This document shows positions 1 through 64,000 of a stretch of DNA of 64,000 nucleotides, piece by piece. The notes under the pieces were generated by a model. That model was not told the DNA's origin. It saw only the letters and a program-made list of their open reading frames with translations, and did no database searches. Every line of letters begins with the position of its first letter. Position 1 is the first letter of the stretch. The translations under genes and the position numbers were made by a program. The stretch spans positions 118,129 through 182,128 of the forward strand of contig JAHDDK010000001.1 of the NCBI GenBank assembly GCA_020629375.1, written 5' to 3'. The DNA is from Acidimicrobiales bacterium (GTDB lineage Bacteria > Actinomycetota > Acidimicrobiia > Acidimicrobiales > SHLQ01).

Positions 1-918
1 CCTCATGGGCCCGCACGTTCTCCATGCCGATGCCTTCGAGATAGTCGACCGCTGCGCCGAGCCCCACAACTTCGGCGACCGACGGCGTGCCCGCCTCGAA
101 CTTGTGCGGCAGCTCGGCTGTCGTGAAGCCCTCCTTCGTGACCTGGAGGATCATGTCGCCACCACCGAGAAATGGGGGCATCGCTTCCAACAGTTCGGTC
201 GTTCCCCACAGCACGCCGATGCCGGTCGGGCCAAGCATCTTGTGCCCCGTGAACACCATCGCGTCCACCCCGAGCTCGGTCACCTCGGTCGGCAGATGCG
301 GCACATACTGGCTGGCGTCGGTCACGCAGATGGCGCCGGCCGCATGCGCGGCGTCGGCCAAGCGGCGAACAGGATTGAGGGTGCCCAACACGTTCGACAT
401 CGCCGACACCGACAACAGCTTCGCCCCATCCAAGAACCGGTCGAGGTCGGTGAGATCGAGCTCGCCGTTGTCGTCGACCGGGATCCATCGGATCTCACAA
501 CCCGTGCGATCACGGACCTGCTGCCACGGCACGATGTTGGCGTGATGTTCCATCTCGGTGAGCACAACTGCGTCACCGGGCCCGAGATTGGCGTCGCCCC
601 ATGAGCGGGCGAACAGATTCATCGCCTCGGTGGCGTTCTTCGTGAAGATCACTTCGTGCGTGTGTGGCGCACCGATGAAGTTCGCGACCTTCGACCGGCC
701 ACCGTCGAGCGCATCGGTCGCCTCGACTGCCAGCTTGTAGGCGCCACGATTCGCGTTGGCGTGAGACGTCCGGTAATAGTCCGACATCGCGTCGATCACG
801 GCGTTCGGTCGCTGGCTCGACGCCGCCGAGTCGAGGTAGACGAGTCGCTCGCCGTCGAAGCGGCGATCGAGGATGGGGAAGTCCTTCTTGATGCGGGCGG
901 TGTCGAAACTGTCCGCCA

Positions 919-919
<1 letters not shown>
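1..919 (-). CDS. sufS: cysteine desulfurase SufS (3' end runs off the window start)
   Basis: Absent from the supplied ORF track because there is no stop inside the window. My own minus-strand translation from the ATG at 919 reads MADSFDTARIKKDFPILDRRFDGERLVYLDSAASSQRPNAVIDAMSDYYRTSHANANRGAYKLA... and later ...MVFTGHKMLGPTG (PLP-lysine block). The ATGA overlaps the sufC stop at 919-921. Confidence 0.85.
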
Positions 920-1674
<755 letters not shown>

Positions 1675-1727
1675 GACTCGAAGTCTACGGCGGCCCCCAA
1701 TGATCGGTTCAGCTGTATGGAGCGTGA

Positions 1728-3386
1728 CTAGAACGGGCCTTCGCAGTTAACGGCCGAACCGCCGTAGCACCAGTCGGTATTGAGGCCGCCGTCGAGACGA
1801 TCGATCCCGCGCCCACCGAACAGCCGGTCGGCGCCGGTCCCACCGATCAGGCGGTCGTCGTCGCGCTTGCCCCACAAACGATCGTTGCCGTCGCCACCGA
1901 TCAGCGTGTCGTTGCCATAGCCGCCACGAACGCGGTCACCGCCACCTTCGCCGAAGACCGTGTCGTTGCCGCGGCCAGCGAAGATGAAGTCTCGGTCGTC
2001 GCCGCCATGGATCAGGTCGACGCCGGCGCCGCCGTAGATGCGATCCGAGCCAGCCCCGCCATACACGACATCGGCGCCGCCGAGGGCACAGATGATGTCG
2101 TCTCCGCCGAGCCCGTCGATCCGCTCCGCCCCGGGAGTCCCGAGGATGACGTCATCGCCGTTCGTCGGACGCTCACCCTTTGCGAGCTCGACCGTGACCT
2201 CGTAGATCTCACACATCGGCCGACCGTTGGGCGTTGTCGGAGTCGGGGCCCGAGTCGTCGTGGTTGTGGTCGGCCTGACGGTTGTCGTGGTTGTGGTGGT
2301 GGTCGTCGGCCTGACGGTTGTTGTGGTGGTGGTCGTCGTCGGGAATGGCGGTGGGTCTTCGCCGCGAATGGCTGCCAACATCGCCACCTCACCTGGAGAG
2401 CCGAGCGTGTTGATCGGATCGCTCCAGCTCCAACGAAAACGATGTCCGTAGGCATAGCCGGTCGCCCCGGCATCGATCGTCGCTTGGACGTTCTCGAGAA
2501 CCTGCTCGGGCGTCACCGGCTCGTCCTGCCCACACCACGTCACGCGGAGGGCTTCGTACTTGCCTTCAGACACCCACACGGGCTTGTTCGTGGCGGCCTT
2601 CACCTCGGCGATGCGATCCATGACCATCTGGCGATCAGAGCAGTGGCCGGGGTACACCGCCGCCCGGTCCAGCCACGGCTCGTCCAGTAGCCACAACCGA
2701 TGCGACGGCAGCCCGTGATAGGTGATGTCGAGGTTTGGACGGGCCGCCTTCAGACTCCCGGCCATTGTCCGCCAGATGTCGTCGTTGCGATCGACACAGA
2801 AGTTGTCGCCACCGAGCATCCAGAACTCGAGTGCCGGATGCGATCCAATCAAGGCATGGATCTCTTGGCCGAGGCGAGCCGCATTGTCTTCGGTCAGGAT
2901 CCGGTTCTCCGGTGTGCCACCACACTGCTCAGCGTTGGCTTCCTTCAGCTCGCCCGTCTGATACATGGCTGCCCAGATCGGCGCCATCCCGACCCGAAGT
3001 CCGCGTGCGTGCGCCATGTCGAGAATTCGGGCCACTCGATCGCCGTAGTCCTCGTTGTAACTCGCTCGGCCATTGGCGGCGATGTCGATCCCCGGGAAAC
3101 CTTCGGGATTCACCGCATCGATGCCGCCGCGAGACAGATTCAGGTACGACATCAACACGCCGTCGAAGCCCTCGGCCTGCAAGTGATTGAAATAGGTCCG
3201 AATCTCGGCTGTCGTGGCCGCCGCCGGCAGATCCCACGCCGTGTCCCACACCTCGATCTGATTGGCCGGGTTCGCAGCCTCAGCTGGCGACGACCGCCAG
3301 ACGAGCATCGCCCCCAACGTGATCAGCCCGACCAAAACAGCAAAAGCGAACGAACGAGTGTGCGCCCGCCAAGGCGATGAAGTCAT
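1728..3386 (-). CDS. secreted glycoside-hydrolase-like protein with Thr-rich linker and C-terminal hemolysin-type (RTX) Ca-binding repeats
   Basis: Start moved to the ATG at 3386 (MTSSPWRAHTRSFAFAVLVGLITLGAMLVWRSSPAEA, signal-peptide-like). The ~330-aa TIM-barrel-like domain (FWMLGGDNF block) resembles DUF4038/GH140 from recollection only. Linker is TTTTTTTTVRP x2. The tail has about 10 GGxGxD nonapeptide repeats (GGAGSDRIYGGAGVDLIHGGDDRD...). Confidence 0.8.
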   Translation of the reverse strand: MTSSPWRAHTRSFAFAVLVGLITLGAMLVWRSSPAEAANPANQIEVWDTAWDLPAAATTAEIRTYFNHLQAEGFDGVLMSYLNLSRGGIDAVNPEGFPGIDIAANGRASYNEDYGDRVARILDMAHARGLRVGMAPIWAAMYQTGELKEANAEQCGGTPENRILTEDNAARLGQEIHALIGSHPALEFWMLGGDNFCVDRNDDIWRTMAGSLKAARPNLDITYHGLPSHRLWLLDEPWLDRAAVYPGHCSDRQMVMDRIAEVKAATNKPVWVSEGKYEALRVTWCGQDEPVTPEQVLENVQATIDAGATGYAYGHRFRWSWSDPINTLGSPGEVAMLAAIRGEDPPPFPTTTTTTTTVRPTTTTTTTTTVRPTTTTTTRAPTPTTPNGRPMCEIYEVTVELAKGERPTNGDDVILGTPGAERIDGLGGDDIICALGGADVVYGGAGSDRIYGGAGVDLIHGGDDRDFIFAGRGNDTVFGEGGGDRVRGGYGNDTLIGGDGNDRLWGKRDDDRLIGGTGADRLFGGRGIDRLDGGLNTDWCYGGSAVNCEGPF

Positions 3387-3550
3387 GACGGCCGAGAGTA
3401 CCGACCCCACCGGCGAGAGCAAATAGGGAGCGTCACCCGACGCCCACGGAACGCGCGAGCTGAGTCACATGTCCCACGACTGGTAGTCGACATGTTGCCT
3501 ACACTCGGCTCCCGACGGCGCAATCGCGTCGCGTCCCGAACGACACAGGA

Positions 3551-4534
3551 ATGTCCGACATGAAGATTCTGGTAGCAGGCGGCGGCGGTTTCATCGGAGG
3601 CCACCTCGTACGGTCTCTCCTCGACGACGGCCACGAGGTCCGCTCCGTCGACCGCAAGGGCTTCGACGACTGGTACCAGGTCCACGACGACGCCGAGAAC
3701 GTCCACGCCGACCTCCAGTACGTCGACACCTGCGAAGCCGCGACCGAAGGCATCGATCGCGTGTTCAACCTCGCGTGCGACATGGGCGGCATGGGCTTCA
3801 TCGAGAACAACAAAGCGCTCTGCATGCTCAGCGTGCTCGTCAACACCAACCTCGTCGCCGCTTCGCAGAAGGCCGGCGTCGAGCGGTACTTCTTCTCCTC
3901 ATCCGCCTGCGTCTACGCCGCCGGCAAGCAGGTCGACCCCAACGTCACCGCCCTCGCCGAAGGCGACGCCTATCCGGCCATGCCCGAAGACGGCTACGGC
4001 TGGGAGAAACTCTTCAGCGAGCGCATGTGCCGTCACTTCACTGAAGACTTCGGCATGGAGACCCGCGTCGCCCGCTACCACAACGTCTACGGCCCCGAAG
4101 GCACCTGGACCGGTGGCCGCGAGAAGGCACCGGCTGCCGTCTGCCGAAAGATCGCCGAAGCCAAGCTCTCCGGCGACCACGAGATCGGCGTCTGGGGCGA
4201 CGGCCTCCAGACCCGCTCGTTCATGTACATCGACGACTGCGTCACCGGCACGAAGATGCTGATGGACTCCGACATCCGCGAGCCGATCAACATCGGCTCC
4301 GCCGAGCTCATCTCCATCAACGACCTCTACGACATGATGGCCAAGTACGCCGGCATCGAAATCACCCGCAACCACGATCTCACCGCCCCACAAGGCGTGC
4401 GTGGCCGCAACTCCGACAACACCCTCATCCTCGAGAAGCTCGGCTGGGAACCCACCATCTCGCTCGAAGACGGCATGGCCAAGACCTACGACTGGATCTA
4501 CGAACAAGTTGTCGCCGCCGGCGGCGACAACTAA
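3551..4534 (+). CDS. gme: GDP-mannose 3,5-epimerase-like NAD-dependent epimerase
   Basis: Rossmann motif GGGGFIGGH. Blocks FNLACDMGGMGFI, SSSACVY, YGWEKL, YHNVYGPEGTWTGGREKAPAAVCRK, WGDGLQTRSF, REPINIGS, GVRGRNSDN and EKLGWEP are colinear with plant and bacterial GME as I remember them. Confidence 0.85.
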   Translation: MSDMKILVAGGGGFIGGHLVRSLLDDGHEVRSVDRKGFDDWYQVHDDAENVHADLQYVDTCEAATEGIDRVFNLACDMGGMGFIENNKALCMLSVLVNTNLVAASQKAGVERYFFSSSACVYAAGKQVDPNVTALAEGDAYPAMPEDGYGWEKLFSERMCRHFTEDFGMETRVARYHNVYGPEGTWTGGREKAPAAVCRKIAEAKLSGDHEIGVWGDGLQTRSFMYIDDCVTGTKMLMDSDIREPINIGSAELISINDLYDMMAKYAGIEITRNHDLTAPQGVRGRNSDNTLILEKLGWEPTISLEDGMAKTYDWIYEQVVAAGGDN

Positions 4535-4567
4535 CTCGTAGACGGCTGCCTGTTGCTGCGAGTTCGC

Positions 4568-4696
4568 GCCCTTCGGGCGCTCATGCGCAGATTGCCGGAG
4601 GCCGTCGGCGGCTAAGCCGCCTTACACAGTTCGGCGTAGCCGAACTGACGACGATTCGTTGTTCCGGTCACGTTGGTGTCTGACACCAACGTGACC
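4568..4696. terminator. array of four stem-loops between convergent genes (probable bidirectional terminator region)
   Basis: Four hairpins: gcgccc-ttc-gggcgc (4568-4582), ggcggc-taa-gccgcc (4609-4623), cagttcgg-cgtag-ccgaactg (4627-4647), and a near-perfect 15-nt-arm palindrome ggtcacgttggtgtc/gacaccaacgtgacc (4666-4696). No clear U-tract. Confidence 0.5.
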
Positions 4697-4697
4697 G

Positions 4698-5324
4698 CTA
4701 CCAGCCGCGGGCGACCCAGGTTTCGAACTGGGGCTTCTCGGTGCCGATCGTGGTGTCGGCGCCGTGGCCGGGGAGGACCAGGACGTCGTCGTCCATGACG
4801 CGATAGAAGCGATCTTCGATCGAGCGCATGATCGTCGGGAAGTCTCCTCCGGGGAACTTCGTCGCGCCGGCTCCACCCGGAAACAACGTGTCGCCGGTGA
4901 ACAAGATCGGCGCGCCGTGGAGCTTGAACGACATCGAACCCGGCGTGTGTCCGGGGGAGTGGATCGTGCGGAGGCGAAGCCGGCCGACCTCGATGACCGT
5001 GTCGTCCTCGAGGATCTCGTCGTAGCTGTCGAGCATCGACGCGTCCTCGGCCGTCACGCCCACTGAATACCCGGCGTCACGCATCTGCGGAATTGCCGCG
5101 ATGTGATCCCAGTGACCGTGCGTCTCGACGATGCGTCGCACGTTGAGCGCGCTCGCCAGTTCGAGCAACTTCTCGTGCTCGTTGGCCGCGTCGATCAGCA
5201 GACTTTCGCCGGTCTCGGTGCAGCGGAGCACGAAGACGTTGTTGTCGACTGGGCCAACGACCAACTTGTGAATCTCGAAGCCCGAGTCGGCGTGGTGAAG
5301 CGTGGCGGTCAGGTCGAGCGACAT
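4698..5324 (-). CDS. MBL-fold metallo-hydrolase (glyoxalase II-like)
   Basis: 208 aa with the THGHWDH metal-binding motif, a later HTPGS and GDTLF. Confidence 0.85.
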   Translation of the reverse strand: MSLDLTATLHHADSGFEIHKLVVGPVDNNVFVLRCTETGESLLIDAANEHEKLLELASALNVRRIVETHGHWDHIAAIPQMRDAGYSVGVTAEDASMLDSYDEILEDDTVIEVGRLRLRTIHSPGHTPGSMSFKLHGAPILFTGDTLFPGGAGATKFPGGDFPTIMRSIEDRFYRVMDDDVLVLPGHGADTTIGTEKPQFETWVARGW

Positions 5325-5376
5325 CTCCGCACAGTACAGATCGCATGCCGGATCTGGCGCCCGCTACGGTGTGGCC

Positions 5377-6492
5377 ATGCAGTTCGCCTTCACCGAAGAA
5401 CAAGATCAACTCCGGGACTTCGTGCGCCAGTTCCTCGAGGAGAAGTCGGCCGAGGACACCGTCCGCGAACTCATGGACACCGAGAAGGGCTACGACGACG
5501 CGGTCTGGTCGCAGATGGCCGAACAGATGGGTCTTCCCGCGTTGGCGATTCCCGAAGAATTCGGCGGGCAAGGCTATGGCTGGGTCGAACTCGTCGTCGT
5601 CCTCGAAGAGATGGGTCGAGCGCTGCTGTGCGCGCCGTTCTTCTCGACGTCGGTTCTCGCCACCTCCACCCTCCTCTGCGCCGACGACGCCGACGCCGCT
5701 GGCGAATACCTCCCAAATATCGCCTCGGGTGAGCTCACGGCGACGCTCGCCCTCACCGAAGAGAACGGTCGCTGGGACGAATCCGGTGTGACCGCCACCG
5801 CCGAAGCATCGAGCGATGGCTGGACCCTCAACGGCGCCAAGCACTACGTCATCGACGGCCACACCGCAGGTCTCATCCTCGTCGCCGCCCGCACCGCAGC
5901 TGGCGTGTCGATCTTCGCCGTCGACGGCGACGCCGAGGGCCTCACCCGCACGCCGCTGTCGACCATGGACCAGACCCGCAAGCAAGCAAAGCTCGAACTC
6001 GACGGCGTCGCCGGACGTCTGGTCGGCACCGAAGGCGCCGGCTGGGACACCATCACCAAGGTCCTCGACCGCGCCGCCGTCGGCCTCGCTGCCGAACAGG
6101 TCGGCGGAGCACAGAAGGTCCTCGAGATGTCGGTCGAATACGCCAAGGACCGCATCCAGTTCGGCCGGCCCATCGGCTCGTTCCAGGCGATCAAGCACAA
6201 GTGCGCCGACATGCTCCTCGAGGTCGAATCGGCGAAGTCTGCGGCCTACTACGCCGCGTGGTGCGCCTCCGAAGACAACGACGAACTCCCGGCCATGGCG
6301 TCGCTTGCCAAGAGCTACTGCTCCGAGGCGTACTTCCATGCCGCATCAGAGAACATTCAGATTCACGGCGGCATCGGGTTCACGTGGGAGCACCCGGCGC
6401 ACCTGTACTTCAAGCGAGCCAAGTCGAGCGAGCTGCTCTTCGGCGACCCGACGTATCACCGCGAACTCCTCGCACAGCGCATCGGCATCTGA
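5377..6492 (+). CDS. acyl-CoA dehydrogenase family protein
   Basis: Start moved to the ATG at 5377 (MQFAFTEEQDQLRDFVRQF). ACAD C-terminal blocks FGRPIGSFQAIKHKCADM and IQIHGGIGFTWEHPAHLYFKRA. Confidence 0.9.
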   Translation: MQFAFTEEQDQLRDFVRQFLEEKSAEDTVRELMDTEKGYDDAVWSQMAEQMGLPALAIPEEFGGQGYGWVELVVVLEEMGRALLCAPFFSTSVLATSTLLCADDADAAGEYLPNIASGELTATLALTEENGRWDESGVTATAEASSDGWTLNGAKHYVIDGHTAGLILVAARTAAGVSIFAVDGDAEGLTRTPLSTMDQTRKQAKLELDGVAGRLVGTEGAGWDTITKVLDRAAVGLAAEQVGGAQKVLEMSVEYAKDRIQFGRPIGSFQAIKHKCADMLLEVESAKSAAYYAAWCASEDNDELPAMASLAKSYCSEAYFHAASENIQIHGGIGFTWEHPAHLYFKRAKSSELLFGDPTYHRELLAQRIGI

Positions 6493-6534
6493 ACCTGACG
6501 GCGCCGCACTCGGCCGCCTCCTGAACGCACGCTC

Positions 6535-6975
6535 GTGATCTGGCTCCTTGTCGTCGTCGGCGCTCTGGTCGTCATCGGCGTCGCCGTCGTTGCGGTGTCT
6601 CGTGTTGCCGTCGAACTCGAGTCGACGATGGCACCGGCATTGCTCGAGGTCGACGACGCCGTCGAAGCGGTGGCCGAGGCGATCCCCTACGAAGTGTCGG
6701 CCGTGCTCTCGCACCACGACGTCGACCAGATCATTCGATGGGTGCTCGACTGGTTCGACCAGCTCGGCATGGCAAGCGACTTCGGCGAAGAGTTGGGAGG
6801 CGACTGGGTCGAGGACGAACGGGCCGTCGCCGACGAGATCGGCGCCGCCGACTATGCCGTCGCTCGCAGCCTCGATGCCCGTCCCGACCTCGAAAGCGTG
6901 CACGTGACCGTGGTCGTCGACGAGTTCCTCACGTACCTGCGCGACATCGGCGCCGTTGGCGACGAGGTTCGCTGA
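6535..6975 (+). CDS. hypothetical membrane-anchored acidic protein
   Basis: GTG start, N-terminal TM helix IWLLVVVGALVVIGVAVVAV, then an acidic soluble part. High GC3. Followed by a good terminator. Confidence 0.6.
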   Translation: MIWLLVVVGALVVIGVAVVAVSRVAVELESTMAPALLEVDDAVEAVAEAIPYEVSAVLSHHDVDQIIRWVLDWFDQLGMASDFGEELGGDWVEDERAVADEIGAADYAVARSLDARPDLESVHVTVVVDEFLTYLRDIGAVGDEVR

Positions 6976-7047
6976 CCGGCGCTCGTCGTCCCGTCCGGGT
7001 CGCCGTAACCCACCTTCAGCCGCCAGGTCGTTGGCCCGAAAACGGAA

Positions 7048-7086
7048 GAAGGGCCGAGGCGGATGCCCCGGCCCTTCCCCCTTTTC
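7048..7086 (+). terminator. intrinsic terminator
   Basis: gaagggccg (7048-7056) pairs with cggcccttc (7069-7077), followed by cccctttt. Confidence 0.7.
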
Positions 7087-7408
7087 GAATCGCTGGGATG
7101 ACTGCTGCGACCAGTGTTCGACGGGCGGAACGACGTCCGTCAGTCGGCAAGCAGCGGTGTCTGGCTGGAATTCGCCAGATGGTCCAGCGGGCCCGACCTA
7201 CCGGCCAGACACCTCCAAGGTTCCAAACTCAGTATGAATGTGGACCACCCCCTTTCTCTTGGTGTGACCATCGTAACAAAGGGGGGCGGCACGTGTCGGT
7301 CGGGTCAGGAGGTCTGCACCGCATCGGACGAAACCCGACGCGACCTGTCAGATCCCGCTTGTGGCTGCGGACCGTGCCCAGCGATGACCCAACGCCTACG
7401 ATCGACGC

Positions 7409-7600
7409 ATGGATCGACCGAAGGCCTATGCCGAGCATCGCTTCATCGGCGACAAGCGCACCCAGATCGCCTACGACCTCGACGAGGATCACGACCACGA
7501 CGTCATCAACGCTCTCGTGGAGAGCGAGAAGGTGGCCACCTTCGGCCCCGACACGGCAGCCGAGGCTCGCAATCGTGGATACCGCATCGCAAAGCCCTGA
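7409..7600 (+). CDS. small hypothetical protein (63 aa), possibly a Cys-less relative of the short Ada/sunset-type module
   Basis: ATG start. The pattern FIGDKRTQIAYDL...TFGPDTAAEARNRGYRIAKP loosely recalls the IGxKxSxxYH...F..EA..GYR module, but with Asp/His where Cys or His normally sit. Recollection-level only. Confidence 0.45.
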   Translation: MDRPKAYAEHRFIGDKRTQIAYDLDEDHDHDVINALVESEKVATFGPDTAAEARNRGYRIAKP

Positions 7601-8414
7601 CGCGTCGACGTCTCCCGAGCCGCAACGTCGCACGCTTCACGGCGGTGCCGGCGAGCTCGAAGCGTGGCTGGTCGAGCCGACCTCCGACACGGATCGCCGC
7701 CATCCAGGCCTGATCCTGGCCCCCGGTTTCCCGACCGACCCGGGCGGTGGAGCGAACTCGTTCAAGACATTCCCCGACTTGGCCGTCCGGATCGCCGACG
7801 AGGCCCGGATGACCGTGCTCGCCCTGGCCTACCGGGGGGTCGCGTCGTCGAGCGGCCACTTCTCCCTGCAAGGCTGGAAACGCGATCTGCACACGGCGCT
7901 TGACCAACTCCGACGCGTCGACGACGTGTCGACGATCTGGATGATGGGATTCGGCACCGGGGGAGCCCTGTCGATCGCCGCCGCAGCCGACGATCGCCGC
8001 GTCGCTGGCGTCGTGTCCGTTGCGGCCCCCGCAGACTTCACCGACTGGGGTGGGCGGCCCCGAGAGCTGCTCTCTCATGCACGGCGATGTGGGGCGATCA
8101 GCGACCCGGACCAGCCTGCGGACTTCGGTCGGTGGTCGAAAGAACTCCTCCAGGTCGCGGCCGTTGGATCGGCAGGCGAGCTCGGCGACACGCGGCTGCT
8201 CGTGCTGCACGGCTCCGACGACGACGCCGTCCCGGCTCTCGACGCCCGTGCCATCGCCGACGCTCACGGAAGCGCCGATCTCCGCATCATCGACCGGGCC
8301 CGGCACCACCTTCGGCACGACCCCCGAGCGATGGCCATCGCCATCGGCTGGCTACATCGGCGCGGGTTGCCCGCTCAACAGATCGGCGATTCGCCGGTCA
8401 TGACCACTTCGTAG
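7575..8414 (+). CDS. alpha/beta-hydrolase-fold protein (nucleophile motif degenerate)
   Basis: Only the C-terminal ~280 aa of track ORF 6738..8414 look protein-like (LHGGAGELEAWLVEP..., LLVLHGSDDDAVP, RARHHL). The first in-frame start candidate is the GTG at 7575, so the start is uncertain. The nucleophile elbow reads GFGTGG rather than GxSxG. Confidence 0.65.
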   Translation: MDTASQSPDASTSPEPQRRTLHGGAGELEAWLVEPTSDTDRRHPGLILAPGFPTDPGGGANSFKTFPDLAVRIADEARMTVLALAYRGVASSSGHFSLQGWKRDLHTALDQLRRVDDVSTIWMMGFGTGGALSIAAAADDRRVAGVVSVAAPADFTDWGGRPRELLSHARRCGAISDPDQPADFGRWSKELLQVAAVGSAGELGDTRLLVLHGSDDDAVPALDARAIADAHGSADLRIIDRARHHLRHDPRAMAIAIGWLHRRGLPAQQIGDSPVMTTS

Positions 8415-9162
8415 GCCGCTTGCGGGCGATCCCCGTGACGAACTTCGGATACTGCAACAGATACCGGCGCCACAGCCGTTTCGGTTCGGTGACCAGTCGG
8501 AACAACCATTCGAAGCCGCTCCGCTGAATCCAATACGGCGCCTGCGTTGTCCGGCCCGTGTGGAAATCGAACGCGGCGCCGACACCGATCAGGACCGGAG
8601 CATCGAGTCGATCCCGGAACGCATCCATCCAGCGTTCCTGCTTGGGTGTCGACAAACCGACCCAAACGATGTCGGCCCCGGAGTCGTTGATCATTGACAC
8701 GATGTCTTCTTCTTCGGCTGGCTCGAGCGCCCGGAACGGCGGGCTGAACGCCCCGACCGACTGAAACCCGGGATACCGGCGGGCGAGCTCCTCGCCAAGC
8801 TCGGCAGCGACACCATCGGCCGCTCCATAGAAGAACGACTTCCACCCGTCGGTTGCCGCACGCTCGGCGATTGCCAGGGTCAGGTCGGGCCCGTACACCC
8901 GATCGGCATCGTCGTAGCCCGCATGTCGAGCAGACCACACCAGCGGCATACCGTCGGTCGTGCACATCCCGGCGCGGTTGTGGATCTCCCGAAGCGAAGC
9001 GTCATCGAGCGACTCGACAATGCCGTGCACGCTCGTCACACAGACGTACGTGCGGGCATCGTCACGAATCCATCCCGCGATCCGTTCGACGGCTCGAGGA
9101 ATGTCGCCGGCGGTGATACGCACACCGAGCACATCGACGAACTGTTGCGGTTGGGTGGTCAT
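8398..9162 (-). CDS. WecG/TagA/CpsF-family (GT26) glycosyltransferase
   Basis: Start at the ATG at 9162 with GAGGA 5 nt upstream. Blocks DGMPLVW, GPDL, FFYGA, VGLSTPKQERW, IGVGAAFDF and EWLFRL. Confidence 0.9.
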   Translation of the reverse strand: MTTQPQQFVDVLGVRITAGDIPRAVERIAGWIRDDARTYVCVTSVHGIVESLDDASLREIHNRAGMCTTDGMPLVWSARHAGYDDADRVYGPDLTLAIAERAATDGWKSFFYGAADGVAAELGEELARRYPGFQSVGAFSPPFRALEPAEEEDIVSMINDSGADIVWVGLSTPKQERWMDAFRDRLDAPVLIGVGAAFDFHTGRTTQAPYWIQRSGFEWLFRLVTEPKRLWRRYLLQYPKFVTGIARKRPTKWS

Positions 9163-9176
9163 GGCGTCCTCGCTGA

Positions 9177-10394
9177 TCAGGCGGTCACGTGCGCGTACCA
9201 CGACTCCATCGCTGTGCGCGCCGACTCGACACCGTACCGAGTGCGAGCGTGGACGACTGCCTCGTCGAGGATTGGCTCGAGCTTGCCGTCGAGGACATCG
9301 AGGATGGCCTCGGCGAGGGCCTTTGCAGGCGTCGCCGCCGTCGTTGGATCGGCGAGAGCGGACATGCCTGCGGTCACGTCGCGGACGGCACCGGTATCGA
9401 ACGCGGCGATCGGCACTCTCGACGCCTGGGCCATCGGCAGAAGCGTCGACCCCGAATCCCGGCGACTCGGAAAGACGAAGACGTCGGCGTTGACTAATTC
9501 TGTGCGTTCTTCGGTGCGGCTGAGCGTGGGGGCGAAGGTGACGGAGTCGCCGAGCTCGAGGGTGGCGACCTGCTCACGGAGGTCGTCGTGGCGTGGTCCC
9601 TTTCCGATCACGGTCAGCTGCACGTCGGGATGTCTGGCGATCACGTGCGGCATCGCAGCGATCGCAAGGTCGTGGCCCTTCCAATGCAGCTGGCGACCCG
9701 TGATCACCAAGTGGGGACCGCCCGGGCGGTCTTGGCGCGGGAGTTCGTCGAGATCCGACAACAGCTCCGGGGTGAGCGAGAAGGCCGTCCGGAAGACCTC
9801 AACCGATTCGGCTCCCGCCTCGCGCATCCGTTTCGCCGTCTGTTCGGTAGCGGCGACCATCAGCGTCGTCGGGCTCGACGCCATGCGCTTCCAGGCACGG
9901 CTCGACATCCCTCGGTCCTGCATCATCGACCGCAAGCGCTCTTTGAACTTCGCCCGCTTCGACGACCCAGCCGTCAGCGCGACCGGTTCGATCTCGCCAC
10001 CCGACACCGGGCCAAAGACGTGAGGTACCCCCGCGTCGGCGAACGGCACCGGCATCCAGAACGCCGAGAAGGTGACGTAGTGGGTGAGGTCGACTCGGCC
10101 CGATTCGATCAGCGGATTCGCCTTGCGTCGGGCCACACGCAACCAGATCAGGTTGTGGATGGCATCGCCGAGGCTTGTGCCGGTCTCGATGGGGCCAAGC
10201 TTCTCGGGCACATCGATCCAGTGCCACTCGACGTTGTCGATCGACGGTGCGGCCTCGATCGCCGACCGGTTGCTCGCCTTGGTGAACGCAATGACGTGAT
10301 GCTGCTGCGCGGCGTTACACACGGCCTGCCAGCCGATGCCGGGGTCAGAACCGGCGTCGGGCAGGCAGTCATAAGCCAGCATGAGTACGTTCAC
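9177..10394 (-). CDS. glycosyltransferase (GT4/GT-B fold)
   Basis: Start at the GTG at 10394 (VNVLMLAYDCLPDAGSDPGIGW). The C-terminal half carries the FVFPSRRDSGSTLLPMAQASRVPIAAFDTG block, an EX7E-like region. Confidence 0.8.
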   Translation of the reverse strand: MNVLMLAYDCLPDAGSDPGIGWQAVCNAAQQHHVIAFTKASNRSAIEAAPSIDNVEWHWIDVPEKLGPIETGTSLGDAIHNLIWLRVARRKANPLIESGRVDLTHYVTFSAFWMPVPFADAGVPHVFGPVSGGEIEPVALTAGSSKRAKFKERLRSMMQDRGMSSRAWKRMASSPTTLMVAATEQTAKRMREAGAESVEVFRTAFSLTPELLSDLDELPRQDRPGGPHLVITGRQLHWKGHDLAIAAMPHVIARHPDVQLTVIGKGPRHDDLREQVATLELGDSVTFAPTLSRTEERTELVNADVFVFPSRRDSGSTLLPMAQASRVPIAAFDTGAVRDVTAGMSALADPTTAATPAKALAEAILDVLDGKLEPILDEAVVHARTRYGVESARTAMESWYAHVTA

Positions 10395-10508
10395 TGTGTC
10401 ACCAAACGATTGATCTTCCGCCCGTGTCCATCGGCTGCGACACGCCCCTCTTGACACGATCGTACGGCGCCACCGGCCAATCGGTCGGACTGCTGTGGTG
10501 CGGCGGCC

Positions 10509-13211
10509 TCAGTGCGTGTGCGCGGGATCAGACGCGTTGGCGTCGAGCCCGTAGCGGGCGATCGCGTGGCCAACCACACTTCGGTCGATCCTTCCTTCGT
10601 CGGCCAACGCCGACAGCACCGCCACGATCGTGTGTTCGGCGTCGATCTCGAAGAACGAACGCAACGCCTCACGCGTGTCCGAACGGCCGTATCCGTCGGT
10701 GCCGAGCGCCACGTAGCGACCGGGAACCCAGCGAGCGATCTGATCGGGGACCGTCTTCATGTAGTCCGAGACGGCAACGATCGGGCCGCCGACTCCCGCG
10801 AGTTTGCGAGTCACGTCCGGGTAGATCGGTTCGCCCTCCGACCGGAGTCGGTTGGCGCGTTCGCATGCCAGAGCGTTCTCGCGAAGTCGTTTGTATGACG
10901 TCGCGCTCCACAGTTCCACTCCGACGTCGAAGTGCTCGGCCAGTTCGGCCTGGGCGCGGTGTGCGGCGCCCTGCGTCGGCCCAGAGAACACGATCGCGGC
11001 GCGATGACTGCGATCGGGTGCATCGGCGTACTGGTAGAGGCCCGACAAGATGTCGTCGTCCGAGACGTGGTCCGGACGTGCAGGCATCTCGTAGTTCTCG
11101 TTGTAGATCGTCAAGTAGTAGAACACGTCTTCGCCGGCTTCGGCGCCCGGCCCATACATCCGGCGCAGTCCGTCCTTGATGATCGTGCCGAGCTCGTAGG
11201 CGTATGCCGGGTCGTACGCTTCGCACGACGGCACCGTCGATGCCAGCAGCGGGCTGTGGCCGTCCTGGTGTTGAAGGCCCTCGCCCATCAACGTCGTGCG
11301 GCCGGCGGTGGCCCCCATCAAGAACCCGCGGGTCCGAGAGTCGGCTGCCGACCAGATGAGGTCGCCGACACGTTGGAACCCGAACATCGAGTAGAAGGTG
11401 AAGAACGGGACCATCGGCACCCCGTAGTTCGCATAGCTGGTGCCCGCGGCGATGAAGCTCGACATAGCGCCGGCTTCGGTGATGCCCTCTTCGAGGATCT
11501 GTCCGTCGGTGTCCTCGGAGTACGACAGCAACAACTCGTGGTCGACCGGCTCGTACAACTGGCCCTTCGGGGCGTAGATCTCGAACTCGCGGAACATCGA
11601 GTCCATACCGAAGGTCCGCGCTTCGTCGGGAATGATCGGCACGACACGATGACCGAACTTCTGATCGCGCATCATGTTTCGCAACGTCGCGGTGAAGACC
11701 ATCGTCGTCGAGACCTCACGCCCGCCCGACCCCTTGTCGAGGTCATCGAAGATCGATTCGGCCGGAAGTTCGAGCGGTCGGCGCGTCCGGACGACCCGCT
11801 TGGGGAGCGGACCGTCGAGCTGGCGGCGACGCTCGAGCAGGTACTGCATTTCGGCGGAGTCGGGGGCCGGCTTGAAGTACGGCGGTACGCCGTCCTCGAG
11901 CGAGGCCTCCGGGATCTCATCCTGGAGATGCAGACGCTCACGCATCTCCATCATCTGGTCCTTGTTCATCTTCTTCAGCTGGTGCGTCGAGTTGCGCGCC
12001 TCGAAGCCCTGGCCGAGGGTCCAGCCCTTGATCGTCTTCGCCAAGATGACCGTCGGGCGATCGGTCTCCTGAATTGCGGCGTGGTACGCCGCATACAACT
12101 TCTGATAGTCGTGGCCGCCGCGAGGAAGGTTGCGGAGGTCGTCGTCGGACAGATGCTCCACGAGTTTGCGAAGCCTCGGGTCAGGTCCGAAGAAGTCCTC
12201 GCGGATGTACGCGCCATCCTCGACGGCGTACCGCTGGAACGCGCCGTCGACGGTCGTGTTCATCTTGTTGAGCAAGACGCCATCGACGTCACGCTGCAAC
12301 AGCTCGTCCCATCGGCCGCCCCATACGACCTTGATCACGTTCCAGCCGGCGCCACGGAACACGCCTTCGAGCTCTTGGATGACCTTTGAGTTTCCGCGAA
12401 CCGGACCGTCCAGACGCTGGAGGTTGCAGTTGACGACCCAGATGAGATTGCCGAGGCCCGAGCGGCCGGCGAGCGAGATGGCGCCCAAGCTCTCGGGCTC
12501 GTCGGTTTCGCCGTCGCCGAGAAAGCACCAGACCTTGCCGTCTGACGCGTCGTCGATGCGGCGTTGGGTGAGGTAACGAGCGAAACGGGCGTGGTAGATC
12601 GAGTTGATCGGGCCGAGGCCCATCGACACGGTCGGGAACTCCCAGAAGTCCGGCATGAGCCGCGGGTGCGGGTACGAACTCAGACCCTTGCCGCCGATCT
12701 CCATGCGAAAGTTGTCGAGGTTCTCCTCGGTCAGTCGGCCTTCGAGATAGGCGCGGGCGTAGATGCCCGGCGCCGCATGGCCCTGCATGTAGATGTGGTC
12801 ACCCGAAAGGCCATCGTCCTTGCCACGCCAGAAGTGGTTGAAGCCCACGTCGTAGAGCGACGCCGAGCTGGCGAACGAGGACAGGTGTCCACCGATCCCG
12901 TCGGCGAACTTGTTTGCCCGAACGACCATCGCTGCGGCGTTCCACCGGATGAAGGCTCGGATGCGCCGCTCGATGTGTTCGTCTCCCGGGAAGAACGGTT
13001 GCTCCTCGGTCGGGATCGTGTTCACGTACGGAGTCCACACCGACGGCGGCGTACCGATCTGAATCTCCTGGCTGCGGGCGAGCAGCTTCGACATCAGATA
13101 TCGGGCTCGCTGCTTTCCGGCGCTACCGACCACGGCATCGAGCGAGTCCAACCACTCCTGCGTCTCGTCGGGATCGATGTCGGGCAGTTGCTGACTGAAC
13201 GTCTCGCTCAT
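10509..13211 (-). CDS. aceE: pyruvate dehydrogenase E1 component, homodimeric type
   Basis: Start at the ATG at 13211 (MSETFSQQLPDIDPDETQEWLDSLDAVV). 900 aa, colinear with AceE. The upstream 130 codons of the track ORF are discarded. Confidence 0.95.
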   Translation of the reverse strand: MSETFSQQLPDIDPDETQEWLDSLDAVVGSAGKQRARYLMSKLLARSQEIQIGTPPSVWTPYVNTIPTEEQPFFPGDEHIERRIRAFIRWNAAAMVVRANKFADGIGGHLSSFASSASLYDVGFNHFWRGKDDGLSGDHIYMQGHAAPGIYARAYLEGRLTEENLDNFRMEIGGKGLSSYPHPRLMPDFWEFPTVSMGLGPINSIYHARFARYLTQRRIDDASDGKVWCFLGDGETDEPESLGAISLAGRSGLGNLIWVVNCNLQRLDGPVRGNSKVIQELEGVFRGAGWNVIKVVWGGRWDELLQRDVDGVLLNKMNTTVDGAFQRYAVEDGAYIREDFFGPDPRLRKLVEHLSDDDLRNLPRGGHDYQKLYAAYHAAIQETDRPTVILAKTIKGWTLGQGFEARNSTHQLKKMNKDQMMEMRERLHLQDEIPEASLEDGVPPYFKPAPDSAEMQYLLERRRQLDGPLPKRVVRTRRPLELPAESIFDDLDKGSGGREVSTTMVFTATLRNMMRDQKFGHRVVPIIPDEARTFGMDSMFREFEIYAPKGQLYEPVDHELLLSYSEDTDGQILEEGITEAGAMSSFIAAGTSYANYGVPMVPFFTFYSMFGFQRVGDLIWSAADSRTRGFLMGATAGRTTLMGEGLQHQDGHSPLLASTVPSCEAYDPAYAYELGTIIKDGLRRMYGPGAEAGEDVFYYLTIYNENYEMPARPDHVSDDDILSGLYQYADAPDRSHRAAIVFSGPTQGAAHRAQAELAEHFDVGVELWSATSYKRLRENALACERANRLRSEGEPIYPDVTRKLAGVGGPIVAVSDYMKTVPDQIARWVPGRYVALGTDGYGRSDTREALRSFFEIDAEHTIVAVLSALADEGRIDRSVVGHAIARYGLDANASDPAHTH

Positions 13212-13317
13212 ATGTCTGCCAGTCTCGCAAGCAAGTCGGCCGAACAGAAACTTTTGCCGATGTTTTGATCTGTCGATTCGATGAACGGTCGACGACCCGA
13301 CAAGCCATGATGGTCGC

Positions 13318-13863
13318 GTGACCTTGTTCGACCCGCACCCCGAACCCACCCCGAACGCCGCTCTGGACCCCACGGATCCCTTCACCGATCCCGCCGGGCT
13401 CACCGTGCCTGCCGGCGCCGGACGTCGTGAGGTGTACACCGACGGCGCCTGTTCGGGGAACCCCGGTCCCGGCGGATGGGGTTGGGTGATGCCCGATGGC
13501 CCGTGGGCCTCCGGAGCCGAGAATCCGTCAACCAACCAGAGAATGGAAGTTGCGGCAGTCCTCCATGCTGTCCGCCACATCGAGGGCCCGATCGAGATCA
13601 TCAGCGACTCGACCTACGTGGTGAACTGCTTCCGCGACCGATGGTGGGCCGGCTGGGAGAAGCGCGGCTGGCGCAACAGCCAGAAGAAGGACGTCGCCAA
13701 TCAAGACCTCTGGAAGCCGCTCGTCGCCCTCTACAAGGAGCGGGACGTCACGTTCCGCTGGGTGAAGGGCCACGCCGGCAATCACTACAACGACGAAGCC
13801 GATCGTCTGGCCGTCCAGGCCGCCCGCGGCGACGGATCCGACGCGGCGGTCATGGGCCTGTAA
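13318..13863 (+). CDS. rnhA: ribonuclease HI
   Basis: VYTDGACSGNPGPGGWG, TNQRMEV, SDSTYV, WVKGHAGNHYNDEADRLA. Confidence 0.9.
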   Translation: MTLFDPHPEPTPNAALDPTDPFTDPAGLTVPAGAGRREVYTDGACSGNPGPGGWGWVMPDGPWASGAENPSTNQRMEVAAVLHAVRHIEGPIEIISDSTYVVNCFRDRWWAGWEKRGWRNSQKKDVANQDLWKPLVALYKERDVTFRWVKGHAGNHYNDEADRLAVQAARGDGSDAAVMGL

Positions 13864-13867
13864 GAAC

Positions 13868-13927
13868 GGGGTCTGACCCCAGGATTACCTGGTCCTGTAA
13901 GGACAGGGTCTGACCCCAGGATTACTC
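13868..13927. repeat. two direct copies of a 20-nt unit, each containing the palindrome GGGTCTGACCC
   Basis: gggtctgaccccaggattac occurs at 13869-13888 and 13906-13925 (37-nt spacing) in the 58-nt gap between convergent rnhA and the DUF427 gene. The second copy overlaps the DUF427 stop codon. Confidence 0.8.
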
Positions 13928-14203
13928 GACCGTGACGGCGGGATAGAAGGCGACCCGGTCGGCGACGTCCTCGGCGCCCTCCATTGGTTCGGGGTACCAC
14001 CATGCCGCGTTCTCGGCGACCTCTCCGTCGACCTCGATCGTCATGTACGACGCCGTGCCCTTCCAGAAGCACGACGTGTGGTGATCAGTGTCGGTCACGA
14101 CACTCCGATCAAGCGAGGCGAGTGGGAAGTAGTGGTTGCCCTCGACGAACGTCGTGTCGTCGGACTGGGCGATGATCTTTCCGTTGAACGTGGCAGTCGG
14201 CAT
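13922..14203 (-). CDS. DUF427 domain protein
   Basis: 93 aa with the CFWKGTASY core typical of DUF427. Confidence 0.8.
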   Translation of the reverse strand: MPTATFNGKIIAQSDDTTFVEGNHYFPLASLDRSVVTDTDHHTSCFWKGTASYMTIEVDGEVAENAAWWYPEPMEGAEDVADRVAFYPAVTVE

Positions 14204-14232
14204 GGCGTGTGCAACCTCTCAGCGTCGATGAT

Positions 14233-14739
14233 TCATTCCGACTCGACCAGATCGGCCAGTCGTTCGAGTGTCTTGTGCAGCCCGGGCAAATGGCGCTCGG
14301 GGTAGCCGACCGCCTCGATCGCCTTCGGCACCAACGCCGTCGACCAATCGAAGGTCTCCGTTACGAACGTGCCGCCATCGGCAGGCTCGAGCTCGTACCT
14401 CCACCGATGACGACCCATGTGGCGCCAGGCGATCTGCGACGGCTCGTCGAACTCCACCACCGTGTTCCCGATCCGATACGGCAGCAGGGCGATCTTCATC
14501 GTCATCCCGAACGTCGAGCCCATCTCGAGGCGCTCGGATTCGCCGACGCTGCCCGTGACCATCCCCGAGCCGTCGATCACCGCATGCTGAGCCGGATCCG
14601 CCAACACGTCGAAAATCGCCTGCGGATCGGCGTCGATCCACCTTGTCGCCCACGTCTTACGGGCTTCTTTGTCGACCGCCCCATCGATCCGACGATCCAC
14701 GCTCACAGAACCGCCTCTCGTGCGTTGTTGTCGCTGCAC
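14233..14739 (-). CDS. SRPBCC (START/polyketide-cyclase-like) family protein
   Basis: About 160 aa with SRPBCC-like layout (IDADPQAIFDVLADP...WRYELEP..GGT.VTETFDW). Alternative GTG start at 14706 with a better SD. Confidence 0.7.
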   Translation of the reverse strand: MQRQQRTRGGSVSVDRRIDGAVDKEARKTWATRWIDADPQAIFDVLADPAQHAVIDGSGMVTGSVGESERLEMGSTFGMTMKIALLPYRIGNTVVEFDEPSQIAWRHMGRHRWRYELEPADGGTFVTETFDWSTALVPKAIEAVGYPERHLPGLHKTLERLADLVESE

Positions 14740-14749
14740 CTCCGGCGGT

Positions 14750-15634
14750 TCACAGAACCGCCTCGAGTGCAGAGTCGATGGTGGGGTGCTCGAACTCGAA
14801 GCCGCTGTCGACGAGCACCGACGGCATCACCTTCGTGCTCGCCAGAATCGAATCTGCCAACTCCTTGCCCAACCGCAACGCGACGGCGAACGGCGGCGTC
14901 GTCAAGAACGTTGGACGGCCAAGCGCGGCGCCCAACGCCTTCGCGAACTCGGCATTCGTCACCGGGTTCGGCGCCGTCAGGTTGACCGGGCCCGAAATGT
15001 CGCTCTCGATCACATGCAGGATCGCCCGGACCTCATCGTCGATCGAGATCCACGGCCACCACGCCTTGCCGTCACCGATCTTCCCACCGATGCCCAACTT
15101 GAAGAACGGCAATTGCTCGGCGAGCGCACCACCGTCTTTCGACAACACGATGCCCGTCCGAATGAAGGCCGTGCGGATCCCGGCGTCGACTGCGGGCGCC
15201 GCCGCCTCCTCCCACGCCACCACGACGTCGGACAAGAACCCCTCGCCGCGTTCGCTTTGCTCGGTCAACGACTCCGATCCGCGCTCGCCATAGATGCCGA
15301 TCGCCGACCCCGAGACGAACACGTCGGGCTTGTCGTCGAGGCCAGCGAGCGCCTCGGCGAGCAGCGCGGTGCCCTCGGTTCGGCTCGACATGATCTCGGC
15401 TTTCTGCTCGTCGGTCCACCGCTTGTCCGCAACACCCTCGCCAGCAAGATGCACGACCGCGTCGATGCCTTCGAATCCCGCGGCATCGATGGACCTGGCA
15501 TCGGGATCCCAGGAGATCTCGCCCTCCTTCGCCTGCCGCCGAACGACGGGTACCGGGGTGTCACCCCGTTCGCGAAGAGCCGCCTGAAGGGCGGTTCCGA
15601 TCAGACCTGATGAGCCGGTGATTGCCACTCGCAT
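14750..15634 (-). CDS. TIGR01777/YfcH-type epimerase-family SDR (DUF1731 C-terminus)
   Basis: Start at the ATG at 15634 (MRVAITGSSGLIGTAL). Blocks AVVHLAGE, RWT...K..I..SR and PWISIDD. Confidence 0.85.
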   Translation of the reverse strand: MRVAITGSSGLIGTALQAALRERGDTPVPVVRRQAKEGEISWDPDARSIDAAGFEGIDAVVHLAGEGVADKRWTDEQKAEIMSSRTEGTALLAEALAGLDDKPDVFVSGSAIGIYGERGSESLTEQSERGEGFLSDVVVAWEEAAAPAVDAGIRTAFIRTGIVLSKDGGALAEQLPFFKLGIGGKIGDGKAWWPWISIDDEVRAILHVIESDISGPVNLTAPNPVTNAEFAKALGAALGRPTFLTTPPFAVALRLGKELADSILASTKVMPSVLVDSGFEFEHPTIDSALEAVL

Positions 15635-15694
15635 GACTCGCAACGTACCGAGCGGCGGTGTGTGGCGACGGCCGCAACCGGCACCGGTCGACGA

Positions 15695-16993
15695 TCAGAG
15701 TTTGTCGACCCGATCTCCCGCAACGACATCTCGGCAGTCCAACACGTACCGGGCATGGCGCTCGATGAGATTCAGATCGATGTCATCGTGATCGACGAGC
15801 ACGATCACGGCCTCGGCTTCCTCGAGGGCATCGACCGTGAGATCGATCTCGACACTTCCCTCCGGCAGACGTTCTGCGGCGACATGGGTGTCGACCACTC
15901 GAACATTAGCCCCGAGGTCGATGAGCCGAGCCGCAACATCGACGGCTGGTGACTCCCGTGCGTCGCCGGTGTTCGGCTTGTAGGCCATACCGACGAGCAC
16001 CACGTCGGCCCCGTCGATCGCCGGACTGTTCGGTCCCCGAGCTGCGAGACCGGCCTCGAGACGACGGATCACATAATCCGGCATGTGCGAGTTGATGTCG
16101 TTCGCCAGTTCGACGAAACGAAAGGTCTTGCCGAGACGGTTCTCGACCGCCCAGGACAGGTAGCTCGGATCGACCGGAAGGCAATGTCCACCAACACCCG
16201 GACCCGGCGTGAACTTCATGAAGCCGAACGGCTTCGTCGCCGCAGCGTCGACGACTTCCCAGATGTCGACTCCGAGATCGTGCGCGAACATTGCGAGTTC
16301 GTTCACGAGCGCGATGTTGACGTGCCGGAACGTGTTCTCCAGCAGCTTCGTCATCTCCGCCTCACGGGTCGAACGGACGGGGACGGTCGTCTCGACACAG
16401 TGGTCGTAGAACCAACGGACAGCGTCGAGCGAGCGTACGTCGACACCAGACACGATCTTCGGCGTGTTGACCAGACCCCACCTGGCATTGCCCGGGTCGA
16501 TCCGTTCGGGCGAGTAGCCCAGCTGAAAGTCGACGCCCGGACGCAGACCGGTCGCATGTTCGAGCCGAGGCCCGACGAGCTCGTCGGTCGTTCCTGGATA
16601 CGTCGTCGACTCGAGGATGACGGTGGCGCCGATCCGGAGATGCGGAGCGAGTGCGTCGGTGGCGGACTCGATGAATCGGAGGTCCGGCTCTCCGTCACGA
16701 AGCGGGGTCGGTACGGAGATGATGGCGACGTCGAAGCCGCGCAAGTCGTTCGTGTCGCGCGACGGTCGGTACAGCCCCGAAGCCAGATGTGCCTTGAGCA
16801 CGGCGTCATCGATGTCTTCGACGTGCGATCGCCCCGCCCGGAGGGCCCGGATGATTCGCTCGTCGACATCGAAACCCACAACATCGAAACCCACTTCGGC
16901 AGCCCGCATCGACAGCGGCAAGCCGACATATCCCTGTCCCATCACGACGACCGAGCAGCCGTGTGGCCAGTCCTTCCAAGGCGTCCAGCTCAT
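15695..16993 (-). CDS. nucleotide-sugar dehydrogenase (UDP-ManNAc/UDP-Glc dehydrogenase family)
   Basis: VVVMGQGYVGLP Rossmann motif, ISVPTP, GYSPERIDPGN and a GGHCLPVDP catalytic Cys block. Start at the ATG at 16993 preferred over 17032 because codons between them have low GC3. Confidence 0.9.
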   Translation of the reverse strand: MSWTPWKDWPHGCSVVVMGQGYVGLPLSMRAAEVGFDVVGFDVDERIIRALRAGRSHVEDIDDAVLKAHLASGLYRPSRDTNDLRGFDVAIISVPTPLRDGEPDLRFIESATDALAPHLRIGATVILESTTYPGTTDELVGPRLEHATGLRPGVDFQLGYSPERIDPGNARWGLVNTPKIVSGVDVRSLDAVRWFYDHCVETTVPVRSTREAEMTKLLENTFRHVNIALVNELAMFAHDLGVDIWEVVDAAATKPFGFMKFTPGPGVGGHCLPVDPSYLSWAVENRLGKTFRFVELANDINSHMPDYVIRRLEAGLAARGPNSPAIDGADVVLVGMAYKPNTGDARESPAVDVAARLIDLGANVRVVDTHVAAERLPEGSVEIDLTVDALEEAEAVIVLVDHDDIDLNLIERHARYVLDCRDVVAGDRVDKL

Positions 16994-17091
16994 GGTTGGA
17001 CGATCGGCAGGGAATCCGCAAACGTGAGCCATTCGAACCAGATCAGTCGACCTATCGCCCGCCTCGGCCCTCTGTCAATTGAGGGGGCCGA

Positions 17092-17754
17092 TCAGCGATG
17101 CGCCGGTTCGTGGCGGCGCCGGCCGGCAGCGAGGAAGATCACACCAACCGCAAGCAACAGCCCGGCGAACGAGACGAGACGGCTCGGGTCGCCTCCGGTC
17201 AGTGGCAACTGGTCAGGTGGGAGCGGATTGATGACCTCTGCGTCCGGGTCGGGATTCGTGTTGACCATGCCGTTGTCGCCGATCTCGATCAAGACCCGCA
17301 TGTCGACCGACCCGCATCGCGCCCGGACCTCGTAGACACCAGGCGGCAGATCGGGGAGCACAACACTCGGAAACTCGAACGTCCCATCGATCAACGGGTC
17401 GTCCGACGAGACCGCGGTGGTCACGGCAAGGATGCGACCGGGCACCGATTGGGAGGCGACCGGATCGTTCGGCGTCGGATCGATGCCGGGCATGTACAAC
17501 ACGACCTCGTCGCCGCCTGCGCAGCCGAGGCCGTCGAAGTCGGCGACACCCGGCTCGTCGGACGGGGTCACAAAGAGACCGCTCAGTCCGCCGTACTGTG
17601 CCGCAGCTGAGCCCGTCGGCCCGACGAGCGTCATGGCCGCCACGACGAGCGAAACGACGAGTTGCCTCGGTCGGCGAAAGCGTCCGCGGGTAACGGATGC
17701 CAACACTGTCAGCTCGGGGCCCAGCCGACGCGCGCGGGAAAGCACGTTCGTCAT
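17092..17754 (-). CDS. LPXTG-anchored surface protein (sortase substrate)
   Basis: Start at the ATG at 17754 (GGGAG upstream) with signal peptide ...VGPTGSAAAQ. C-terminus is LPLTGG plus hydrophobic helix LVSFAGLLLAVGVIFLAA plus RRRH. Confidence 0.8.
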   Translation of the reverse strand: MTNVLSRARRLGPELTVLASVTRGRFRRPRQLVVSLVVAAMTLVGPTGSAAAQYGGLSGLFVTPSDEPGVADFDGLGCAGGDEVVLYMPGIDPTPNDPVASQSVPGRILAVTTAVSSDDPLIDGTFEFPSVVLPDLPPGVYEVRARCGSVDMRVLIEIGDNGMVNTNPDPDAEVINPLPPDQLPLTGGDPSRLVSFAGLLLAVGVIFLAAGRRRHEPAHR

Positions 17755-17831
17755 GAGGACTCCCGTCGGCGTGGCTGCGTACGCCTTGAGGGCCGAACGG
17801 CCTAACAGCGCTCGACGAGCCGATCGTCCGG

Positions 17832-20135
17832 TCACCCCAGCGCGCCGATCGTCGCCTCGATGTTCTGCTCGACCGGTCCGTCGAATACGACCGTGTCGTC
17901 GCTGGTCCAACGCAGCTGGTCGGGGCGTGCGGTCGGCCGGGCGAAGATCATCACCGGCACCTGCTGATCGGCGGCGGCCACCGGCCGCTCGAGCGTCCAG
18001 CGAACCACCGTCGACTCGCCGGGGCCGATCGCCACAACCGTCGAGTACACCGACAAGCCGCCCTCATCGTCGGCCTCGACCGATCGTGTGGCGTCGTCGA
18101 CGCTGAACGAATGGAGCCCGAGGGTCGAGTACAGCGAAACGGTCATCCGGTTCGTTCCGGCCGACAGGCCCTGATCGTTTGAGCCGATCACGGCGTCGGG
18201 GAGCGGTGGGTCGGCTCCGAGGTCGGCGAGGTTGGTCAGCGTGGCCGTGACCGTGTGGCGAAGGGCCGGGCCGTCCAGAGTGTCGACGATCGCACTGTCG
18301 ATGTCGAGGCGTCGATCGAGCCACGCATCGATCTTGTTCTGCCCTGCGTTCTGGTGCGTGAGCGCCAAAACGTCACCACCGGCGGGAGCTTCGGCGAACG
18401 CGCCATCGATGCCGAGCCGGGAGAGCGCATCGGCCTCGGAGGGCCCGGGCATCCAGACACGAACGTGTCCTCGGCGAGCGAGCGGCGCGAGTTCAGAGGC
18501 GAACGCCAGCGGGTCCGGAGGAGACTCCAGAAGCGCCTTCAGGCCATCGTCGACCAACGCTGCCAACACGCGCTCGCGGCCGCCCTCGTCGTCGGCGAAG
18601 AGCCGATACTGGTCGCGCAACAGCAGGTCGCTCGCATTCGTGGCATTGACGTCGAGGTCGCCGACCCGGATCGGACCCGTGAACGACAAGACGACGTCGA
18701 ACACGAACGGATCGACGACGATCACGGCATCGGGCGCAACACCGGTCGCTTGTTCGTACAGCGACGCCGCCACCGCGGAGTTGGTCGGCCCGTGCGGATG
18801 AAGCGCGACATCTTGGATGTGGCGCTCGACACCGAAGCGTCCGTACCGGCGATCGAATTCGGGGAAGGTCGATGCGTCGATCGTCGCGCCAGCTTCCGCG
18901 AGGGCGTCGTTGAGGTCCTTCGATCGATCGACCGCCGCCAACGTCAACACTCCCCGCTCGATTCGCAGGTGAGCCCAACTTCCGATGAAGCCACCACCGG
19001 CGCGGGCTTCGGCCGGAGTCGAAAAGGCCAGGACGACGTTCGATTCGTCGGCGGTGAACAGATAGGCCGCTGCGTCGAGCCCATCGGCGCCGGCAGACAA
19101 CAGGTCGGCTGCGGGTTCGACGGTTGCGCGGGCCTCATCGAGGCGTTCGGCCACCATCGGAAGGAGCCACGGTGATCCCGACGAGTCGAGCTTGTCGCTG
19201 GCGGTGGTCGCGGTGTCGGCCAGCGCGCGCAACGCCGGCTGGATCGACCCCAATGCGATCGGATCGATTCCGCCATCTCGAACGATGGGACGTTCGTCGG
19301 CTCGGCCGATCACCGCCGACGCCGCTTCGGCCATCGCCGATGCCTGGCCAGCGGCGATCTGGCTCGACCGGACGTGTTGGCCAACGATCGGTACGGCCCG
19401 AGAAGGCAGCATCCACGGTCCGCTCAGACGCCGCTCAGCCCGGTTCCAGGTGGTTGCCGCGTCCTCGAACGAGTTCGCTGCCGAACGGAGCTCTCCGGCC
19501 CGGGCGTGATCGATGGCCTCCTCGGCGTGATCGAGGCCGGCGATCAAACTCGGCCGGGCTGACCACGCCATCGCGCCAGCAACGGTCGACGCGAGCAGCA
19601 CAGCTGCCATCGCTCCGAGCGCGGCCTGACGGAGACGTCGTCGACGTCGCCTGGATGTTCGGTGCCATCCGGTCACGAGCAACGGGATCGCCGCTGCGGC
19701 GGCCAGCAGCGTGCTCGAACCCGTGGCGAACGGTCCGACGCCCTGCGTCGCCATCGCCGGAATCGCCAACCCGACGATCAGACCCTTCATCGGCGCAGAC
19801 GTTCGTCGGCGCGTCGAAATCGCCACGCCTGCGAGCGCAGCCAGCGCGAGCAGTTGCCAGAGGAGCCCGCTGGCGAGCACGACAGCAGTTGCGCCCCACA
19901 CGGTCCGGGCCCACGTGCGTGCCCGAGCACCAAACCAGACGAGAGCTGCGCTCGCCCCGGCGACTTCGAGCACGTCGAACGCCGGGAGGCCTGTCGGTGA
20001 GGCAGGGGAGATGACTGCGGTGATCACCCCGATGCCGAGCGCGATCGGCTCGACGCCCCAACGTCGACGAGGCGGAGTCGGCGTCGTCACCTGATGGGTG
20101 ACAAAGACGTCGTCGATCTGGTGGATCACAGCCAT
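17832..20135 (-). CDS. DUF4012-domain membrane protein
   Basis: Multi-TM N-terminus, then FSTPAEARAGGGFIGSWAHLRIERG, the hallmark block of DUF4012 as I recall it. Start at the ATG at 20135 is uncertain (track start 20225). Confidence 0.75.
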   Translation of the reverse strand: MAVIHQIDDVFVTHQVTTPTPPRRRWGVEPIALGIGVITAVISPASPTGLPAFDVLEVAGASAALVWFGARARTWARTVWGATAVVLASGLLWQLLALAALAGVAISTRRRTSAPMKGLIVGLAIPAMATQGVGPFATGSSTLLAAAAAIPLLVTGWHRTSRRRRRRLRQAALGAMAAVLLASTVAGAMAWSARPSLIAGLDHAEEAIDHARAGELRSAANSFEDAATTWNRAERRLSGPWMLPSRAVPIVGQHVRSSQIAAGQASAMAEAASAVIGRADERPIVRDGGIDPIALGSIQPALRALADTATTASDKLDSSGSPWLLPMVAERLDEARATVEPAADLLSAGADGLDAAAYLFTADESNVVLAFSTPAEARAGGGFIGSWAHLRIERGVLTLAAVDRSKDLNDALAEAGATIDASTFPEFDRRYGRFGVERHIQDVALHPHGPTNSAVAASLYEQATGVAPDAVIVVDPFVFDVVLSFTGPIRVGDLDVNATNASDLLLRDQYRLFADDEGGRERVLAALVDDGLKALLESPPDPLAFASELAPLARRGHVRVWMPGPSEADALSRLGIDGAFAEAPAGGDVLALTHQNAGQNKIDAWLDRRLDIDSAIVDTLDGPALRHTVTATLTNLADLGADPPLPDAVIGSNDQGLSAGTNRMTVSLYSTLGLHSFSVDDATRSVEADDEGGLSVYSTVVAIGPGESTVVRWTLERPVAAADQQVPVMIFARPTARPDQLRWTSDDTVVFDGPVEQNIEATIGALG

Positions 20136-20255
20136 CACCGCCCCCAGTCGGCGGCGCCACCTGATCCGTGAGGCCCAGACGGGTAGATCATCCGATCCGG
20201 GAAAAACCACCCAGTGTGGCCTCATGATGCTGTGAACCGCGCCGACAGATCACCG

Positions 20256-22109
20256 ATGGCAACGATCGATCTACGCGAGCGGAGTGGGCACGCGTCCCCC
20301 AGGGGCCGCACGGCCCCTGGGGCCGAACTCCGGCGCACCCTCCGAAGTGCACGTGTGGCCGCGGACTCGCTCATGTGGACCGCAGCCGTCCTTCTCGGCG
20401 CTGTCGGCGCCGGAACCTCTCTACGCCATGGGATGATGGCTGGGGCAACGGCGGCCGTCATCAATCTCGTCATTGGCTGGGTCAGTGGGCTGTATCGCGG
20501 CCGATGGCGGATCGCGAGCTACGACGAAGCAATCGCGCTCGCAGCCGTCTCCTTCATGGTTGCGGTGGTCTTGCTCACGGTGAAGTGGGCGCTCGCCCTC
20601 GCCGGCGTCACCGTCGGCATCAATCTCCTCTCCCCATTCGCCGCCCTGTGCGGAATGGCCTCAGTGCGGGCCTGGCATCGCTCGAATCGGCGCCGACGAG
20701 GTCGCACGCTCGACGATCGAATCCCCGTCCTGATCTTCGGCGCAGGCGACGGTGGAGCACAGACCATCGCCGCAATGCACCACAACTCGCGGGCCAAGTA
20801 CCGCCCCATCGCGCTTCTCGACGACGATCCTTCCAAGCGAAATCTCCGTCTCGGCGGTGTACCGGTGGTCGGTACACGGCACCAGCTGGCGAGCATCGCC
20901 GCGCAGTCCGGATGCTCCGTTCTCGTCATCGCAATACCGAGCGCCGGTGCGCCCGTGATTCGTGAAGTCGCACAAGCAGCCGATGACGCGGGACTCGATG
21001 TCCGCATCCTTCCGCCCACCCAGGAGCTCGTCGACGGCATCGTTCGCCTCGAGGACATTCGGACCCTGACCAACGACGACCTGCTCGGGCGTCGTGTGAT
21101 CGACATGGACCTCGCCGCCATCGCCGGCTATCTGCGAGGCCGTCGAGTGCTCGTGACCGGCGCCGGTGGATCCATCGGATCCGAGCTGTGCCGACAAATC
21201 GCCCGTTTCGAACCCGAGACCCTCGTCATGGTCGACCGAGACGAATCCGGCCTGCACAGCGTGCAGTTGTCGCTCGAAGGCCGAGCGCTGCTCGACGAAC
21301 GCACACTCGTCGTTGCCGACATCCGCGACGGTTCGCGCATCGCCGAGGTATTCGCCGAACACGCACCGAACGTCGTGTTCCATGCAGCCGCGTTGAAGCA
21401 CCTGCCATTGCTCGAGATGTACCCCTCTGAAGCGTGGAAGACGAACGTGGAGGGCACGAACAACGTCCTTCGAGCCGCGGCGCAGGTGGGCGCCACCCAT
21501 GTCGTCAACATTTCGACCGACAAGGCCGCCGCGCCGAGCAGTGTGCTCGGATACAGCAAGCGCGTCGCCGAGTTGCTCACCGCCTGGTATGCGAACCGTG
21601 CGCACGGCGATTGGGTCAGCGTTCGGTTCGGGAATGTGCTCGGATCTCGTGGCTCGGTTCTCGAGGCATTCCGAGCGCAGGTGGCAGCCGGTGGACCGAT
21701 CACCGTGACCCACCCCGATGTGACCCGCTACTTCATGACTCCCGTCGAGGCCTGCCAGCTGGTGATCCAGGCCGCAGCGGTTGGATCTCGTGGTGAGGCG
21801 CTCGTGCTCGACATGGGTGAGCCGGTGCGGATCCTCGACGTCGCCAAGCGCCTCGCCGACAACGCCCGGACACCGATCGACATCGAGTTCACGGGACTTC
21901 GTCCTGGCGAGAAGTTGCATGAGGATCTCATTGGCGAAGGGGAGCTCGACATCCGTCGATCACACCCGTTGATCTCACACGTCGCGGTGCCGACGCTCGC
22001 ACCAACGCAACTCGGTTTGTTCGACGAGGCCTCGAATGAGCGGGCCCGTCGTTCGATGGAGGTCCTCGCCGCACACGACGACGCCTCCACCCCCGTCGTC
22101 CATCTGTAA
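20256..22109 (+). CDS. membrane-bound polysaccharide biosynthesis protein CapD/WbpM/PglF type (NDP-sugar 4,6-dehydratase)
   Basis: Start at the ATG at 20256. Four N-terminal TM segments, VLIFGAGDGG, VLVTGAGGSIGSEL, and ISTDKAA for the catalytic region. Confidence 0.9.
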   Translation: MATIDLRERSGHASPRGRTAPGAELRRTLRSARVAADSLMWTAAVLLGAVGAGTSLRHGMMAGATAAVINLVIGWVSGLYRGRWRIASYDEAIALAAVSFMVAVVLLTVKWALALAGVTVGINLLSPFAALCGMASVRAWHRSNRRRRGRTLDDRIPVLIFGAGDGGAQTIAAMHHNSRAKYRPIALLDDDPSKRNLRLGGVPVVGTRHQLASIAAQSGCSVLVIAIPSAGAPVIREVAQAADDAGLDVRILPPTQELVDGIVRLEDIRTLTNDDLLGRRVIDMDLAAIAGYLRGRRVLVTGAGGSIGSELCRQIARFEPETLVMVDRDESGLHSVQLSLEGRALLDERTLVVADIRDGSRIAEVFAEHAPNVVFHAAALKHLPLLEMYPSEAWKTNVEGTNNVLRAAAQVGATHVVNISTDKAAAPSSVLGYSKRVAELLTAWYANRAHGDWVSVRFGNVLGSRGSVLEAFRAQVAAGGPITVTHPDVTRYFMTPVEACQLVIQAAAVGSRGEALVLDMGEPVRILDVAKRLADNARTPIDIEFTGLRPGEKLHEDLIGEGELDIRRSHPLISHVAVPTLAPTQLGLFDEASNERARRSMEVLAAHDDASTPVVHL

Positions 22110-22110
22110 T

Positions 22111-22129
22111 GAGAGGGTCAGACCCTCTC
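22111..22129 (+). terminator. GC hairpin after the capD-like gene (same GGGTC-GACCC core as 13868-13927)
   Basis: gagagggtc-a-gaccctctc lies 2 nt after the stop codon. No U-tract. Confidence 0.4.
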
Positions 22130-22187
22130 GTGACGTCGGGCGTGATTCTGCGGTGAGCGGGTCAGGTCGCAGGAGTACGATCGGACG

Positions 22188-23606
22188 ATGATCGTCATTC
22201 GTGGAGGGACCGTTGTGTCGGCCACGGGAGCAGCCCCTGCCGACGTCGTCATCGATGGCGAACGCATCTCCGCGCTCCTCGCTCCCGGCTCCCTCCTCGC
22301 AACCGATGCGGCGGGCCGCGCCGACCGCATCATTGAGGCCGACGGGATGTACGTGCTTCCCGGCGGTGTCGACGTACACGTTCATCTCCAGCTCGAGATG
22401 ACTCCCGATGCCACCTCTGCCGACGACTTCACCACCGGCACGACCGCTGCCGCGTGGGGCGGGACGACAACGGTCATCGACTTCGCCGGGCAACAAGTCG
22501 GGATGGCCGTCGGCGACGCCATCGAGGCCCGACATGGCGAAGCCGACGGCCGGTGCGTCGTCGACTACGGGTTCCACCTGGCGATGGGCGACGTGCATCC
22601 GCAATCGCTGCTCGACCTCGGTGCCGCCATCGACGACGGCATCAGCAGCTGCAAGCTCTTCATGGCCTACCCGGGCGTTTGGTACTCCGACGACGGACAG
22701 ATCCTCGACGCCATGTTCCGGGCGAAGGACCTTGGCGCAATGGTGATGATGCATGCCGAGAACGGCATCGCCATCGACGTGCTCCGACGACGTGCCGGCG
22801 AGGCCGCCGCCCTCGATCCGGCATCTCTCGCCCCGGCGATGCACGGACGTACTCGGCCAGCGGTGCTCGAAGCCGAAGCGGTCAATCGCGCCGTGGCCCT
22901 TGCCGAGGTCGCCGAGGCGCCGCTCTACATCGTTCACCTCTCGTCGGCCGAAGCGCTCGAAGCCGTTGCCAGCGCCCGCCACGACGGCCGCAACGTGTTC
23001 GCCGAGACGTGCCCCCAGTACCTCCACCTGTCCTTCGAAGAGCATCTCGACCAGCACGGCATCGATGGTCTGCGACACATCTGTTCGCCCCCGCTTCGCT
23101 CCCAGCAAGGTCACGACGACCTGTGGCGGGGTCTTCGCACCGACCAGCTCTCCGTCGTCTCGACCGATCACTGTCCGTTCTGCGACAACGAGAAGCTGCT
23201 CGGTGCTACCGACTTCCGGGACACCCCCAACGGGCTCGGCTCGATCGAACATCGCATGGATCTGCTGCACCAGGGCGTGGTCGCTGACGAGATTTCTCTC
23301 GCTCGATGGGTCGACGTGTGCTCGACGACACCCGCCCGACTCTTCGGTATGTACCCCCGCAAGGGCGTCATCCAACCCGGCGCCGACGCCGACATCGTTC
23401 TCTACGACCCGGCCGCCCAGCACGTGCTCAGTGCAGAGACGCATCACATGGCGATCGACCACTCAGCATGGGAAGGCATGGCGATCACCGGTCAGGTCCG
23501 CACCGTGCTGTCACGCGGCAGCGTCGTGATCGACGACCGGACCTTCGTCGGCCGAGCGGGCCACGGACAGTTCGTGCGACGCGGCCTCAGTGAACTTCTC
23601 GTGTGA
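22188..23606 (+). CDS. dihydropyrimidinase / D-hydantoinase
   Basis: GGVDVHVHL metal site, SCKLFMAY (carboxylated-Lys block), MMHAENG, VHLSS and STDHCPF. Confidence 0.9.
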   Translation: MIVIRGGTVVSATGAAPADVVIDGERISALLAPGSLLATDAAGRADRIIEADGMYVLPGGVDVHVHLQLEMTPDATSADDFTTGTTAAAWGGTTTVIDFAGQQVGMAVGDAIEARHGEADGRCVVDYGFHLAMGDVHPQSLLDLGAAIDDGISSCKLFMAYPGVWYSDDGQILDAMFRAKDLGAMVMMHAENGIAIDVLRRRAGEAAALDPASLAPAMHGRTRPAVLEAEAVNRAVALAEVAEAPLYIVHLSSAEALEAVASARHDGRNVFAETCPQYLHLSFEEHLDQHGIDGLRHICSPPLRSQQGHDDLWRGLRTDQLSVVSTDHCPFCDNEKLLGATDFRDTPNGLGSIEHRMDLLHQGVVADEISLARWVDVCSTTPARLFGMYPRKGVIQPGADADIVLYDPAAQHVLSAETHHMAIDHSAWEGMAITGQVRTVLSRGSVVIDDRTFVGRAGHGQFVRRGLSELLV

Positions 23607-24315
23607 CCCCATTCGGGGCGACCGCAACGAGTCGAGTTGAGCCGAGGGAATCGGCCAAGGCCTCCACGAGATGAACGTTCGCAGACGTCACGCCCGTTGC
23701 CACGACGACCTGCCGGGCGAGCGCAGGCATGCCCTTCCGGCCACCACGAGGAGCCGTCAGCACCGTTGCCGCTCGTTCCGGGGTCAGCCGTGTCCAGGTT
23801 CCGCACCCGGCGACGGTCGCGACCCGGTCGGGGCGGAAACACACATCGGCGATGACATGACCGAGGGCCGTCGCTCCCAGATGATTGACGAGCAGTGACG
23901 TACGCCCCGGAATCACCGGCTCGAACGACGCCGGAGCTTTGAACGGCAAACCCCGACTGCCATCGGCCTCCACGACGATCTGATCGACGAACCCGGCCCA
24001 GCGGTCGACGACAGACGGCGGGAAGCCCATCGCTCGGCCATCGGCCGACGCCGCCCAGACGAGTGACGTTTGGCCCGCGCCCGTGGCCGCGCGCAGCTGG
24101 TCGTCGGTCGGTGAGTGCATCACGACCAGATCGCCGGTGCGATCGACACCCATCTTCGTGGTCGTGGTCAGGGCTGCGCCGCCGGGGAGCGTGCGGCCGA
24201 GTGCGAAGAGGGTGGATGTCTTCCCGCCGCCACCGACGAGCGAGATGACTTCACGCCGCCCGACTCCCAGGGCGCCAGCGAGATGGTTCTCGTCGATGAT
24301 CTCCACGAGGTCCAC
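23587..24315 (-). CDS. yqeC: YqeC-family accessory protein (selenium-dependent hydroxylase accessory, TIGR03172-like)
   Basis: ISLVGGGGKTSTLFALG P-loop, TTTTKM, and VEADGSRGLPFKAPASFEPVIP. Start chosen at the GTG at 24315 (VDLVEII...). The upstream 64 codons of the track ORF look non-coding. Confidence 0.75.
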   Translation of the reverse strand: MDLVEIIDENHLAGALGVGRREVISLVGGGGKTSTLFALGRTLPGGAALTTTTKMGVDRTGDLVVMHSPTDDQLRAATGAGQTSLVWAASADGRAMGFPPSVVDRWAGFVDQIVVEADGSRGLPFKAPASFEPVIPGRTSLLVNHLGATALGHVIADVCFRPDRVATVAGCGTWTRLTPERAATVLTAPRGGRKGMPALARQVVVATGVTSANVHLVEALADSLGSTRLVAVAPNGVTREVH

Positions 24316-24370
24316 GGTAGGGGAGCGCGGCGTGATGCTGTGTCCGAGCCCCGGCTGCGAGCCGAGGTGA

Positions 24371-25096
24371 TCAGAAGAGTCGACGAGCCGGAACGCCAGC
24401 GACGGTGGCACCGGGCTCGACGTCGACGGTGACGACCGCCCCCGCGCCGATGATCGCATCGTCGCCGATCGAAACGCCGGGCAACACGGTTGCGCCTGCA
24501 CCGACAAAGACGCGATCGCCGATCGTGACGGCTCCGGTCACCGTGGCTCCGGGACAGATCGTCACGTGATCGCCGACCATGACGTCGTGGGACACGGTCG
24601 AGCCGGTTCCGACGTGGCTGTGTCTGCCGAGACGAACGTTGGTGGTCACGTTCGAGCCGGGGGCGAGCACGACGCCGGGGCCGAGTTGGGTCACGGTGCC
24701 GATCGAGACCGTCGGATGGCGAAGCGCCTCACCCGCCTGCTGGCCGTACCGTGCATCGAGACGCGCTCGCATTGCGGGAGAGCCGACACCGATCCACACC
24801 TCGACGTCGGGACGACGAGCGATCGCCTCGGTCGAGCCGAGGTGTCGAAGTCCGCTGCGAGCGAGCAGCAGACGATCGGGTGTGTCGTCGTCGACGATGC
24901 CGAGGAGTTCGATCAGCGGGTCGCTCGTCGCACACGATCGAACGATGTCGGCCAGTTCGCGTCCGTGGCCTCCGGCGCCAATCACGACGAGCTGGCGAGT
25001 GACGTTGCGCGATTCGTGGGGGCCGGCCGATCTCGACGACCTCGACCGTCGACCAGGCCCGAGATCCGGGATGGGGCGGCTGCGGGTGGAGGTCAT
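24371..25096 (-). CDS. NeuD/PglD-family sugar N/O-acetyltransferase (left-handed beta-helix)
   Basis: Start at the ATG at 25096 in an ATGA overlap with the upstream stop. LVVIGAGGHGRELADI N-domain plus hexapeptide repeats (VGDHVTICPGATVTGAVTIGDRVFVGAGATVLPGVSIGDDAIIGAGAVV). Confidence 0.85.
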   Translation of the reverse strand: MTSTRSRPIPDLGPGRRSRSSRSAGPHESRNVTRQLVVIGAGGHGRELADIVRSCATSDPLIELLGIVDDDTPDRLLLARSGLRHLGSTEAIARRPDVEVWIGVGSPAMRARLDARYGQQAGEALRHPTVSIGTVTQLGPGVVLAPGSNVTTNVRLGRHSHVGTGSTVSHDVMVGDHVTICPGATVTGAVTIGDRVFVGAGATVLPGVSIGDDAIIGAGAVVTVDVEPGATVAGVPARRLF

Positions 25097-25704
25097 GCAG
25101 CCTCCTCGACCGGTTCGTCGAGTGCGAGTGGATCTTGGGGATCGTGACCGGATACCCCACGCAGATCGATGACGGCGGCGGGGGTTCGGGCGAGTTCGGT
25201 GAGGTAGCGAGCGACGCCCGCCTGTTCGATCCAGTCGAGATCCAGCGCGACGCGTGTCGGCCAGTCGATCTGATTGCGACCGGAGGTCTGTGCGGTTCCG
25301 GTCAGCCCGGGCCGAAGTCGGTGACGCTGTCGCTGCTGGTAGTCGAGGACGGCCGCTTGTTCGGGAAGCATCGGTCGAGGTCCGACCAGACTCATGCGCC
25401 CGCGGAGCACATCGATCAGCTGGGGGAGTTCGTCGAGCGACGTGCGCCGCAGCCAACCGCCGATCGGCGTGAACCGGTCGGGGTCGGGGATGAGCGGGTT
25501 GGGGCCGGTTGTCATCGTGCGGAACTTGTGCATCGTGAACGGCTTGCCATCGCGTCCCGCGCGGACTTGACGGAACAGGACCGGGCGACCGCTCGTGAGG
25601 CGCACCGCCACGCCGACGACGACGAGCACGGGTAGCCATACCGGCATCGTCGCCACGACAATGACGAGATCGAGGGCGCGGAGTCGGGTCTGGAGATCGA
25701 TCAC
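25093..25704 (-). CDS. small monotopic phosphoglycosyl transferase (PglC/WbaP C-terminal type sugar transferase)
   Basis: 203 aa with a re-entrant helix, then RPVLFRQVRAGRDGKPFTMHKFRTM, DELPQLIDVLRGRMSLVGPRP and PGLTG. GTGA overlap with the upstream gene. Confidence 0.9.
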   Translation of the reverse strand: MIDLQTRLRALDLVIVVATMPVWLPVLVVVGVAVRLTSGRPVLFRQVRAGRDGKPFTMHKFRTMTTGPNPLIPDPDRFTPIGGWLRRTSLDELPQLIDVLRGRMSLVGPRPMLPEQAAVLDYQQRQRHRLRPGLTGTAQTSGRNQIDWPTRVALDLDWIEQAGVARYLTELARTPAAVIDLRGVSGHDPQDPLALDEPVEEAA

Positions 25705-26663
25705 GTGGCCTCCAACACGATGTCGGCCGACGCGTTGGCGATGTGGCCGCGCATCCAGTCGATCGTCTCATCGAGGGCGGTATCGAACGGAGTTGGGTCG
25801 AGGTCGGCGATCAACGCCCGCAGAAGGGCATCGTCGGCTTGCGAGTGCGGCACGTCGCCTCGCCGACGCTCGACATGGTCGATCAGGAGTGGCTCGTCGA
25901 TGCGGATCGCCAACCGGTCGATTACGTCGTTGAGCGAGATCCGCGACCCGAATGCGAGGTTCACGGGATCGCCACTGACGACCTGGCGTTCGACAGCTTT
26001 CCGGAGCGTCGACACGACCGTGCCGACCGGGGTGAAGTCCCGAGATTGTGTGCCATCGCCGTGCACGATGAGCGGTGCGCCAGTGAGCGCTGCATGGACG
26101 AAGGCCGGGATGACCGCGGCGTAGGCGTGGCCAGGCATCTGACGTGGCCCGAACACGTTGAAGAAACGGAACGCCAACGTCGGTAGACCGAACGAGGTGC
26201 CGTGGCCCAGGGCATACGACTCGGCGGCGAGCTTCGAGGCGGCGTACGGACTCATCGGACGGGTGGCCGCCGACTCCTGTTTGGGGAGCACGGCGTTTGC
26301 GCCGTACACCGACGACGAGGAGGCGACGATGACGTGGCATCCGCCGTTGGTTCGGGCGGCTTCGAGCACATTCAGCGTGCCGGTTGCGTTCACCTCGTGA
26401 GAAGCATGCGGGTCGTCGAGTGATCGTGGGACCGACGACCGTGCCGCGAGATGCACGATCGCGTCGGCGGGTGCTGCGAGCTCGTCGACCGCCGATCGGT
26501 CGAGAATCGAGCCGACGCACAGCTGTGCGTTCGTTCCGGCGAGGTTGCTCCGAAAGCCCGTGGAGAGGTCGTCGAGCACGGCGACCTCATGGCCATGTGC
26601 CTCGAGTTCGCACACGAGATTCGAACCAATGAACCCGGCGCCGCCGGTGACCAGAACACGCAT
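25701..26663 (-). CDS. NAD-dependent NDP-sugar epimerase/dehydratase (4-epimerase-like)
   Basis: Start at the ATG at 26663 (MRVLVTGGAGFIGSNL). SSSSVYG, a YAASK catalytic dyad, and RFFNVFGPRQ. Confidence 0.9.
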   Translation of the reverse strand: MRVLVTGGAGFIGSNLVCELEAHGHEVAVLDDLSTGFRSNLAGTNAQLCVGSILDRSAVDELAAPADAIVHLAARSSVPRSLDDPHASHEVNATGTLNVLEAARTNGGCHVIVASSSSVYGANAVLPKQESAATRPMSPYAASKLAAESYALGHGTSFGLPTLAFRFFNVFGPRQMPGHAYAAVIPAFVHAALTGAPLIVHGDGTQSRDFTPVGTVVSTLRKAVERQVVSGDPVNLAFGSRISLNDVIDRLAIRIDEPLLIDHVERRRGDVPHSQADDALLRALIADLDPTPFDTALDETIDWMRGHIANASADIVLEAT

Positions 26664-26736
26664 GCCATCCAATCGGCGCAAAGGTCGCCGAGGTGAGTCG
26701 TTCGGCTCATGTCGCCGCGCCTCTACGATTCGTCCC

Positions 26737-27609
26737 ATGCCTGCCACCGAGCCCCACCTCTCGGTGATCATCTGCACCCGCAACGGCGCAGCCACGATCG
26801 GCGATCAACTCCGCTCGTTGGCCGCACAGACCATCGACCGGCCATGGGAGGTGCTCGTCGTCGACAACGGCAGCACCGACGACACCCTTTCGGTCGTGGC
26901 GTCGGTCGATCTGCGCGTGCCCGTCCGTGTCGTCGACGCCTCCGAACGTGCCGGGCTCGCCTATGCGCGCAACGTCGGCGTCCGCCACGCGGCTGCCCCT
27001 GCGGTGGCGTTCTGTGACGACGACGACGAAGTCGGTCCGACCTGGGCCGCCGCCATGGTCGACGCGCTCGACGCCCACGAGCTCGTCGCGGCTCGCCTCG
27101 TGTACGACCACCTGAACGACGCCACCGTCGCGGCCGGTCGATCGACCTTTCAGACCGAACGCGTCGAGACCCTCTTCGGGATCCCCGTGTGCGCCGGAGC
27201 GTGTGGGGTGCAGAAGCAGTTGTGGGAAGCGGCCGGAGGTAACGACGAAACCCTCACCGACACCGGCGAGGACTTCGACTTCGCCATGCGGGTGCACCGA
27301 CTCCATGGCGTCACACCACACTTCGCCCCCGACGCGGTGTATCACCATCGACTCCGCGGAGACACCGCTGGCACGTGGCGTCAGGCCGCCGCCTTCGGAC
27401 GTAGCCACGCCATGCTGTGGGCGCGTCACGGCGCAGGTCGAACCACCGGAAGTGGCGAACTGCGACACGCGGCGAAGGAATGGTGGTGGGTCCTTACCCG
27501 AGCGCCATTCGCGGCGGCCGGACGCAACCGGAGTGCGTGGGCCCGACGGGGCGGTCGCCGCTTCGGCCGTCTCCACGGATCGTTCCGACATCGCGTACTC
27601 GTTCCGTGA
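26737..27609 (+). CDS. GT2 glycosyltransferase
   Basis: Start at the ATG at 26737. LSVIICTRNGAATI, VVDNGSTDDT, FCDDDD. Confidence 0.85.
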   Translation: MPATEPHLSVIICTRNGAATIGDQLRSLAAQTIDRPWEVLVVDNGSTDDTLSVVASVDLRVPVRVVDASERAGLAYARNVGVRHAAAPAVAFCDDDDEVGPTWAAAMVDALDAHELVAARLVYDHLNDATVAAGRSTFQTERVETLFGIPVCAGACGVQKQLWEAAGGNDETLTDTGEDFDFAMRVHRLHGVTPHFAPDAVYHHRLRGDTAGTWRQAAAFGRSHAMLWARHGAGRTTGSGELRHAAKEWWWVLTRAPFAAAGRNRSAWARRGGRRFGRLHGSFRHRVLVP

Positions 27610-28484
27610 AGCTGAGCGTCGTCATTCCGGTTCGCAATGGTGCCGACACCATCGGCGAACAAATCGCTGCACTCGCTGCCGACGCCGAGGCGTCGACTGC
27701 GGTCGCCGAACAGGGTCTGCCGCTCGAGGTCGTCATCGCCGATAACGGCAGCACCGATGCCCTCGCCTCGGCGTGTCAGGGATTCGATCCGACCCTCGAC
27801 GTCCGAATCGTCGACGCGTCCCAAACCCGGGGCAGCGCTCACGCCCGAAATGTCGGCGTCCGGAACGCCACGGGCGATCTGCTGCTGTTCTGCGATGCTG
27901 ATGACATCGTCCGATCCGGGTGGATCGATGCGCTCGCTACGGCTCTCGACGAAGACGACCTCGTGGGCGGTCGGCTCGACGGGACGCGAATCAACAACAC
28001 CACCGTTGCCGGGTGGCGCTCGCCCCGAACCGAAGACGGGCTCTCCGTCCCCGAGGGATTCCTGCCCTTTGCGCCATCGGGCAACCTCGGCGTTCGACGG
28101 ACGGCATGGGAAGCCATCGATGGCATGTCGACCGACTACCGCCGAAGCCACGACGTCGAATTCTCGTGGCGAGCCCAACTCGCCGGACTCACCATCGGCT
28201 GGGCCCCCGACGCCGTCATCGACTACCGCTACCGCCCGACCGCGACGGCAACGTTCGCCCAAGGTCGAGCCAGCGGCGAGGCGATGGCACACCTCCATGC
28301 CGACTTTGCGGCGCAGGGTCTCCGAGGACGTCCGCTCAGATCGACCGTGCGCGATTGGGCGTGGCTTGTCGTCCGCCTACCCATGCTCGCCGACCCCGCA
28401 AGGCGCGGCACCTGGGCACGGCGGGCGGGCCAGACCGTCGGCCGACTCGAAGGCAGTGTGCGCCACCGGACCCGCTACCTCTGA
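27606..28484 (+). CDS. GT2 glycosyltransferase (paralogue of the preceding gene)
   Basis: GTG at 27606 in a GTGA overlap. LSVVIPVRNGADTI, IADNGSTD, FCDADD. C-terminal half parallels 26737..27609. Confidence 0.85.
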   Translation: MKLSVVIPVRNGADTIGEQIAALAADAEASTAVAEQGLPLEVVIADNGSTDALASACQGFDPTLDVRIVDASQTRGSAHARNVGVRNATGDLLLFCDADDIVRSGWIDALATALDEDDLVGGRLDGTRINNTTVAGWRSPRTEDGLSVPEGFLPFAPSGNLGVRRTAWEAIDGMSTDYRRSHDVEFSWRAQLAGLTIGWAPDAVIDYRYRPTATATFAQGRASGEAMAHLHADFAAQGLRGRPLRSTVRDWAWLVVRLPMLADPARRGTWARRAGQTVGRLEGSVRHRTRYL

Positions 28485-28502
28485 GCGTGTCCGGCGGGTG
28501 GA

Positions 28503-29818
28503 TCACTGGGCGTTGATCGCGTCCGCAAGCCAGGCGTTGATGTCGGCCTGATTGCTGGCGATCCACTGGTCCGACAGTCGGCGGAGCGACGCAGCGGTTC
28601 TTCCTGAAGCCTCCCATTCGAAATTCAGCGCCGAAATGTCGAACACGGACATCTCGATTCGTTCGAGTAGGGCTCGCGCTGAGGGGTTCTCGCTGAGCCA
28701 CGCTTTGTTGGCGGTGATTTCGATGTCGGAGGCGAGCCAACCCAGCTGGCAGCCGTCCGCGCCACGCAGGCAAAACTCTGGTCCGAGGCCGCCAAAGCCC
28801 TCACCCTGATCGAACCATTCTCCGGACTCGATGCCGAGCGGGTTCGAGTTGTCGAGGACCGAGGCATCCCTTACCGAGAGGAACATCGTGTCCTGCCCTG
28901 CATGCCTCCACCGGGCATCAGTGACCCCTCGAGGCGCTCGAGGGTGTCGCCGACTTGCGAGCCATCTGGAAATTCGCCCTCCCACCACGAAAGGTGTCCC
29001 GGATACCACGAGTTCGCCCACAGATCGATCTCTCCAAGCGCCATGGCCTGGTAGCCGAGGTCAGGGGGAAACTCGTTCGCGCTTGGGTCCGACACCGTGT
29101 ATCCGAGATCTTCGAGGAGGTCGTGGACGATCTGGGCTTGGAGGTACCCGGAGGACCAATTGGCTCGTCCCATCGTCACGTTTCCGAGGGCTGGCCCGTC
29201 GATCACAAGCGCTGACCCACATCGCTCATCGAGGTCGATGTTGATGTCGTGGCAGGTGGCGCTGTTGGGTCCAGGGAAGAAGCGGTCGGTGTCGGGTCCG
29301 CCGGTGAGTTGGTCGGGTCCGGGTCCGCCGTTGAGGGTGTCGGCGCCTTGGCCGCCGTCGAGTCGGTCGAGGCCGTCGTTGCCGTGGAGTTGGTCGTTGC
29401 CGCCTGCGCCGTTGAGTCGGTCTTTGCCTTGTCCGCCGTCGATGGTGTCGGCTCCGGTCATGCCGAGGAGTCGGTCGGCGCCGTTGTTGCCGTGGATTTC
29501 GTCTTTGCCGCCGCCTCCGCGGATTTTGTCGTTGCCGAACCCGCCGGAGATCTGGTCGTTGCCCGGTCCGGCCAAGATCAGATCGTCTCCGCCCCGTCCG
29601 CAGATGATGTCGTTGCCTTCGTGGCCGTAGATGATGTCGCGTCCGGGGGTGCCGATGATGATGTCGTCGCCGGTGGTGCCGGTCATTGAGGTGGATGCGG
29701 GGATGGTCGGGTCGTCGCAGATCGCGAGGGACGCTGTCTGCGCCGCGGCGGGTGTGGCTGCGGTGGCGGTGAGCGCGGCGACAAGCGCGAGGATGGGTAG
29801 CGAGGCGAGCTTTTTCAC
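28503..29818 (-). pseudogene. frameshifted gene: signal peptide + RTX Ca-binding repeats + ProX/OpuAC-type glycine-betaine-binding domain
   Basis: Track ORFs 28871..29863 and 28503..29021 are two frames of one gene. Frame A ends ...LEGSLMPGGGMQG-RTRCSSR*. Frame B continues ...DTMFLSVRDASVLDNS...GWLASDIEITANKAWLSENPSARALL...QADINAWLADAINAQ, colinear with the E. coli ProX C-terminus. A 1-nt shift near 28889-28897 links the two. Start at the GTG at 29818 (AGGAG upstream). Confidence 0.8.
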
Positions 29819-29899
29819 GGGGGCGCTCCTGGGTTGCGGGAGCGGCCCTGAGGGTATGTGCAAACAACTGCGCTGTCGATGAGCTCCCAGCCTCAGGAC

Positions 29900-30751
29900 T
29901 CAGCGGGTGGCCGTGGCGCGCACCAGCCGTGCTGTGTGCCGAAGATCGATCGGATTCGCCCGCACAGCGCGACGCAAATGCACTTGCGCCTGGCGCCGAT
30001 CGCCGAGACGCCCCGCCGCGACGCCGGCCATCGCCTCGTACGTGGCGAGCAGCGCAGGCTGACGTTCGAGGCGACCACGGTGATGTTCGAGAATGTGCTG
30101 GGCCGACGCGAGTCGTCGCGCCGGGTCGTAACGGTCCGGCCGGATGTTGACCGTATGGTGCGCCGCAGTGTCGAACACGGCCAGGACGGGATAGAGCTCG
30201 TGCTGGCGAGCGACGCGCAGAGCCAGGTCGGTGTTCTCCGAGAACGACAACCCGCTCCAATAGCCGCCGACGTCGTTGAAGAGCGTCCGGGCGATGGCAA
30301 AGCTCCCCGCCTGCCACAAGGTCGGGACGTCGCCGAACGCCGCTCCCGGCACACGTGGCACACGAATGGTGGTTGTGCCGTCGGGCAACCGTCGTCGCTG
30401 CGCGGTCGACGCGAGGTCGACCCCAGGCCACAGCAGCGCGTCGAACGCCGCCAGCCAGGTTCGGTCGGGCTCGTCGTCACTGTCGAGGAACACAAGCCAC
30501 TCGCCCCGAGCCACCGATGCGCCTGTATTTCGTGCGGCGGACACGCCGGTGTGGGGCTGAGTCATGACGCGCAAGCGGTCATCCCGCTCGGCGATGTCGA
30601 GAAGGGCGGCTGTGGTTCCGTCGGTTGATCCGTCGTCGACGACGACCAGTTCGAAGTCGTGCATGGTCTGAGTCGCCAGCAGCGCTTCGGTCTGCGATGT
30701 CACCTGTCGGCGCCGATTCCACGTCGGCACGATCACGGAGATCCGAGTCAT
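29900..30751 (-). CDS. GT2 glycosyltransferase with helical C-terminal extension
   Basis: ISVIVPTWNRRRQV, VVVDDGSTDGT, FLDSDD. Confidence 0.85.
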   Translation of the reverse strand: MTRISVIVPTWNRRRQVTSQTEALLATQTMHDFELVVVDDGSTDGTTAALLDIAERDDRLRVMTQPHTGVSAARNTGASVARGEWLVFLDSDDEPDRTWLAAFDALLWPGVDLASTAQRRRLPDGTTTIRVPRVPGAAFGDVPTLWQAGSFAIARTLFNDVGGYWSGLSFSENTDLALRVARQHELYPVLAVFDTAAHHTVNIRPDRYDPARRLASAQHILEHHRGRLERQPALLATYEAMAGVAAGRLGDRRQAQVHLRRAVRANPIDLRHTARLVRATATR

Positions 30752-31723
30752 TCAGCATCCCTCCTGCAACGAAGCCGCATCGCCTGCTGGGGCCGAGGCG
30801 ACGGCCACGCCGAAGTCGACCGGATCGATCGTTCGACCCAGCTGGCCGCGCCAGCCGTCGAGCGCGGCGCGCGCATTCCACCGCAAGTGCGTCCACGCCG
30901 AGCGGGGGTGCCGAACGAGGCTGACCGCGGGCTTCGCGATTCCTCGGATGAGGGCAACGCGGAGCGCCGTGTCGCTGCGTCCCGCTCGCCGTAGCAGGTG
31001 GATTTGGTTGCGGAGGCTGTAATACCGCCGCCAGTTCCAGTCGCCCACCCAAAGCTGCGGTCCGGCGGTATCGGCGGTCGCTCGACCCATCGATCGCCAC
31101 AACTCGCCATGTGCGACAAGCCGTTGGCCGGCACGACGGAGCCGAAGTCCGTACTCGACTTCAGACGACCCGTAGAACAGGTCGGCATCGAGGGTCCCGT
31201 GGGAACGGATGGCTGCGCACGAGAACGCCGGGAAGCAATTGGTGGCGAGCCAGTCGACGTCGACCGGTCCGTCGAGTTCGGCATTGTCGATCCGAACGCT
31301 GCGCCCGCGGTCGTAGTCAAAGCGCGATCCGACGACGCCGACGCCCGCGACGGCGGCGTCTTCGTGTCGGCGCTTCGTCCCGAAATCGACGAGCTCTTCG
31401 ATCAGATCGTCGCGTGGTGGTGGCGTGTCGTCATCGAGCCGGATCACCCAATCGTCGTCGGACGCGTCGTTGTCGAGCACCCATTCCATAGCCAACGCCG
31501 TGCCTCCTGCCGGCCCCGTGTTCTCGCCGGGACGAAGCACGACCACGTCGTGGCCGGACTCGCGGTGCTCGTCGGCGACGAGGTCGACATCAGGGGAGCC
31601 TTCGTTGTCTACGAGAACGAGCACATCCGGAACGCGGGTTTGCCGGCCGAGCGAGCGAACGACGCTCCGGAGCCCCTGGGGACGGTGGTGGGTGACGATC
31701 ACACCATGAACTCGTGCCGTCAT
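30752..31723 (-). CDS. GT2-like glycosyltransferase (rhamnosyl/galactofuranosyl-transferase-like)
   Basis: Start at the ATG at 31723 in an ATGA overlap. GVIVTHHRP, VLVDNEGS, RLDDD, and EVEYGLRLRRAG. Its stop abuts the next start (TGAATG at 30749-30754). Confidence 0.75.
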   Translation of the reverse strand: MTARVHGVIVTHHRPQGLRSVVRSLGRQTRVPDVLVLVDNEGSPDVDLVADEHRESGHDVVVLRPGENTGPAGGTALAMEWVLDNDASDDDWVIRLDDDTPPPRDDLIEELVDFGTKRRHEDAAVAGVGVVGSRFDYDRGRSVRIDNAELDGPVDVDWLATNCFPAFSCAAIRSHGTLDADLFYGSSEVEYGLRLRRAGQRLVAHGELWRSMGRATADTAGPQLWVGDWNWRRYYSLRNQIHLLRRAGRSDTALRVALIRGIAKPAVSLVRHPRSAWTHLRWNARAALDGWRGQLGRTIDPVDFGVAVASAPAGDAASLQEGC

Positions 31724-32883
31724 ACTGTCGCTCCGATCGGTCCGGTCTGGCTCGTCGCTTCGGCGAGGCTGCGTTCGTAGAAGGCGATCATTCGCTTCGC
31801 GATGGCCTCGTTCGAGAAGTTTTCGACGGCGCGGGCTCGCAGGTCGCATGTCGCGTCGGCAGCACGAAGTGGATCCGCCAACATCTGGTCGACACCACGC
31901 TCGAGCGCCAACGCGTCTCCGGGTTCGACGAGGACTACACCCGAGACCGCACCTGTGGCCGCCCGAATGGTGGGCAGGTCCGAGGCGACCAGGGGAGTGG
32001 ACGACATCATCGCTTCGACGACCGTTCCGGGAAACCCTTCGACGAGCGAGGGGACGACACAGACCGAGGCTGCCCGCAGCAGCGCAGCGACATCGTCGAT
32101 CCGGCCGAGCAGGCGGACGCGCTCGGCGTGGGGGTGCCGGGCGAGATTGCGCTCGAGCTCTGGCGTCGTCGAACCGCGGTCACCTGCCACCGCGACGACG
32201 AGGTCGCGCCGTCGTTCGAGCAGCGGGATCGACGCTTCGAGGAGCGTGTCGAGACTCTTCGCCGGTTCGTGGCGGGCACACGCGACGACCAGGGGGCCGC
32301 CGCCGAGACCGTGCCGCTCACGCAGCTCGGCAACTCGATCGGCGGCGCGGTCATCGAAGTCCCGAGGTTCGCGTCCCCGCGGGATCACGTCGATCCGGTC
32401 GGCGTCGATGCCCAGCCGACGTCCGACAACGGTGGCGACCGGTGCAGAGACGGCATGAAACCGAACCGCATGCCTGGCAGTCCGGCGATCGATCCAGTGT
32501 GTGCGCACACGTTTGGCTCGAAGGACCGCACGACCATGGATCGGCCCGGTCGACGCCCATGTCGTCACGACCGGGACGCCCGTTTGGTGGGCCGCTGGTC
32601 TACCCGCAACGTCCGAACGCCACAGCGTCGTATGCACGAGATCGGGATTGGCCGAGGTGATCGCCTGCTCGAGGCGATGCCGATGGCCGGAGCGGGATTC
32701 GTTCCCGCGGAGGTCGATGCAGTTGGCGCCGGCTAGCTCGACGGCGCTTCGCAGGACGTCGGGCGAACGCAAGAAGGCGACCGTCGAGCGGACGCCTCCC
32801 GTGTCCAGGTGAGGCAACAGGTTGGTGAGCGAACGTTCGGCGCCATGCGCAGCGAGCGAGTCGATCACATGGAGGACGTGCAC
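31720..32883 (-). CDS. GT4 glycosyltransferase
   Basis: GTG at 32883 with GGGAGG 4 nt upstream. VLHVIDSLAAHGAERS, and the C-terminal VVPSLVEGFPGTVVEAMMSSTPLVASD (EX7E). Confidence 0.9.
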   Translation of the reverse strand: MHVLHVIDSLAAHGAERSLTNLLPHLDTGGVRSTVAFLRSPDVLRSAVELAGANCIDLRGNESRSGHRHRLEQAITSANPDLVHTTLWRSDVAGRPAAHQTGVPVVTTWASTGPIHGRAVLRAKRVRTHWIDRRTARHAVRFHAVSAPVATVVGRRLGIDADRIDVIPRGREPRDFDDRAADRVAELRERHGLGGGPLVVACARHEPAKSLDTLLEASIPLLERRRDLVVAVAGDRGSTTPELERNLARHPHAERVRLLGRIDDVAALLRAASVCVVPSLVEGFPGTVVEAMMSSTPLVASDLPTIRAATGAVSGVVLVEPGDALALERGVDQMLADPLRAADATCDLRARAVENFSNEAIAKRMIAFYERSLAEATSQTGPIGATV

Positions 32884-33974
32884 AGGACCTCCCGAGTGTT
32901 TGCGACGATGTCGAGACAGGTCGACGTCCAGGCCTCGAGCACCGCTTCGGGGGAGAAGTTCTCCGTGGCGTGCGCCCGGGCGGCCTCACCCATCGACCAG
33001 CGGGTCTCCGGTGATGCGACCATTCGGCGAATGGCGTCGTCTGCAGCGTGGTCGTCGTCGGCCTCGACGACGATCCCGCTGACGTCGTCGACAACGACAT
33101 CACGAGCTCCTGGGACGTCGGTCGTCACGATCGGGAGTCCGCTCATAGCCGCCTCGATGAGGACCCCGGGCATGCCCTCGCCTTCGGGGATTGACGTGAA
33201 CACGAAGACGTCGTGGTCGCGGTACGCGCTCGCAACATCGTCGATCGCACCGAGGAACCGAACGTTCGAGACCGACGATCGAAGCTCGGAAAGCAGTGGG
33301 CCCCCACCGACGACACTCGCTTCGACCCGAAGGCCGTCGTCGGCGACCCGACCGACTGCATTGACGAAGCGGTCGGGTCGCTTGGTGCGCGAGAGGTTGC
33401 CCACCCACAGGAGCCGGGTCGGGCCCGGTCGAGAAGAAGTCGGGCGAGGTGTTCTCGCTGGTCGGAACGTTTCGGGATCTCGAGCGTTTCCGATCACGGT
33501 CAATCGTGGCCTGGCCACACCGAGAGCGGTCGACGCTTCGGCGGCGACCTGCCGGCTGATCGCTACGACGTGCGCCGCCCGGTCGACGGACCATCGGTGA
33601 AGGCGAGCGTTGGTGACGCGCTCGGCACGGCGGCCCAACAAACCGATCTTGTGGTACACGATCGGTGGTGTCACTCGAGCGAGGGTCAAGTACTTCAGCG
33701 CCTCACCGCCATGGGCAACCAGCAGATCGGCGGTCGCGATCGCCGACGATGTTCGACACGCATGGACGGCGGCCGGAGCCAAGCCCGACTTTCGGCCGAA
33801 CCGCGCGGCCGCGAGTCGCTCGTGTGGATCGAGGACGACCTGCGGCCCGTCGAAGATCGTGATCAGACGGTGGGTGAGGCCGTGGCGACCGTCGAGTCCG
33901 TCGACGAGCATTCGGCCCGCACGTTGGGCTCCTCGCGCGAGGTCGGCATCGATGACATGGACCACACGCGGCAT
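32865..33974 (-). CDS. GT4 glycosyltransferase
   Basis: Start at the ATG at 33974 (AGGA upstream). VVHVIDADLARGAQR, and FVFTSIPEGEGMPGVLIEAAMSGLPIVTTD. Confidence 0.9.
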   Translation of the reverse strand: MPRVVHVIDADLARGAQRAGRMLVDGLDGRHGLTHRLITIFDGPQVVLDPHERLAAARFGRKSGLAPAAVHACRTSSAIATADLLVAHGGEALKYLTLARVTPPIVYHKIGLLGRRAERVTNARLHRWSVDRAAHVVAISRQVAAEASTALGVARPRLTVIGNARDPETFRPARTPRPTSSRPGPTRLLWVGNLSRTKRPDRFVNAVGRVADDGLRVEASVVGGGPLLSELRSSVSNVRFLGAIDDVASAYRDHDVFVFTSIPEGEGMPGVLIEAAMSGLPIVTTDVPGARDVVVDDVSGIVVEADDDHAADDAIRRMVASPETRWSMGEAARAHATENFSPEAVLEAWTSTCLDIVANTREVLCTSSM

Positions 33975-34072
33975 AGCAATCCTGTCGGTAGCGGCCGAGT
34001 CGAGATGAGTCATTCGACCCAGTCCTCGCGGCAGGCGGCCCGGCTCGCTGTGCTCACCTCTCGCGCTGGTCC

Positions 34073-35188
34073 CTAGAGGCGAATCGTTGTCGTCAACTCC
34101 ATGAGCATCTCCAGCAGCGCGTCACCGCGAGACGCGGAGATGGCCCGATGCGCGTCGGCCGACTCCGCTGCCCCTCGTTCGGCGCCCCGGAGCCACGCCG
34201 GGTCCGTCCAGTGCTGGGCAAACTCTGCTGCCCATTCGGTCGGTTCGAGATCACCGATGATGGCGCCACCCTCGGCGACGGCGACAGCGATGCCTGGCTG
34301 GTCGGCAGCAATCACCGGGACGTGTGCCGCGTGCGCGTCGGCGACCAACCGGGGCCACTGTTCGTCGGCGTCGCCGATGATGAGCGCGCCGACGTCGTCG
34401 AAGTCGATTCCTCGCGGACCCCGGGGACGTGCGGCGATGTTTGGCTGCGACCGAAGGTCAGCGCGCAGCGTGGTTCGCATCTCGGCAGGGTTGCCTCGTG
34501 GCGTGATGATCGCGACCGGCGAGGCGGGCTGCGACATCGCGATGGCCCGAAGCACGTCTGCGCTCGCAGGCTTCGACGGCGCGGCGGCCAGGATTGTCGC
34601 TCCGCCGACATGGCTAGACGTCTCTCGCGCAACCGGCGGAATCGCGACGACGCGATCGGCCCGCGGTGCAGCGAGTTCGGCGAGAGCCGGCGTGTCGGCA
34701 AACACCAGGTCGTGGCCAAGCGCATCGAGGTGTCCGAGTCCCGAGTGATCCTCGAGAACCATGGCCACCGGGACATGGAGATCGATGCACGATGAGCGAA
34801 TCGCTCGCCAGGTCTCGGGTGCGATGGCGCAGCCGACCACGAGGTTCGGCGCGAACTCGAGGGCAATGTCGTCGAAGGCGTTCTCGGGGGCCACGGTCTC
34901 GAGCACCTCGACGTTGGCGTCGCGTGCCCGATGCGCACGACGCCCAGGAATCGAGCGAAGCCACGACGTCGATCCAGACAACATTGGTGCACCGTCGAAT
35001 CGTGCCGAGACACCCCGCAGCTGCCCGTGCAGAAAGCGGGTTACCGCGTGCCCGGCGCCGTTGTCTCGCAGAACGAGCGAATGGTGCTCACGCTGTTCGA
35101 GCAGGTCGATCAGCTCCGACACGCTTCGGCCAATCGAGTTCGAGGACGACACGAACAGCACGCGCAGGTGGGAGGCAGAAGCGGACAC
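34073..35188 (-). CDS. hypothetical protein, possibly a highly divergent GT-B-like enzyme
   Basis: High GC3 and operon position. The N-terminal LRVLFVSSSNSIG and late HVPVIAADQPG only loosely resemble GT-B proteins. Confidence 0.55.
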   Translation of the reverse strand: MSASASHLRVLFVSSSNSIGRSVSELIDLLEQREHHSLVLRDNGAGHAVTRFLHGQLRGVSARFDGAPMLSGSTSWLRSIPGRRAHRARDANVEVLETVAPENAFDDIALEFAPNLVVGCAIAPETWRAIRSSCIDLHVPVAMVLEDHSGLGHLDALGHDLVFADTPALAELAAPRADRVVAIPPVARETSSHVGGATILAAAPSKPASADVLRAIAMSQPASPVAIITPRGNPAEMRTTLRADLRSQPNIAARPRGPRGIDFDDVGALIIGDADEQWPRLVADAHAAHVPVIAADQPGIAVAVAEGGAIIGDLEPTEWAAEFAQHWTDPAWLRGAERGAAESADAHRAISASRGDALLEMLMELTTTIRL

Positions 35189-35248
35189 GGAGTTCTATCG
35201 GCAACGCGAGGACGGTGCTGAGCCCGACATTCGGCGCGCACGGACCGT

Positions 35249-36181
35249 TCAGAACACCTCGATATCGCCCATCGACCACTGGACCGGCGAGGGTTCGGAG
35301 CCGACGTCACGAGTCATCAGTACCGGCCCGACTCGCTCGGTGGCGAAGAAGCCCGGCGTGTCCACCGCCGCAAGTGCGTGATCGACACCTGAGCTCGACA
35401 GGACTCCGGCAATCGTTGCCCGAAGCGCCGCCTCGTCGGGACTGCCGATCGTTTCGGTGATGACGAGCTCGGTCGCCGGACCTCGAGCGCGAAGACGGAA
35501 GACGAGCCAGCCGTCGCCGGCCCGAACGCCGCGGTACTCGATTGGACCCTCCGAATACCGCCACCGAAGTGACTGCGCGTCATGATCGGTCGATCCGGCG
35601 GTCCGCGGCCGACGATCATCGAACGCGGGATCATTCAGCATCTCGGCAGCTGCGATACCGACATCGGTGGGAGAGGATCGCTTGGACGCGCCGCGCCGCG
35701 CCCGCACCGTCCTGATCAATCCCGAGATCGTCAGTCGGGCCCCGATCGCGATCGGCCCCTGCTCGGTCCAGCCCATCGTGAGGTAGCCAGCGCCGCTCAT
35801 CGAGTTGGGGGTGTTGAACACGAAGTCGATGCCGCGCTGGTGCGCGATTCGAAGCGCTTCGGTGGTGGTCGACCGAAACAGCCCACGGCCGCGCGCACGG
35901 GGGTGTGTTGCGGTGTCCACCGCACGGACCGCCCGGATCACTGCTCCCTCGGCGGTTCGAAACCGCCACTGCATGAACGGCCGGACCGCAGCGAACCCCT
36001 CGTGATCCTCGGCGACGACGATCAGGCTCGACCCGAACGCATTGCGTTGATGTTTCCAGCGGAACAGCGCCTCATCGAACGGTGGGTCTTGCCAACCGAG
36101 CGCTGCGGCGCAGGTCGAGATCGCCCGCGCAACGTCGTCGTCATCGTCGAGATCGAGCAGCCGCAGCGTCGGTTCGGGCAC
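35249..36181 (-). CDS. GNAT-family acetyltransferase-like protein
   Basis: AVDTATHPRARGRGLF fits the GNAT acetyl-CoA loop (R/Q-x-x-G-x-G/A). The remaining ~150 aa are of unknown function. Confidence 0.65.
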   Translation of the reverse strand: MPEPTLRLLDLDDDDDVARAISTCAAALGWQDPPFDEALFRWKHQRNAFGSSLIVVAEDHEGFAAVRPFMQWRFRTAEGAVIRAVRAVDTATHPRARGRGLFRSTTTEALRIAHQRGIDFVFNTPNSMSGAGYLTMGWTEQGPIAIGARLTISGLIRTVRARRGASKRSSPTDVGIAAAEMLNDPAFDDRRPRTAGSTDHDAQSLRWRYSEGPIEYRGVRAGDGWLVFRLRARGPATELVITETIGSPDEAALRATIAGVLSSSGVDHALAAVDTPGFFATERVGPVLMTRDVGSEPSPVQWSMGDIEVF

Positions 36182-36258
36182 GCGACGGAGCGTAGATCGA
36201 GCGACAGCGCGAGCCGGTGTTTCTCACGGCGACGCAATCACTGCCGACACGGCTCCCC

Positions 36259-37071
36259 ATGGATCTGGATCTTCGCCACGTCGCCAAGCGTGTCGCCTAC
36301 GCCATCGATGACCTGACGATGTCCGAGCGAGGCACGGTCGTGCTCGCCTATCACCGCGTCGGCGGGCAGACCGACTCCCCAGTGGATCTGCCGACCCACC
36401 TTTTTCGTCGTCAGATGGCGCACCTCGCGGCCTCGGCCGACGTCGTCGACCTCGACACGGCTCTCGAATCGCTCACCGATGCCCGCTCGCCCGCCGAGCC
36501 CCAGGTCGTGCTCACCTTCGACGATGGGACATCGGACTTCGTCGACATCGCACTGCCCATCCTCGCCGACTACGGACTCCCAGCCACGCTCTATGTCGCC
36601 ACCGAACACCTTGACTCCGGGCGGCCGTTTCCTGGCGACGGCACGCCGCTCAGCTGGGCTGCGGTCGCCGACATCGCCTCCAGCGGACTCGTCGACATCG
36701 GCGCGCACACGCACACACATGCACTCCTCGACCGGGTCGACGAGACAACGGCCGCCCTCGAGTTCGATCTCTGCGATGAACGCATCGCCGATGCCGTCGG
36801 ACGTCGGCCCGCACACTTCGCGTACCCCAAAGCGGTAGGTGGTTCACCGGCCGTCGACGCCCTCGTGCGCAAGCGATATCGCAGCGCGGCAGTCGCTGGT
36901 ACACGCCCCAACCTCCCCGGACAGACCGACGCACACCGGCTCGCCCGCTCGCCAATCCAACGATCGGATGGGTGGGAAGGATTTGTGCGCAAGCGAGAAG
37001 GGGGAATGCGCGCCGAAGACGATGTCCGCGTGCTCCTCAATCGTGTGCGCTACCGCGCCGCCCGATCATGA
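36259..37071 (+). CDS. polysaccharide deacetylase (NodB homology domain)
   Basis: Start at the ATG at 36259. LTFDDGTSDF, ATLYV, GAHTHTH. Confidence 0.85.
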   Translation: MDLDLRHVAKRVAYAIDDLTMSERGTVVLAYHRVGGQTDSPVDLPTHLFRRQMAHLAASADVVDLDTALESLTDARSPAEPQVVLTFDDGTSDFVDIALPILADYGLPATLYVATEHLDSGRPFPGDGTPLSWAAVADIASSGLVDIGAHTHTHALLDRVDETTAALEFDLCDERIADAVGRRPAHFAYPKAVGGSPAVDALVRKRYRSAAVAGTRPNLPGQTDAHRLARSPIQRSDGWEGFVRKREGGMRAEDDVRVLLNRVRYRAARS

Positions 37072-38336
37072 GCGTCACTCGCGGTCGTCGGCCGACCGTT
37101 CTGCATGTGACGACGACCGACATGTCGCTCGAATGGCTACTCGGACCGCAACTCACGGCGTTTCGGGAGGCTGGCTGGCAGGTGCTCACGGCGTCGGCTC
37201 CGGGTCCCCACGTTTCGCAGTTGCGAGATCGTGGACTCGAGCACATCCCGATCCCGTCGTTCACCCGTTCGGTCGACGCTCGCTCCGACCTTCGGTCCAT
37301 GCACGAACTGGCAGCGGTTCTTCGACGTGTCCGACCAGACATTCTCCACACCCACAACCCCAAGCCCGGGGTCCTCGGGAGGGGACTCGGACGGATGCTG
37401 CACGTCCCCGGGGTCGTGAACACGGTCCACGGGCTGTGGAGCCAGCCCGGTGATCGGCGTCGGAAACGCTGGCCGGTGCTCGCTGCCGAACGTCTCGCCG
37501 CCGGGTGCTCCGACATCGAACTCGTGCAGAACATCGACGACCTCGAGACGCTGCGACGGTTGGGCGTGCCGCGGGATCGCCTCATCCATCTGGGGAATGG
37601 CGTCGACCTCGAACGATTCGACCCGCTCCGTCTGGGGGACGATGTTCGCCGGGCGGTTCGCCACGAGCTCGGGTTCACGTCCGAGACCGTCGTGATCACG
37701 ATCGTGGCGCGACTCGTCGCCGAAAAGGGGTGGAACGAGTTCTTCGAGGCCGTGTCCGCACTGACCGCTCGCCACGGCCGCACAATCGGCGTGGTTGCCG
37801 TCGGGGCGAGCCAAGACGACAAAGCCGACGGACTCGATCTCGGCGGCCGGACGCTCGATCGGACGGGCATCCGATTCGTCGGGCAGCGCGACGATCCCGA
37901 GCGAATTCTGGCCGCATCAGATCTCTTCGTCCTGCCGTCGTGGCGGGAAGGGATGCCCCGTGCCGCCATCGAGGCTTCGGCGATGGGACTGCCCGTCATC
38001 GCAACCGACATTCGTGGCTGCCGACATGTCGTCGATCACGGCCGAACCGGCCTGCTCGTACCGGTGCGCAATGCGTCGATGTTGACCGAAGCGATCGATG
38101 TTTTCGTGACCGATCCGGATCGACGTCGACGCTACGGCGTTGCTGGACGGCTGCGCGCCCGGCGGTGCTTCGACCAGCGTCGGGTCATCGCAACCACGCT
38201 CGCCGCCTACCGTCAGCTCCTCGATGCCCCGACATCACGATCGCCACGGGTCGAAGCCAGCCGCCGATACGTCGACTCGATCGACCTCGTCGCGGCCGAT
38301 GCGTCGAACTGCGACGCCGAAGTCGCCGCCGTCTGA
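37068..38336 (+). CDS. GT4 glycosyltransferase
   Basis: ATG at 37068 in an ATGA overlap with the deacetylase stop. VLHVTTTDMSL, HTHNPKPG, and FVLPSWREGMPRAAIEASAMGLPVIATD. Confidence 0.9.
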   Translation: MSVTRGRRPTVLHVTTTDMSLEWLLGPQLTAFREAGWQVLTASAPGPHVSQLRDRGLEHIPIPSFTRSVDARSDLRSMHELAAVLRRVRPDILHTHNPKPGVLGRGLGRMLHVPGVVNTVHGLWSQPGDRRRKRWPVLAAERLAAGCSDIELVQNIDDLETLRRLGVPRDRLIHLGNGVDLERFDPLRLGDDVRRAVRHELGFTSETVVITIVARLVAEKGWNEFFEAVSALTARHGRTIGVVAVGASQDDKADGLDLGGRTLDRTGIRFVGQRDDPERILAASDLFVLPSWREGMPRAAIEASAMGLPVIATDIRGCRHVVDHGRTGLLVPVRNASMLTEAIDVFVTDPDRRRRYGVAGRLRARRCFDQRRVIATTLAAYRQLLDAPTSRSPRVEASRRYVDSIDLVAADASNCDAEVAAV

Positions 38337-39370
38337 CCCAAGCGGCGTCGTAGATCAGGCTCGGTGACGAGCCGGTTGTAGGCGTCGGCCAACGCGTCGA
38401 CGTCGTCGACGTCGACAAGCAGCCCTTCGGCGCCGTCGCGGACCGCCTCTGGGATACCGCCAGCCCGCGTGAGCGCCGATGGTAGGCCGATCGCCATCGC
38501 CTCCATGAGGGCTACCGGCAGACCTTCGTGACGCGAGCTCAAGGTGAACACGTCGAGTCCCGCCATCACCCGAGTCGCGTCGGGGCGGTGCCCGAGTACC
38601 TGAATCCGCTCCGAGAAGTCCGACGCGGCGGCGCGTTGGCGAAAGGGCGCTTCGCCGGGTCCCTGGCCGACAACCACCAGTCGACACGCCTCATGCGCGG
38701 CGGCTGAGCGTTCGAACGCGCCGATCAGAACATCGTGGGCCTTCTCGGGTCGGAAGTTCGCCACGATGCCGATCGCCACATCGTCTGGCTCGATTCCGAA
38801 CTCCGCGCGGACCGCGTCTCGTTCGGCTCGCTGTGCACGAACCTCGGCAAGCGGCACACCGTGGACGAGCACCTCGGTTGACTTCTGGAGTGCCGCAGCC
38901 ATCGATGCCTTCACGTCGTCGCTCACGGCGAACCGATGATCGTCGAGGCGCGCCGTCCATCGATTCGCCGTGCGGGTCAGCGGGTGGTGTCTCGGCCAAC
39001 GGTTGTGTTCGGTCGTGACCATCGCGGTCGACGGCATGGCCGCGACAATCGGGCGCGCTGCGGCAGCCATGACGGGGGAGTGAGCATGCACGACATCGGC
39101 GTGTCGGAGCTCGCGGGGTAGTCGCCGCAGCCAACCACGCTGTCCCAACACCTGCACTCGTGCGCCGGCCGCTTCGGCCTCGGCGACACCATGGATCTTC
39201 TCCTCGATGACGGTGACGACCTCGTAGTCGATCCCACCCGTAGACGACCCGATCTGATTCAGCACCAGGCGCTCGGCGCCGCCGGGGCCGAGCCCCTTGA
39301 TGAGGTGCACGACCCGGAGCGGCCGGCCCGACGATGCGTCGAAGACGGGTGTTTGGGCAAAGTCGTCCAT
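38213..39370 (-). CDS. GT4 glycosyltransferase
   Basis: Start at the ATG at 39370. VVHLIKGLGPGGAERL, and FTLSSRHEGLPVALMEAMAIGLPSALTRAGG. The 3' end overlaps the convergent gene by 124 nt, so one of the two ends may be miscalled. Confidence 0.85.
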   Translation of the reverse strand: MDDFAQTPVFDASSGRPLRVVHLIKGLGPGGAERLVLNQIGSSTGGIDYEVVTVIEEKIHGVAEAEAAGARVQVLGQRGWLRRLPRELRHADVVHAHSPVMAAAARPIVAAMPSTAMVTTEHNRWPRHHPLTRTANRWTARLDDHRFAVSDDVKASMAAALQKSTEVLVHGVPLAEVRAQRAERDAVRAEFGIEPDDVAIGIVANFRPEKAHDVLIGAFERSAAAHEACRLVVVGQGPGEAPFRQRAAASDFSERIQVLGHRPDATRVMAGLDVFTLSSRHEGLPVALMEAMAIGLPSALTRAGGIPEAVRDGAEGLLVDVDDVDALADAYNRLVTEPDLRRRLGQTAATSASQFDASAATRSIESTYRRLASTRGDRDVGASRS

Positions 39371-39410
39371 TCGACTCAGATCATGGGCCGCCCGGCCGAC
39401 TGATGTGACG

Positions 39411-41342
39411 ATGGCTGGAGTTCCTTCCCCTGTCGCCGAGACCGGCAGCGCGTCCCCTGAGCGTCCCCGGGCAACGGCGTCCGACCCGCTTGGCGCAGTC
39501 CGTCGGATCGTCGCCCGATGGCGGCTGATCCTTTTGTGCGCGCTCGTCGGCATGTTTGGCGGATGGCTGATGGCCGAGATGGCCGCCGACACCGATGCGA
39601 TCCCCATCGAGATCGATCACTACGAGGCCGCGCATGTCCTGGTCCTCGACAGCAACATCCCCGAGACGCAGGCGGTTCTCGGCGTTCGGAACCTCAACGT
39701 GCTCGCCAAACGCATCACGATTGGCGCTGTGCCGCGGGCGGTCGCCGAGGCCACCGGCCTTCCTGCCAGCGATGTGGCGGGCCAGATTCGTGTGCTCATC
39801 CGCAGCGACAGCGAATCTGTTGACCTCGTCGCGATCGGTGAAACCCCAGCCGAAGCCGAGATTCTGGCCGATGCCTACGCGGAGGCGATCATCGCCGATC
39901 TCGAAGCGGAGGCGGCCGAGTATGCCGCCGAAGCGATCGCGAGCGCCGAAGCCCGACTGACCGAAGCCGAGGCCAACCTCGCCGACGTGCGCCGCGAGAT
40001 CATCGATGTCGAACGACGTGGCGACGAGCGCGCGGTTGCCTTCCTCGAACAAGACGAGCAGCAGTACCTGAGCGCACGCATCTACGCGAACGCTGCGCTC
40101 CTCGATGCCCGTGCCGACGGCGTGCCGATCGTGCCGCTCGACACGCTCGAATTCGCCGCCGGAACAGCATCGGTGATCAGCGAGTCCCGCTTCGACGGTC
40201 TCGTCGCCAAGGCTGCTGTCGGGCAGAACATCACGCTCCTCTTTGGAGACGAACAGGAAACCGAGACCGGAGGCGGCGCACTCGCAGCGGTCAGCTCCCG
40301 ACTTCCGAGTGGAGCCGGTCCCCGGCTGTTGTTCGGCGCGCTCGCCGGGCTCGTCCTCGGTATCGCCGCGGCCGCAGCTCTCGACCGTGTCGACACGAAA
40401 GTTCGCTCCAAACGTCAGGTCGAGAGCGTTCTCGACCTCCCGGTCATCGCCGAGGTCCCCACGCTTCCTCAGCGTGCACGCCGGACCGCGGAGATCCACA
40501 GCCGAGAACACCCCCGATCCCGCTTCGCCGAGCAGTACCGGACCCTTGCTTCGACCGTTCTGTATGCCCGCCGTCGTCGCCCGGACAGGACCTCCCAAGT
40601 CGTCCTCGTAACCTCTCCCGGACCGGCCGAGGGTAAGACGACCACGGTCGCCAACCTCGGCGCCATGCTGGCCGAGTCCGGCCGCACCGTCCTGTTGATG
40701 AACTGCGATTTCCGTCGCCCGAGGCTGCACCTGCTCACCGGAGCTCGCTATCAGCCAATGGACCTCCACGAGACCGACATTCCCGATGTCGAGCTGATCT
40801 CGAACGTGATCGAGGACGACGCCGCCTCTCCGACCGAAGTCATCGCAGCCCAGCGAACCGTGATTCAGCAGGCCGCCGCGCTGTACGACATCGTCTTGCT
40901 CGACACCGCACCTGTGCTTGCGACCAACGACGCCATGGACCTGCTCGATCTCGTCGACGACGTCGTGCTGGTGTGCCGCGCCGGACGCACGCGTGTGCTC
41001 GCTGCCGACCGGGCAGTCGAGACGATCGAGCGCAGAGAGGCACATGTCCTCGGGGTGACCATCACCGACCTCGACCTCACGAGGACTGTCGAGTACTACG
41101 GGTACGGGTCCTACTACGACGAGCGTCCTGCGCGTCGGGTCAACTGGATCCAGCGCTGGCGGGCTCGCCGTGCCCGACCCGACATCGACCTTCCGGGAGC
41201 ACGCCACGTCGACGTGCGTGAACCCGTTGCGTCGGGCGAGCGAATCGACCTCGCCGAAGTCGACTTTGGCGAGGATGACACCCGCGGTCAAGGCGTCGGC
41301 GTTGGCACCGACGGTGAGCCGCGCGTCGACGACGTGGCCTGA
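39411..41342 (+). CDS. polysaccharide co-polymerase (Wzz-like) fused to BY-type tyrosine autokinase
   Basis: Start at the ATG at 39411. Two TM helices flank a coiled-coil periplasmic-type domain. Walker A SPGPAEGKTTTVANLG, A' LLMNCDFRRP, B IVLLDTAPV, and a C-terminal Tyr cluster EYYGYGSYYD. Confidence 0.9.
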   Translation: MAGVPSPVAETGSASPERPRATASDPLGAVRRIVARWRLILLCALVGMFGGWLMAEMAADTDAIPIEIDHYEAAHVLVLDSNIPETQAVLGVRNLNVLAKRITIGAVPRAVAEATGLPASDVAGQIRVLIRSDSESVDLVAIGETPAEAEILADAYAEAIIADLEAEAAEYAAEAIASAEARLTEAEANLADVRREIIDVERRGDERAVAFLEQDEQQYLSARIYANAALLDARADGVPIVPLDTLEFAAGTASVISESRFDGLVAKAAVGQNITLLFGDEQETETGGGALAAVSSRLPSGAGPRLLFGALAGLVLGIAAAAALDRVDTKVRSKRQVESVLDLPVIAEVPTLPQRARRTAEIHSREHPRSRFAEQYRTLASTVLYARRRRPDRTSQVVLVTSPGPAEGKTTTVANLGAMLAESGRTVLLMNCDFRRPRLHLLTGARYQPMDLHETDIPDVELISNVIEDDAASPTEVIAAQRTVIQQAAALYDIVLLDTAPVLATNDAMDLLDLVDDVVLVCRAGRTRVLAADRAVETIERREAHVLGVTITDLDLTRTVEYYGYGSYYDERPARRVNWIQRWRARRARPDIDLPGARHVDVREPVASGERIDLAEVDFGEDDTRGQGVGVGTDGEPRVDDVA

Positions 41343-42748
41343 TGGCCGAGCCCAGCCGAGTCATTGCGCGGCCGAGCGAGCGCCGCCGACCCGGGCCCGT
41401 CCGGGCGGGAGCGATCGATCTCCGCGACGCCTCACACGCCAGTAGCCCGACCACAAGTCACTCGACGACGAACACCCGGTCGATCTTCAGCGGGATCGGT
41501 GCACTGTCGATCCTGGTCGCGGCAGCCGCCTACGGCTTTCTCGGGATCACCGGTGCCGAACCGACCACCGCCGGCATCATCCTTGTACCGGCGATGGCTG
41601 CAGCCACACACATCGCGATGCGCGCCGCGGTCGAGCGTTCGATCGGCACCGAGGCGATGAGCATCCTCTTCGCCGGCTTGGGACTTCGACTCCTCGCCGC
41701 CGTGCCCCGGCTCATGGGCGGGGTAGACGCGCCGGTCTACTTTCGAGAGGGCGACCGTCTGACGGACTCGTTTCGCAGCCTCAACTTCGTCGTGGACACG
41801 GGCCGAGCCATTCCGGGCACGGGCTCGGTCCGCTACCTGGCTGGATTGCTCAACGTACTGACCGGTTCGACCTACGTCGCCACGTACCTCCTGTTCGTAC
41901 TGTTGGCCTTCGTCGGCCAAGTGTTCTTCGTCGCCGGGTTCCGACCCGCCCTCGATGACCGGCAGTTCCGCATTCTGACGATTCTCGTGATGGCGAGCCC
42001 GACACTCGCTTTCTGGCCGTCGTCGATCGGCAAGGAAGCCGTCGTGCTGTTCGGCACGGGCCTCGCCATCTTCGGCGCGAGTCGCCTCGCGACACGTCGA
42101 GCCGCCGGACTCGGCGTAATGATCGCCGGCGTCGCGGCCGTCGGAATGGTCCGCCCGCACGTGGCGCTCGTGTTGCTCGCCGCCGTACTGGTCGGCTTGT
42201 TCTCCCGTCGCAGCGATGAGCGAAGCCGAGTGGTCGCGCATGTGGCGGTCGTGGTGGTCCTCGTCGGCGGTTCGATGTGGGCGTCGACGGCCTCTGCACA
42301 ACTGTTCGGCCTCGAAGGGCTCGACGGCTTCTCCGATGTGAGCGCGGCCCTGGACTTTGCGCAGCAGCGAACCTCTCAGGACCGCGCTGCATTCGTGGCA
42401 CCCCGAGTTGATACGCCAGCGGACTATCCGTGGGCGGTCGTCACCGTTCTTTTCCGGCCGTTCCCGTGGGAAGCGCCCAACGCCCTTGCTCTCGTCAGTG
42501 CAGTCGAATCGACGCTTCTCGCCGGTCTCGTCGTGGCGGCGATCCCCGGAACGCTCCGACGTCGCCAGTTGATCGTCCGCTCGGGGCAACTGCTCTCCGC
42601 GATCGCCTTCATCGCCGTGTTCGCCTACGTCTTCTCTGCGATCGGCAACTTCGGCATCTTGTCGCGCCAACGTGCTCAGGTCGTGCCCTTCGTTCTCGTC
42701 CTCGTGTCGATCGGACTGGGTATTCGTCGCGGAGGCCGAGCATCGTGA
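41342..42748 (+). CDS. polytopic membrane protein, candidate Wzy-type polymerase
   Basis: 468 aa with about 10-12 hydrophobic segments and one large loop. The start overlaps the kinase stop by 1 nt. No diagnostic motif; the function is inferred from context. Confidence 0.6.
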   Translation: MAEPSRVIARPSERRRPGPVRAGAIDLRDASHASSPTTSHSTTNTRSIFSGIGALSILVAAAAYGFLGITGAEPTTAGIILVPAMAAATHIAMRAAVERSIGTEAMSILFAGLGLRLLAAVPRLMGGVDAPVYFREGDRLTDSFRSLNFVVDTGRAIPGTGSVRYLAGLLNVLTGSTYVATYLLFVLLAFVGQVFFVAGFRPALDDRQFRILTILVMASPTLAFWPSSIGKEAVVLFGTGLAIFGASRLATRRAAGLGVMIAGVAAVGMVRPHVALVLLAAVLVGLFSRRSDERSRVVAHVAVVVVLVGGSMWASTASAQLFGLEGLDGFSDVSAALDFAQQRTSQDRAAFVAPRVDTPADYPWAVVTVLFRPFPWEAPNALALVSAVESTLLAGLVVAAIPGTLRRRQLIVRSGQLLSAIAFIAVFAYVFSAIGNFGILSRQRAQVVPFVLVLVSIGLGIRRGGRAS

Positions 42749-43929
42749 GTGTCCTGGTCGCTCGACCTTCGATCGTCTCCCTCGACGTCGGCGATCACTG
42801 GCTCCTGATCGATGTCAGCGACCGCGCCCTCACCGAACTCAATGCGTCGGCGCACGCCGTGTTCTCGGCATTCCGATCCGGGGCCGGCATCGACGAGGTC
42901 GTCGCCGATTTCACGACGTCGAACCTCTGGGCGCACCCGCCGACCGCTGCACAGGTTCGAGACGCCATCGCCATGCTCCGGGCGCAGCGTCTGCTGGTGT
43001 CCGCCTCCGGCCCGTACCGTGCGCTCGACGCGTTGTTCTGGCTCGAAGCGCCGAACGACCCCGTCGGCGATGCCATCCGAGATGCGTTGCATCCGTTGGC
43101 CGTCGTCGACACCACAGCCACGACGGCGATGTCCGGTCGTCCTGTACTCGTCTCGGTACATCGCGCCCCAACCAACGACACCGACATGATCGATCTCACC
43201 GACCGGTACGAGATCGCCGTCGACGAGCAGCGGATTCTGCAGACGTCGACGGCCGGGCGAACCGTCCGCCAAACGCTCGCCCATGTCAACACGATGGCCA
43301 TCGAGTCGGTGCCCGACGATGCGGTCTTTCACGCTGCGGCCGTATGTGTCGAGGGACGTCGGGTGCTGATCGCGGGCGAGTCGAACGCCGGCAAGTCGAC
43401 GCTGGCCGCCCAGATGCTGCAGCGTGGCCACGGCTATCTCACCGACGAAGCCGCCGCCGTGGATCCCCGAGGCGACGTCCGCCCATTCCCCAAGTCGCTG
43501 TGCCTCGACCCCGGCAGCCACGACCTTCTCGCCGATCTCGAGCCCGAGGTCGGTCCGTCGAGGACGTGGGACATCAACCCGACGATGATCGACGGCGCCT
43601 GGGTCGACGACGGAGGACCGGTCGATGCGGTGATCCTCGTCGAACGTCGGGCCGGGAGCGAACCATCGATCACCCCACTCGACCGATCCAGCGCCGCACG
43701 AGCACTCTTCGCGCAGGCGTTCGCGTTTGACCCGTCACATACGGCGGCCCCGAAGATCATCGCCGCCCTAGCCCGAGACGTTCCCATCGTGCGGTACGTG
43801 CATCCCGGTGGCCACGACCACGTCGACCATCTGGTCGATTGGATTGTCGGTCAGTCGCGGATGGCGCGGCGATCGCCCGGAACGCGTGGAGCGGCCTCGA
43901 TCGGAACGCCGCGCTCGGCTCGTCGCTGA
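42745..43929 (+). CDS. fusion of a PqqD-like (RRE) domain and an HprK-related P-loop kinase domain
   Basis: GTG at 42745 in a GTGA overlap. The N-terminal LTELNASAHAVFSAFRSGAGIDEVVADF...AQVRDAIAMLRAQRLL is PqqD-like. The central VLIAGESNAGKSTLAAQMLQRGHGYLTDEAAAV is like the HPr kinase/phosphorylase C-terminal domain. Confidence 0.7.
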   Translation: MSVLVARPSIVSLDVGDHWLLIDVSDRALTELNASAHAVFSAFRSGAGIDEVVADFTTSNLWAHPPTAAQVRDAIAMLRAQRLLVSASGPYRALDALFWLEAPNDPVGDAIRDALHPLAVVDTTATTAMSGRPVLVSVHRAPTNDTDMIDLTDRYEIAVDEQRILQTSTAGRTVRQTLAHVNTMAIESVPDDAVFHAAAVCVEGRRVLIAGESNAGKSTLAAQMLQRGHGYLTDEAAAVDPRGDVRPFPKSLCLDPGSHDLLADLEPEVGPSRTWDINPTMIDGAWVDDGGPVDAVILVERRAGSEPSITPLDRSSAARALFAQAFAFDPSHTAAPKIIAALARDVPIVRYVHPGGHDHVDHLVDWIVGQSRMARRSPGTRGAASIGTPRSARR

Positions 43930-45497
43930 CGCTTGGTCTGATACTGGTCCTCATCGGCTGCTCGGAGTAGCTCGGACCGCGTTGCCACTTCGTCGGTCAC
44001 GAACGCCAAGCCGCACGAAATCGACCGTGGTCGCCCCGAACCCGCCGACCGCTCGAACAACGCCTCGATGTCGCCCGCCATGGCGTGCGCGGTGAGAAGC
44101 GCCCCGCCATCGATCACCACACAGAACTCGTCTCCGCCCATGCGACACACGGTCGTCCGCTCCGGGTCGCGGACAGCTCCACGCAGCGCCGCCGCGGCAT
44201 CGATCAACAGTCGATCGCCGGCCTCGTGGCCATCGACATCATTGACGGTCTTCAGCCCGTCGACATCGCACATGATCACGGCGACGTCGAGACGGTCGGT
44301 GGGATGCCGGGAGAAAACGGCATCGAGTACGCGGTAGAGGCCGTGTCGGTTGGTCAGCCCGGTGAGCTGGTCGCGCAAGGCCATACGTTGCATCTCCGCC
44401 CAGTGCGTGGTGTGGTCGACGGCCTCGGCTGCCATTCGGGCCACGTGTCGTGCGGACGCTAGGTCTGCGGTATCAAACGGGTCGCCGTCGTGGCGTTGGG
44501 CGACCAGCGCCGCCCACGGACGGCCGCCGGCGACGATGGGGACCACAATTTCACCCGTCAGACCGGTCGGAAGCTGCGGGTCGTCGCGGTCGTGGCGAAG
44601 CGAGACTCCGGCACGGAGTTCGGACAACAGGGCGAAGTCGTCGAGATGATCGAGTGCAGCGGCGTCGCCGTCGGACGCCAACCGTTGCCCGAGTCCCGCC
44701 TCGCCGATCTCGACCACCGTGGCACAGGTCGCCCCGGTCGAGCGCCGAAGGTCTGCCGCGAACAACGTCATCAGGTCGCCCGCGTCGGCCGCCGAAGCGA
44801 CGGCAGCAGCAACGACGTCGGACGTCGCCGCTTCGGTCGGAGTCGACTGGCGAAGAGCGGCGAGCAGTTCGACCACGAGTCCCGGGGCGTCGACCGGTAG
44901 ATCGATCGCGTCGAGCAGGACGGTCTCGGCGGCGGCGACGACCCGCGCATCGAATCGGGATCCGTCGTCTCGGCGGAGACGGGCGAGGCCGTCCACCCAG
45001 CTCGGCAACCACCCCGGCGCCGGATTCCCGACGAGCTCGTCGGCGACAGCGAGCACCCGTGCACCCAACGGAATCGACTCGCCCCGAAGGCCGTCGGGCA
45101 TGCCCCGGCCGTCCATCCGTTCGGTCATCGCCCGGACGAGTTGCGCCACGTCGCGTAGCCCGGCGTGCCGAGTTAGCAGCGACCCGGACAACACGGATCG
45201 GGCGATGTCGCGGGGTTGTTCGACATCGGCGGGCTGTGTAACGACGAGATCGATGTCCGCCAGTGCAGCTGCAGCGATGGTGGTTGCGTCGTCGAGATCA
45301 GCGGGTGCCCCGGCGAGTCGGAGTTGCTCACACACCCGTAACACCACCGCCGCACGGATCGCCGCCCGATGGGCAAGCGCCGGGTCGTACAGCTCGGCCA
45401 AACGAAGCAGTGCCGCCGTCGCGCCGAGCGTCGCGTCCGAGAACGTTCGGTGTGTCGACGACGTCGGAGCTTCGACGCTGGGCGTTGGATCGATCAT
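43851..45497 (-). CDS. GGDEF diguanylate cyclase with N-terminal degenerate HD-GYP-like and GAF-like regions
   Basis: C-terminal LTGLTNRHG...MCDVDGLKTVNDVDGHEAGD...RMGGDEFCVV. N-terminal ...ERMDGRGMPDGLRGESIPLGARVLAVADEL resembles HD-GYP, but the HD site reads ADI. Confidence 0.85.
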   Translation of the reverse strand: MIDPTPSVEAPTSSTHRTFSDATLGATAALLRLAELYDPALAHRAAIRAAVVLRVCEQLRLAGAPADLDDATTIAAAALADIDLVVTQPADVEQPRDIARSVLSGSLLTRHAGLRDVAQLVRAMTERMDGRGMPDGLRGESIPLGARVLAVADELVGNPAPGWLPSWVDGLARLRRDDGSRFDARVVAAAETVLLDAIDLPVDAPGLVVELLAALRQSTPTEAATSDVVAAAVASAADAGDLMTLFAADLRRSTGATCATVVEIGEAGLGQRLASDGDAAALDHLDDFALLSELRAGVSLRHDRDDPQLPTGLTGEIVVPIVAGGRPWAALVAQRHDGDPFDTADLASARHVARMAAEAVDHTTHWAEMQRMALRDQLTGLTNRHGLYRVLDAVFSRHPTDRLDVAVIMCDVDGLKTVNDVDGHEAGDRLLIDAAAALRGAVRDPERTTVCRMGGDEFCVVIDGGALLTAHAMAGDIEALFERSAGSGRPRSISCGLAFVTDEVATRSELLRAADEDQYQTKRQRRAERGVPIEAAPRVPGDRRAIRD

Positions 45498-45660
45498 CAG
45501 AAGTCACCTTGGGTGAAGACGCAGTGTGCCACGGGCAACGCGTCGACACCCAGTCTGCAACACCGAGTGCGGCACGCGCGAGCGGTGGTCGCTGATGGCC
45601 AGCAGCGATCGGCCATCCGGCCGACCGCACGCGCACCTTGCCGCTACGCTCCGAGGGGTC

Positions 45661-45762
45661 ATGAGCACTCGAAAACTCATCCTCGCGTCGCTCGCGCTCG
45701 GGGTCGTGATCCTCGTCGCATTCGCGGTGCAACTCGTGCTCGCGCGCGGGACGGTTGGGTAG
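45661..45762 (+). CDS. candidate 33-aa single-TM peptide upstream of lpdA
   Basis: MSTRKLILASLALGVVILVAFAVQLVLARGTVG. Mostly G/C-ending codons, GAGGGG just upstream, and an imperfect hairpin after the stop. Speculative. Confidence 0.3.
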   Translation: MSTRKLILASLALGVVILVAFAVQLVLARGTVG

Positions 45763-45800
45763 AGTCCAACCCGTCGCGTTCCGAGGAGAACACCAGTCAC

Positions 45801-47210
45801 ATGTCGGATGTATTTGACGTCGTCGTCGTGGGCGGTGGTCCTGCCGGATACGCCGCAGCGCTCTATGGAGCTGCGGCAGGTCTCGACGTCGCCCTGATCG
45901 AGAAGTCCAAACTTGGCGGAACGTGCTTGCACGTCGGCTGCATCCCCGCCAAGGAGTTGCTCGAGACCGCCGCGGTGTTCCGCACCGTCTCGCACGCGTC
46001 GACCTTTGGCGTCAACACGACTCCGCCGACGATCGACTTCAGCGTCACGCAGACACGCAAGCAGTCCGTGATCGACATGCTCACGCGAGGCCTCGCGGGA
46101 TTGCTCAAGCATCGCAAGGTCACCGTCTTCGACGGGATCGGATCGGTCACGAGCACCGCCGCGACCAAGACGGTTGCGGTCACCGGCGGGGCGAGCGGTG
46201 ACGTCACGGTCACGGCGAACAACCTCATCCTCGCTGCCGGGTCGGTGCCACGAACCATTCCCGGGTTCGACGTCGACGGCACGACGATCGTGACCTCCGA
46301 CGAGCTCCTGTCACTCCAGCAACTCCCGACGTCCTCAGCGGTCATCGGCGGTGGTGCGATCGGTATCGAGTTCGCGTCGATGATGGCCGATCTCGGCACC
46401 AAGGTGACCGTCCTCGAGGCGATGCCCAAGATCATCCCCGGCGTCGACCCGGACGCCGCACGAGTCGTCGAGCGCAGCCTCAAATCGCGCGGCATCGACA
46501 TCCACACGGGGGTCATGGTCAACGGCCACGAGACCACCGCCACTGGCAAGCGGGTCACCTTCGGCGACGGCCAGAGCGTCGACGTCGACCTCGTCGTCTT
46601 GTCCATCGGTCGGCGACCCTTCGCCGACCTCCTCGGGCTACCAGGCGTCGGCGTTCCCGTCGACGACCGGGGCTTTGTACCGGTCGACGCGGCCTGCCGC
46701 ACCGGTGTGCCCGGCGTGTGGGCGGTCGGCGACCTCATCGCCACCGCACAGCTGGCGCACGTCGGCTTCGCCGAGGGCATGGTCGCGATCCGCGACATTC
46801 TGGGCGAGGACCCCCAACCCGTCGACTACTTCAACGTCCCGTGGTGCATCTACTGCCACCCCGAGGTCGCCTTCGCCGGACACACCGAAGCATCGGCCAA
46901 AGAGGCCGGCTACGACGTCGTGACGTCGACCCACAAGTTCAACGGGAACGGCCGGGCGATGATCGTCGGCGAGACCGATGGCCTCGTCAAGGTCATCGCC
47001 GAGCGAGGACCCGACGGTCGTGCCGGGCGCATGCTCGGCGTGCACATGGTCGGTCCATGGGTGACCGAACAACTCGGCCAGGGCTACCTCGCCATCAACT
47101 GGGAAGCCACCGTCGACGAGGTCGCCTCGTTCATCCAGCCACATCCGACCATGAGCGAGCTCTTTGGAGAGACCGTCATGGACCTCACCGGCCGCGCGCT
47201 ACACGGCTGA
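45801..47210 (+). CDS. lpdA: dihydrolipoyl dehydrogenase (E3)
   Basis: Start at the ATG at 45801 (GGAG upstream). DVVVVGGGPAGYAAA, redox-active GGTCLHVGCIPAK, and a C-terminal HPTMSE. Confidence 0.95.
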   Translation: MSDVFDVVVVGGGPAGYAAALYGAAAGLDVALIEKSKLGGTCLHVGCIPAKELLETAAVFRTVSHASTFGVNTTPPTIDFSVTQTRKQSVIDMLTRGLAGLLKHRKVTVFDGIGSVTSTAATKTVAVTGGASGDVTVTANNLILAAGSVPRTIPGFDVDGTTIVTSDELLSLQQLPTSSAVIGGGAIGIEFASMMADLGTKVTVLEAMPKIIPGVDPDAARVVERSLKSRGIDIHTGVMVNGHETTATGKRVTFGDGQSVDVDLVVLSIGRRPFADLLGLPGVGVPVDDRGFVPVDAACRTGVPGVWAVGDLIATAQLAHVGFAEGMVAIRDILGEDPQPVDYFNVPWCIYCHPEVAFAGHTEASAKEAGYDVVTSTHKFNGNGRAMIVGETDGLVKVIAERGPDGRAGRMLGVHMVGPWVTEQLGQGYLAINWEATVDEVASFIQPHPTMSELFGETVMDLTGRALHG

Positions 47211-47254
47211 CCCACCGATCACCCTTTCGAACCCTTCAACACCGGAGCAAATCA

Positions 47255-49087
47255 ATGACCGACATCACGCTTCCTCTTCTCGGCGAGTCCGTGACCGAGG
47301 GGACCATCACGCGGTGGTTCAAACAGGTGGGCGACACGGTTGCCGAGGACGAGGCGTTGTTCGAGGTGTCGACGGACAAGGTGGATTCGGAGGTGCCGTC
47401 GCCGGTGGCGGGGGTGATCACCGAGATCGTGGTTCCGGAGGGAGAGACGGTCGAGGTTGGGACGGTTCTGGCTCGTATTGGTGATGGTGCTGCTGCTCCG
47501 GCCGCGGCTCCCGTGGAGGCGGCTCCGGCTCCCGAACCTGCCCCGGCACCTGAACCTGCCCCGGCTCCCGTTGCGGAGGCTCCGGCAGCCGCACCCGCAC
47601 CTGCGCCTGCCCCCGCTGCGCCAGCGAGCGGTGGTGCCTCCACCGACATCACGCTTCCTCTTCTCGGCGAGTCCGTGACCGAGGGGACCATCACGCGGTG
47701 GTTCAAACAGGTGGGCGACACGGTTGCCGAGGACGAGGCGTTGTTCGAGGTGTCGACGGACAAGGTGGATTCGGAGGTGCCGTCGCCGGTGGCGGGGGTG
47801 ATCACCGAGATCGTGGTTCCGGAGGGAGAGACGGTCGAGGTTGGGACGGTTCTGGCTCGTATTGGTGATGGTGCTGCTGCTCCGGCCGCGGCTCCCGTGG
47901 AGGCGGCTCCGGCTCCCGAACCTGCCCCGGCACCTGAACCTGCCCCGGCTCCCGTTGCGGAGGCTCTGGCACCCGCACCGGCGCCTGCTCCAGAGCCTGC
48001 GCCAGCCCCCGTTGCGCCAGCGCCCGCACCCGAGATCGACCTGTCGGGATATGTGCTCTCGCCGGTCGTGCGCCGACTCATCTCCGAGAACGACCTCGAC
48101 CCCGGCACCATCACCGGAACCGGTGTCGGCGGCCGCATCACCCGCAAAGACGTCGAAGCGGTCATCCAGGCGCGGGCTGCGGGCATGGCCACCGCCGATG
48201 CCACGCCCCCGGCCGCCGCACCTGCCCCTTCGCCGGCGACGCCAGCACCGGCGCCAGCTACTCCGGCGCCAGCTACTCCGGCACCCGCTGCCGAAGCACC
48301 GGCTGCGCCCGCACCGGCAGCTCCTGCCCCGGCTCCGGCCTCGGAGTCTGCTCCTGCGCCGTCGGCTCCCGGAACTGAGCGACGTCAGGCCCTCAACAAC
48401 ATCCGGCGTCGTACGGCCGAGCACATGGTGATGTCGAAGGCGACGTCTCCCCATGTGCTCACCGCTATGGAGGTCGACTTCGAAGCGGTCGAAGTTGTGC
48501 GACGTCGTCACAAGTCCGACTGGAAGTCCGAGGAAGGCTTCAGTCTCACCTACCTTCCGTTCGTCCTGCGTGCCGTTGCGGACGCCCTCCGCGACTTCCC
48601 GCTGATGAACGCCTCGCTCGAGGGCGATGACATCGTGGTCCACAACGACGTCAATGTTGCGATCGCCGTCGACCTCAACTTCGACGGCCTCCTCGCTCCG
48701 GTCGTGAAGAACGTTGAGGGCAAGCGGCTGCGACAACTCAGCCGGGACGTGGTCGACATCGCCACCCGTGCCCGCTCGAAGAAGGTCACCCCGGACGACC
48801 TGTCGGGCGGGACGTTCACGATCACGAACCCGGGTCAGTACGGGACGATGATGCAGTTCCCGATCATCAATCAGCCCCAGGTTGCGATCCTCTCCACCGA
48901 CGGTGTGCACCGCAAGCCCGTCGTCGTGACCGACGAGTACGGCAGCGAGAACATCGCCATCCACTCGGTCGGCGTGCTCGCGTTGGCGTGGGACCATCGC
49001 GCCTTCGACGGCGCCTACGCGGCGGCGTTCTTGGCTCGAATGCGCGAGATCATCGAAGGCACCGACTGGGAAGCCGAGATCAGCTGA
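47255..49087 (+). CDS. 2-oxoacid dehydrogenase E2 (dihydrolipoamide acyltransferase): two lipoyl domains, E3-binding domain, catalytic domain
   Basis: Start at the ATG at 47255 (GGAG upstream). Two copies of EVSTDKVDSEVPSP (lipoyl-Lys), PSBD SPVVRRLISENDLDPGTITGTGVGGRITRKDV, and catalytic DHRAFDG. Confidence 0.95.
   Translation: MTDITLPLLGESVTEGTITRWFKQVGDTVAEDEALFEVSTDKVDSEVPSPVAGVITEIVVPEGETVEVGTVLARIGDGAAAPAAAPVEAAPAPEPAPAPEPAPAPVAEAPAAAPAPAPAPAAPASGGASTDITLPLLGESVTEGTITRWFKQVGDTVAEDEALFEVSTDKVDSEVPSPVAGVITEIVVPEGETVEVGTVLARIGDGAAAPAAAPVEAAPAPEPAPAPEPAPAPVAEALAPAPAPAPEPAPAPVAPAPAPEIDLSGYVLSPVVRRLISENDLDPGTITGTGVGGRITRKDVEAVIQARAAGMATADATPPAAAPAPSPATPAPAPATPAPATPAPAAEAPAAPAPAAPAPAPASESAPAPSAPGTERRQALNNIRRRTAEHMVMSKATSPHVLTAMEVDFEAVEVVRRRHKSDWKSEEGFSLTYLPFVLRAVADALRDFPLMNASLEGDDIVVHNDVNVAIAVDLNFDGLLAPVVKNVEGKRLRQLSRDVVDIATRARSKKVTPDDLSGGTFTITNPGQYGTMMQFPIINQPQVAILSTDGVHRKPVVVTDEYGSENIAIHSVGVLALAWDHRAFDGAYAAAFLARMREIIEGTDWEAEIS
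47258..47966 (+). repeat. perfect tandem duplication (325 nt, period 384 nt) covering lipoyl domain plus Ala/Pro linker
   Basis: 47258-47582 and 47642-47966 read identically base for base in my comparison. They diverge at 47583 versus 47967. Confidence 0.9.
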
Positions 49088-49089
49088 TC

Positions 49090-50775
49090 GTGGACCCGCT
49101 GCGCGTCCGGTGGCTAGGGCGGGTGGCTTATCGGGACGCGCTCGAACTCCAGCACCGACTGTGGTCGACTGACGGCCGATGGCACGGCGACCACTTGCTC
49201 CTACTCGAGCACGATCCGGTCTTCACGCTTGGTGCTCGCGCCGATCTCGTGAACCTACTGGTCGACCCGGCCGAACACGGCGCCGATGTGATCGAAGCCG
49301 ATCGCGGCGGTGACATCACCTGGCACGGGCCGGGCCAGCTGACCGGCTACCCGGTGATGTCTGTACCGGGTAAGCGCGGTGGGGGCATGGCCGACACCGT
49401 CGCCTGGGTCCGGACGATCGAACAACTCGTCATCGACACCTGTCGAAGTCTGGGACTCGACGATGTCGGACGACTCGACGACTATCCGGGCGTGTGGGTC
49501 GAGCCCAACTCGGACGCGCCCCGCAAAATCGCGGCCATCGGTGTGCGGTTGAGCCGAGGACGATCGATGCACGGTTTCGCGCTCAATGTCGACCCCGATC
49601 TCGTCTGGTTCGATCGGATGATCCCGTGCGGCATCGACGACAAGGCCGTCACGTCGCTCGCCGCCGAGGGGATCGACGTGACCATGCGCGAGGTCGTCGA
49701 CGCCCTGGTCGAGCTCGCGGCGGCGGTGTGGGCCAGCGATCGATCGGTCGACCGCCAAGATGTGGTCTGGAAGACAACACCCGACGACCTCACTGCGTTC
49801 AGTCGTGGGCTCGGCCCGGGCGAGACGTCTGGAACCACTGATTCGCCTCATCTCGACGGCACATCGGTTCGCATTGCTGGTCGACTCGACGAAGCTGGGG
49901 TCACCACCGGCCTCCAGATCTCGTCCCGAAAGCCCGACTGGATGCGCGTCAAAGCCGACATGGGCCCCGAGTATCGGCGGCTCAAATCGGTGATGCGGTC
50001 GCTGGATCTCGTCACGGTGTGCGAAGAGGCTGGTTGTCCGAACATCTTCGACTGCTGGAACGACGGCACGGCGACGTTCATGGTGCTCGGCGAACGCTGC
50101 ACCCGGAAATGCGGGTTCTGCCTGGTCGACACCCGCCATCCGTTGGCCGCCGACCCCGACGAGCCAGCAAAGGTCGCCGAAGCTGTCGACAAAATGAACC
50201 TCGACTACTCCGTGATCACGATGGTCGCTCGAGATGACCTCGATGACGGTGGGGCGCGTCACGTCGCCGACACGGTTCGAGCGATTCGTGACCGGCGTCC
50301 GGCGTCTCGCGTCGAGGTCCTGATCTCCGACCTGAAGGGCGAGCCGGCCGACCTCGACACGGTCATCGCGGCAAGACCCGATGTGTTCAACCACAACATC
50401 GAGACCGTCCCACGTCTCCAACGAGTCGCTCGTCCATCGGCGTCGTACGCGCGGAGTCTGGCGGTGCTCGCGAGAGCTTCCGCCGCCGGACTGACCACGA
50501 AGTCGTCGATCATCGTGGGCATGGGCGAAGAGCCCGACGAGGTGATGTCGACAATGGCAGACCTCGCAGCCATCGGCGTCGACATCGTGACGATCGGCCA
50601 GTACCTCCGCCCGACGTCTCACCACCTGCCCGTCGCCCGATGGGTTGAGCCACACGAGTTCGACCAGTGGAAGTCCGCCGGCGAGTCGACACTGGGTCTG
50701 GCCCACGTCGAATCGTCACCGCTCACCCGCTCGAGCTACCACGCGAAACAAGGAGAAGCCGCCGCCCGTGCCTGA
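49090..50775 (+). CDS. lipB-lipA: single ORF encoding octanoyltransferase LipB fused to lipoyl synthase LipA
   Basis: GTG at 49090, 3 nt after the E2 stop. LipB blocks HDPVFTLG, ADRGGDITWHGPGQ, RKIAAIGVR, HGFALNV and PCGI. A ~35-aa linker follows. LipA blocks RKPDWMRVK, CEEAGCPNIFDCW, CTRKCGFC, NHNIETV and RSSYHA. There is no stop codon between the two halves. Confidence 0.85.
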   Translation: MDPLRVRWLGRVAYRDALELQHRLWSTDGRWHGDHLLLLEHDPVFTLGARADLVNLLVDPAEHGADVIEADRGGDITWHGPGQLTGYPVMSVPGKRGGGMADTVAWVRTIEQLVIDTCRSLGLDDVGRLDDYPGVWVEPNSDAPRKIAAIGVRLSRGRSMHGFALNVDPDLVWFDRMIPCGIDDKAVTSLAAEGIDVTMREVVDALVELAAAVWASDRSVDRQDVVWKTTPDDLTAFSRGLGPGETSGTTDSPHLDGTSVRIAGRLDEAGVTTGLQISSRKPDWMRVKADMGPEYRRLKSVMRSLDLVTVCEEAGCPNIFDCWNDGTATFMVLGERCTRKCGFCLVDTRHPLAADPDEPAKVAEAVDKMNLDYSVITMVARDDLDDGGARHVADTVRAIRDRRPASRVEVLISDLKGEPADLDTVIAARPDVFNHNIETVPRLQRVARPSASYARSLAVLARASAAGLTTKSSIIVGMGEEPDEVMSTMADLAAIGVDIVTIGQYLRPTSHHLPVARWVEPHEFDQWKSAGESTLGLAHVESSPLTRSSYHAKQGEAAARA

Positions 50776-51529
50776 TGCTCTCGCCACAACCGACGCCATC
50801 GCAAAACCGCTCCTCGAGTTCGGGCGGGGATGGATGATCGACCCGTCGACCCGCGAGCGAGCCGCCGAACTCGGTTTGCCCGCGGACACGCCCTTCGGAT
50901 TCTGGGTCAACGGGCGCGCGGGCGCCCTCGGAGATGTCTCCGCGGCCGTCGCTGCGGCAGCGATCGGCTTTATGAGCCCCGGGCTGGTCGAACGCCATTG
51001 GACGGCTCGTCCCGACGAGCTTTCAGCACTCGATGCCGCCGCCGAATACGCCGCATCCGCAGCGAACTGGGGCCGAAACGTCCTCTCCGGTATGTCCGAC
51101 GCCGAACTCGACGAGCTCACCGGATTGTGTATCCGAGTCGCTGACGCCGCGAACCCCTCGGTCGGCGTGTTGTTCGCCGGATGGCGAGACGTCGCGCTGC
51201 CGGACGACTCGGCGGGCGCCGCCACCGTCGCCATGAACGTGGTCCGCGAACTGCGGGGCGGGGCCTACCTGTCCGCCGTGCATGCGGTAGGGCTCGGGCC
51301 TCTCGGCGCCATCATCTCGACGGACGATCCGGTGCGCGGCGGCCCGAGTTGGGCGGAGACGTTTGGCTGGGCAGGGCCGTGGCCTGATGTCGATGCGGAC
51401 GCTCGACGCGACGCCGAGGACCGTACCTCGGCGATCGTCGCTCGCGTGATCGATGCCGCACTCGACGACGAACAACAAGGACGACTCGTCACGCTTGTCG
51501 CCGCCGCCCGCTCCGGAATGGAGTCCTGA
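50768..51529 (+). CDS. conserved hypothetical protein
   Basis: GTG at 50768 (8-nt overlap with lipA). High GC3. GFWVNGRAGALGDV and VVRELRGGAYLSAVHAVGL look like a conserved actinobacterial family I cannot name with confidence. Confidence 0.6.
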   Translation: MPDALATTDAIAKPLLEFGRGWMIDPSTRERAAELGLPADTPFGFWVNGRAGALGDVSAAVAAAAIGFMSPGLVERHWTARPDELSALDAAAEYAASAANWGRNVLSGMSDAELDELTGLCIRVADAANPSVGVLFAGWRDVALPDDSAGAATVAMNVVRELRGGAYLSAVHAVGLGPLGAIISTDDPVRGGPSWAETFGWAGPWPDVDADARRDAEDRTSAIVARVIDAALDDEQQGRLVTLVAAARSGMES

Positions 51530-51530
51530 G

Positions 51531-52628
51531 ATGTTCGGCCCTCGGCTTCAACGTGCTCGCGCCGAGATGGACCGTCAGGGAGTCGATGCGCTCCTCCTGT
51601 CGGTGGGGGCCGACCTGCCGTATCTGACCGGATACTCGGCGATGCCGCTCGAACGACTGACGATGCTCGTCCTCCCGAGAGACGGTGAGGCCCGCCTCGT
51701 CATCCCCGAGCTCGAAGCACCGCTCGTCGCCGAACGCGATGACTTCACGATGGTGCCGTGGGGGGAGACGCAGGACCCGCTCGATCTTGTTGTCGGGCTT
51801 ATCGGGCAGGACGCAACCGTTGGGATCGGCGACACGACCTGGGCGCGTTTCGTCGTCGGTCTTGTCGACCGCGCCCCGGCTCTCGTGCTGCGCAATGCGT
51901 CGGACGTGATGACGCCGCTCCGAGCGGTCAAGTCCGACGACGAAGTCGCCATGCTCCGATCAGCTGCAGCCGCGGTCGATCGAATCGCTGGCCGACTCCG
52001 CAACGGCGAGATCCCCCTCGTCGGCCAGACCGAGGCGCAGGTGTCGGCCGAGCTCGGACGTCAGATCGTCGAAGAGGGCCATCACCACGTGAACTTCGCC
52101 ATCGTCGCCGCTGGAGCCAACGCCGCCAGTCCACATCATCACGCCGGGGATCACGTGATCACCGAGGGAGAGGTGGTCCTGTGTGATTTCGGGGGAACCT
52201 GGTTGGACGACCACGGGGTCGGCTACTGCTCGGATCTGACTCGCTGTGTCTACACCGGCGATCCTCCGTCGGAGTTCGTCGAGATGTACGACGTCTTGTT
52301 CAACGCGCAGGCTGCATCGGTTGCCGCCGCGACGGTCGGCACGCCGGCCGAAGTCGTCGATCGCGCGGGTCGATCGATCATCGCTGACGCCGGCTACGGC
52401 GACTACTTCATCCATCGGACCGGTCATGGGATCGGGGTCGAAGCCCACGAGGAGCCCTACATCGTCGAGGGCAACACGGATCCGCTCGTCGCGGGCAACG
52501 CGTTCTCGGTCGAGCCGGGGATCTACATCCCCGGCAAGTGGGGCGCTCGCATCGAGGACATCGTCGTGTCATCGGCCGAAGGGCCGGACCCGCTCAACCG
52601 GGTCGATCACGCGCTCGCCCGTGTGTAG
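51531..52628 (+). CDS. M24-family Xaa-Pro aminopeptidase
   Basis: Start at the ATG at 51531 (GGAG upstream). DFGG...GYCSDLTR, HRTGHGIGVEAHEEPY, and FSVEPGIY. Confidence 0.9.
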   Translation: MFGPRLQRARAEMDRQGVDALLLSVGADLPYLTGYSAMPLERLTMLVLPRDGEARLVIPELEAPLVAERDDFTMVPWGETQDPLDLVVGLIGQDATVGIGDTTWARFVVGLVDRAPALVLRNASDVMTPLRAVKSDDEVAMLRSAAAAVDRIAGRLRNGEIPLVGQTEAQVSAELGRQIVEEGHHHVNFAIVAAGANAASPHHHAGDHVITEGEVVLCDFGGTWLDDHGVGYCSDLTRCVYTGDPPSEFVEMYDVLFNAQAASVAAATVGTPAEVVDRAGRSIIADAGYGDYFIHRTGHGIGVEAHEEPYIVEGNTDPLVAGNAFSVEPGIYIPGKWGARIEDIVVSSAEGPDPLNRVDHALARV

Positions 52629-52654
52629 CCGAAGCACGGCCTAACCGGATCGGT

Positions 52655-55030
52655 TCAGCCGAACTCCGGACGTCCGACGTTGGTCCATCGATCGTGGTGG
52701 TCGTCGGTGTCGACGCTGACGAATGCGCCACATCCATTGGCGACCGACGCCCCCGATCCGGTTTCCTCCCAACATTTCGAGGAGTCGCTCCATTCGTTGG
52801 TGAGGCTGATCGACCGGCCAGGGAGAGCGGCGCCAAGTCGGAGTTCGTCTTGGGGGTCCCAGATGTCGATCGACGTGGTCGGCCGCACATTGATCTCGGC
52901 GCCCTGGCCCCAGGCGACGTAGTCGACGAGACGGTACTGGCTGTCGAAGACGAAGATGTCGTCGCCGGTGTTGTCGAGAACCTTGGGGTCGGGGTGCATG
53001 CCGTGTCGCCATTCGATGGCGGCTTCGTCGACGGGATCGCGGTGGACTCGGTTGAACCAGAGGACTGCCCGGTCGGTCGGGTCGACGACGTCGAGTTCGA
53101 ACGCTCCGGTCCGGAATTCAAAGCCGAGTGCGTCCTCGGTGTAGAGCGGGTTGTGGTCCGTGATGATCAGCCCGTCCACGCTGAGCGGGTCCGAGCCGCG
53201 TCTGGCGAATTCGATGAACTCGTCGCCGTTGTCGGCATCGTCGGTGTGGAACAGAACCTCGCTGATGTTGATCTCTCCGTACAACGGCGACAGCTCGAAC
53301 TGCAGGCTCGCGAGTGCGAAGGTCATCGAGGTGGTGCCACCCTCCGAATCGGATGCGGTGACGGTCACGGAGAGGTTTTGATCGACGGCGGCCGGGTCGA
53401 CGTTGCCGGTGATGGTGCCGGTGGTCGGGTTGATGCTCATGCCTGGTGGGAGTCCAGTGGCGCTGTAGAGCAGCGCGTCGCCATCGGGGTCGGTCGCGTC
53501 GATCGTGATGGGTTGGCCGCCAACCGCATAGGCGACCTGGTCGGGGAGGGGCGTGATCTCGGGAGCGCCATTCGGGATGGTCGTGGTGGTCGTCGTGGTG
53601 GTCGTTGTTGTTGTCGTAGTGGTGGTGGTCGAGGTGGTGCTGGTGGTCGTGGGAGCGGTCGTCGTGGGTGCCGTGGTCGTCGTCGGCGCGTCGCTTGTCG
53701 TTGTTGTGGTGAGGGCCACGGTTGTCGTGGAAGCGGTCGTCGGCGGGATCGTGGTCGGGTCGAGACTCTCGGTGGTCGGCGCAGCTGTCGGTGGCGGCTC
53801 CGTCGTCGGCGTTGCGGTCGTAGTTGTGCTGTCTGCGAAGGCGAGGTTGTCCGGCGCTGTCGACTCGAGGTCGACTAGCGGTGTCGCTGTGGCTGTGGCG
53901 ACGACTGCGGCGGTCACACTTGCCTGAGTCACCACCGATGCCGTCGTCGCCGCAACCGGCGTGGCGCTCACTGTCGTGAGGGTTTCGAGGCCAAAGGTGT
54001 GGCCCACCCAACCGAGAGGTGTGGCGGCTACTCGGAGCTTGCCGATCCCCACGTTGAGAAACGCTCGGGCCACGACCGGATCGAACTGGCTTCCGGCGCA
54101 TCGAGCGATCTCTGCTCGAGCATCCTCTTTCGACATTGGCTTCTTGTAGCTGCGGGTGCTGGTCATGACGTCGTACGCGTCGGCAACAGCGACGATGCGT
54201 CCGGCGATCGAAATGTCGACCCCCGATTTCGTACTCGGGTAGCCGTTGCCGTCCCAGCGAAGATGATGTTCGTCGGCGGCATGCAACCACGGGCCGAGCC
54301 ACGGGGCGAGCGGCGCGAGATACGGCAATGCCGCTCGCGGGTGATTTTGAAGGATCTGCCATTCGTCCTCGTCGGGACGTCCGGGCTTGTTGAGAATCTC
54401 ACTCGGCACACGGAGCTTGCCGACGTCGTGGAGTAGCGCTGCCCAATGAAGCTTGTTGCGGTCTTCTGCCGGAAGGCCCATCTCCTCGGCGATCAGATCG
54501 GCATAGGCACGTACACGTTCGCAGTGGCCGCGTGTCAGCCGGTCGTGGGCCGACAGTGCGGCGACCAGGTCGAGGAGATACTCGCCGTGCGTCGACTCGC
54601 TCGATTCGGTTCCGGCGCGGCGGTGGTCCTCGATCCGGTCGGCGAGCTGACGGGTGGTGCCCTGTCGGAGCGCGACCCGGTAGCGCGACGGCGCCTGATC
54701 CGGAAACACAAGCGAGAGCGTCAGGAGGCCGGCGACAGGCAGAAGGCGTCGGAGAAGGCGATCGGCGACAGCCATGGCCGCCACGGAGAGCACCGCCACA
54801 CCGATCCACCACACCACGATGTGCACACCGACGCTCGACGGCGGAAAGCGCCGCGACAGAGCGAAAGACACGGCGAGCGACACGAGGACCGGTCCGAGGA
54901 AGACGCCGGCCTTGATGGCCAGGCTGAGGGCGGGTCGAGCCCGCCACTGTTCGGCCGCCCCCGCTCGGGCTGTTTGGGTTGGTCCATCCACGGCGCCCGC
55001 GGGCCTCCTGCTCGTTACGCCAACACCCAT
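52655..55030 (-). CDS. membrane HD-GYP phosphodiesterase with Thr-rich linker, Ig-like (He_PIG/cadherin-like) domain and lamin-tail domain
   Basis: Three N-terminal TM segments. HCERV...LLHDVGKLRVP...HHLRWDGNGYPS gives HD-GYP. There is a run of 17 Thr codons. YSATGLPPGMSINPTTGTITG is Ig-like. INISEVLFHTDDADNGDEFIEF...LSVDGLIITD is LTD-like. Confidence 0.85.
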   Translation of the reverse strand: MGVGVTSRRPAGAVDGPTQTARAGAAEQWRARPALSLAIKAGVFLGPVLVSLAVSFALSRRFPPSSVGVHIVVWWIGVAVLSVAAMAVADRLLRRLLPVAGLLTLSLVFPDQAPSRYRVALRQGTTRQLADRIEDHRRAGTESSESTHGEYLLDLVAALSAHDRLTRGHCERVRAYADLIAEEMGLPAEDRNKLHWAALLHDVGKLRVPSEILNKPGRPDEDEWQILQNHPRAALPYLAPLAPWLGPWLHAADEHHLRWDGNGYPSTKSGVDISIAGRIVAVADAYDVMTSTRSYKKPMSKEDARAEIARCAGSQFDPVVARAFLNVGIGKLRVAATPLGWVGHTFGLETLTTVSATPVAATTASVVTQASVTAAVVATATATPLVDLESTAPDNLAFADSTTTTATPTTEPPPTAAPTTESLDPTTIPPTTASTTTVALTTTTTSDAPTTTTAPTTTAPTTTSTTSTTTTTTTTTTTTTTTTTIPNGAPEITPLPDQVAYAVGGQPITIDATDPDGDALLYSATGLPPGMSINPTTGTITGNVDPAAVDQNLSVTVTASDSEGGTTSMTFALASLQFELSPLYGEINISEVLFHTDDADNGDEFIEFARRGSDPLSVDGLIITDHNPLYTEDALGFEFRTGAFELDVVDPTDRAVLWFNRVHRDPVDEAAIEWRHGMHPDPKVLDNTGDDIFVFDSQYRLVDYVAWGQGAEINVRPTTSIDIWDPQDELRLGAALPGRSISLTNEWSDSSKCWEETGSGASVANGCGAFVSVDTDDHHDRWTNVGRPEFG

Positions 55031-55057
55031 CTATCGGCGTTGGGGCTACACAAACGA

Positions 55058-55071
55058 GGGCCATTCGGCCC
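55058..55071 (-). terminator. candidate terminator hairpin for the upstream minus-strand membrane gene
   Basis: gggcc-attc-ggccc. On the minus strand it is followed by tcgtttgtgt, a weak U-tract. Confidence 0.35.
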
Positions 55072-55139
55072 AGCCGTACGTCATGGAAACCTTCCCGGTA
55101 TGCGCAGTTGCGCTGTGCACGTGAGCGACGTGGCGCAGG

Positions 55140-55979
55140 TCAGGTGCGGAGCGTGGCGCGGGCGACGAGATCCATCGAAAACGCCATGAGGATCGCCAAG
55201 TAGAGCAGCCCGGTCGCCGCCATGACTGCGGAGTACTGCTTCTCGCGTAGGGCTGCCATCGTGACCAACAGCAAGATGATCGTCGCCACGGTCGACGCAG
55301 CCCAGAACCAGCCGAGCAATCCGGCGAAGCCATCGTCGATCGACCCGTTCAACACCGAGATCATTCCGGTGGGCGCCAACATGACGGCCAACTCGAATGG
55401 CCACAGCGCAGCCGTCCACCGCACGAGCTCGTTGAGCGGACCTCGTCCGAGACCGGGCTGGACGAGATACCAGTGGCCCAGCAACATCGCGTCGCTCACA
55501 GCGCCGAGAAACAACGACCCCACCACGATTCGGGCGATGCCGAGCAGTGGCCCGATCTCGGTTCCTTCAGCGGCATCGACACCGGCGGCGACACAGGCAG
55601 CCAGTCCAACGACCGCCGGGACGAGGTCGAGAACCGGCGGGAACTCCGCCGCATCCTTGTCGAACCGTTGGACGTCTCGGTCGATACCGGTCATTTCTGC
55701 GACCCGAGCAGATCGGCGCTCGACCACCGCTCGCTGCCCCTCGACCCCTGCGGACCGTCGGTAGTAGCTGATTGTCAACGCGGCGCACGATGTCGCGATC
55801 ATGGCAACGTTCAGCACATCTCGTACCAGCACCCACTCGGTGAATCCCGCGATGACGAGAGCGATCACTCCGAAGCTGATGAAGGTGATCCGCTGCAGCC
55901 AGCCGTACCCGAGACCAACCTCTCGGCGACGAGTCGTCACCCACAAGAACAGCAATCCGCCCGCAGCCCATTGGATCAT
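55140..55979 (-). CDS. hypothetical integral membrane protein
   Basis: About 8 hydrophobic segments. Start uncertain (ATG 55979, GTG 56006, track start 56096). Codons upstream of 56006 have low GC3. Confidence 0.6.
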   Translation of the reverse strand: MIQWAAGGLLFLWVTTRRREVGLGYGWLQRITFISFGVIALVIAGFTEWVLVRDVLNVAMIATSCAALTISYYRRSAGVEGQRAVVERRSARVAEMTGIDRDVQRFDKDAAEFPPVLDLVPAVVGLAACVAAGVDAAEGTEIGPLLGIARIVVGSLFLGAVSDAMLLGHWYLVQPGLGRGPLNELVRWTAALWPFELAVMLAPTGMISVLNGSIDDGFAGLLGWFWAASTVATIILLLVTMAALREKQYSAVMAATGLLYLAILMAFSMDLVARATLRT

Positions 55980-56089
55980 GACCGTGGCGGCATCGAGTTC
56001 GATCACGACGGGCAGGCTACGGCGGGTTCTGGGCAGAACTGGGACAGAACCGAATTCATCGATCCGATCGTTTGGGCGATAATCAACAC

Positions 56090-57019
56090 ATGCCACGCCC
56101 GATCTGGTCCGGTTCCATCAGCTTTGGACTCGTCAACATCCCGGTGAAACTCTTCAGCGCGGTGAGTCGCAAGACGGTTCGGTTCAATCAGATCGACTCG
56201 ACCACGGGCTCGCGCGTCAAGCAAAAGCGCGTGTCGGCGGCGACCGGCGAAGAAGTGTCGTACGACGACATCGTCAAGGGTTACGAGCTCCCGAGTGGTG
56301 AGTACGTCACCATCACCGAAGACGAACTTGCGTCGCTCGACCCGGACGCGGTCAAGACGATCGACCTCGAGGAGTTCGTCGATCTCGTCGACATCGATCC
56401 GATCTTTTACGACTCGGCGTACTACTTGGCGCCAAGTCCCGAAACGCAAAAGCCCTACAAGCTCCTGGTGACCGCCATGGAGGAGTCGGGCAAGGTGGGC
56501 ATCGCCCGCTTCGTGATGCGAACCAAGCAGTACCTCGCGGCGATTCGTCCAGCCGACGGACGACTCCTGCTGTCAACGATGGTCTACGCCGACGAGGTTG
56601 TGGCCGCCTCCGATGTCGACCTCTTCGATGGCCTCGACGACGTCGATGTCTCCGATCGCGAGCTCGAAATGGCCCGACAACTCATCTCGTCGCTCGAAGC
56701 CGACTTCGAACCCGACAAGCACTCCGACACGTATCGGATGGCGGTGCTCGACCTGATCGATCGCAAGGCTGCTGGCGAAGAGACGGTGATCGCGGCGCCG
56801 GTCGACGAAGGTGCCGGGTCGGTCGTGGATCTCATGGCGGCCCTCGAGGCGAGCGTTGCCGAGGCGAAGAAGGCCAGGACCCGACACCCGACCGCGAAAT
56901 CAGCTCCCGAAGCCGATTCGGCCCCGGCCAAGAAGAAGGCCGCGAAGAAGTCGGCGGCCAAGAAGACGGCGTCGAAGTCGAAGGCCAAGAAGAAGGCTCC
57001 CGCCAAGAAGGCGAGCTGA
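56090..57019 (+). CDS. ku: Ku (NHEJ DNA end-binding protein) with Lys/Ala-rich basic tail
   Basis: Start at the ATG at 56090 (MPRPIWSGSISFGLVNIPVKLFSA). C-terminus is AKKKAAKKSAAKKTASKSKAKKKAPAKKAS. Confidence 0.95.
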   Translation: MPRPIWSGSISFGLVNIPVKLFSAVSRKTVRFNQIDSTTGSRVKQKRVSAATGEEVSYDDIVKGYELPSGEYVTITEDELASLDPDAVKTIDLEEFVDLVDIDPIFYDSAYYLAPSPETQKPYKLLVTAMEESGKVGIARFVMRTKQYLAAIRPADGRLLLSTMVYADEVVAASDVDLFDGLDDVDVSDRELEMARQLISSLEADFEPDKHSDTYRMAVLDLIDRKAAGEETVIAAPVDEGAGSVVDLMAALEASVAEAKKARTRHPTAKSAPEADSAPAKKKAAKKSAAKKTASKSKAKKKAPAKKAS

Positions 57020-57050
57020 CGCCTCCGGGCGAATCGGCCAAGCTGTCGTC

Positions 57051-57959
57051 ATGCCCGAACCCGAAGTCGTCTTCACCGAAGTTGCTGGGCGGACGCTTCG
57101 ACTCACGAATCTGTCGAAGGTGTTGTACCCGCTCGTCGGGTTCACGAAGGCACAGGTGATCGAGTACTACGCACGGATCGCGCCCGTGATGCTCGATCAC
57201 GTTGGTGATCGCGGAGTGACCTTCAAGCGGTGGCCCGACGGGGTCACCGCCGATCCGTTCTTCAACAAGCGTTGCCCGGACCATCGACCTGAGTGGGTCG
57301 ACACGTGTCTCGGGCCCGGCGATCGAAAGGGTGGCATTCACTACTGCCGGCTCGATGAGGTCGCGTCGATCGTTTGGGCGGCGAACCTCGCCGCGCTCGA
57401 GATCCATGCCCCGATGGCACGCGGGGACGACATCGAATCGCCGACCATGGTCGTGTTCGACCTCGATCCCGGCGCACCGGCGACGATCGTCGAGTGTGCA
57501 CAGATCGCGATCTTGATCCGCGACGTGCTCGAGTTGCTCGGGCTCGAGGCGTACCCGAAGACGTCCGGTTCGAAGGGCATGCAGTTGTATCTGCCGCTCA
57601 ATCAGCCTCACAGCCACGAGCACGCATCGCAGTTTGCGTTGGCCGTGGCCCAGCTGATCGAGAAGCAGCATCCCACGCGGGTGACCTCGACGATGGCCAA
57701 GAAAGAGCGACCCGGCAAGATCTTCATCGACTGGAGTCAGAACTCCCGTCACAAAACGACCATCGCCCCCTACTCGTTGCGTGGAAAGGAGCGTCCCACC
57801 GTGTCGACTCCGCTGACGTGGGACGAGGTCGACGATGGTGCGTCGGGCGAGCCGTTGTACTTCGAATCGAGCGATGTGCTCGAGCGAGTCGACGCGGTCG
57901 GTGACCTCTTCGGCCCGACCGTCACACTCGAGCAGACGCTGCCGGCTCCCGCCTCGTGA
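57051..57959 (+). CDS. LigD-type primase-polymerase domain protein (stand-alone PolDom)
   Basis: Start at the ATG at 57051. LTNLSKVLYP, VVFDLDP, PKTSGSKGMQLYLPL, KIFIDWSQNSRHKTTIAPYSLR. No ligase or phosphoesterase domain in this ORF. Confidence 0.9.
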   Translation: MPEPEVVFTEVAGRTLRLTNLSKVLYPLVGFTKAQVIEYYARIAPVMLDHVGDRGVTFKRWPDGVTADPFFNKRCPDHRPEWVDTCLGPGDRKGGIHYCRLDEVASIVWAANLAALEIHAPMARGDDIESPTMVVFDLDPGAPATIVECAQIAILIRDVLELLGLEAYPKTSGSKGMQLYLPLNQPHSHEHASQFALAVAQLIEKQHPTRVTSTMAKKERPGKIFIDWSQNSRHKTTIAPYSLRGKERPTVSTPLTWDEVDDGASGEPLYFESSDVLERVDAVGDLFGPTVTLEQTLPAPAS

Positions 57960-58609
57960 GCGACGACAACATCTTCACCGACGAGGAGTACCGGGAGCTC
58001 TTCGTCGATGTCGAGCCTCTGACCGAACAGCGCCGCCGACGCGTGCCCGCCTGGTTGTCGGTCCTCGGCGTGCTGCTGGCCGTTGCGATGCTCGCGGGAT
58101 ACTTCGGTGATCTCGTGACCGGGATCCAGACATCGCCGAGCATCCGCGAACCCGCAGACATTCGGGCGTTCGCCCTCGACGAGATCGCGTCGTCCCCGTG
58201 GGGATGGTTGGCGAGCGATGTGGTCGTTCGCGACCTCGAGGAGCCCCGCGTAGGCGCCTACGTGACGAACGCGCCGCCGGACGGAATCATCACGGTCGAC
58301 CTTCGGCCGTGGAACGAGGACCGCCTCGACGAACTCATCGACCACGAGCTCGGGCACCTCGTCGACTTCGCCGTGTGGGGCCTGCGGGGCGATTCCCCTG
58401 AGGGGCGTCGAGGCGGGTTGCGATCCGAAGCTTGGGCCGAGTGCAGCGCGGTCGGCGCCGGTACCCGGCGGGTGGATCAGCGCGACCCCGACACCGAGTA
58501 CCACTGTTTTGCCAACGAGTTCGAGGTGTGGGAGCAGACCATGTCGGCGATCGACGAGATCTGCCGGCCCTGGGGTCCACCCGAATGCCGACCGGTCACT
58601 CTCAACTAA
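57956..58609 (+). CDS. membrane-anchored hypothetical protein with HExxH motif
   Basis: GTG at 57956 in a GTGA overlap with PolDom. One TM helix (WLSVLGVLLAVAMLAGYF). IDHELGHLVDF is a candidate zinc-metallopeptidase motif. Confidence 0.6.
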   Translation: MSDDNIFTDEEYRELFVDVEPLTEQRRRRVPAWLSVLGVLLAVAMLAGYFGDLVTGIQTSPSIREPADIRAFALDEIASSPWGWLASDVVVRDLEEPRVGAYVTNAPPDGIITVDLRPWNEDRLDELIDHELGHLVDFAVWGLRGDSPEGRRGGLRSEAWAECSAVGAGTRRVDQRDPDTEYHCFANEFEVWEQTMSAIDEICRPWGPPECRPVTLN

Positions 58610-58613
58610 CTCC

Positions 58614-58755
58614 GGGGTCAGGCACTTATCATTAACAACACAGGAGCCGCAGGCGGGTTGTTAATGATAAGTGCCTGACCCCACTAGAGGGCCTTAACAA
58701 CACAGGAGCCGCAGGCGGGTTGTTAATGATAAGTGCCTGACCCCACTAGAGGGCC
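58614..58755. repeat. AT-rich long inverted repeat plus 62-nt tandem duplication that includes the ung stop region
   Basis: Left arm ggggtcaggcacttatcattaacaac (58614-58639), 17-nt loop, perfect right arm (58657-58682). The 62-nt unit 58632-58693 is repeated exactly at 58694-58755. The last 11 nt of each unit (actagagggcc) equal the ung 3' end and stop. Confidence 0.85.
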
Positions 58756-59408
58756 CAGTCGATCGGTTGCTGGGCATGCGCGGTGAGTGCGTCATTGGTC
58801 GCGCTGAAGGGCTTGCTGCCGAAGAATCCGCGGTGAGCCGACAGGGGAGAGGGGTGCGGAGATTCGATGATTGTGTGCCGGCTGCGGTCGACGAGTTCGG
58901 CCTTGCGGCGCGCGAACGACCCCCAGAGGATGAACACGACATGATCGGTCTTGTCGCTCACGGTCCGGATGACCCGGTCGGTGAAGGTTTCCCACCCGCG
59001 CTTTTGATGGGACCCCGCCGAGCGGGCCCGAACCGTCAAGGTGGCGTTGAGCATCAGTACGCCTTGGGCCGCCCACGATTCGAGGTTGCCGTGTTCGGGG
59101 ATGGCGATTCCGAGATCGTCGTGGAGCTCCTTGTGGATGTTGACGAGGCTCGGCGGTACGTCGGTCCCGTGCCGGACTGAGAAACACAGCCCATGAGCCT
59201 GTCCGGGGCCGTGGTAGGGGTCCTGTCCGAGAAGCAAGACTCGCGTGTCGGCGTGAGGGGTTCGATGAAGCGCGGCGAACACTTCATCGGGTTCGGGGAA
59301 CACCGTGTGCCGTGCGCGCTCCTCGGCGACGAACTGCTGTAGCTCCGCCCAGTAGGGCTTGGCGAATTCTTCGCGGAGGATCGGGTTCCAATCGGTCTTG
59401 GGCGCCAT
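58746..59408 (-). CDS. ung: uracil-DNA glycosylase, family 1
   Basis: Only the last 220 codons of track ORF 58746..61472. Start at the ATG at 59408. LLLGQDPYHGPGQAHGLCFSV, and HPSPLSAHRGFFG. Confidence 0.95.
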   Translation of the reverse strand: MAPKTDWNPILREEFAKPYWAELQQFVAEERARHTVFPEPDEVFAALHRTPHADTRVLLLGQDPYHGPGQAHGLCFSVRHGTDVPPSLVNIHKELHDDLGIAIPEHGNLESWAAQGVLMLNATLTVRARSAGSHQKRGWETFTDRVIRTVSDKTDHVVFILWGSFARRKAELVDRSRHTIIESPHPSPLSAHRGFFGSKPFSATNDALTAHAQQPIDWAL

Positions 59409-59432
59409 CGGCCGAACGCTAGTGTTTCGGCC

Positions 59433-60875
59433 ATGGCTCTCACGATCTCGACCGCCCGTTCCGTCCCCAAAGCCGCCGAGCTGACGGCCGTCGGGGTCCA
59501 CAAGAACGCCGATCTGCCCGCCGGCGTCGACGCCGATGTACTCGCCAGCCGGGGGTTCGACGGAACCCTCGGCAAGGTCATGATCGCATCCGGGGCATCC
59601 GGGCTCGTCGCGATCGTCGGCCTCGGCGACCCGGCCGAGTTGACCGCAGGCTCGTTTCGCAAGGTCGGCGCCGCGATCGCCCGGGCGTCTCGTCGCCACA
59701 AGGCGATCGCCACCACAGTGCTCGGCGATGTCGACGGCGCCGCAGACGTCGACCCGATCGCCGCCGCTCAGGCGCTCGCCGAAGGTCTTCAGCTCGGTGC
59801 GTACGCGTACAACGAATGGAAGTCGTCCCCCGCGTCCTACGACCTGCGCCGCGTCGCCGTGGTCGGTTCGACGGCGGCCGCTACCCGCAAGGCCGTCGAC
59901 ATCGGCGCCGCGATCGCCGAAGGGCAAGCGCTGGCTCGCACCCTCGTCAACGAGCCCGGCGGCACGCTCACCCCGCCCGAGCTCGCTACCCGCGTCCAGG
60001 CGATGGCCAAAGAGTCGGGGCTGAAGTGCAAGGTGATGGACAAGGCGGCCATCACGCGGGCCAAGCTGGGTGGCGTCCTCGGCGTCAACCGTGGCTCGAC
60101 CAACCCGCCACGCTTCGTGGAACTCACCTACACCCCGAAGAAGGCCAACACCGCCACGTTGGCCTTTGTGGGCAAGGGCATCACCTTCGACGCAGGCGGC
60201 CTGAGCATCAAGACCGGCCAGGGCATGATGACGATGAAATGCGACATGGGCGGTGCTGCTGCAGTCATCGGGGCCATGTCTGCGCTGAAGGCGGCTGAGG
60301 TTCCTGTTGCGGTGAAGGCATACCTGCCGATGACGGACAACATGCTCGGCGGCGACGCCACCCGCCCCGGCGACGTGCTGCGCATCCGGAACGGGAAGAC
60401 CATCGAGGTGCTCAACACCGACGCGGAGGGTCGCCTGATCCTGGCTGACGCGTTGAGCCTGGCGAGCGAAGCCAAGCCCGACGCGATCATCGACCTTGCG
60501 ACGCTCACCGGCGCATGCATGGTGGCCCTCGGCCCGAAGATCGCCGGGCTGATGAGCAACGACGACGAACTCGCCGCCACGGTCGAGTCCGCTGCCGCGC
60601 GCGCTGGCGAACGGGTATGGCGTCTCCCACTCCCTGATGACTACCGCAAGATGGTCGATTCGCCGGTCGCCGACATGAAGAACATCGGTGGACCACACGG
60701 CGGGGCGATCACCGCCGGCATCATCTTGTCGGAGTTCGTCGCGGACGGCGTGTCGTGGGCGCACCTCGACATCGCCGGCCCCGCCTGGACCGACGCGGAG
60801 GATTCCGAGACCCGCAAGGGCGGGACTGGATTCGGTGTCCGCACCCTCGTCGAGCTCGCCCGCAGCTGGGCCTGA
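59433..60875 (+). CDS. pepA: leucyl aminopeptidase (M17)
   Basis: VGKGITFDAGGLSIK, MKCDMGGAAAV, NTDAEGRLILADAL. Confidence 0.95.
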   Translation: MALTISTARSVPKAAELTAVGVHKNADLPAGVDADVLASRGFDGTLGKVMIASGASGLVAIVGLGDPAELTAGSFRKVGAAIARASRRHKAIATTVLGDVDGAADVDPIAAAQALAEGLQLGAYAYNEWKSSPASYDLRRVAVVGSTAAATRKAVDIGAAIAEGQALARTLVNEPGGTLTPPELATRVQAMAKESGLKCKVMDKAAITRAKLGGVLGVNRGSTNPPRFVELTYTPKKANTATLAFVGKGITFDAGGLSIKTGQGMMTMKCDMGGAAAVIGAMSALKAAEVPVAVKAYLPMTDNMLGGDATRPGDVLRIRNGKTIEVLNTDAEGRLILADALSLASEAKPDAIIDLATLTGACMVALGPKIAGLMSNDDELAATVESAAARAGERVWRLPLPDDYRKMVDSPVADMKNIGGPHGGAITAGIILSEFVADGVSWAHLDIAGPAWTDAEDSETRKGGTGFGVRTLVELARSWA

Positions 60876-60882
60876 CCACACC

Positions 60883-61557
60883 TCAACCGATCCGTTCGGT
60901 GATCCGCGGCGTTCGCGTCGGCGGAGGCTCGGGCCAGACGTGTTCGTGTGCGTTACGTGGTGCGGCGAGCCTTTGGCGCGCCGTGCACACGGTGTCGACG
61001 GCCGAGCCGGCCACAGCCGAATCCACACCCCAGGCCGACAACTGGCGACGAACGAGCTCAGGGCTGTCGCCGAGGTCGAGCAGCGTGTGCGCGACCTGTT
61101 CGGCACGGCGACGGGACTCACGCTGTTCGGTGGCTCGGGCTCGGAGGCAACTCGCATGGCGGGCCTGGGTGGATTTCGGCAATCGCTTGACTTGTCCGCC
61201 GTGCAGAAGTGGCAGTCGGGAACGGATCGCGATCGTTGCGTGATCCATCGTCGATCCGAGCCCGAACGACACGAGACGATGGAGCGTCCTGGTGAACGTC
61301 GCGTTACGGCCGGTTCCGGATCGGATGCCCAAGGCGAGGCTCGTCGCTTTGATGTCGGCGCTGAACCCGGAGGGCTCGACGTCGAATCGTTGCGCGAAGT
61401 GGCGGAGCAGCCAGAGTGCCGATGGCCCGATCGTCGGCAGCCAGAACTGTTCGGCGTAGTCACTTCTGGCATCGACGTGCGTGTCGATCGGGCCGCCCTC
61501 GGCGAACGGGATCACGTGAATCGTGGTCAGATCGGTGAGGTCGATCGAAATGGTCAT
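60883..61557 (-). CDS. conserved hypothetical protein
   Basis: 224 aa with ATG start and high GC3 (FWLPTIGPSALWLLRHF). No family recognised. Confidence 0.6.
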   Translation of the reverse strand: MTISIDLTDLTTIHVIPFAEGGPIDTHVDARSDYAEQFWLPTIGPSALWLLRHFAQRFDVEPSGFSADIKATSLALGIRSGTGRNATFTRTLHRLVSFGLGSTMDHATIAIRSRLPLLHGGQVKRLPKSTQARHASCLRARATEQRESRRRAEQVAHTLLDLGDSPELVRRQLSAWGVDSAVAGSAVDTVCTARQRLAAPRNAHEHVWPEPPPTRTPRITERIG

Positions 61558-61705
61558 TGGATACTTCTCCCCTTGGAGCCCGAATCCTGTCGGGCTGAAT
61601 GTGGCCGCTTCTGCGACACTGGACGGGGGAAGTCCTGACCACGGTAAAACTGCGGGGCGGCGACTTCTGACGCCCGGTGGTCATTTCGGTAGATTCGAAA
61701 GCGAC

Positions 61706-63046
61706 ATGGCCCGAGTGTTGATTGCGACTCCCGAACCGATCGGACGCCGGCTCGCTGGCCCCGCGATCCGTGCGGCGCACATGGCCCGCGTCGTCGGCGC
61801 CTCCCACGAGGTTGATCTCGTGTCGCTAGCTGGGGCTTCCGTCAGCCCCGTCGATGGTCGCCCGGTGCATGGCCCCGAGCATCTCGATGGTTTGGAGCGC
61901 TCCATCGACGCCGCCGTCGTGCAGGGGCGAGTTCTCGTCGAACATCCGGCGTTGCACGAATCGTCGGTCCCGCTCGCCATCGACTGGTTCGACCCCTTCC
62001 ACACCGAAGCCCTGCACCGGGGCGGCGCCGACCGGATCCGCCGACGGGACCTCGTCGATGGGGCACATCGCACCCTTCTCGCCCAGGCGGAGCGTGGCGA
62101 CTTCTTCGTTGCGAGCAACGACGCGCAGCGTCTCCACTGGCTCGGCTGGCTGGCGGCAGCCGGTCGATGCGGACCGACGATGCACGACGAGGATCCGACG
62201 ATGCGCACGCTGATCGATGTCGCGCCGTTCGGTACGGCCGAGGCCGCTCGCGGCGGCTCCACCCCGATCCGTGACACCTTCAGCGCAATCGGATCCTTCG
62301 ATCCGGTGATCGTTTGGGCTGGAGGGCTTCATGACTGGCTCGATCCGATGGTCGTCATCGATGCGATGCCGGCAGTCCTCGATGCCGTCGCCGACGCCCG
62401 ATTGGTGTTCTTGGCGGGTCCGCATCCCAACACGTCGATCGAAACGATGGGCGTGCGCGGGCAGGCCATCAACCGTGCTCGAGAGCGCCGACTCTTCGGG
62501 ACACACGTCCTGTTCGTCACCGAGTGGATCGACTACGGCGAACGGCTCGAGTGGCTCGCCGATGCCACGGTTGGCGTCGTGGCCGACACGGGCCATCTCG
62601 AATCGATGGTGTCTCACCGAACCCGACTGCTCGATCACGCAGCAGCGGGTCTACCAACGGTCGGAACCGATCGGGACCCACTGACCCGAGCGTGGGTTGC
62701 GGCCGGCGCCGGCTTGGCGGTTCCCCCGTCGGATCCCCGCGCGTTCGCCGACGCCATCGCTGCGCTGTGCAACGATCCCGAACGTCGCTCCGGTGCGTCC
62801 GCCGCCGCACGGTCGCTCGCCGAATCACATCGCTGGGAGCAGACCCTCGATCCGCTCTGCCGCTGGCTTGCGAATCCGCGTCCCGCGAGCGACCGGGGCC
62901 GCGGCTCGTCGGTGTCTCGGGGGTCCACCGTTCCGACCGGATTGCGTCGAGCCGCGGGTCGAGTGCGTATCCACCTCGACGAGGGCGGGCCGACGCAGGT
63001 TGCGAAGCGCACGATCGGCGCAGCCCGTCGACGACTCGGTCGATGA
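61706..63046 (+). CDS. glycosyltransferase-like protein (GT-B/GT4-like)
   Basis: Start at the ATG at 61706 (MARVLIATPEPIGRRLAGPAIR). The C-terminal half has GLPTVGTDRDPL, similar to the donor-binding region of GT4 enzymes. Confidence 0.7.
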   Translation: MARVLIATPEPIGRRLAGPAIRAAHMARVVGASHEVDLVSLAGASVSPVDGRPVHGPEHLDGLERSIDAAVVQGRVLVEHPALHESSVPLAIDWFDPFHTEALHRGGADRIRRRDLVDGAHRTLLAQAERGDFFVASNDAQRLHWLGWLAAAGRCGPTMHDEDPTMRTLIDVAPFGTAEAARGGSTPIRDTFSAIGSFDPVIVWAGGLHDWLDPMVVIDAMPAVLDAVADARLVFLAGPHPNTSIETMGVRGQAINRARERRLFGTHVLFVTEWIDYGERLEWLADATVGVVADTGHLESMVSHRTRLLDHAAAGLPTVGTDRDPLTRAWVAAGAGLAVPPSDPRAFADAIAALCNDPERRSGASAAARSLAESHRWEQTLDPLCRWLANPRPASDRGRGSSVSRGSTVPTGLRRAAGRVRIHLDEGGPTQVAKRTIGAARRRLGR

Positions 63047-64000
63047 CGGCACGCCCGCACGTCCGAGCGGTCATCGTCAACTTCAACGGCGGGCCGCTTC
63101 TTGAGCGGTGTGTCGATGCGCTTGCTGCGTCCGACGGACTGGCACGCATCGACATCGTCATCGTCGACAACGCGTCGACCGATGACAGTCTCGGCGCGGT
63201 CGCGAAGCGGCCCGAAGTGACCGTGATTGCGCTGCCGACCAATGGTGGATTCGGCGCGAACAATCGTGCGATCGAAGATCTGATCAGCGATTGCCCGCCC
63301 CCTGGCAGGTTGACGAGACCCGATGTCGTTGCTCTGATCAACCCCGACGCCGCGCCGGCCCCCGATGCGCTCGCTCGCCTCGCCTCGCAGCTCTCTGCGA
63401 CGTCCCGAATCGGTGCGGCTGCGCCCCGCATCGTCTTTGACCAGCCGTTCGTCGAGCTCGATGTGCGCGGACGCGTCGAGGTTGAGTCGGCGATTCTCGA
63501 CGGCGACGATGTGTCCAGTCGGGTTCACGGAGCTGGTGACACGATCCGGTTGCCGGGTGATCATGGTCCGATCTGGATATTCGATGGGGCCGGAACCCTG
63601 GCGGTGCCGGTCACTCCGGGATCACAGCGGCTCGAACTCGTCGTGGATGGTGGGGGCGTCGTCGCAGGCGAGCGCGTGGAGCGGCACGGGACGATCCAGG
63701 TCGATGTCGCACGCTACGAGGCAAGCCCCCGGATCCAGAACGCCGGGTCTGCGCTCGACGGCCGCGGTTGGGGACACAATCTCGCCTTTCACACGCCAGT
63801 CGACGATGCGATGTCCGGCCCATCGGTTCCGCTTTGGTGCGGGGCTGCGGTGGCTCTCCACCCGGACATGATCCGTGCCGTGGGCGGATTCCACGAGCCG
63901 TACTTCCTCTACTACGAAGACATCGACCTGGCGCTTCGAGGTCTTGCTGCTGGTTGGCGGACGGTGCATGTCGAAGACGCCGTCGTGCAGCATCGACATT
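63043..64000 (+). CDS. GT2 glycosyltransferase (5' part; runs off the window end)
   Basis: Absent from the ORF track (open-ended). My translation from the ATG at 63043 (ATGA overlap) is MTARPHVRAVIVNFNGGPLLERCVDAL...IVIVDNASTDDS...NGGFGANN...YFLYYEDIDLALR, with no stop through 64000. Confidence 0.85.
   Translation, partial: MTARPHVRAVIVNFNGGPLLERCVDALAASDGLARIDIVIVDNASTDDSLGAVAKRPEVTVIALPTNGGFGANNRAIEDLISDCPPPGRLTRPDVVALINPDAAPAPDALARLASQLSATSRIGAAAPRIVFDQPFVELDVRGRVEVESAILDGDDVSSRVHGAGDTIRLPGDHGPIWIFDGAGTLAVPVTPGSQRLELVVDGGGVVAGERVERHGTIQVDVARYEASPRIQNAGSALDGRGWGHNLAFHTPVDDAMSGPSVPLWCGAAVALHPDMIRAVGGFHEPYFLYYEDIDLALRGLAAGWRTVHVEDAVVQHRH

Follow-up and report, generated by a model that had tools for sequence, protein, structure and literature searches.

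An RRE-HprK-like kinase fusion translationally coupled to a BY-kinase and a polytopic membrane protein in a polysaccharide locus of an Acidimicrobiales bacterium

We analysed a 64-kb stretch of DNA from an Acidimicrobiales bacterium (64,000 nucleotides, called the window below), which carries a polysaccharide locus with many GT2/GT4 enzymes, an epimerase, an acetyltransferase and a deacetylase. Three overlapping genes of this locus run into a convergent one. The features, in positions of the window, are the following:

39411-41342, + strand: BY-kinase / polysaccharide co-polymerase, 643 aa, two TM helices (TIGR01007, Wzc, motifs)
41342-42748, + strand: mem468 (P0087), a 468-aa polytopic membrane protein with ~10 TM helices
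41357-41389, + strand: RVIARPSERRR, aa 6-16 of mem468, candidate docking/phospho-acceptor site (conservation among homologues)
42745-43929, + strand: fusion gene (P0001) for a PqqD/RRE domain, a middle domain and an HprK-like kinase, 394 aa (translation)
42745-43008, + strand: PqqD/RRE-type domain, aa 1-88, four beta-strands then three helices (family HMM E 1.6e-21; Foldseek)
43009-43308, + strand: middle domain, aa ~89-188 (family 'mid' HMM E 1e-17; secondary structure of the model)
43309-43854, + strand: HprK-like P-loop kinase domain, aa 189-370 (PF07475, TIGR04352, Foldseek)
43330-43449, + strand: catalytic motif H196 - G211ESNAG216-K217-S218-T219 - D234-E235 (alignment A1, spacing)
43851-45497, - strand: convergent HD(HD_5)-GAF-GGDEF protein (Pfam GGDEF E 2e-28, HD_5 E 5e-12)

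The start of mem468 overlaps the stop of the BY-kinase gene as TGATG (41340-44), and the GTG start of the fusion gene (42745-47) overlaps the TGA stop of mem468 (42746-48) as GTGA; the first-pass annotation had the ORF begin at this second overlap, and direct reading of the two codons agreed. Through TGATG and GTGA the fusion is translationally coupled to the BY-kinase and mem468, and it is the last cistron of the coupled trio BY-kinase, mem468 and kinase. Orthologues have the same 4-bp overlap of the fusion with the upstream gene, and the gene call for the fusion on public contigs is identical to the 42745-43929 ORF. The last ~25 residues of the fusion, at its C-terminus, are of low confidence in the AlphaFold model and lie where the gene overlaps the GGDEF gene by 79 bp. 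A scan for promoters and terminators gave counts no higher than the shuffle level.

The BY-kinase matched TIGR01007 (E 1.4e-22, with a score below the cut-off) and Wzc (E 5.6e-15), its Walker A, A' and B motifs were read directly as GKT, VLLMNCDFRRP and LLDTAP, and a Tyr cluster, EYYGYGSYYD, occupies aa 561-570; together with the two TM helices, these are the features of a BY-kinase of the PCP-2 type. This neighbour and the convergent GGDEF gene, which is a neighbour in all Type A loci, had both been named correctly from the sequence of the window.

Pfam matched PqqD (PF05402) in 27 of the 30 aligned family members (best E 1e-12), whereas the window fusion protein gave no match at E<=0.01; the PF05402 search proposed in the first-pass annotation was thus positive for the relatives and negative for the protein itself. 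The best NCBIfam match of the domain, to lasso_PqqD_Strm, was not significant (E 0.12). The AlphaFold model of the fusion protein (pLDDT 90.2, pTM 0.85) has the winged-helix PqqD fold at its N-terminus (strands E10-32, helices H34-80), and Foldseek aligned this domain to the complex of the lasso RRE TbiB1 with its leader (5v1v; E 2e-4, TMt 0.76, rmsd 2.9 over 82 columns). The assignment of the first ~90 residues to the PqqD/RRE fold holds through the Pfam matches of the relatives and the 5v1v fold, the domain's own HMM score being not significant.

The kinase domain matched Pfam Hpr_kinase_C (PF07475) with an E of 9e-7, but with 29.0 bits against a gathering threshold of 33.3 and over aa 193-240 only, and TIGR04352 with an E of 1e-10, but with 41.3 bits against a cut-off of 200; both searches had been recommended, and both gave matches that fell below the curated cut-offs. 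Since the orthologues and the kinases of the triads described below score 81-125 bits against the same TIGR04352 cut-off, the window fusion protein belongs to a sister group of TIGR04352 rather than to the family itself. The model of full-length HprK/P, TIGR00679, gave 31.6 bits against a cut-off of 240 and covered ~50 residues, and the sequence match to HprK/P in the PDB had an E of 0.0014. Foldseek matched the domain to the HprK/P C-domains 1kkl, 1jb1, 3tqf and 2qmh (E 1e-6 to 6e-5, TM on target 0.46-0.58) and to PEPCK (E ~1e-6 to 1e-5, TMq up to 0.45), the latter with a larger coverage than HprK/P. The fold comparison that had been suggested returned HprK/P C-domains (E 1e-6) as well as TbiB1.

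The segment from the P-loop to the acidic pair (aa 211-235) reads GESNAGKSTLAAQMLQRGHGYLTDE. H196, the G211-S218 P-loop (GKST) and D234-E235 are invariant in alignment A1, which contains 30 diverse family members, and the spacing H-x20-K-x16-D is kept in 205 of 228 family members. It equals that of BsfK, H148...K169...D186 (PMC10368454), and mutation of the acid pair of PsmK abolishes activity (PMC6993621). Judged by these residues, the catalytic motif of the window kinase is intact, and PF07475, TIGR04352, Foldseek and the invariant motif agree with the earlier reading of the centre of the protein as the P-loop and following Asp of an HPr kinase C-domain. The fusion has the C-domain fold and the P-loop/His/Asp arrangement in common with HprK/P; however, its N-terminus has the PqqD fold instead of the HprK/P N-terminal domain, and no HPr/PTS genes were found among the neighbouring genes scanned. 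The middle domain is the counterpart of the N-terminal region in HprK-related kinase A proteins, the TIGR04352 alignment beginning at model position 93.

Domain matches, fold and motif thus bear out the presence of a PqqD-like domain and an HprK-like kinase in one ORF, but not the view that this single polypeptide is special to the window. The family has 5,864 representatives at E<=1e-30, and the PqqD-mid-kinase architecture was found in 126 of the 142 top representative clusters, so that the fusion is the dominant architecture of a large uncharacterised family.

The search for related loci, made with a narrower alignment (A2), showed that the order BY-kinase, mem468, fusion and convergent GGDEF is kept in ~30 Acidimicrobiia loci. 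Across these the identity was 27-39% for the fusion, 39-76% for the BY-kinase and ~70% for lpdA, the fusion diverging much faster than its neighbours. Candidatus Microthrix-type MAGs were among the loci recovered. Three loci (L013, L019 and L020) have the fusion beside GGDEF and lpdA with no mem468 upstream, and in L020 the PqqD part is missing. The synteny with glycan genes expected by the first-pass annotation was therefore found in Acidimicrobiia and not in the more distant fusions L008, L116 and L117, which lie outside glycan loci, and the link to glycans belongs to this clade and to the mem468 family rather than to all fusions. Next to distant members of the fusion family there are alternative candidate clients: Tat-signal proteins in some cases and a 61-aa ORF in another.

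Comparison with known systems showed the closest likeness in lasso peptide tailoring. In lasso kinase systems, a PqqD-type RRE speeds the phosphorylation of Ser on a peptide with a YxxPxL-type leader motif, and related systems have a nucleotidyltransferase partner (PMC10368454, PMC6993621, PMC8498205); the target of BsfK is an internal Ser, whose phosphorylation is strongly accelerated by BsfB1, an RRE on a separate protein (PMC10368454). The motif spacing H...GxxxxGKS...D[DE] of BsfK with BsfB1 (Bradymonas) and of PadeK, ThcoK and PsmK (Firmicutes) is identical to that of the fusion. Unlike these systems, the window has RRE and kinase in one polypeptide within a BY-kinase/glycan operon, no precursor, cyclase, protease or exporter was found among the window genes scanned, and the client that we propose, the mem468 tail, belongs to a 468-aa membrane protein. 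The Pfam scan covered 18 candidate genes at 22.2-49.1 kb (10 ORFs at 22.2-31.8 kb and 8 at 37.0-49.1 kb, several genes at ~31.7-36.2 kb being left out) and revealed none of the precursor, B2 protease and Asn-synthetase-like cyclase of a lasso cluster, as had been noted at first sight for the surroundings of the fusion.

The HPr-rel-A set (TIGR04352, the PqqD family chaperone TIGR04353 and a nucleotidyltransferase) includes the best-scoring family for the window kinase part, TIGR04352, and the orthologue in L003 also matches TIGR04353. Kinase-only relatives lie in triads of NTP_transf_5 (PF14907), PqqD and kinase, found in L010, L031, L033, L034 and L035. In contrast to HPr-rel-A, the PqqD domain of the window is fused, the TIGR04352 scores are 41-125 bits against 200, and the 64-kb window has no NTP_transf_5, second PqqD or second kinase. 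As a candidate for the missing NTP_transf_5, 'unk371' (34073-35188) was rejected, since its alignment partner in L003 is a GT4-type gene and the NTP_transf_5 HMM had no match in the window. The literature was searched for HPr-rel-A, TIGR04352 and PF14907 without a relevant result, and neither RRE-Finder nor a 2025 structure-based RRE paper mentions HPr-type kinases or polysaccharide contexts. SynChlorMet ScmC/ScmD (PF27840, TIGR04249, TIGR04248) also pairs an HprK-like with a PqqD-like protein, and precomputed PF27840 matches on the fusion protein and its relatives were faint to weak; however, the window fusion has no radical-SAM/SPASM partners and scored 17 bits with TIGR04249 against a cut-off of 125.

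The gene upstream of the fusion had been called Wzy-like, a call that our results did not sustain. mem468 has more than 520 homologues, none of which is annotated or has a Pfam match; mem468 itself had no Pfam match, and its family profile had no sequence match in the PDB. Among 41 relatives, Wzy_C appeared in one only, at an E of 0.053, and Foldseek gave a probability of 0.33 for WaaL (7tpg), which did not identify a Wzy or ligase. The best Foldseek matches were AglB/STT3/PglB/ArnT (E 0.05-0.7), and the predicted fold of mem468 is weakly GT-C-like. The window resembles Wzx/Wzy-type assembly in its PCP-2-type BY-kinase with a Tyr cluster and in the GT2/GT4 and modifying enzymes named at the outset, but no Wzy or Wzx was recognisable among the window genes scanned, and the sole polytopic protein belongs to an undescribed family with weak GT-C-like fold matches.

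Metagenome loci sampled by similarity to mem468 alone had an HprK-like kinase within 5 kb in 10 of 18 cases when the flanks were at least 4.5 kb, and some part of the kinase/PqqD/NTP_transf_5 set in 17 of 25 cases when the flanks were at least 3 kb. In L033, mem468 is followed, after a 4-bp overlap, by a fusion of NTP_transf_5 and kinase, while the gene order of L031 is PqqD, NTP_transf_5, mem468 and then a PqqD-kinase fusion. The mem468 family thus stays beside HprK-like kinases despite altered gene orders and domain fusions.

The N-terminal tail of mem468 contains a motif, R-[VA]-I-P-R-P-S-[EQ]-R, found in 99 of 108 full-length homologues against a shuffle expectation of 0.11. It has a high information content over nine residues, the rest of the tail being unalignable, and a Ser/Thr-rich stretch follows it. 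Its codons vary synonymously: selection is at the protein level, and an RNA-level explanation was rejected. A Tat signal was rejected as well, since RPSERRR and TM1 are 15-60 variable residues apart and the twin Arg is missing from many variants. The Phi-x-x-P core of the motif resembles the lasso leader YxxPxL. A candidate ligand of the RRE is formed by aa 6-16 of mem468; by the positive-inside rule alone, the arginine-rich tail is presumably cytoplasmic. Wherever the mem468 N-terminus of a Type A locus can be read, the motif is there; it is absent from loci of other layouts and found only with a fused kinase, a correlation that is confounded by phylogeny because the Type A loci are one clade. 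Loci of other layouts carry different Phi-x-x-P motifs, or W-x-A-P-x-L on separate Tat-signal proteins. In divergent mem468 subfamilies the motif Ser is replaced by Pro, Leu or Ala, so this Ser may be part of a docking site rather than the acceptor.

The reading that we favour, tentatively and at somewhat less than an even chance, is that the fusion is an RRE-guided Ser kinase which acts on the mem468 tail and tunes glycan assembly. The fusion would be a cytoplasmic, self-contained version of the two-protein pair of RRE and HprK-like kinase from phosphorylated lasso peptides. Through its N-terminal RRE domain it would bind a short motif resembling a leader, and its C-terminal P-loop domain would move a phosphate of ATP to a nearby Ser or Thr. 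The most likely client would be the positively charged N-terminal tail of mem468, and phosphorylation of this tail may adjust how active the glycan-assembly machinery is or how its complexes form, with Ser/Thr phosphorylation acting alongside tyrosine phosphorylation and c-di-GMP. A protein-directed Ser/Thr kinase with such a role had been suggested in the first-pass annotation; the suggestion is plausible and would have a definite candidate target in this tail.

It is unlikely that the target of the fusion is instead the BY-kinase, the HD-GAF-GGDEF enzyme or some secreted protein whose gene lies elsewhere, in which case the synteny with mem468 would reflect co-regulation only. The GGDEF gene accompanies the fusion as regularly as mem468 does and is still beside it in the three loci that lack mem468; the translational coupling, however, is with mem468 and not with GGDEF. 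Elsewhere, the kinase/PqqD/NTP_transf_5 set adjoins Tat-signal, Ser/Thr-rich W-x-A-P-x-L proteins (11 instances), but such proteins are missing from the 64-kb window and from all Type A loci. Similarly, some BY-kinase orthologues have PYL-x-P-S-x-RRRR after the Tyr cluster, a motif (PYLxPS) that the window BY-kinase lacks.

We consider it rather improbable that the fusion is a RiPP-type tailoring kinase for an unrecognised small peptide, either a 33-aa membrane peptide (MSTRKLIL...) encoded 1.7 kb downstream of the fusion or a precursor encoded elsewhere. Every characterised RRE-dependent HprK-like kinase acts on RiPP precursors, and upstream of the distant fusion L117 there is a 61-aa ORF with Y-I-P-P-T-L. 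The search for small ORFs in the flanks, which had been proposed, did reveal a 29-33-aa ORF conserved across all Type A loci, even L019 and L020, where there is no mem468. However, this ORF lies 100-170 bp upstream of lpdA, beyond the convergent gene, and has no Phi-x-x-P motif; its identification as ribosomal protein bS22 was rejected, as it encodes a hydrophobic single-TM peptide. The genes of the operon overlap and therefore leave no room for a precursor gene, and no RiPP-class cyclase, protease or transporter was found among the neighbouring genes scanned.

Phosphorylation of a non-protein substrate (a sugar, a lipid-linked intermediate or the polymer), with the PqqD domain serving only as an adaptor to the membrane complex, is improbable as well. 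The fold is common to PEPCK, a small-molecule kinase, the locus is full of glycan-modifying enzymes, and the nucleotidyltransferase of pseudomycoidin is needed for the addition of hexose to phosphate (PMC6993621). Yet all of the nearest families by sequence are kinases of proteins or peptides, RRE domains are known peptide binders, and the spacing of the catalytic motif matches that of peptide kinases (PMC10368454). It is very improbable that the fusion is a degenerating or catalytically inactive relic that persists as a scaffold or through operon inertia: its low identity, the loss of the PqqD part in L020 and the lowest scores of the window copy on the family models are set against the invariance of H196, the GKST P-loop and D234 across 30 diverse members, a full-length ORF kept in ~30 loci and a confident AlphaFold model (pLDDT 90).

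The RRE-guided kinase reading can be carried further, in a form that we regard as doubtful. The RRE would read a leader-like motif on a full-length membrane enzyme and the fused kinase would phosphorylate the tail of that enzyme, adding a layer of Ser phosphorylation to polysaccharide assembly of the BY-kinase type. More broadly, mem468, PqqD, NTP_transf_5 and HprK-like kinases may form an undescribed module for protein phospho-(glyco)sylation and export that descended from lasso tailoring, perhaps with the Tat-signal, Ser/Thr-rich W-x-A-P-x-L proteins in other lineages.

The presence of an RRE (PqqD-like) domain is taken to mark a pathway for ribosomal peptide natural products. To our knowledge, HprK-like kinases beyond carbon catabolite control are lasso-peptide tailoring enzymes only, and we know of no extra Ser-kinase layer described for BY-kinase/PCP Wzx/Wzy-type systems. 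If the fused RRE-kinase does target the mem468 tail, RRE-guided modification would reach ordinary proteins, and a function would be at hand for a large family annotated merely as "PqqD family peptide modification chaperone" or "hypothetical". Surface-polysaccharide synthesis would gain a new regulatory input beside tyrosine phosphorylation and c-di-GMP, and there would be a first handle on the unstudied HPr-rel-A gene set and on the mem468 family, which is widespread in Acidimicrobiia.

Annotation of the window placed the fusion gene, which joins a PqqD/RRE domain through a middle domain to an HprK-like kinase, between two overlapping neighbours:

41342-42748, plus strand: mem468, a 468-aa polytopic membrane protein
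42745-43929, plus strand: fusion gene (ORF translation, 394 aa)
43851-45497, minus strand: convergent HD-GAF-GGDEF gene, overlapping the 3' end of the fusion gene by 79 bp

The GTGA overlap from which the first-pass annotation had started the ORF was read at 42745-42748, where the GTG start of the fusion overlaps the TGA stop of the mem468 gene. At 41340-41344 (TGATG) the ATG of the mem468 gene overlaps the stop of the BY-kinase gene, and because of these two overlaps the three genes are considered a translationally coupled unit. The BY-kinase, as first annotated, shows all the hallmarks of such proteins. The last 25 residues of the fusion, encoded within the overlap with the GGDEF gene (43851-43929), show no conservation and have low model confidence; most orthologues have no such overlap, and in locus L009 it is 19 bp.

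Comparison of the kinase part with HMM libraries gave matches to Pfam Hpr_kinase_C (PF07475; E 9e-7, 29 bits, under the 33.3 cut-off) and to TIGR04352, HprK-related kinase A (E 1e-10, 41 bits; cut-off 200), and a PDB sequence search matched HprK/P chains (E 0.0014). The AlphaFold model, based on 30 relatives (pLDDT 90.2, pTM 0.85), matched HprK/P C-domains (E ~1e-6) and likewise the structurally related PEPCK. The HprK-like centre claimed at first reading, where the reported sequence string corresponds to aa 211-235, was thus recovered, and judged from its sequence the kinase part is a genuine though remote HprK relative. The PqqD-like N-terminus was also borne out, since residues 1-~85 matched the fold of TbiB1 (5v1v), a lasso-peptide RRE crystallised with its leader (E 2e-4, target TM 0.76), and Pfam PqqD was matched by 27 of the 30 aligned relatives (best 1e-12); the PqqD HMM on the window protein by itself gave a non-significant E of 0.12. 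The assignment as PqqD/RRE plus HprK-like kinase is very likely correct.

Residues H196, G216-K217-S218-T219 and D234 were invariant across the family alignment, and the His-x20-Lys-x16-Asp spacing, which 205 of the 228 family members share, is that of the lasso kinase BsfK, in which H148, K169 and D186/D187 were dissected experimentally (PMC10368454). Mutation of the acidic pair of PsmK abolished phosphorylation (PMC6993621). Because of the invariant residues, this spacing and the PsmK result, the catalytic apparatus of the fusion looks intact.

An exhaustive profile search returned 92,768 related representatives, 5,864 of them at E<=1e-30. The PqqD-middle-kinase order was present in 126 of the 142 new top representatives (kinase then PqqD in 9), so the fusion is not special to the window locus. 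Some family members bear the NCBI name "PqqD family peptide modification chaperone". The fusion, known here from sequence and model, may be likened to an RRE-assisted lasso-peptide kinase; none of the other lasso components was found among the genes scanned near it, as first annotated. It scores too low for membership of HprK/P, TIGR04352 or PF07475 and is most suitably classed as a divergent sister of the HPr-rel-A kinases, one that has its RRE fused.

The mem468 protein has ~10 TM helices and more than 520 homologues, every one unannotated. Its sequence matched nothing in Pfam or among solved structures, and the best Foldseek matches of its model (pLDDT 84, pTM 0.83) were all weak and to GT-C enzymes (AglB, STT3, PglB, ArnT, ALG9 and AftD; E 0.05-5), WaaL being matched with a probability of 0.33. 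The earlier description of this gene as "Wzy-like" is therefore not established.

Public contigs with fusion relatives (27-39% identity) came nearly all from Acidimicrobiia MAGs, including Candidatus Microthrix and Aldehydirespiratoraceae. The order common to ~30 loci was Acetyltransf_9 (-), polysaccharide deacetylase, GT4, GT4 (-), often DegT, BY-kinase, a 430-475-aa membrane protein, the fusion, the convergent HD-GAF-GGDEF gene, a 29-33-aa ORF, lpdA, sucB and lipB-lipA. Synteny with glycan genes was thus kept in these Acidimicrobiia, with exceptions; at L013, L019 and L020 the fusion lies beside GGDEF and lpdA, with no mem468 or BY-kinase gene upstream, and the L020 copy is missing the PqqD part. 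The fusion evolves the quickest of the locus members, at 27-39% identity versus 39-76% for the BY-kinase, 39-61% for mem468 and ~70% for lpdA. Its closest relative in GTDB representative genomes is 38% identical, with neighbours there reaching 76-87%. A functional tie of the fusion to the BY-kinase/membrane-protein module is likely. The genomic link between fusion and glycan genes held for the ~30 Acidimicrobiia loci but did not extend to the more remote fusions of L008, L116 and L117, which lie outside glycan loci.

Several other features were observed around these genes:

Window 28871-29863, minus strand: RTX protein with calcium-binding repeats (HemolysinCabind E 1e-32) and a partial OpuAC-like region, lying amid the glycosyltransferase cluster
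Window 45661-45762, plus strand: small conserved ORF (29-33 aa), MSTRKLILASLALGVVILVAFAVQLVLARGTVG, a single-TM peptide
L003 16117-17970, L005 17035-18585 and L006 16108-17799: LplA-B_cat/LIAS_N fusions downstream of lpdA and sucB

In all Type A loci examined (~28; Type A being the layout of the window), loci lacking glycan genes included, the small ORF precedes lpdA by 100-170 bp; its identification as ribosomal protein bS22 was rejected, the product being a single-TM peptide. In these three Acidimicrobiia contigs one 516-617-aa polypeptide is called that joins a lipoyl transferase (LplA-B_cat) to a lipoyl synthase (LIAS_N + Radical_SAM), and window 48988-50775 (+) probably encodes the same fusion as L003, L005 and L006.

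We then searched metagenome contigs with the mem468-family alignment only and, in the 80 loci obtained, located matches to profiles for the kinase, PqqD, NTP_transf_5 and BY-kinase. Among the 18 loci with >=4.5 kb on both sides, an HprK-like kinase was found within 5 kb in 10, some part of the kinase/PqqD/NTP_transf_5 set in 11 and a BY-kinase in 12; with >=3 kb of flank, part of the set was present in 17/25. The G+C of the loci ranged from 0.50 to 0.77, so more than one lineage was sampled. The layouts were:

Type A: BY-kinase, mem468-family gene, PqqD::kinase
Type B: BY-kinase, PqqD, NTP_transf_5, mem468-family gene, kinase with PqqD fused or separate
Type C: BY-kinase, mem468-family gene, NTP_transf_5 (sometimes fused to kinase), PqqD, PqqD
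L033 16350-18269, plus strand, an example of such a Type C fusion: NTP_transf_5::middle::kinase (639 aa), translationally coupled to the mem468-family gene by a 4-bp overlap

In the L033 fusion the nucleotidyltransferase stands where the PqqD domain would be. That mem468-family protein and kinase stay linked while genes are rearranged and domains shuffled speaks for a functional association of the two rather than inherited gene order. Kinase-only relatives also occur in triads of NTP_transf_5, PqqD and kinase, whether or not glycan genes surround these.

The N-terminal tail of mem468 differs among homologues in both its length and its sequence, and model confidence there is low; being arginine-rich, it is presumably cytoplasmic by the positive-inside rule. 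Its single sharply conserved element in the family, R-[VA]-I-P-R-P-S-[EQ]-R, was present in 99 of 108 full-length homologues (shuffled-tail expectation 0.11), with information content high at nine positions and near background on both flanks. Orthologues use six different Arg codons and four Pro codons for it, which places the selection on the peptide. The window has RVIARPSERRR (aa 6-16), followed by a Ser/Thr-rich stretch at aa 30-47. The motif occurred in all Type A loci with a readable N-terminus and not in other layouts; divergent subfamilies carry I-R-L-P-P-L-R-R, L-D-V-P-P-L-R-R or R-R-A-Y-R-x-P-L-x-P in the aligned segment and share only the invariant Pro with Type A. The core of the aligned tails, Phi-x-x-P(-x-L), is the same pattern as the YxxPxL conserved in lasso-peptide leaders (PMC10368454). 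Since the Ser of the motif is not kept beyond Type A, it may be part of a docking element. In lasso precursors the acceptor lies ~20 residues from the leader motif, and by analogy a phospho-acceptor could lie downstream of the motif in mem468. That the tail is the substrate of the fusion kinase is a tentative proposal, with a chance somewhat short of even. Several BY-kinase orthologues (among L003, L005, L006, L018, L025 and L029) have [EV]-P-[ST]-x-R-R-R-R after the Tyr cluster EYYYxDDDPYL, resembling P-S-E-R-R-R of the mem468 tail; this element was absent from the BY-kinase of the window, and the likeness may be chance.

Loci with the three-part set showed a recurrent extra gene whose Ser/Thr-rich product carries a conserved signal of Tat-like type, G-[LI]-[SDT]-R-R-x-[LF]-[LI]-x3-A-x-A-G-x3-W-[TVA]-A-P-[VIS]-[LI] (11 instances, 9 loci):

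L033 8173-9018 and 9144-10010
L116 4431-5243 and 6896-7708 (minus strand)
L034 13268-14131 (minus strand)
L010 7973-8545 (minus strand)
L055 2250-2777
L085 10817-11641 (minus strand)
L097 10950-11765
L098 7091-7861 (minus strand)
L114 7241-8011

These proteins are mostly of 250-300 aa (signal GLSRRxLIxxxAxAGxxxWTAPVL, often with a Cys close to the C-terminus), their genes adjoin the kinase/PqqD/NTP_transf_5 set or a mem468-family gene, and they matched nothing in Pfam or NCBIfam. None was found in Type A loci or the window. They may be clients of the adjoining systems. In L116, two paralogous PqqD-kinase fusions (5401-6756 and 8001-9278) lie 1.2 kb apart in a non-glycan context, each adjoining its own 270-aa Tat-signal protein, which suggests kinase-client pairs duplicating together. 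Another small ORF precedes the distant fusion of L117:

L117 916-1101, plus strand: 61-aa ORF, 18 bp upstream of the PqqD-kinase fusion, on a low-GC contig

It contains RRELLKKLAYIPPTLVVLG (Y-I-P-P-T-L, a YxxPxL motif) and has a Pro/Ser-rich C-terminus, and for these reasons looks like a precursor peptide. These distributions, confounded by phylogeny, fit the idea that PqqD domains of the fusion family read Phi-x-x-P-x-L-type N-terminal protein segments, a role that the tail of mem468 itself would have taken over in Type A.

With the mem468 tail as client, the RRE domain would dock on the tail motif, by analogy with BsfB1/BsfK, and the kinase domain would then phosphorylate a nearby Ser or Thr from ATP. 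BsfB1, a separate RRE, greatly speeds phosphorylation of an internal Ser by BsfK (PMC10368454). Phosphorylation of the tail would modulate mem468 itself or how it associates with the BY-kinase co-polymerase. Where relatives have NTP_transf_5, the phosphate may gain further decoration; in pseudomycoidin, PsmN is reported to be required for hexose addition to phospho-Ser (PMC6993621). Neither the fusion family nor the related HPr-rel-A set was discussed in any paper of the literature searched. That literature appears to hold no description of the conserved coupling to a BY-kinase and to a membrane-protein family lacking annotation, of the tail motif or of the multi-layout module, and the hypothesis that the fusion acts on the mem468 tail is open to a specific and cheap experimental test.
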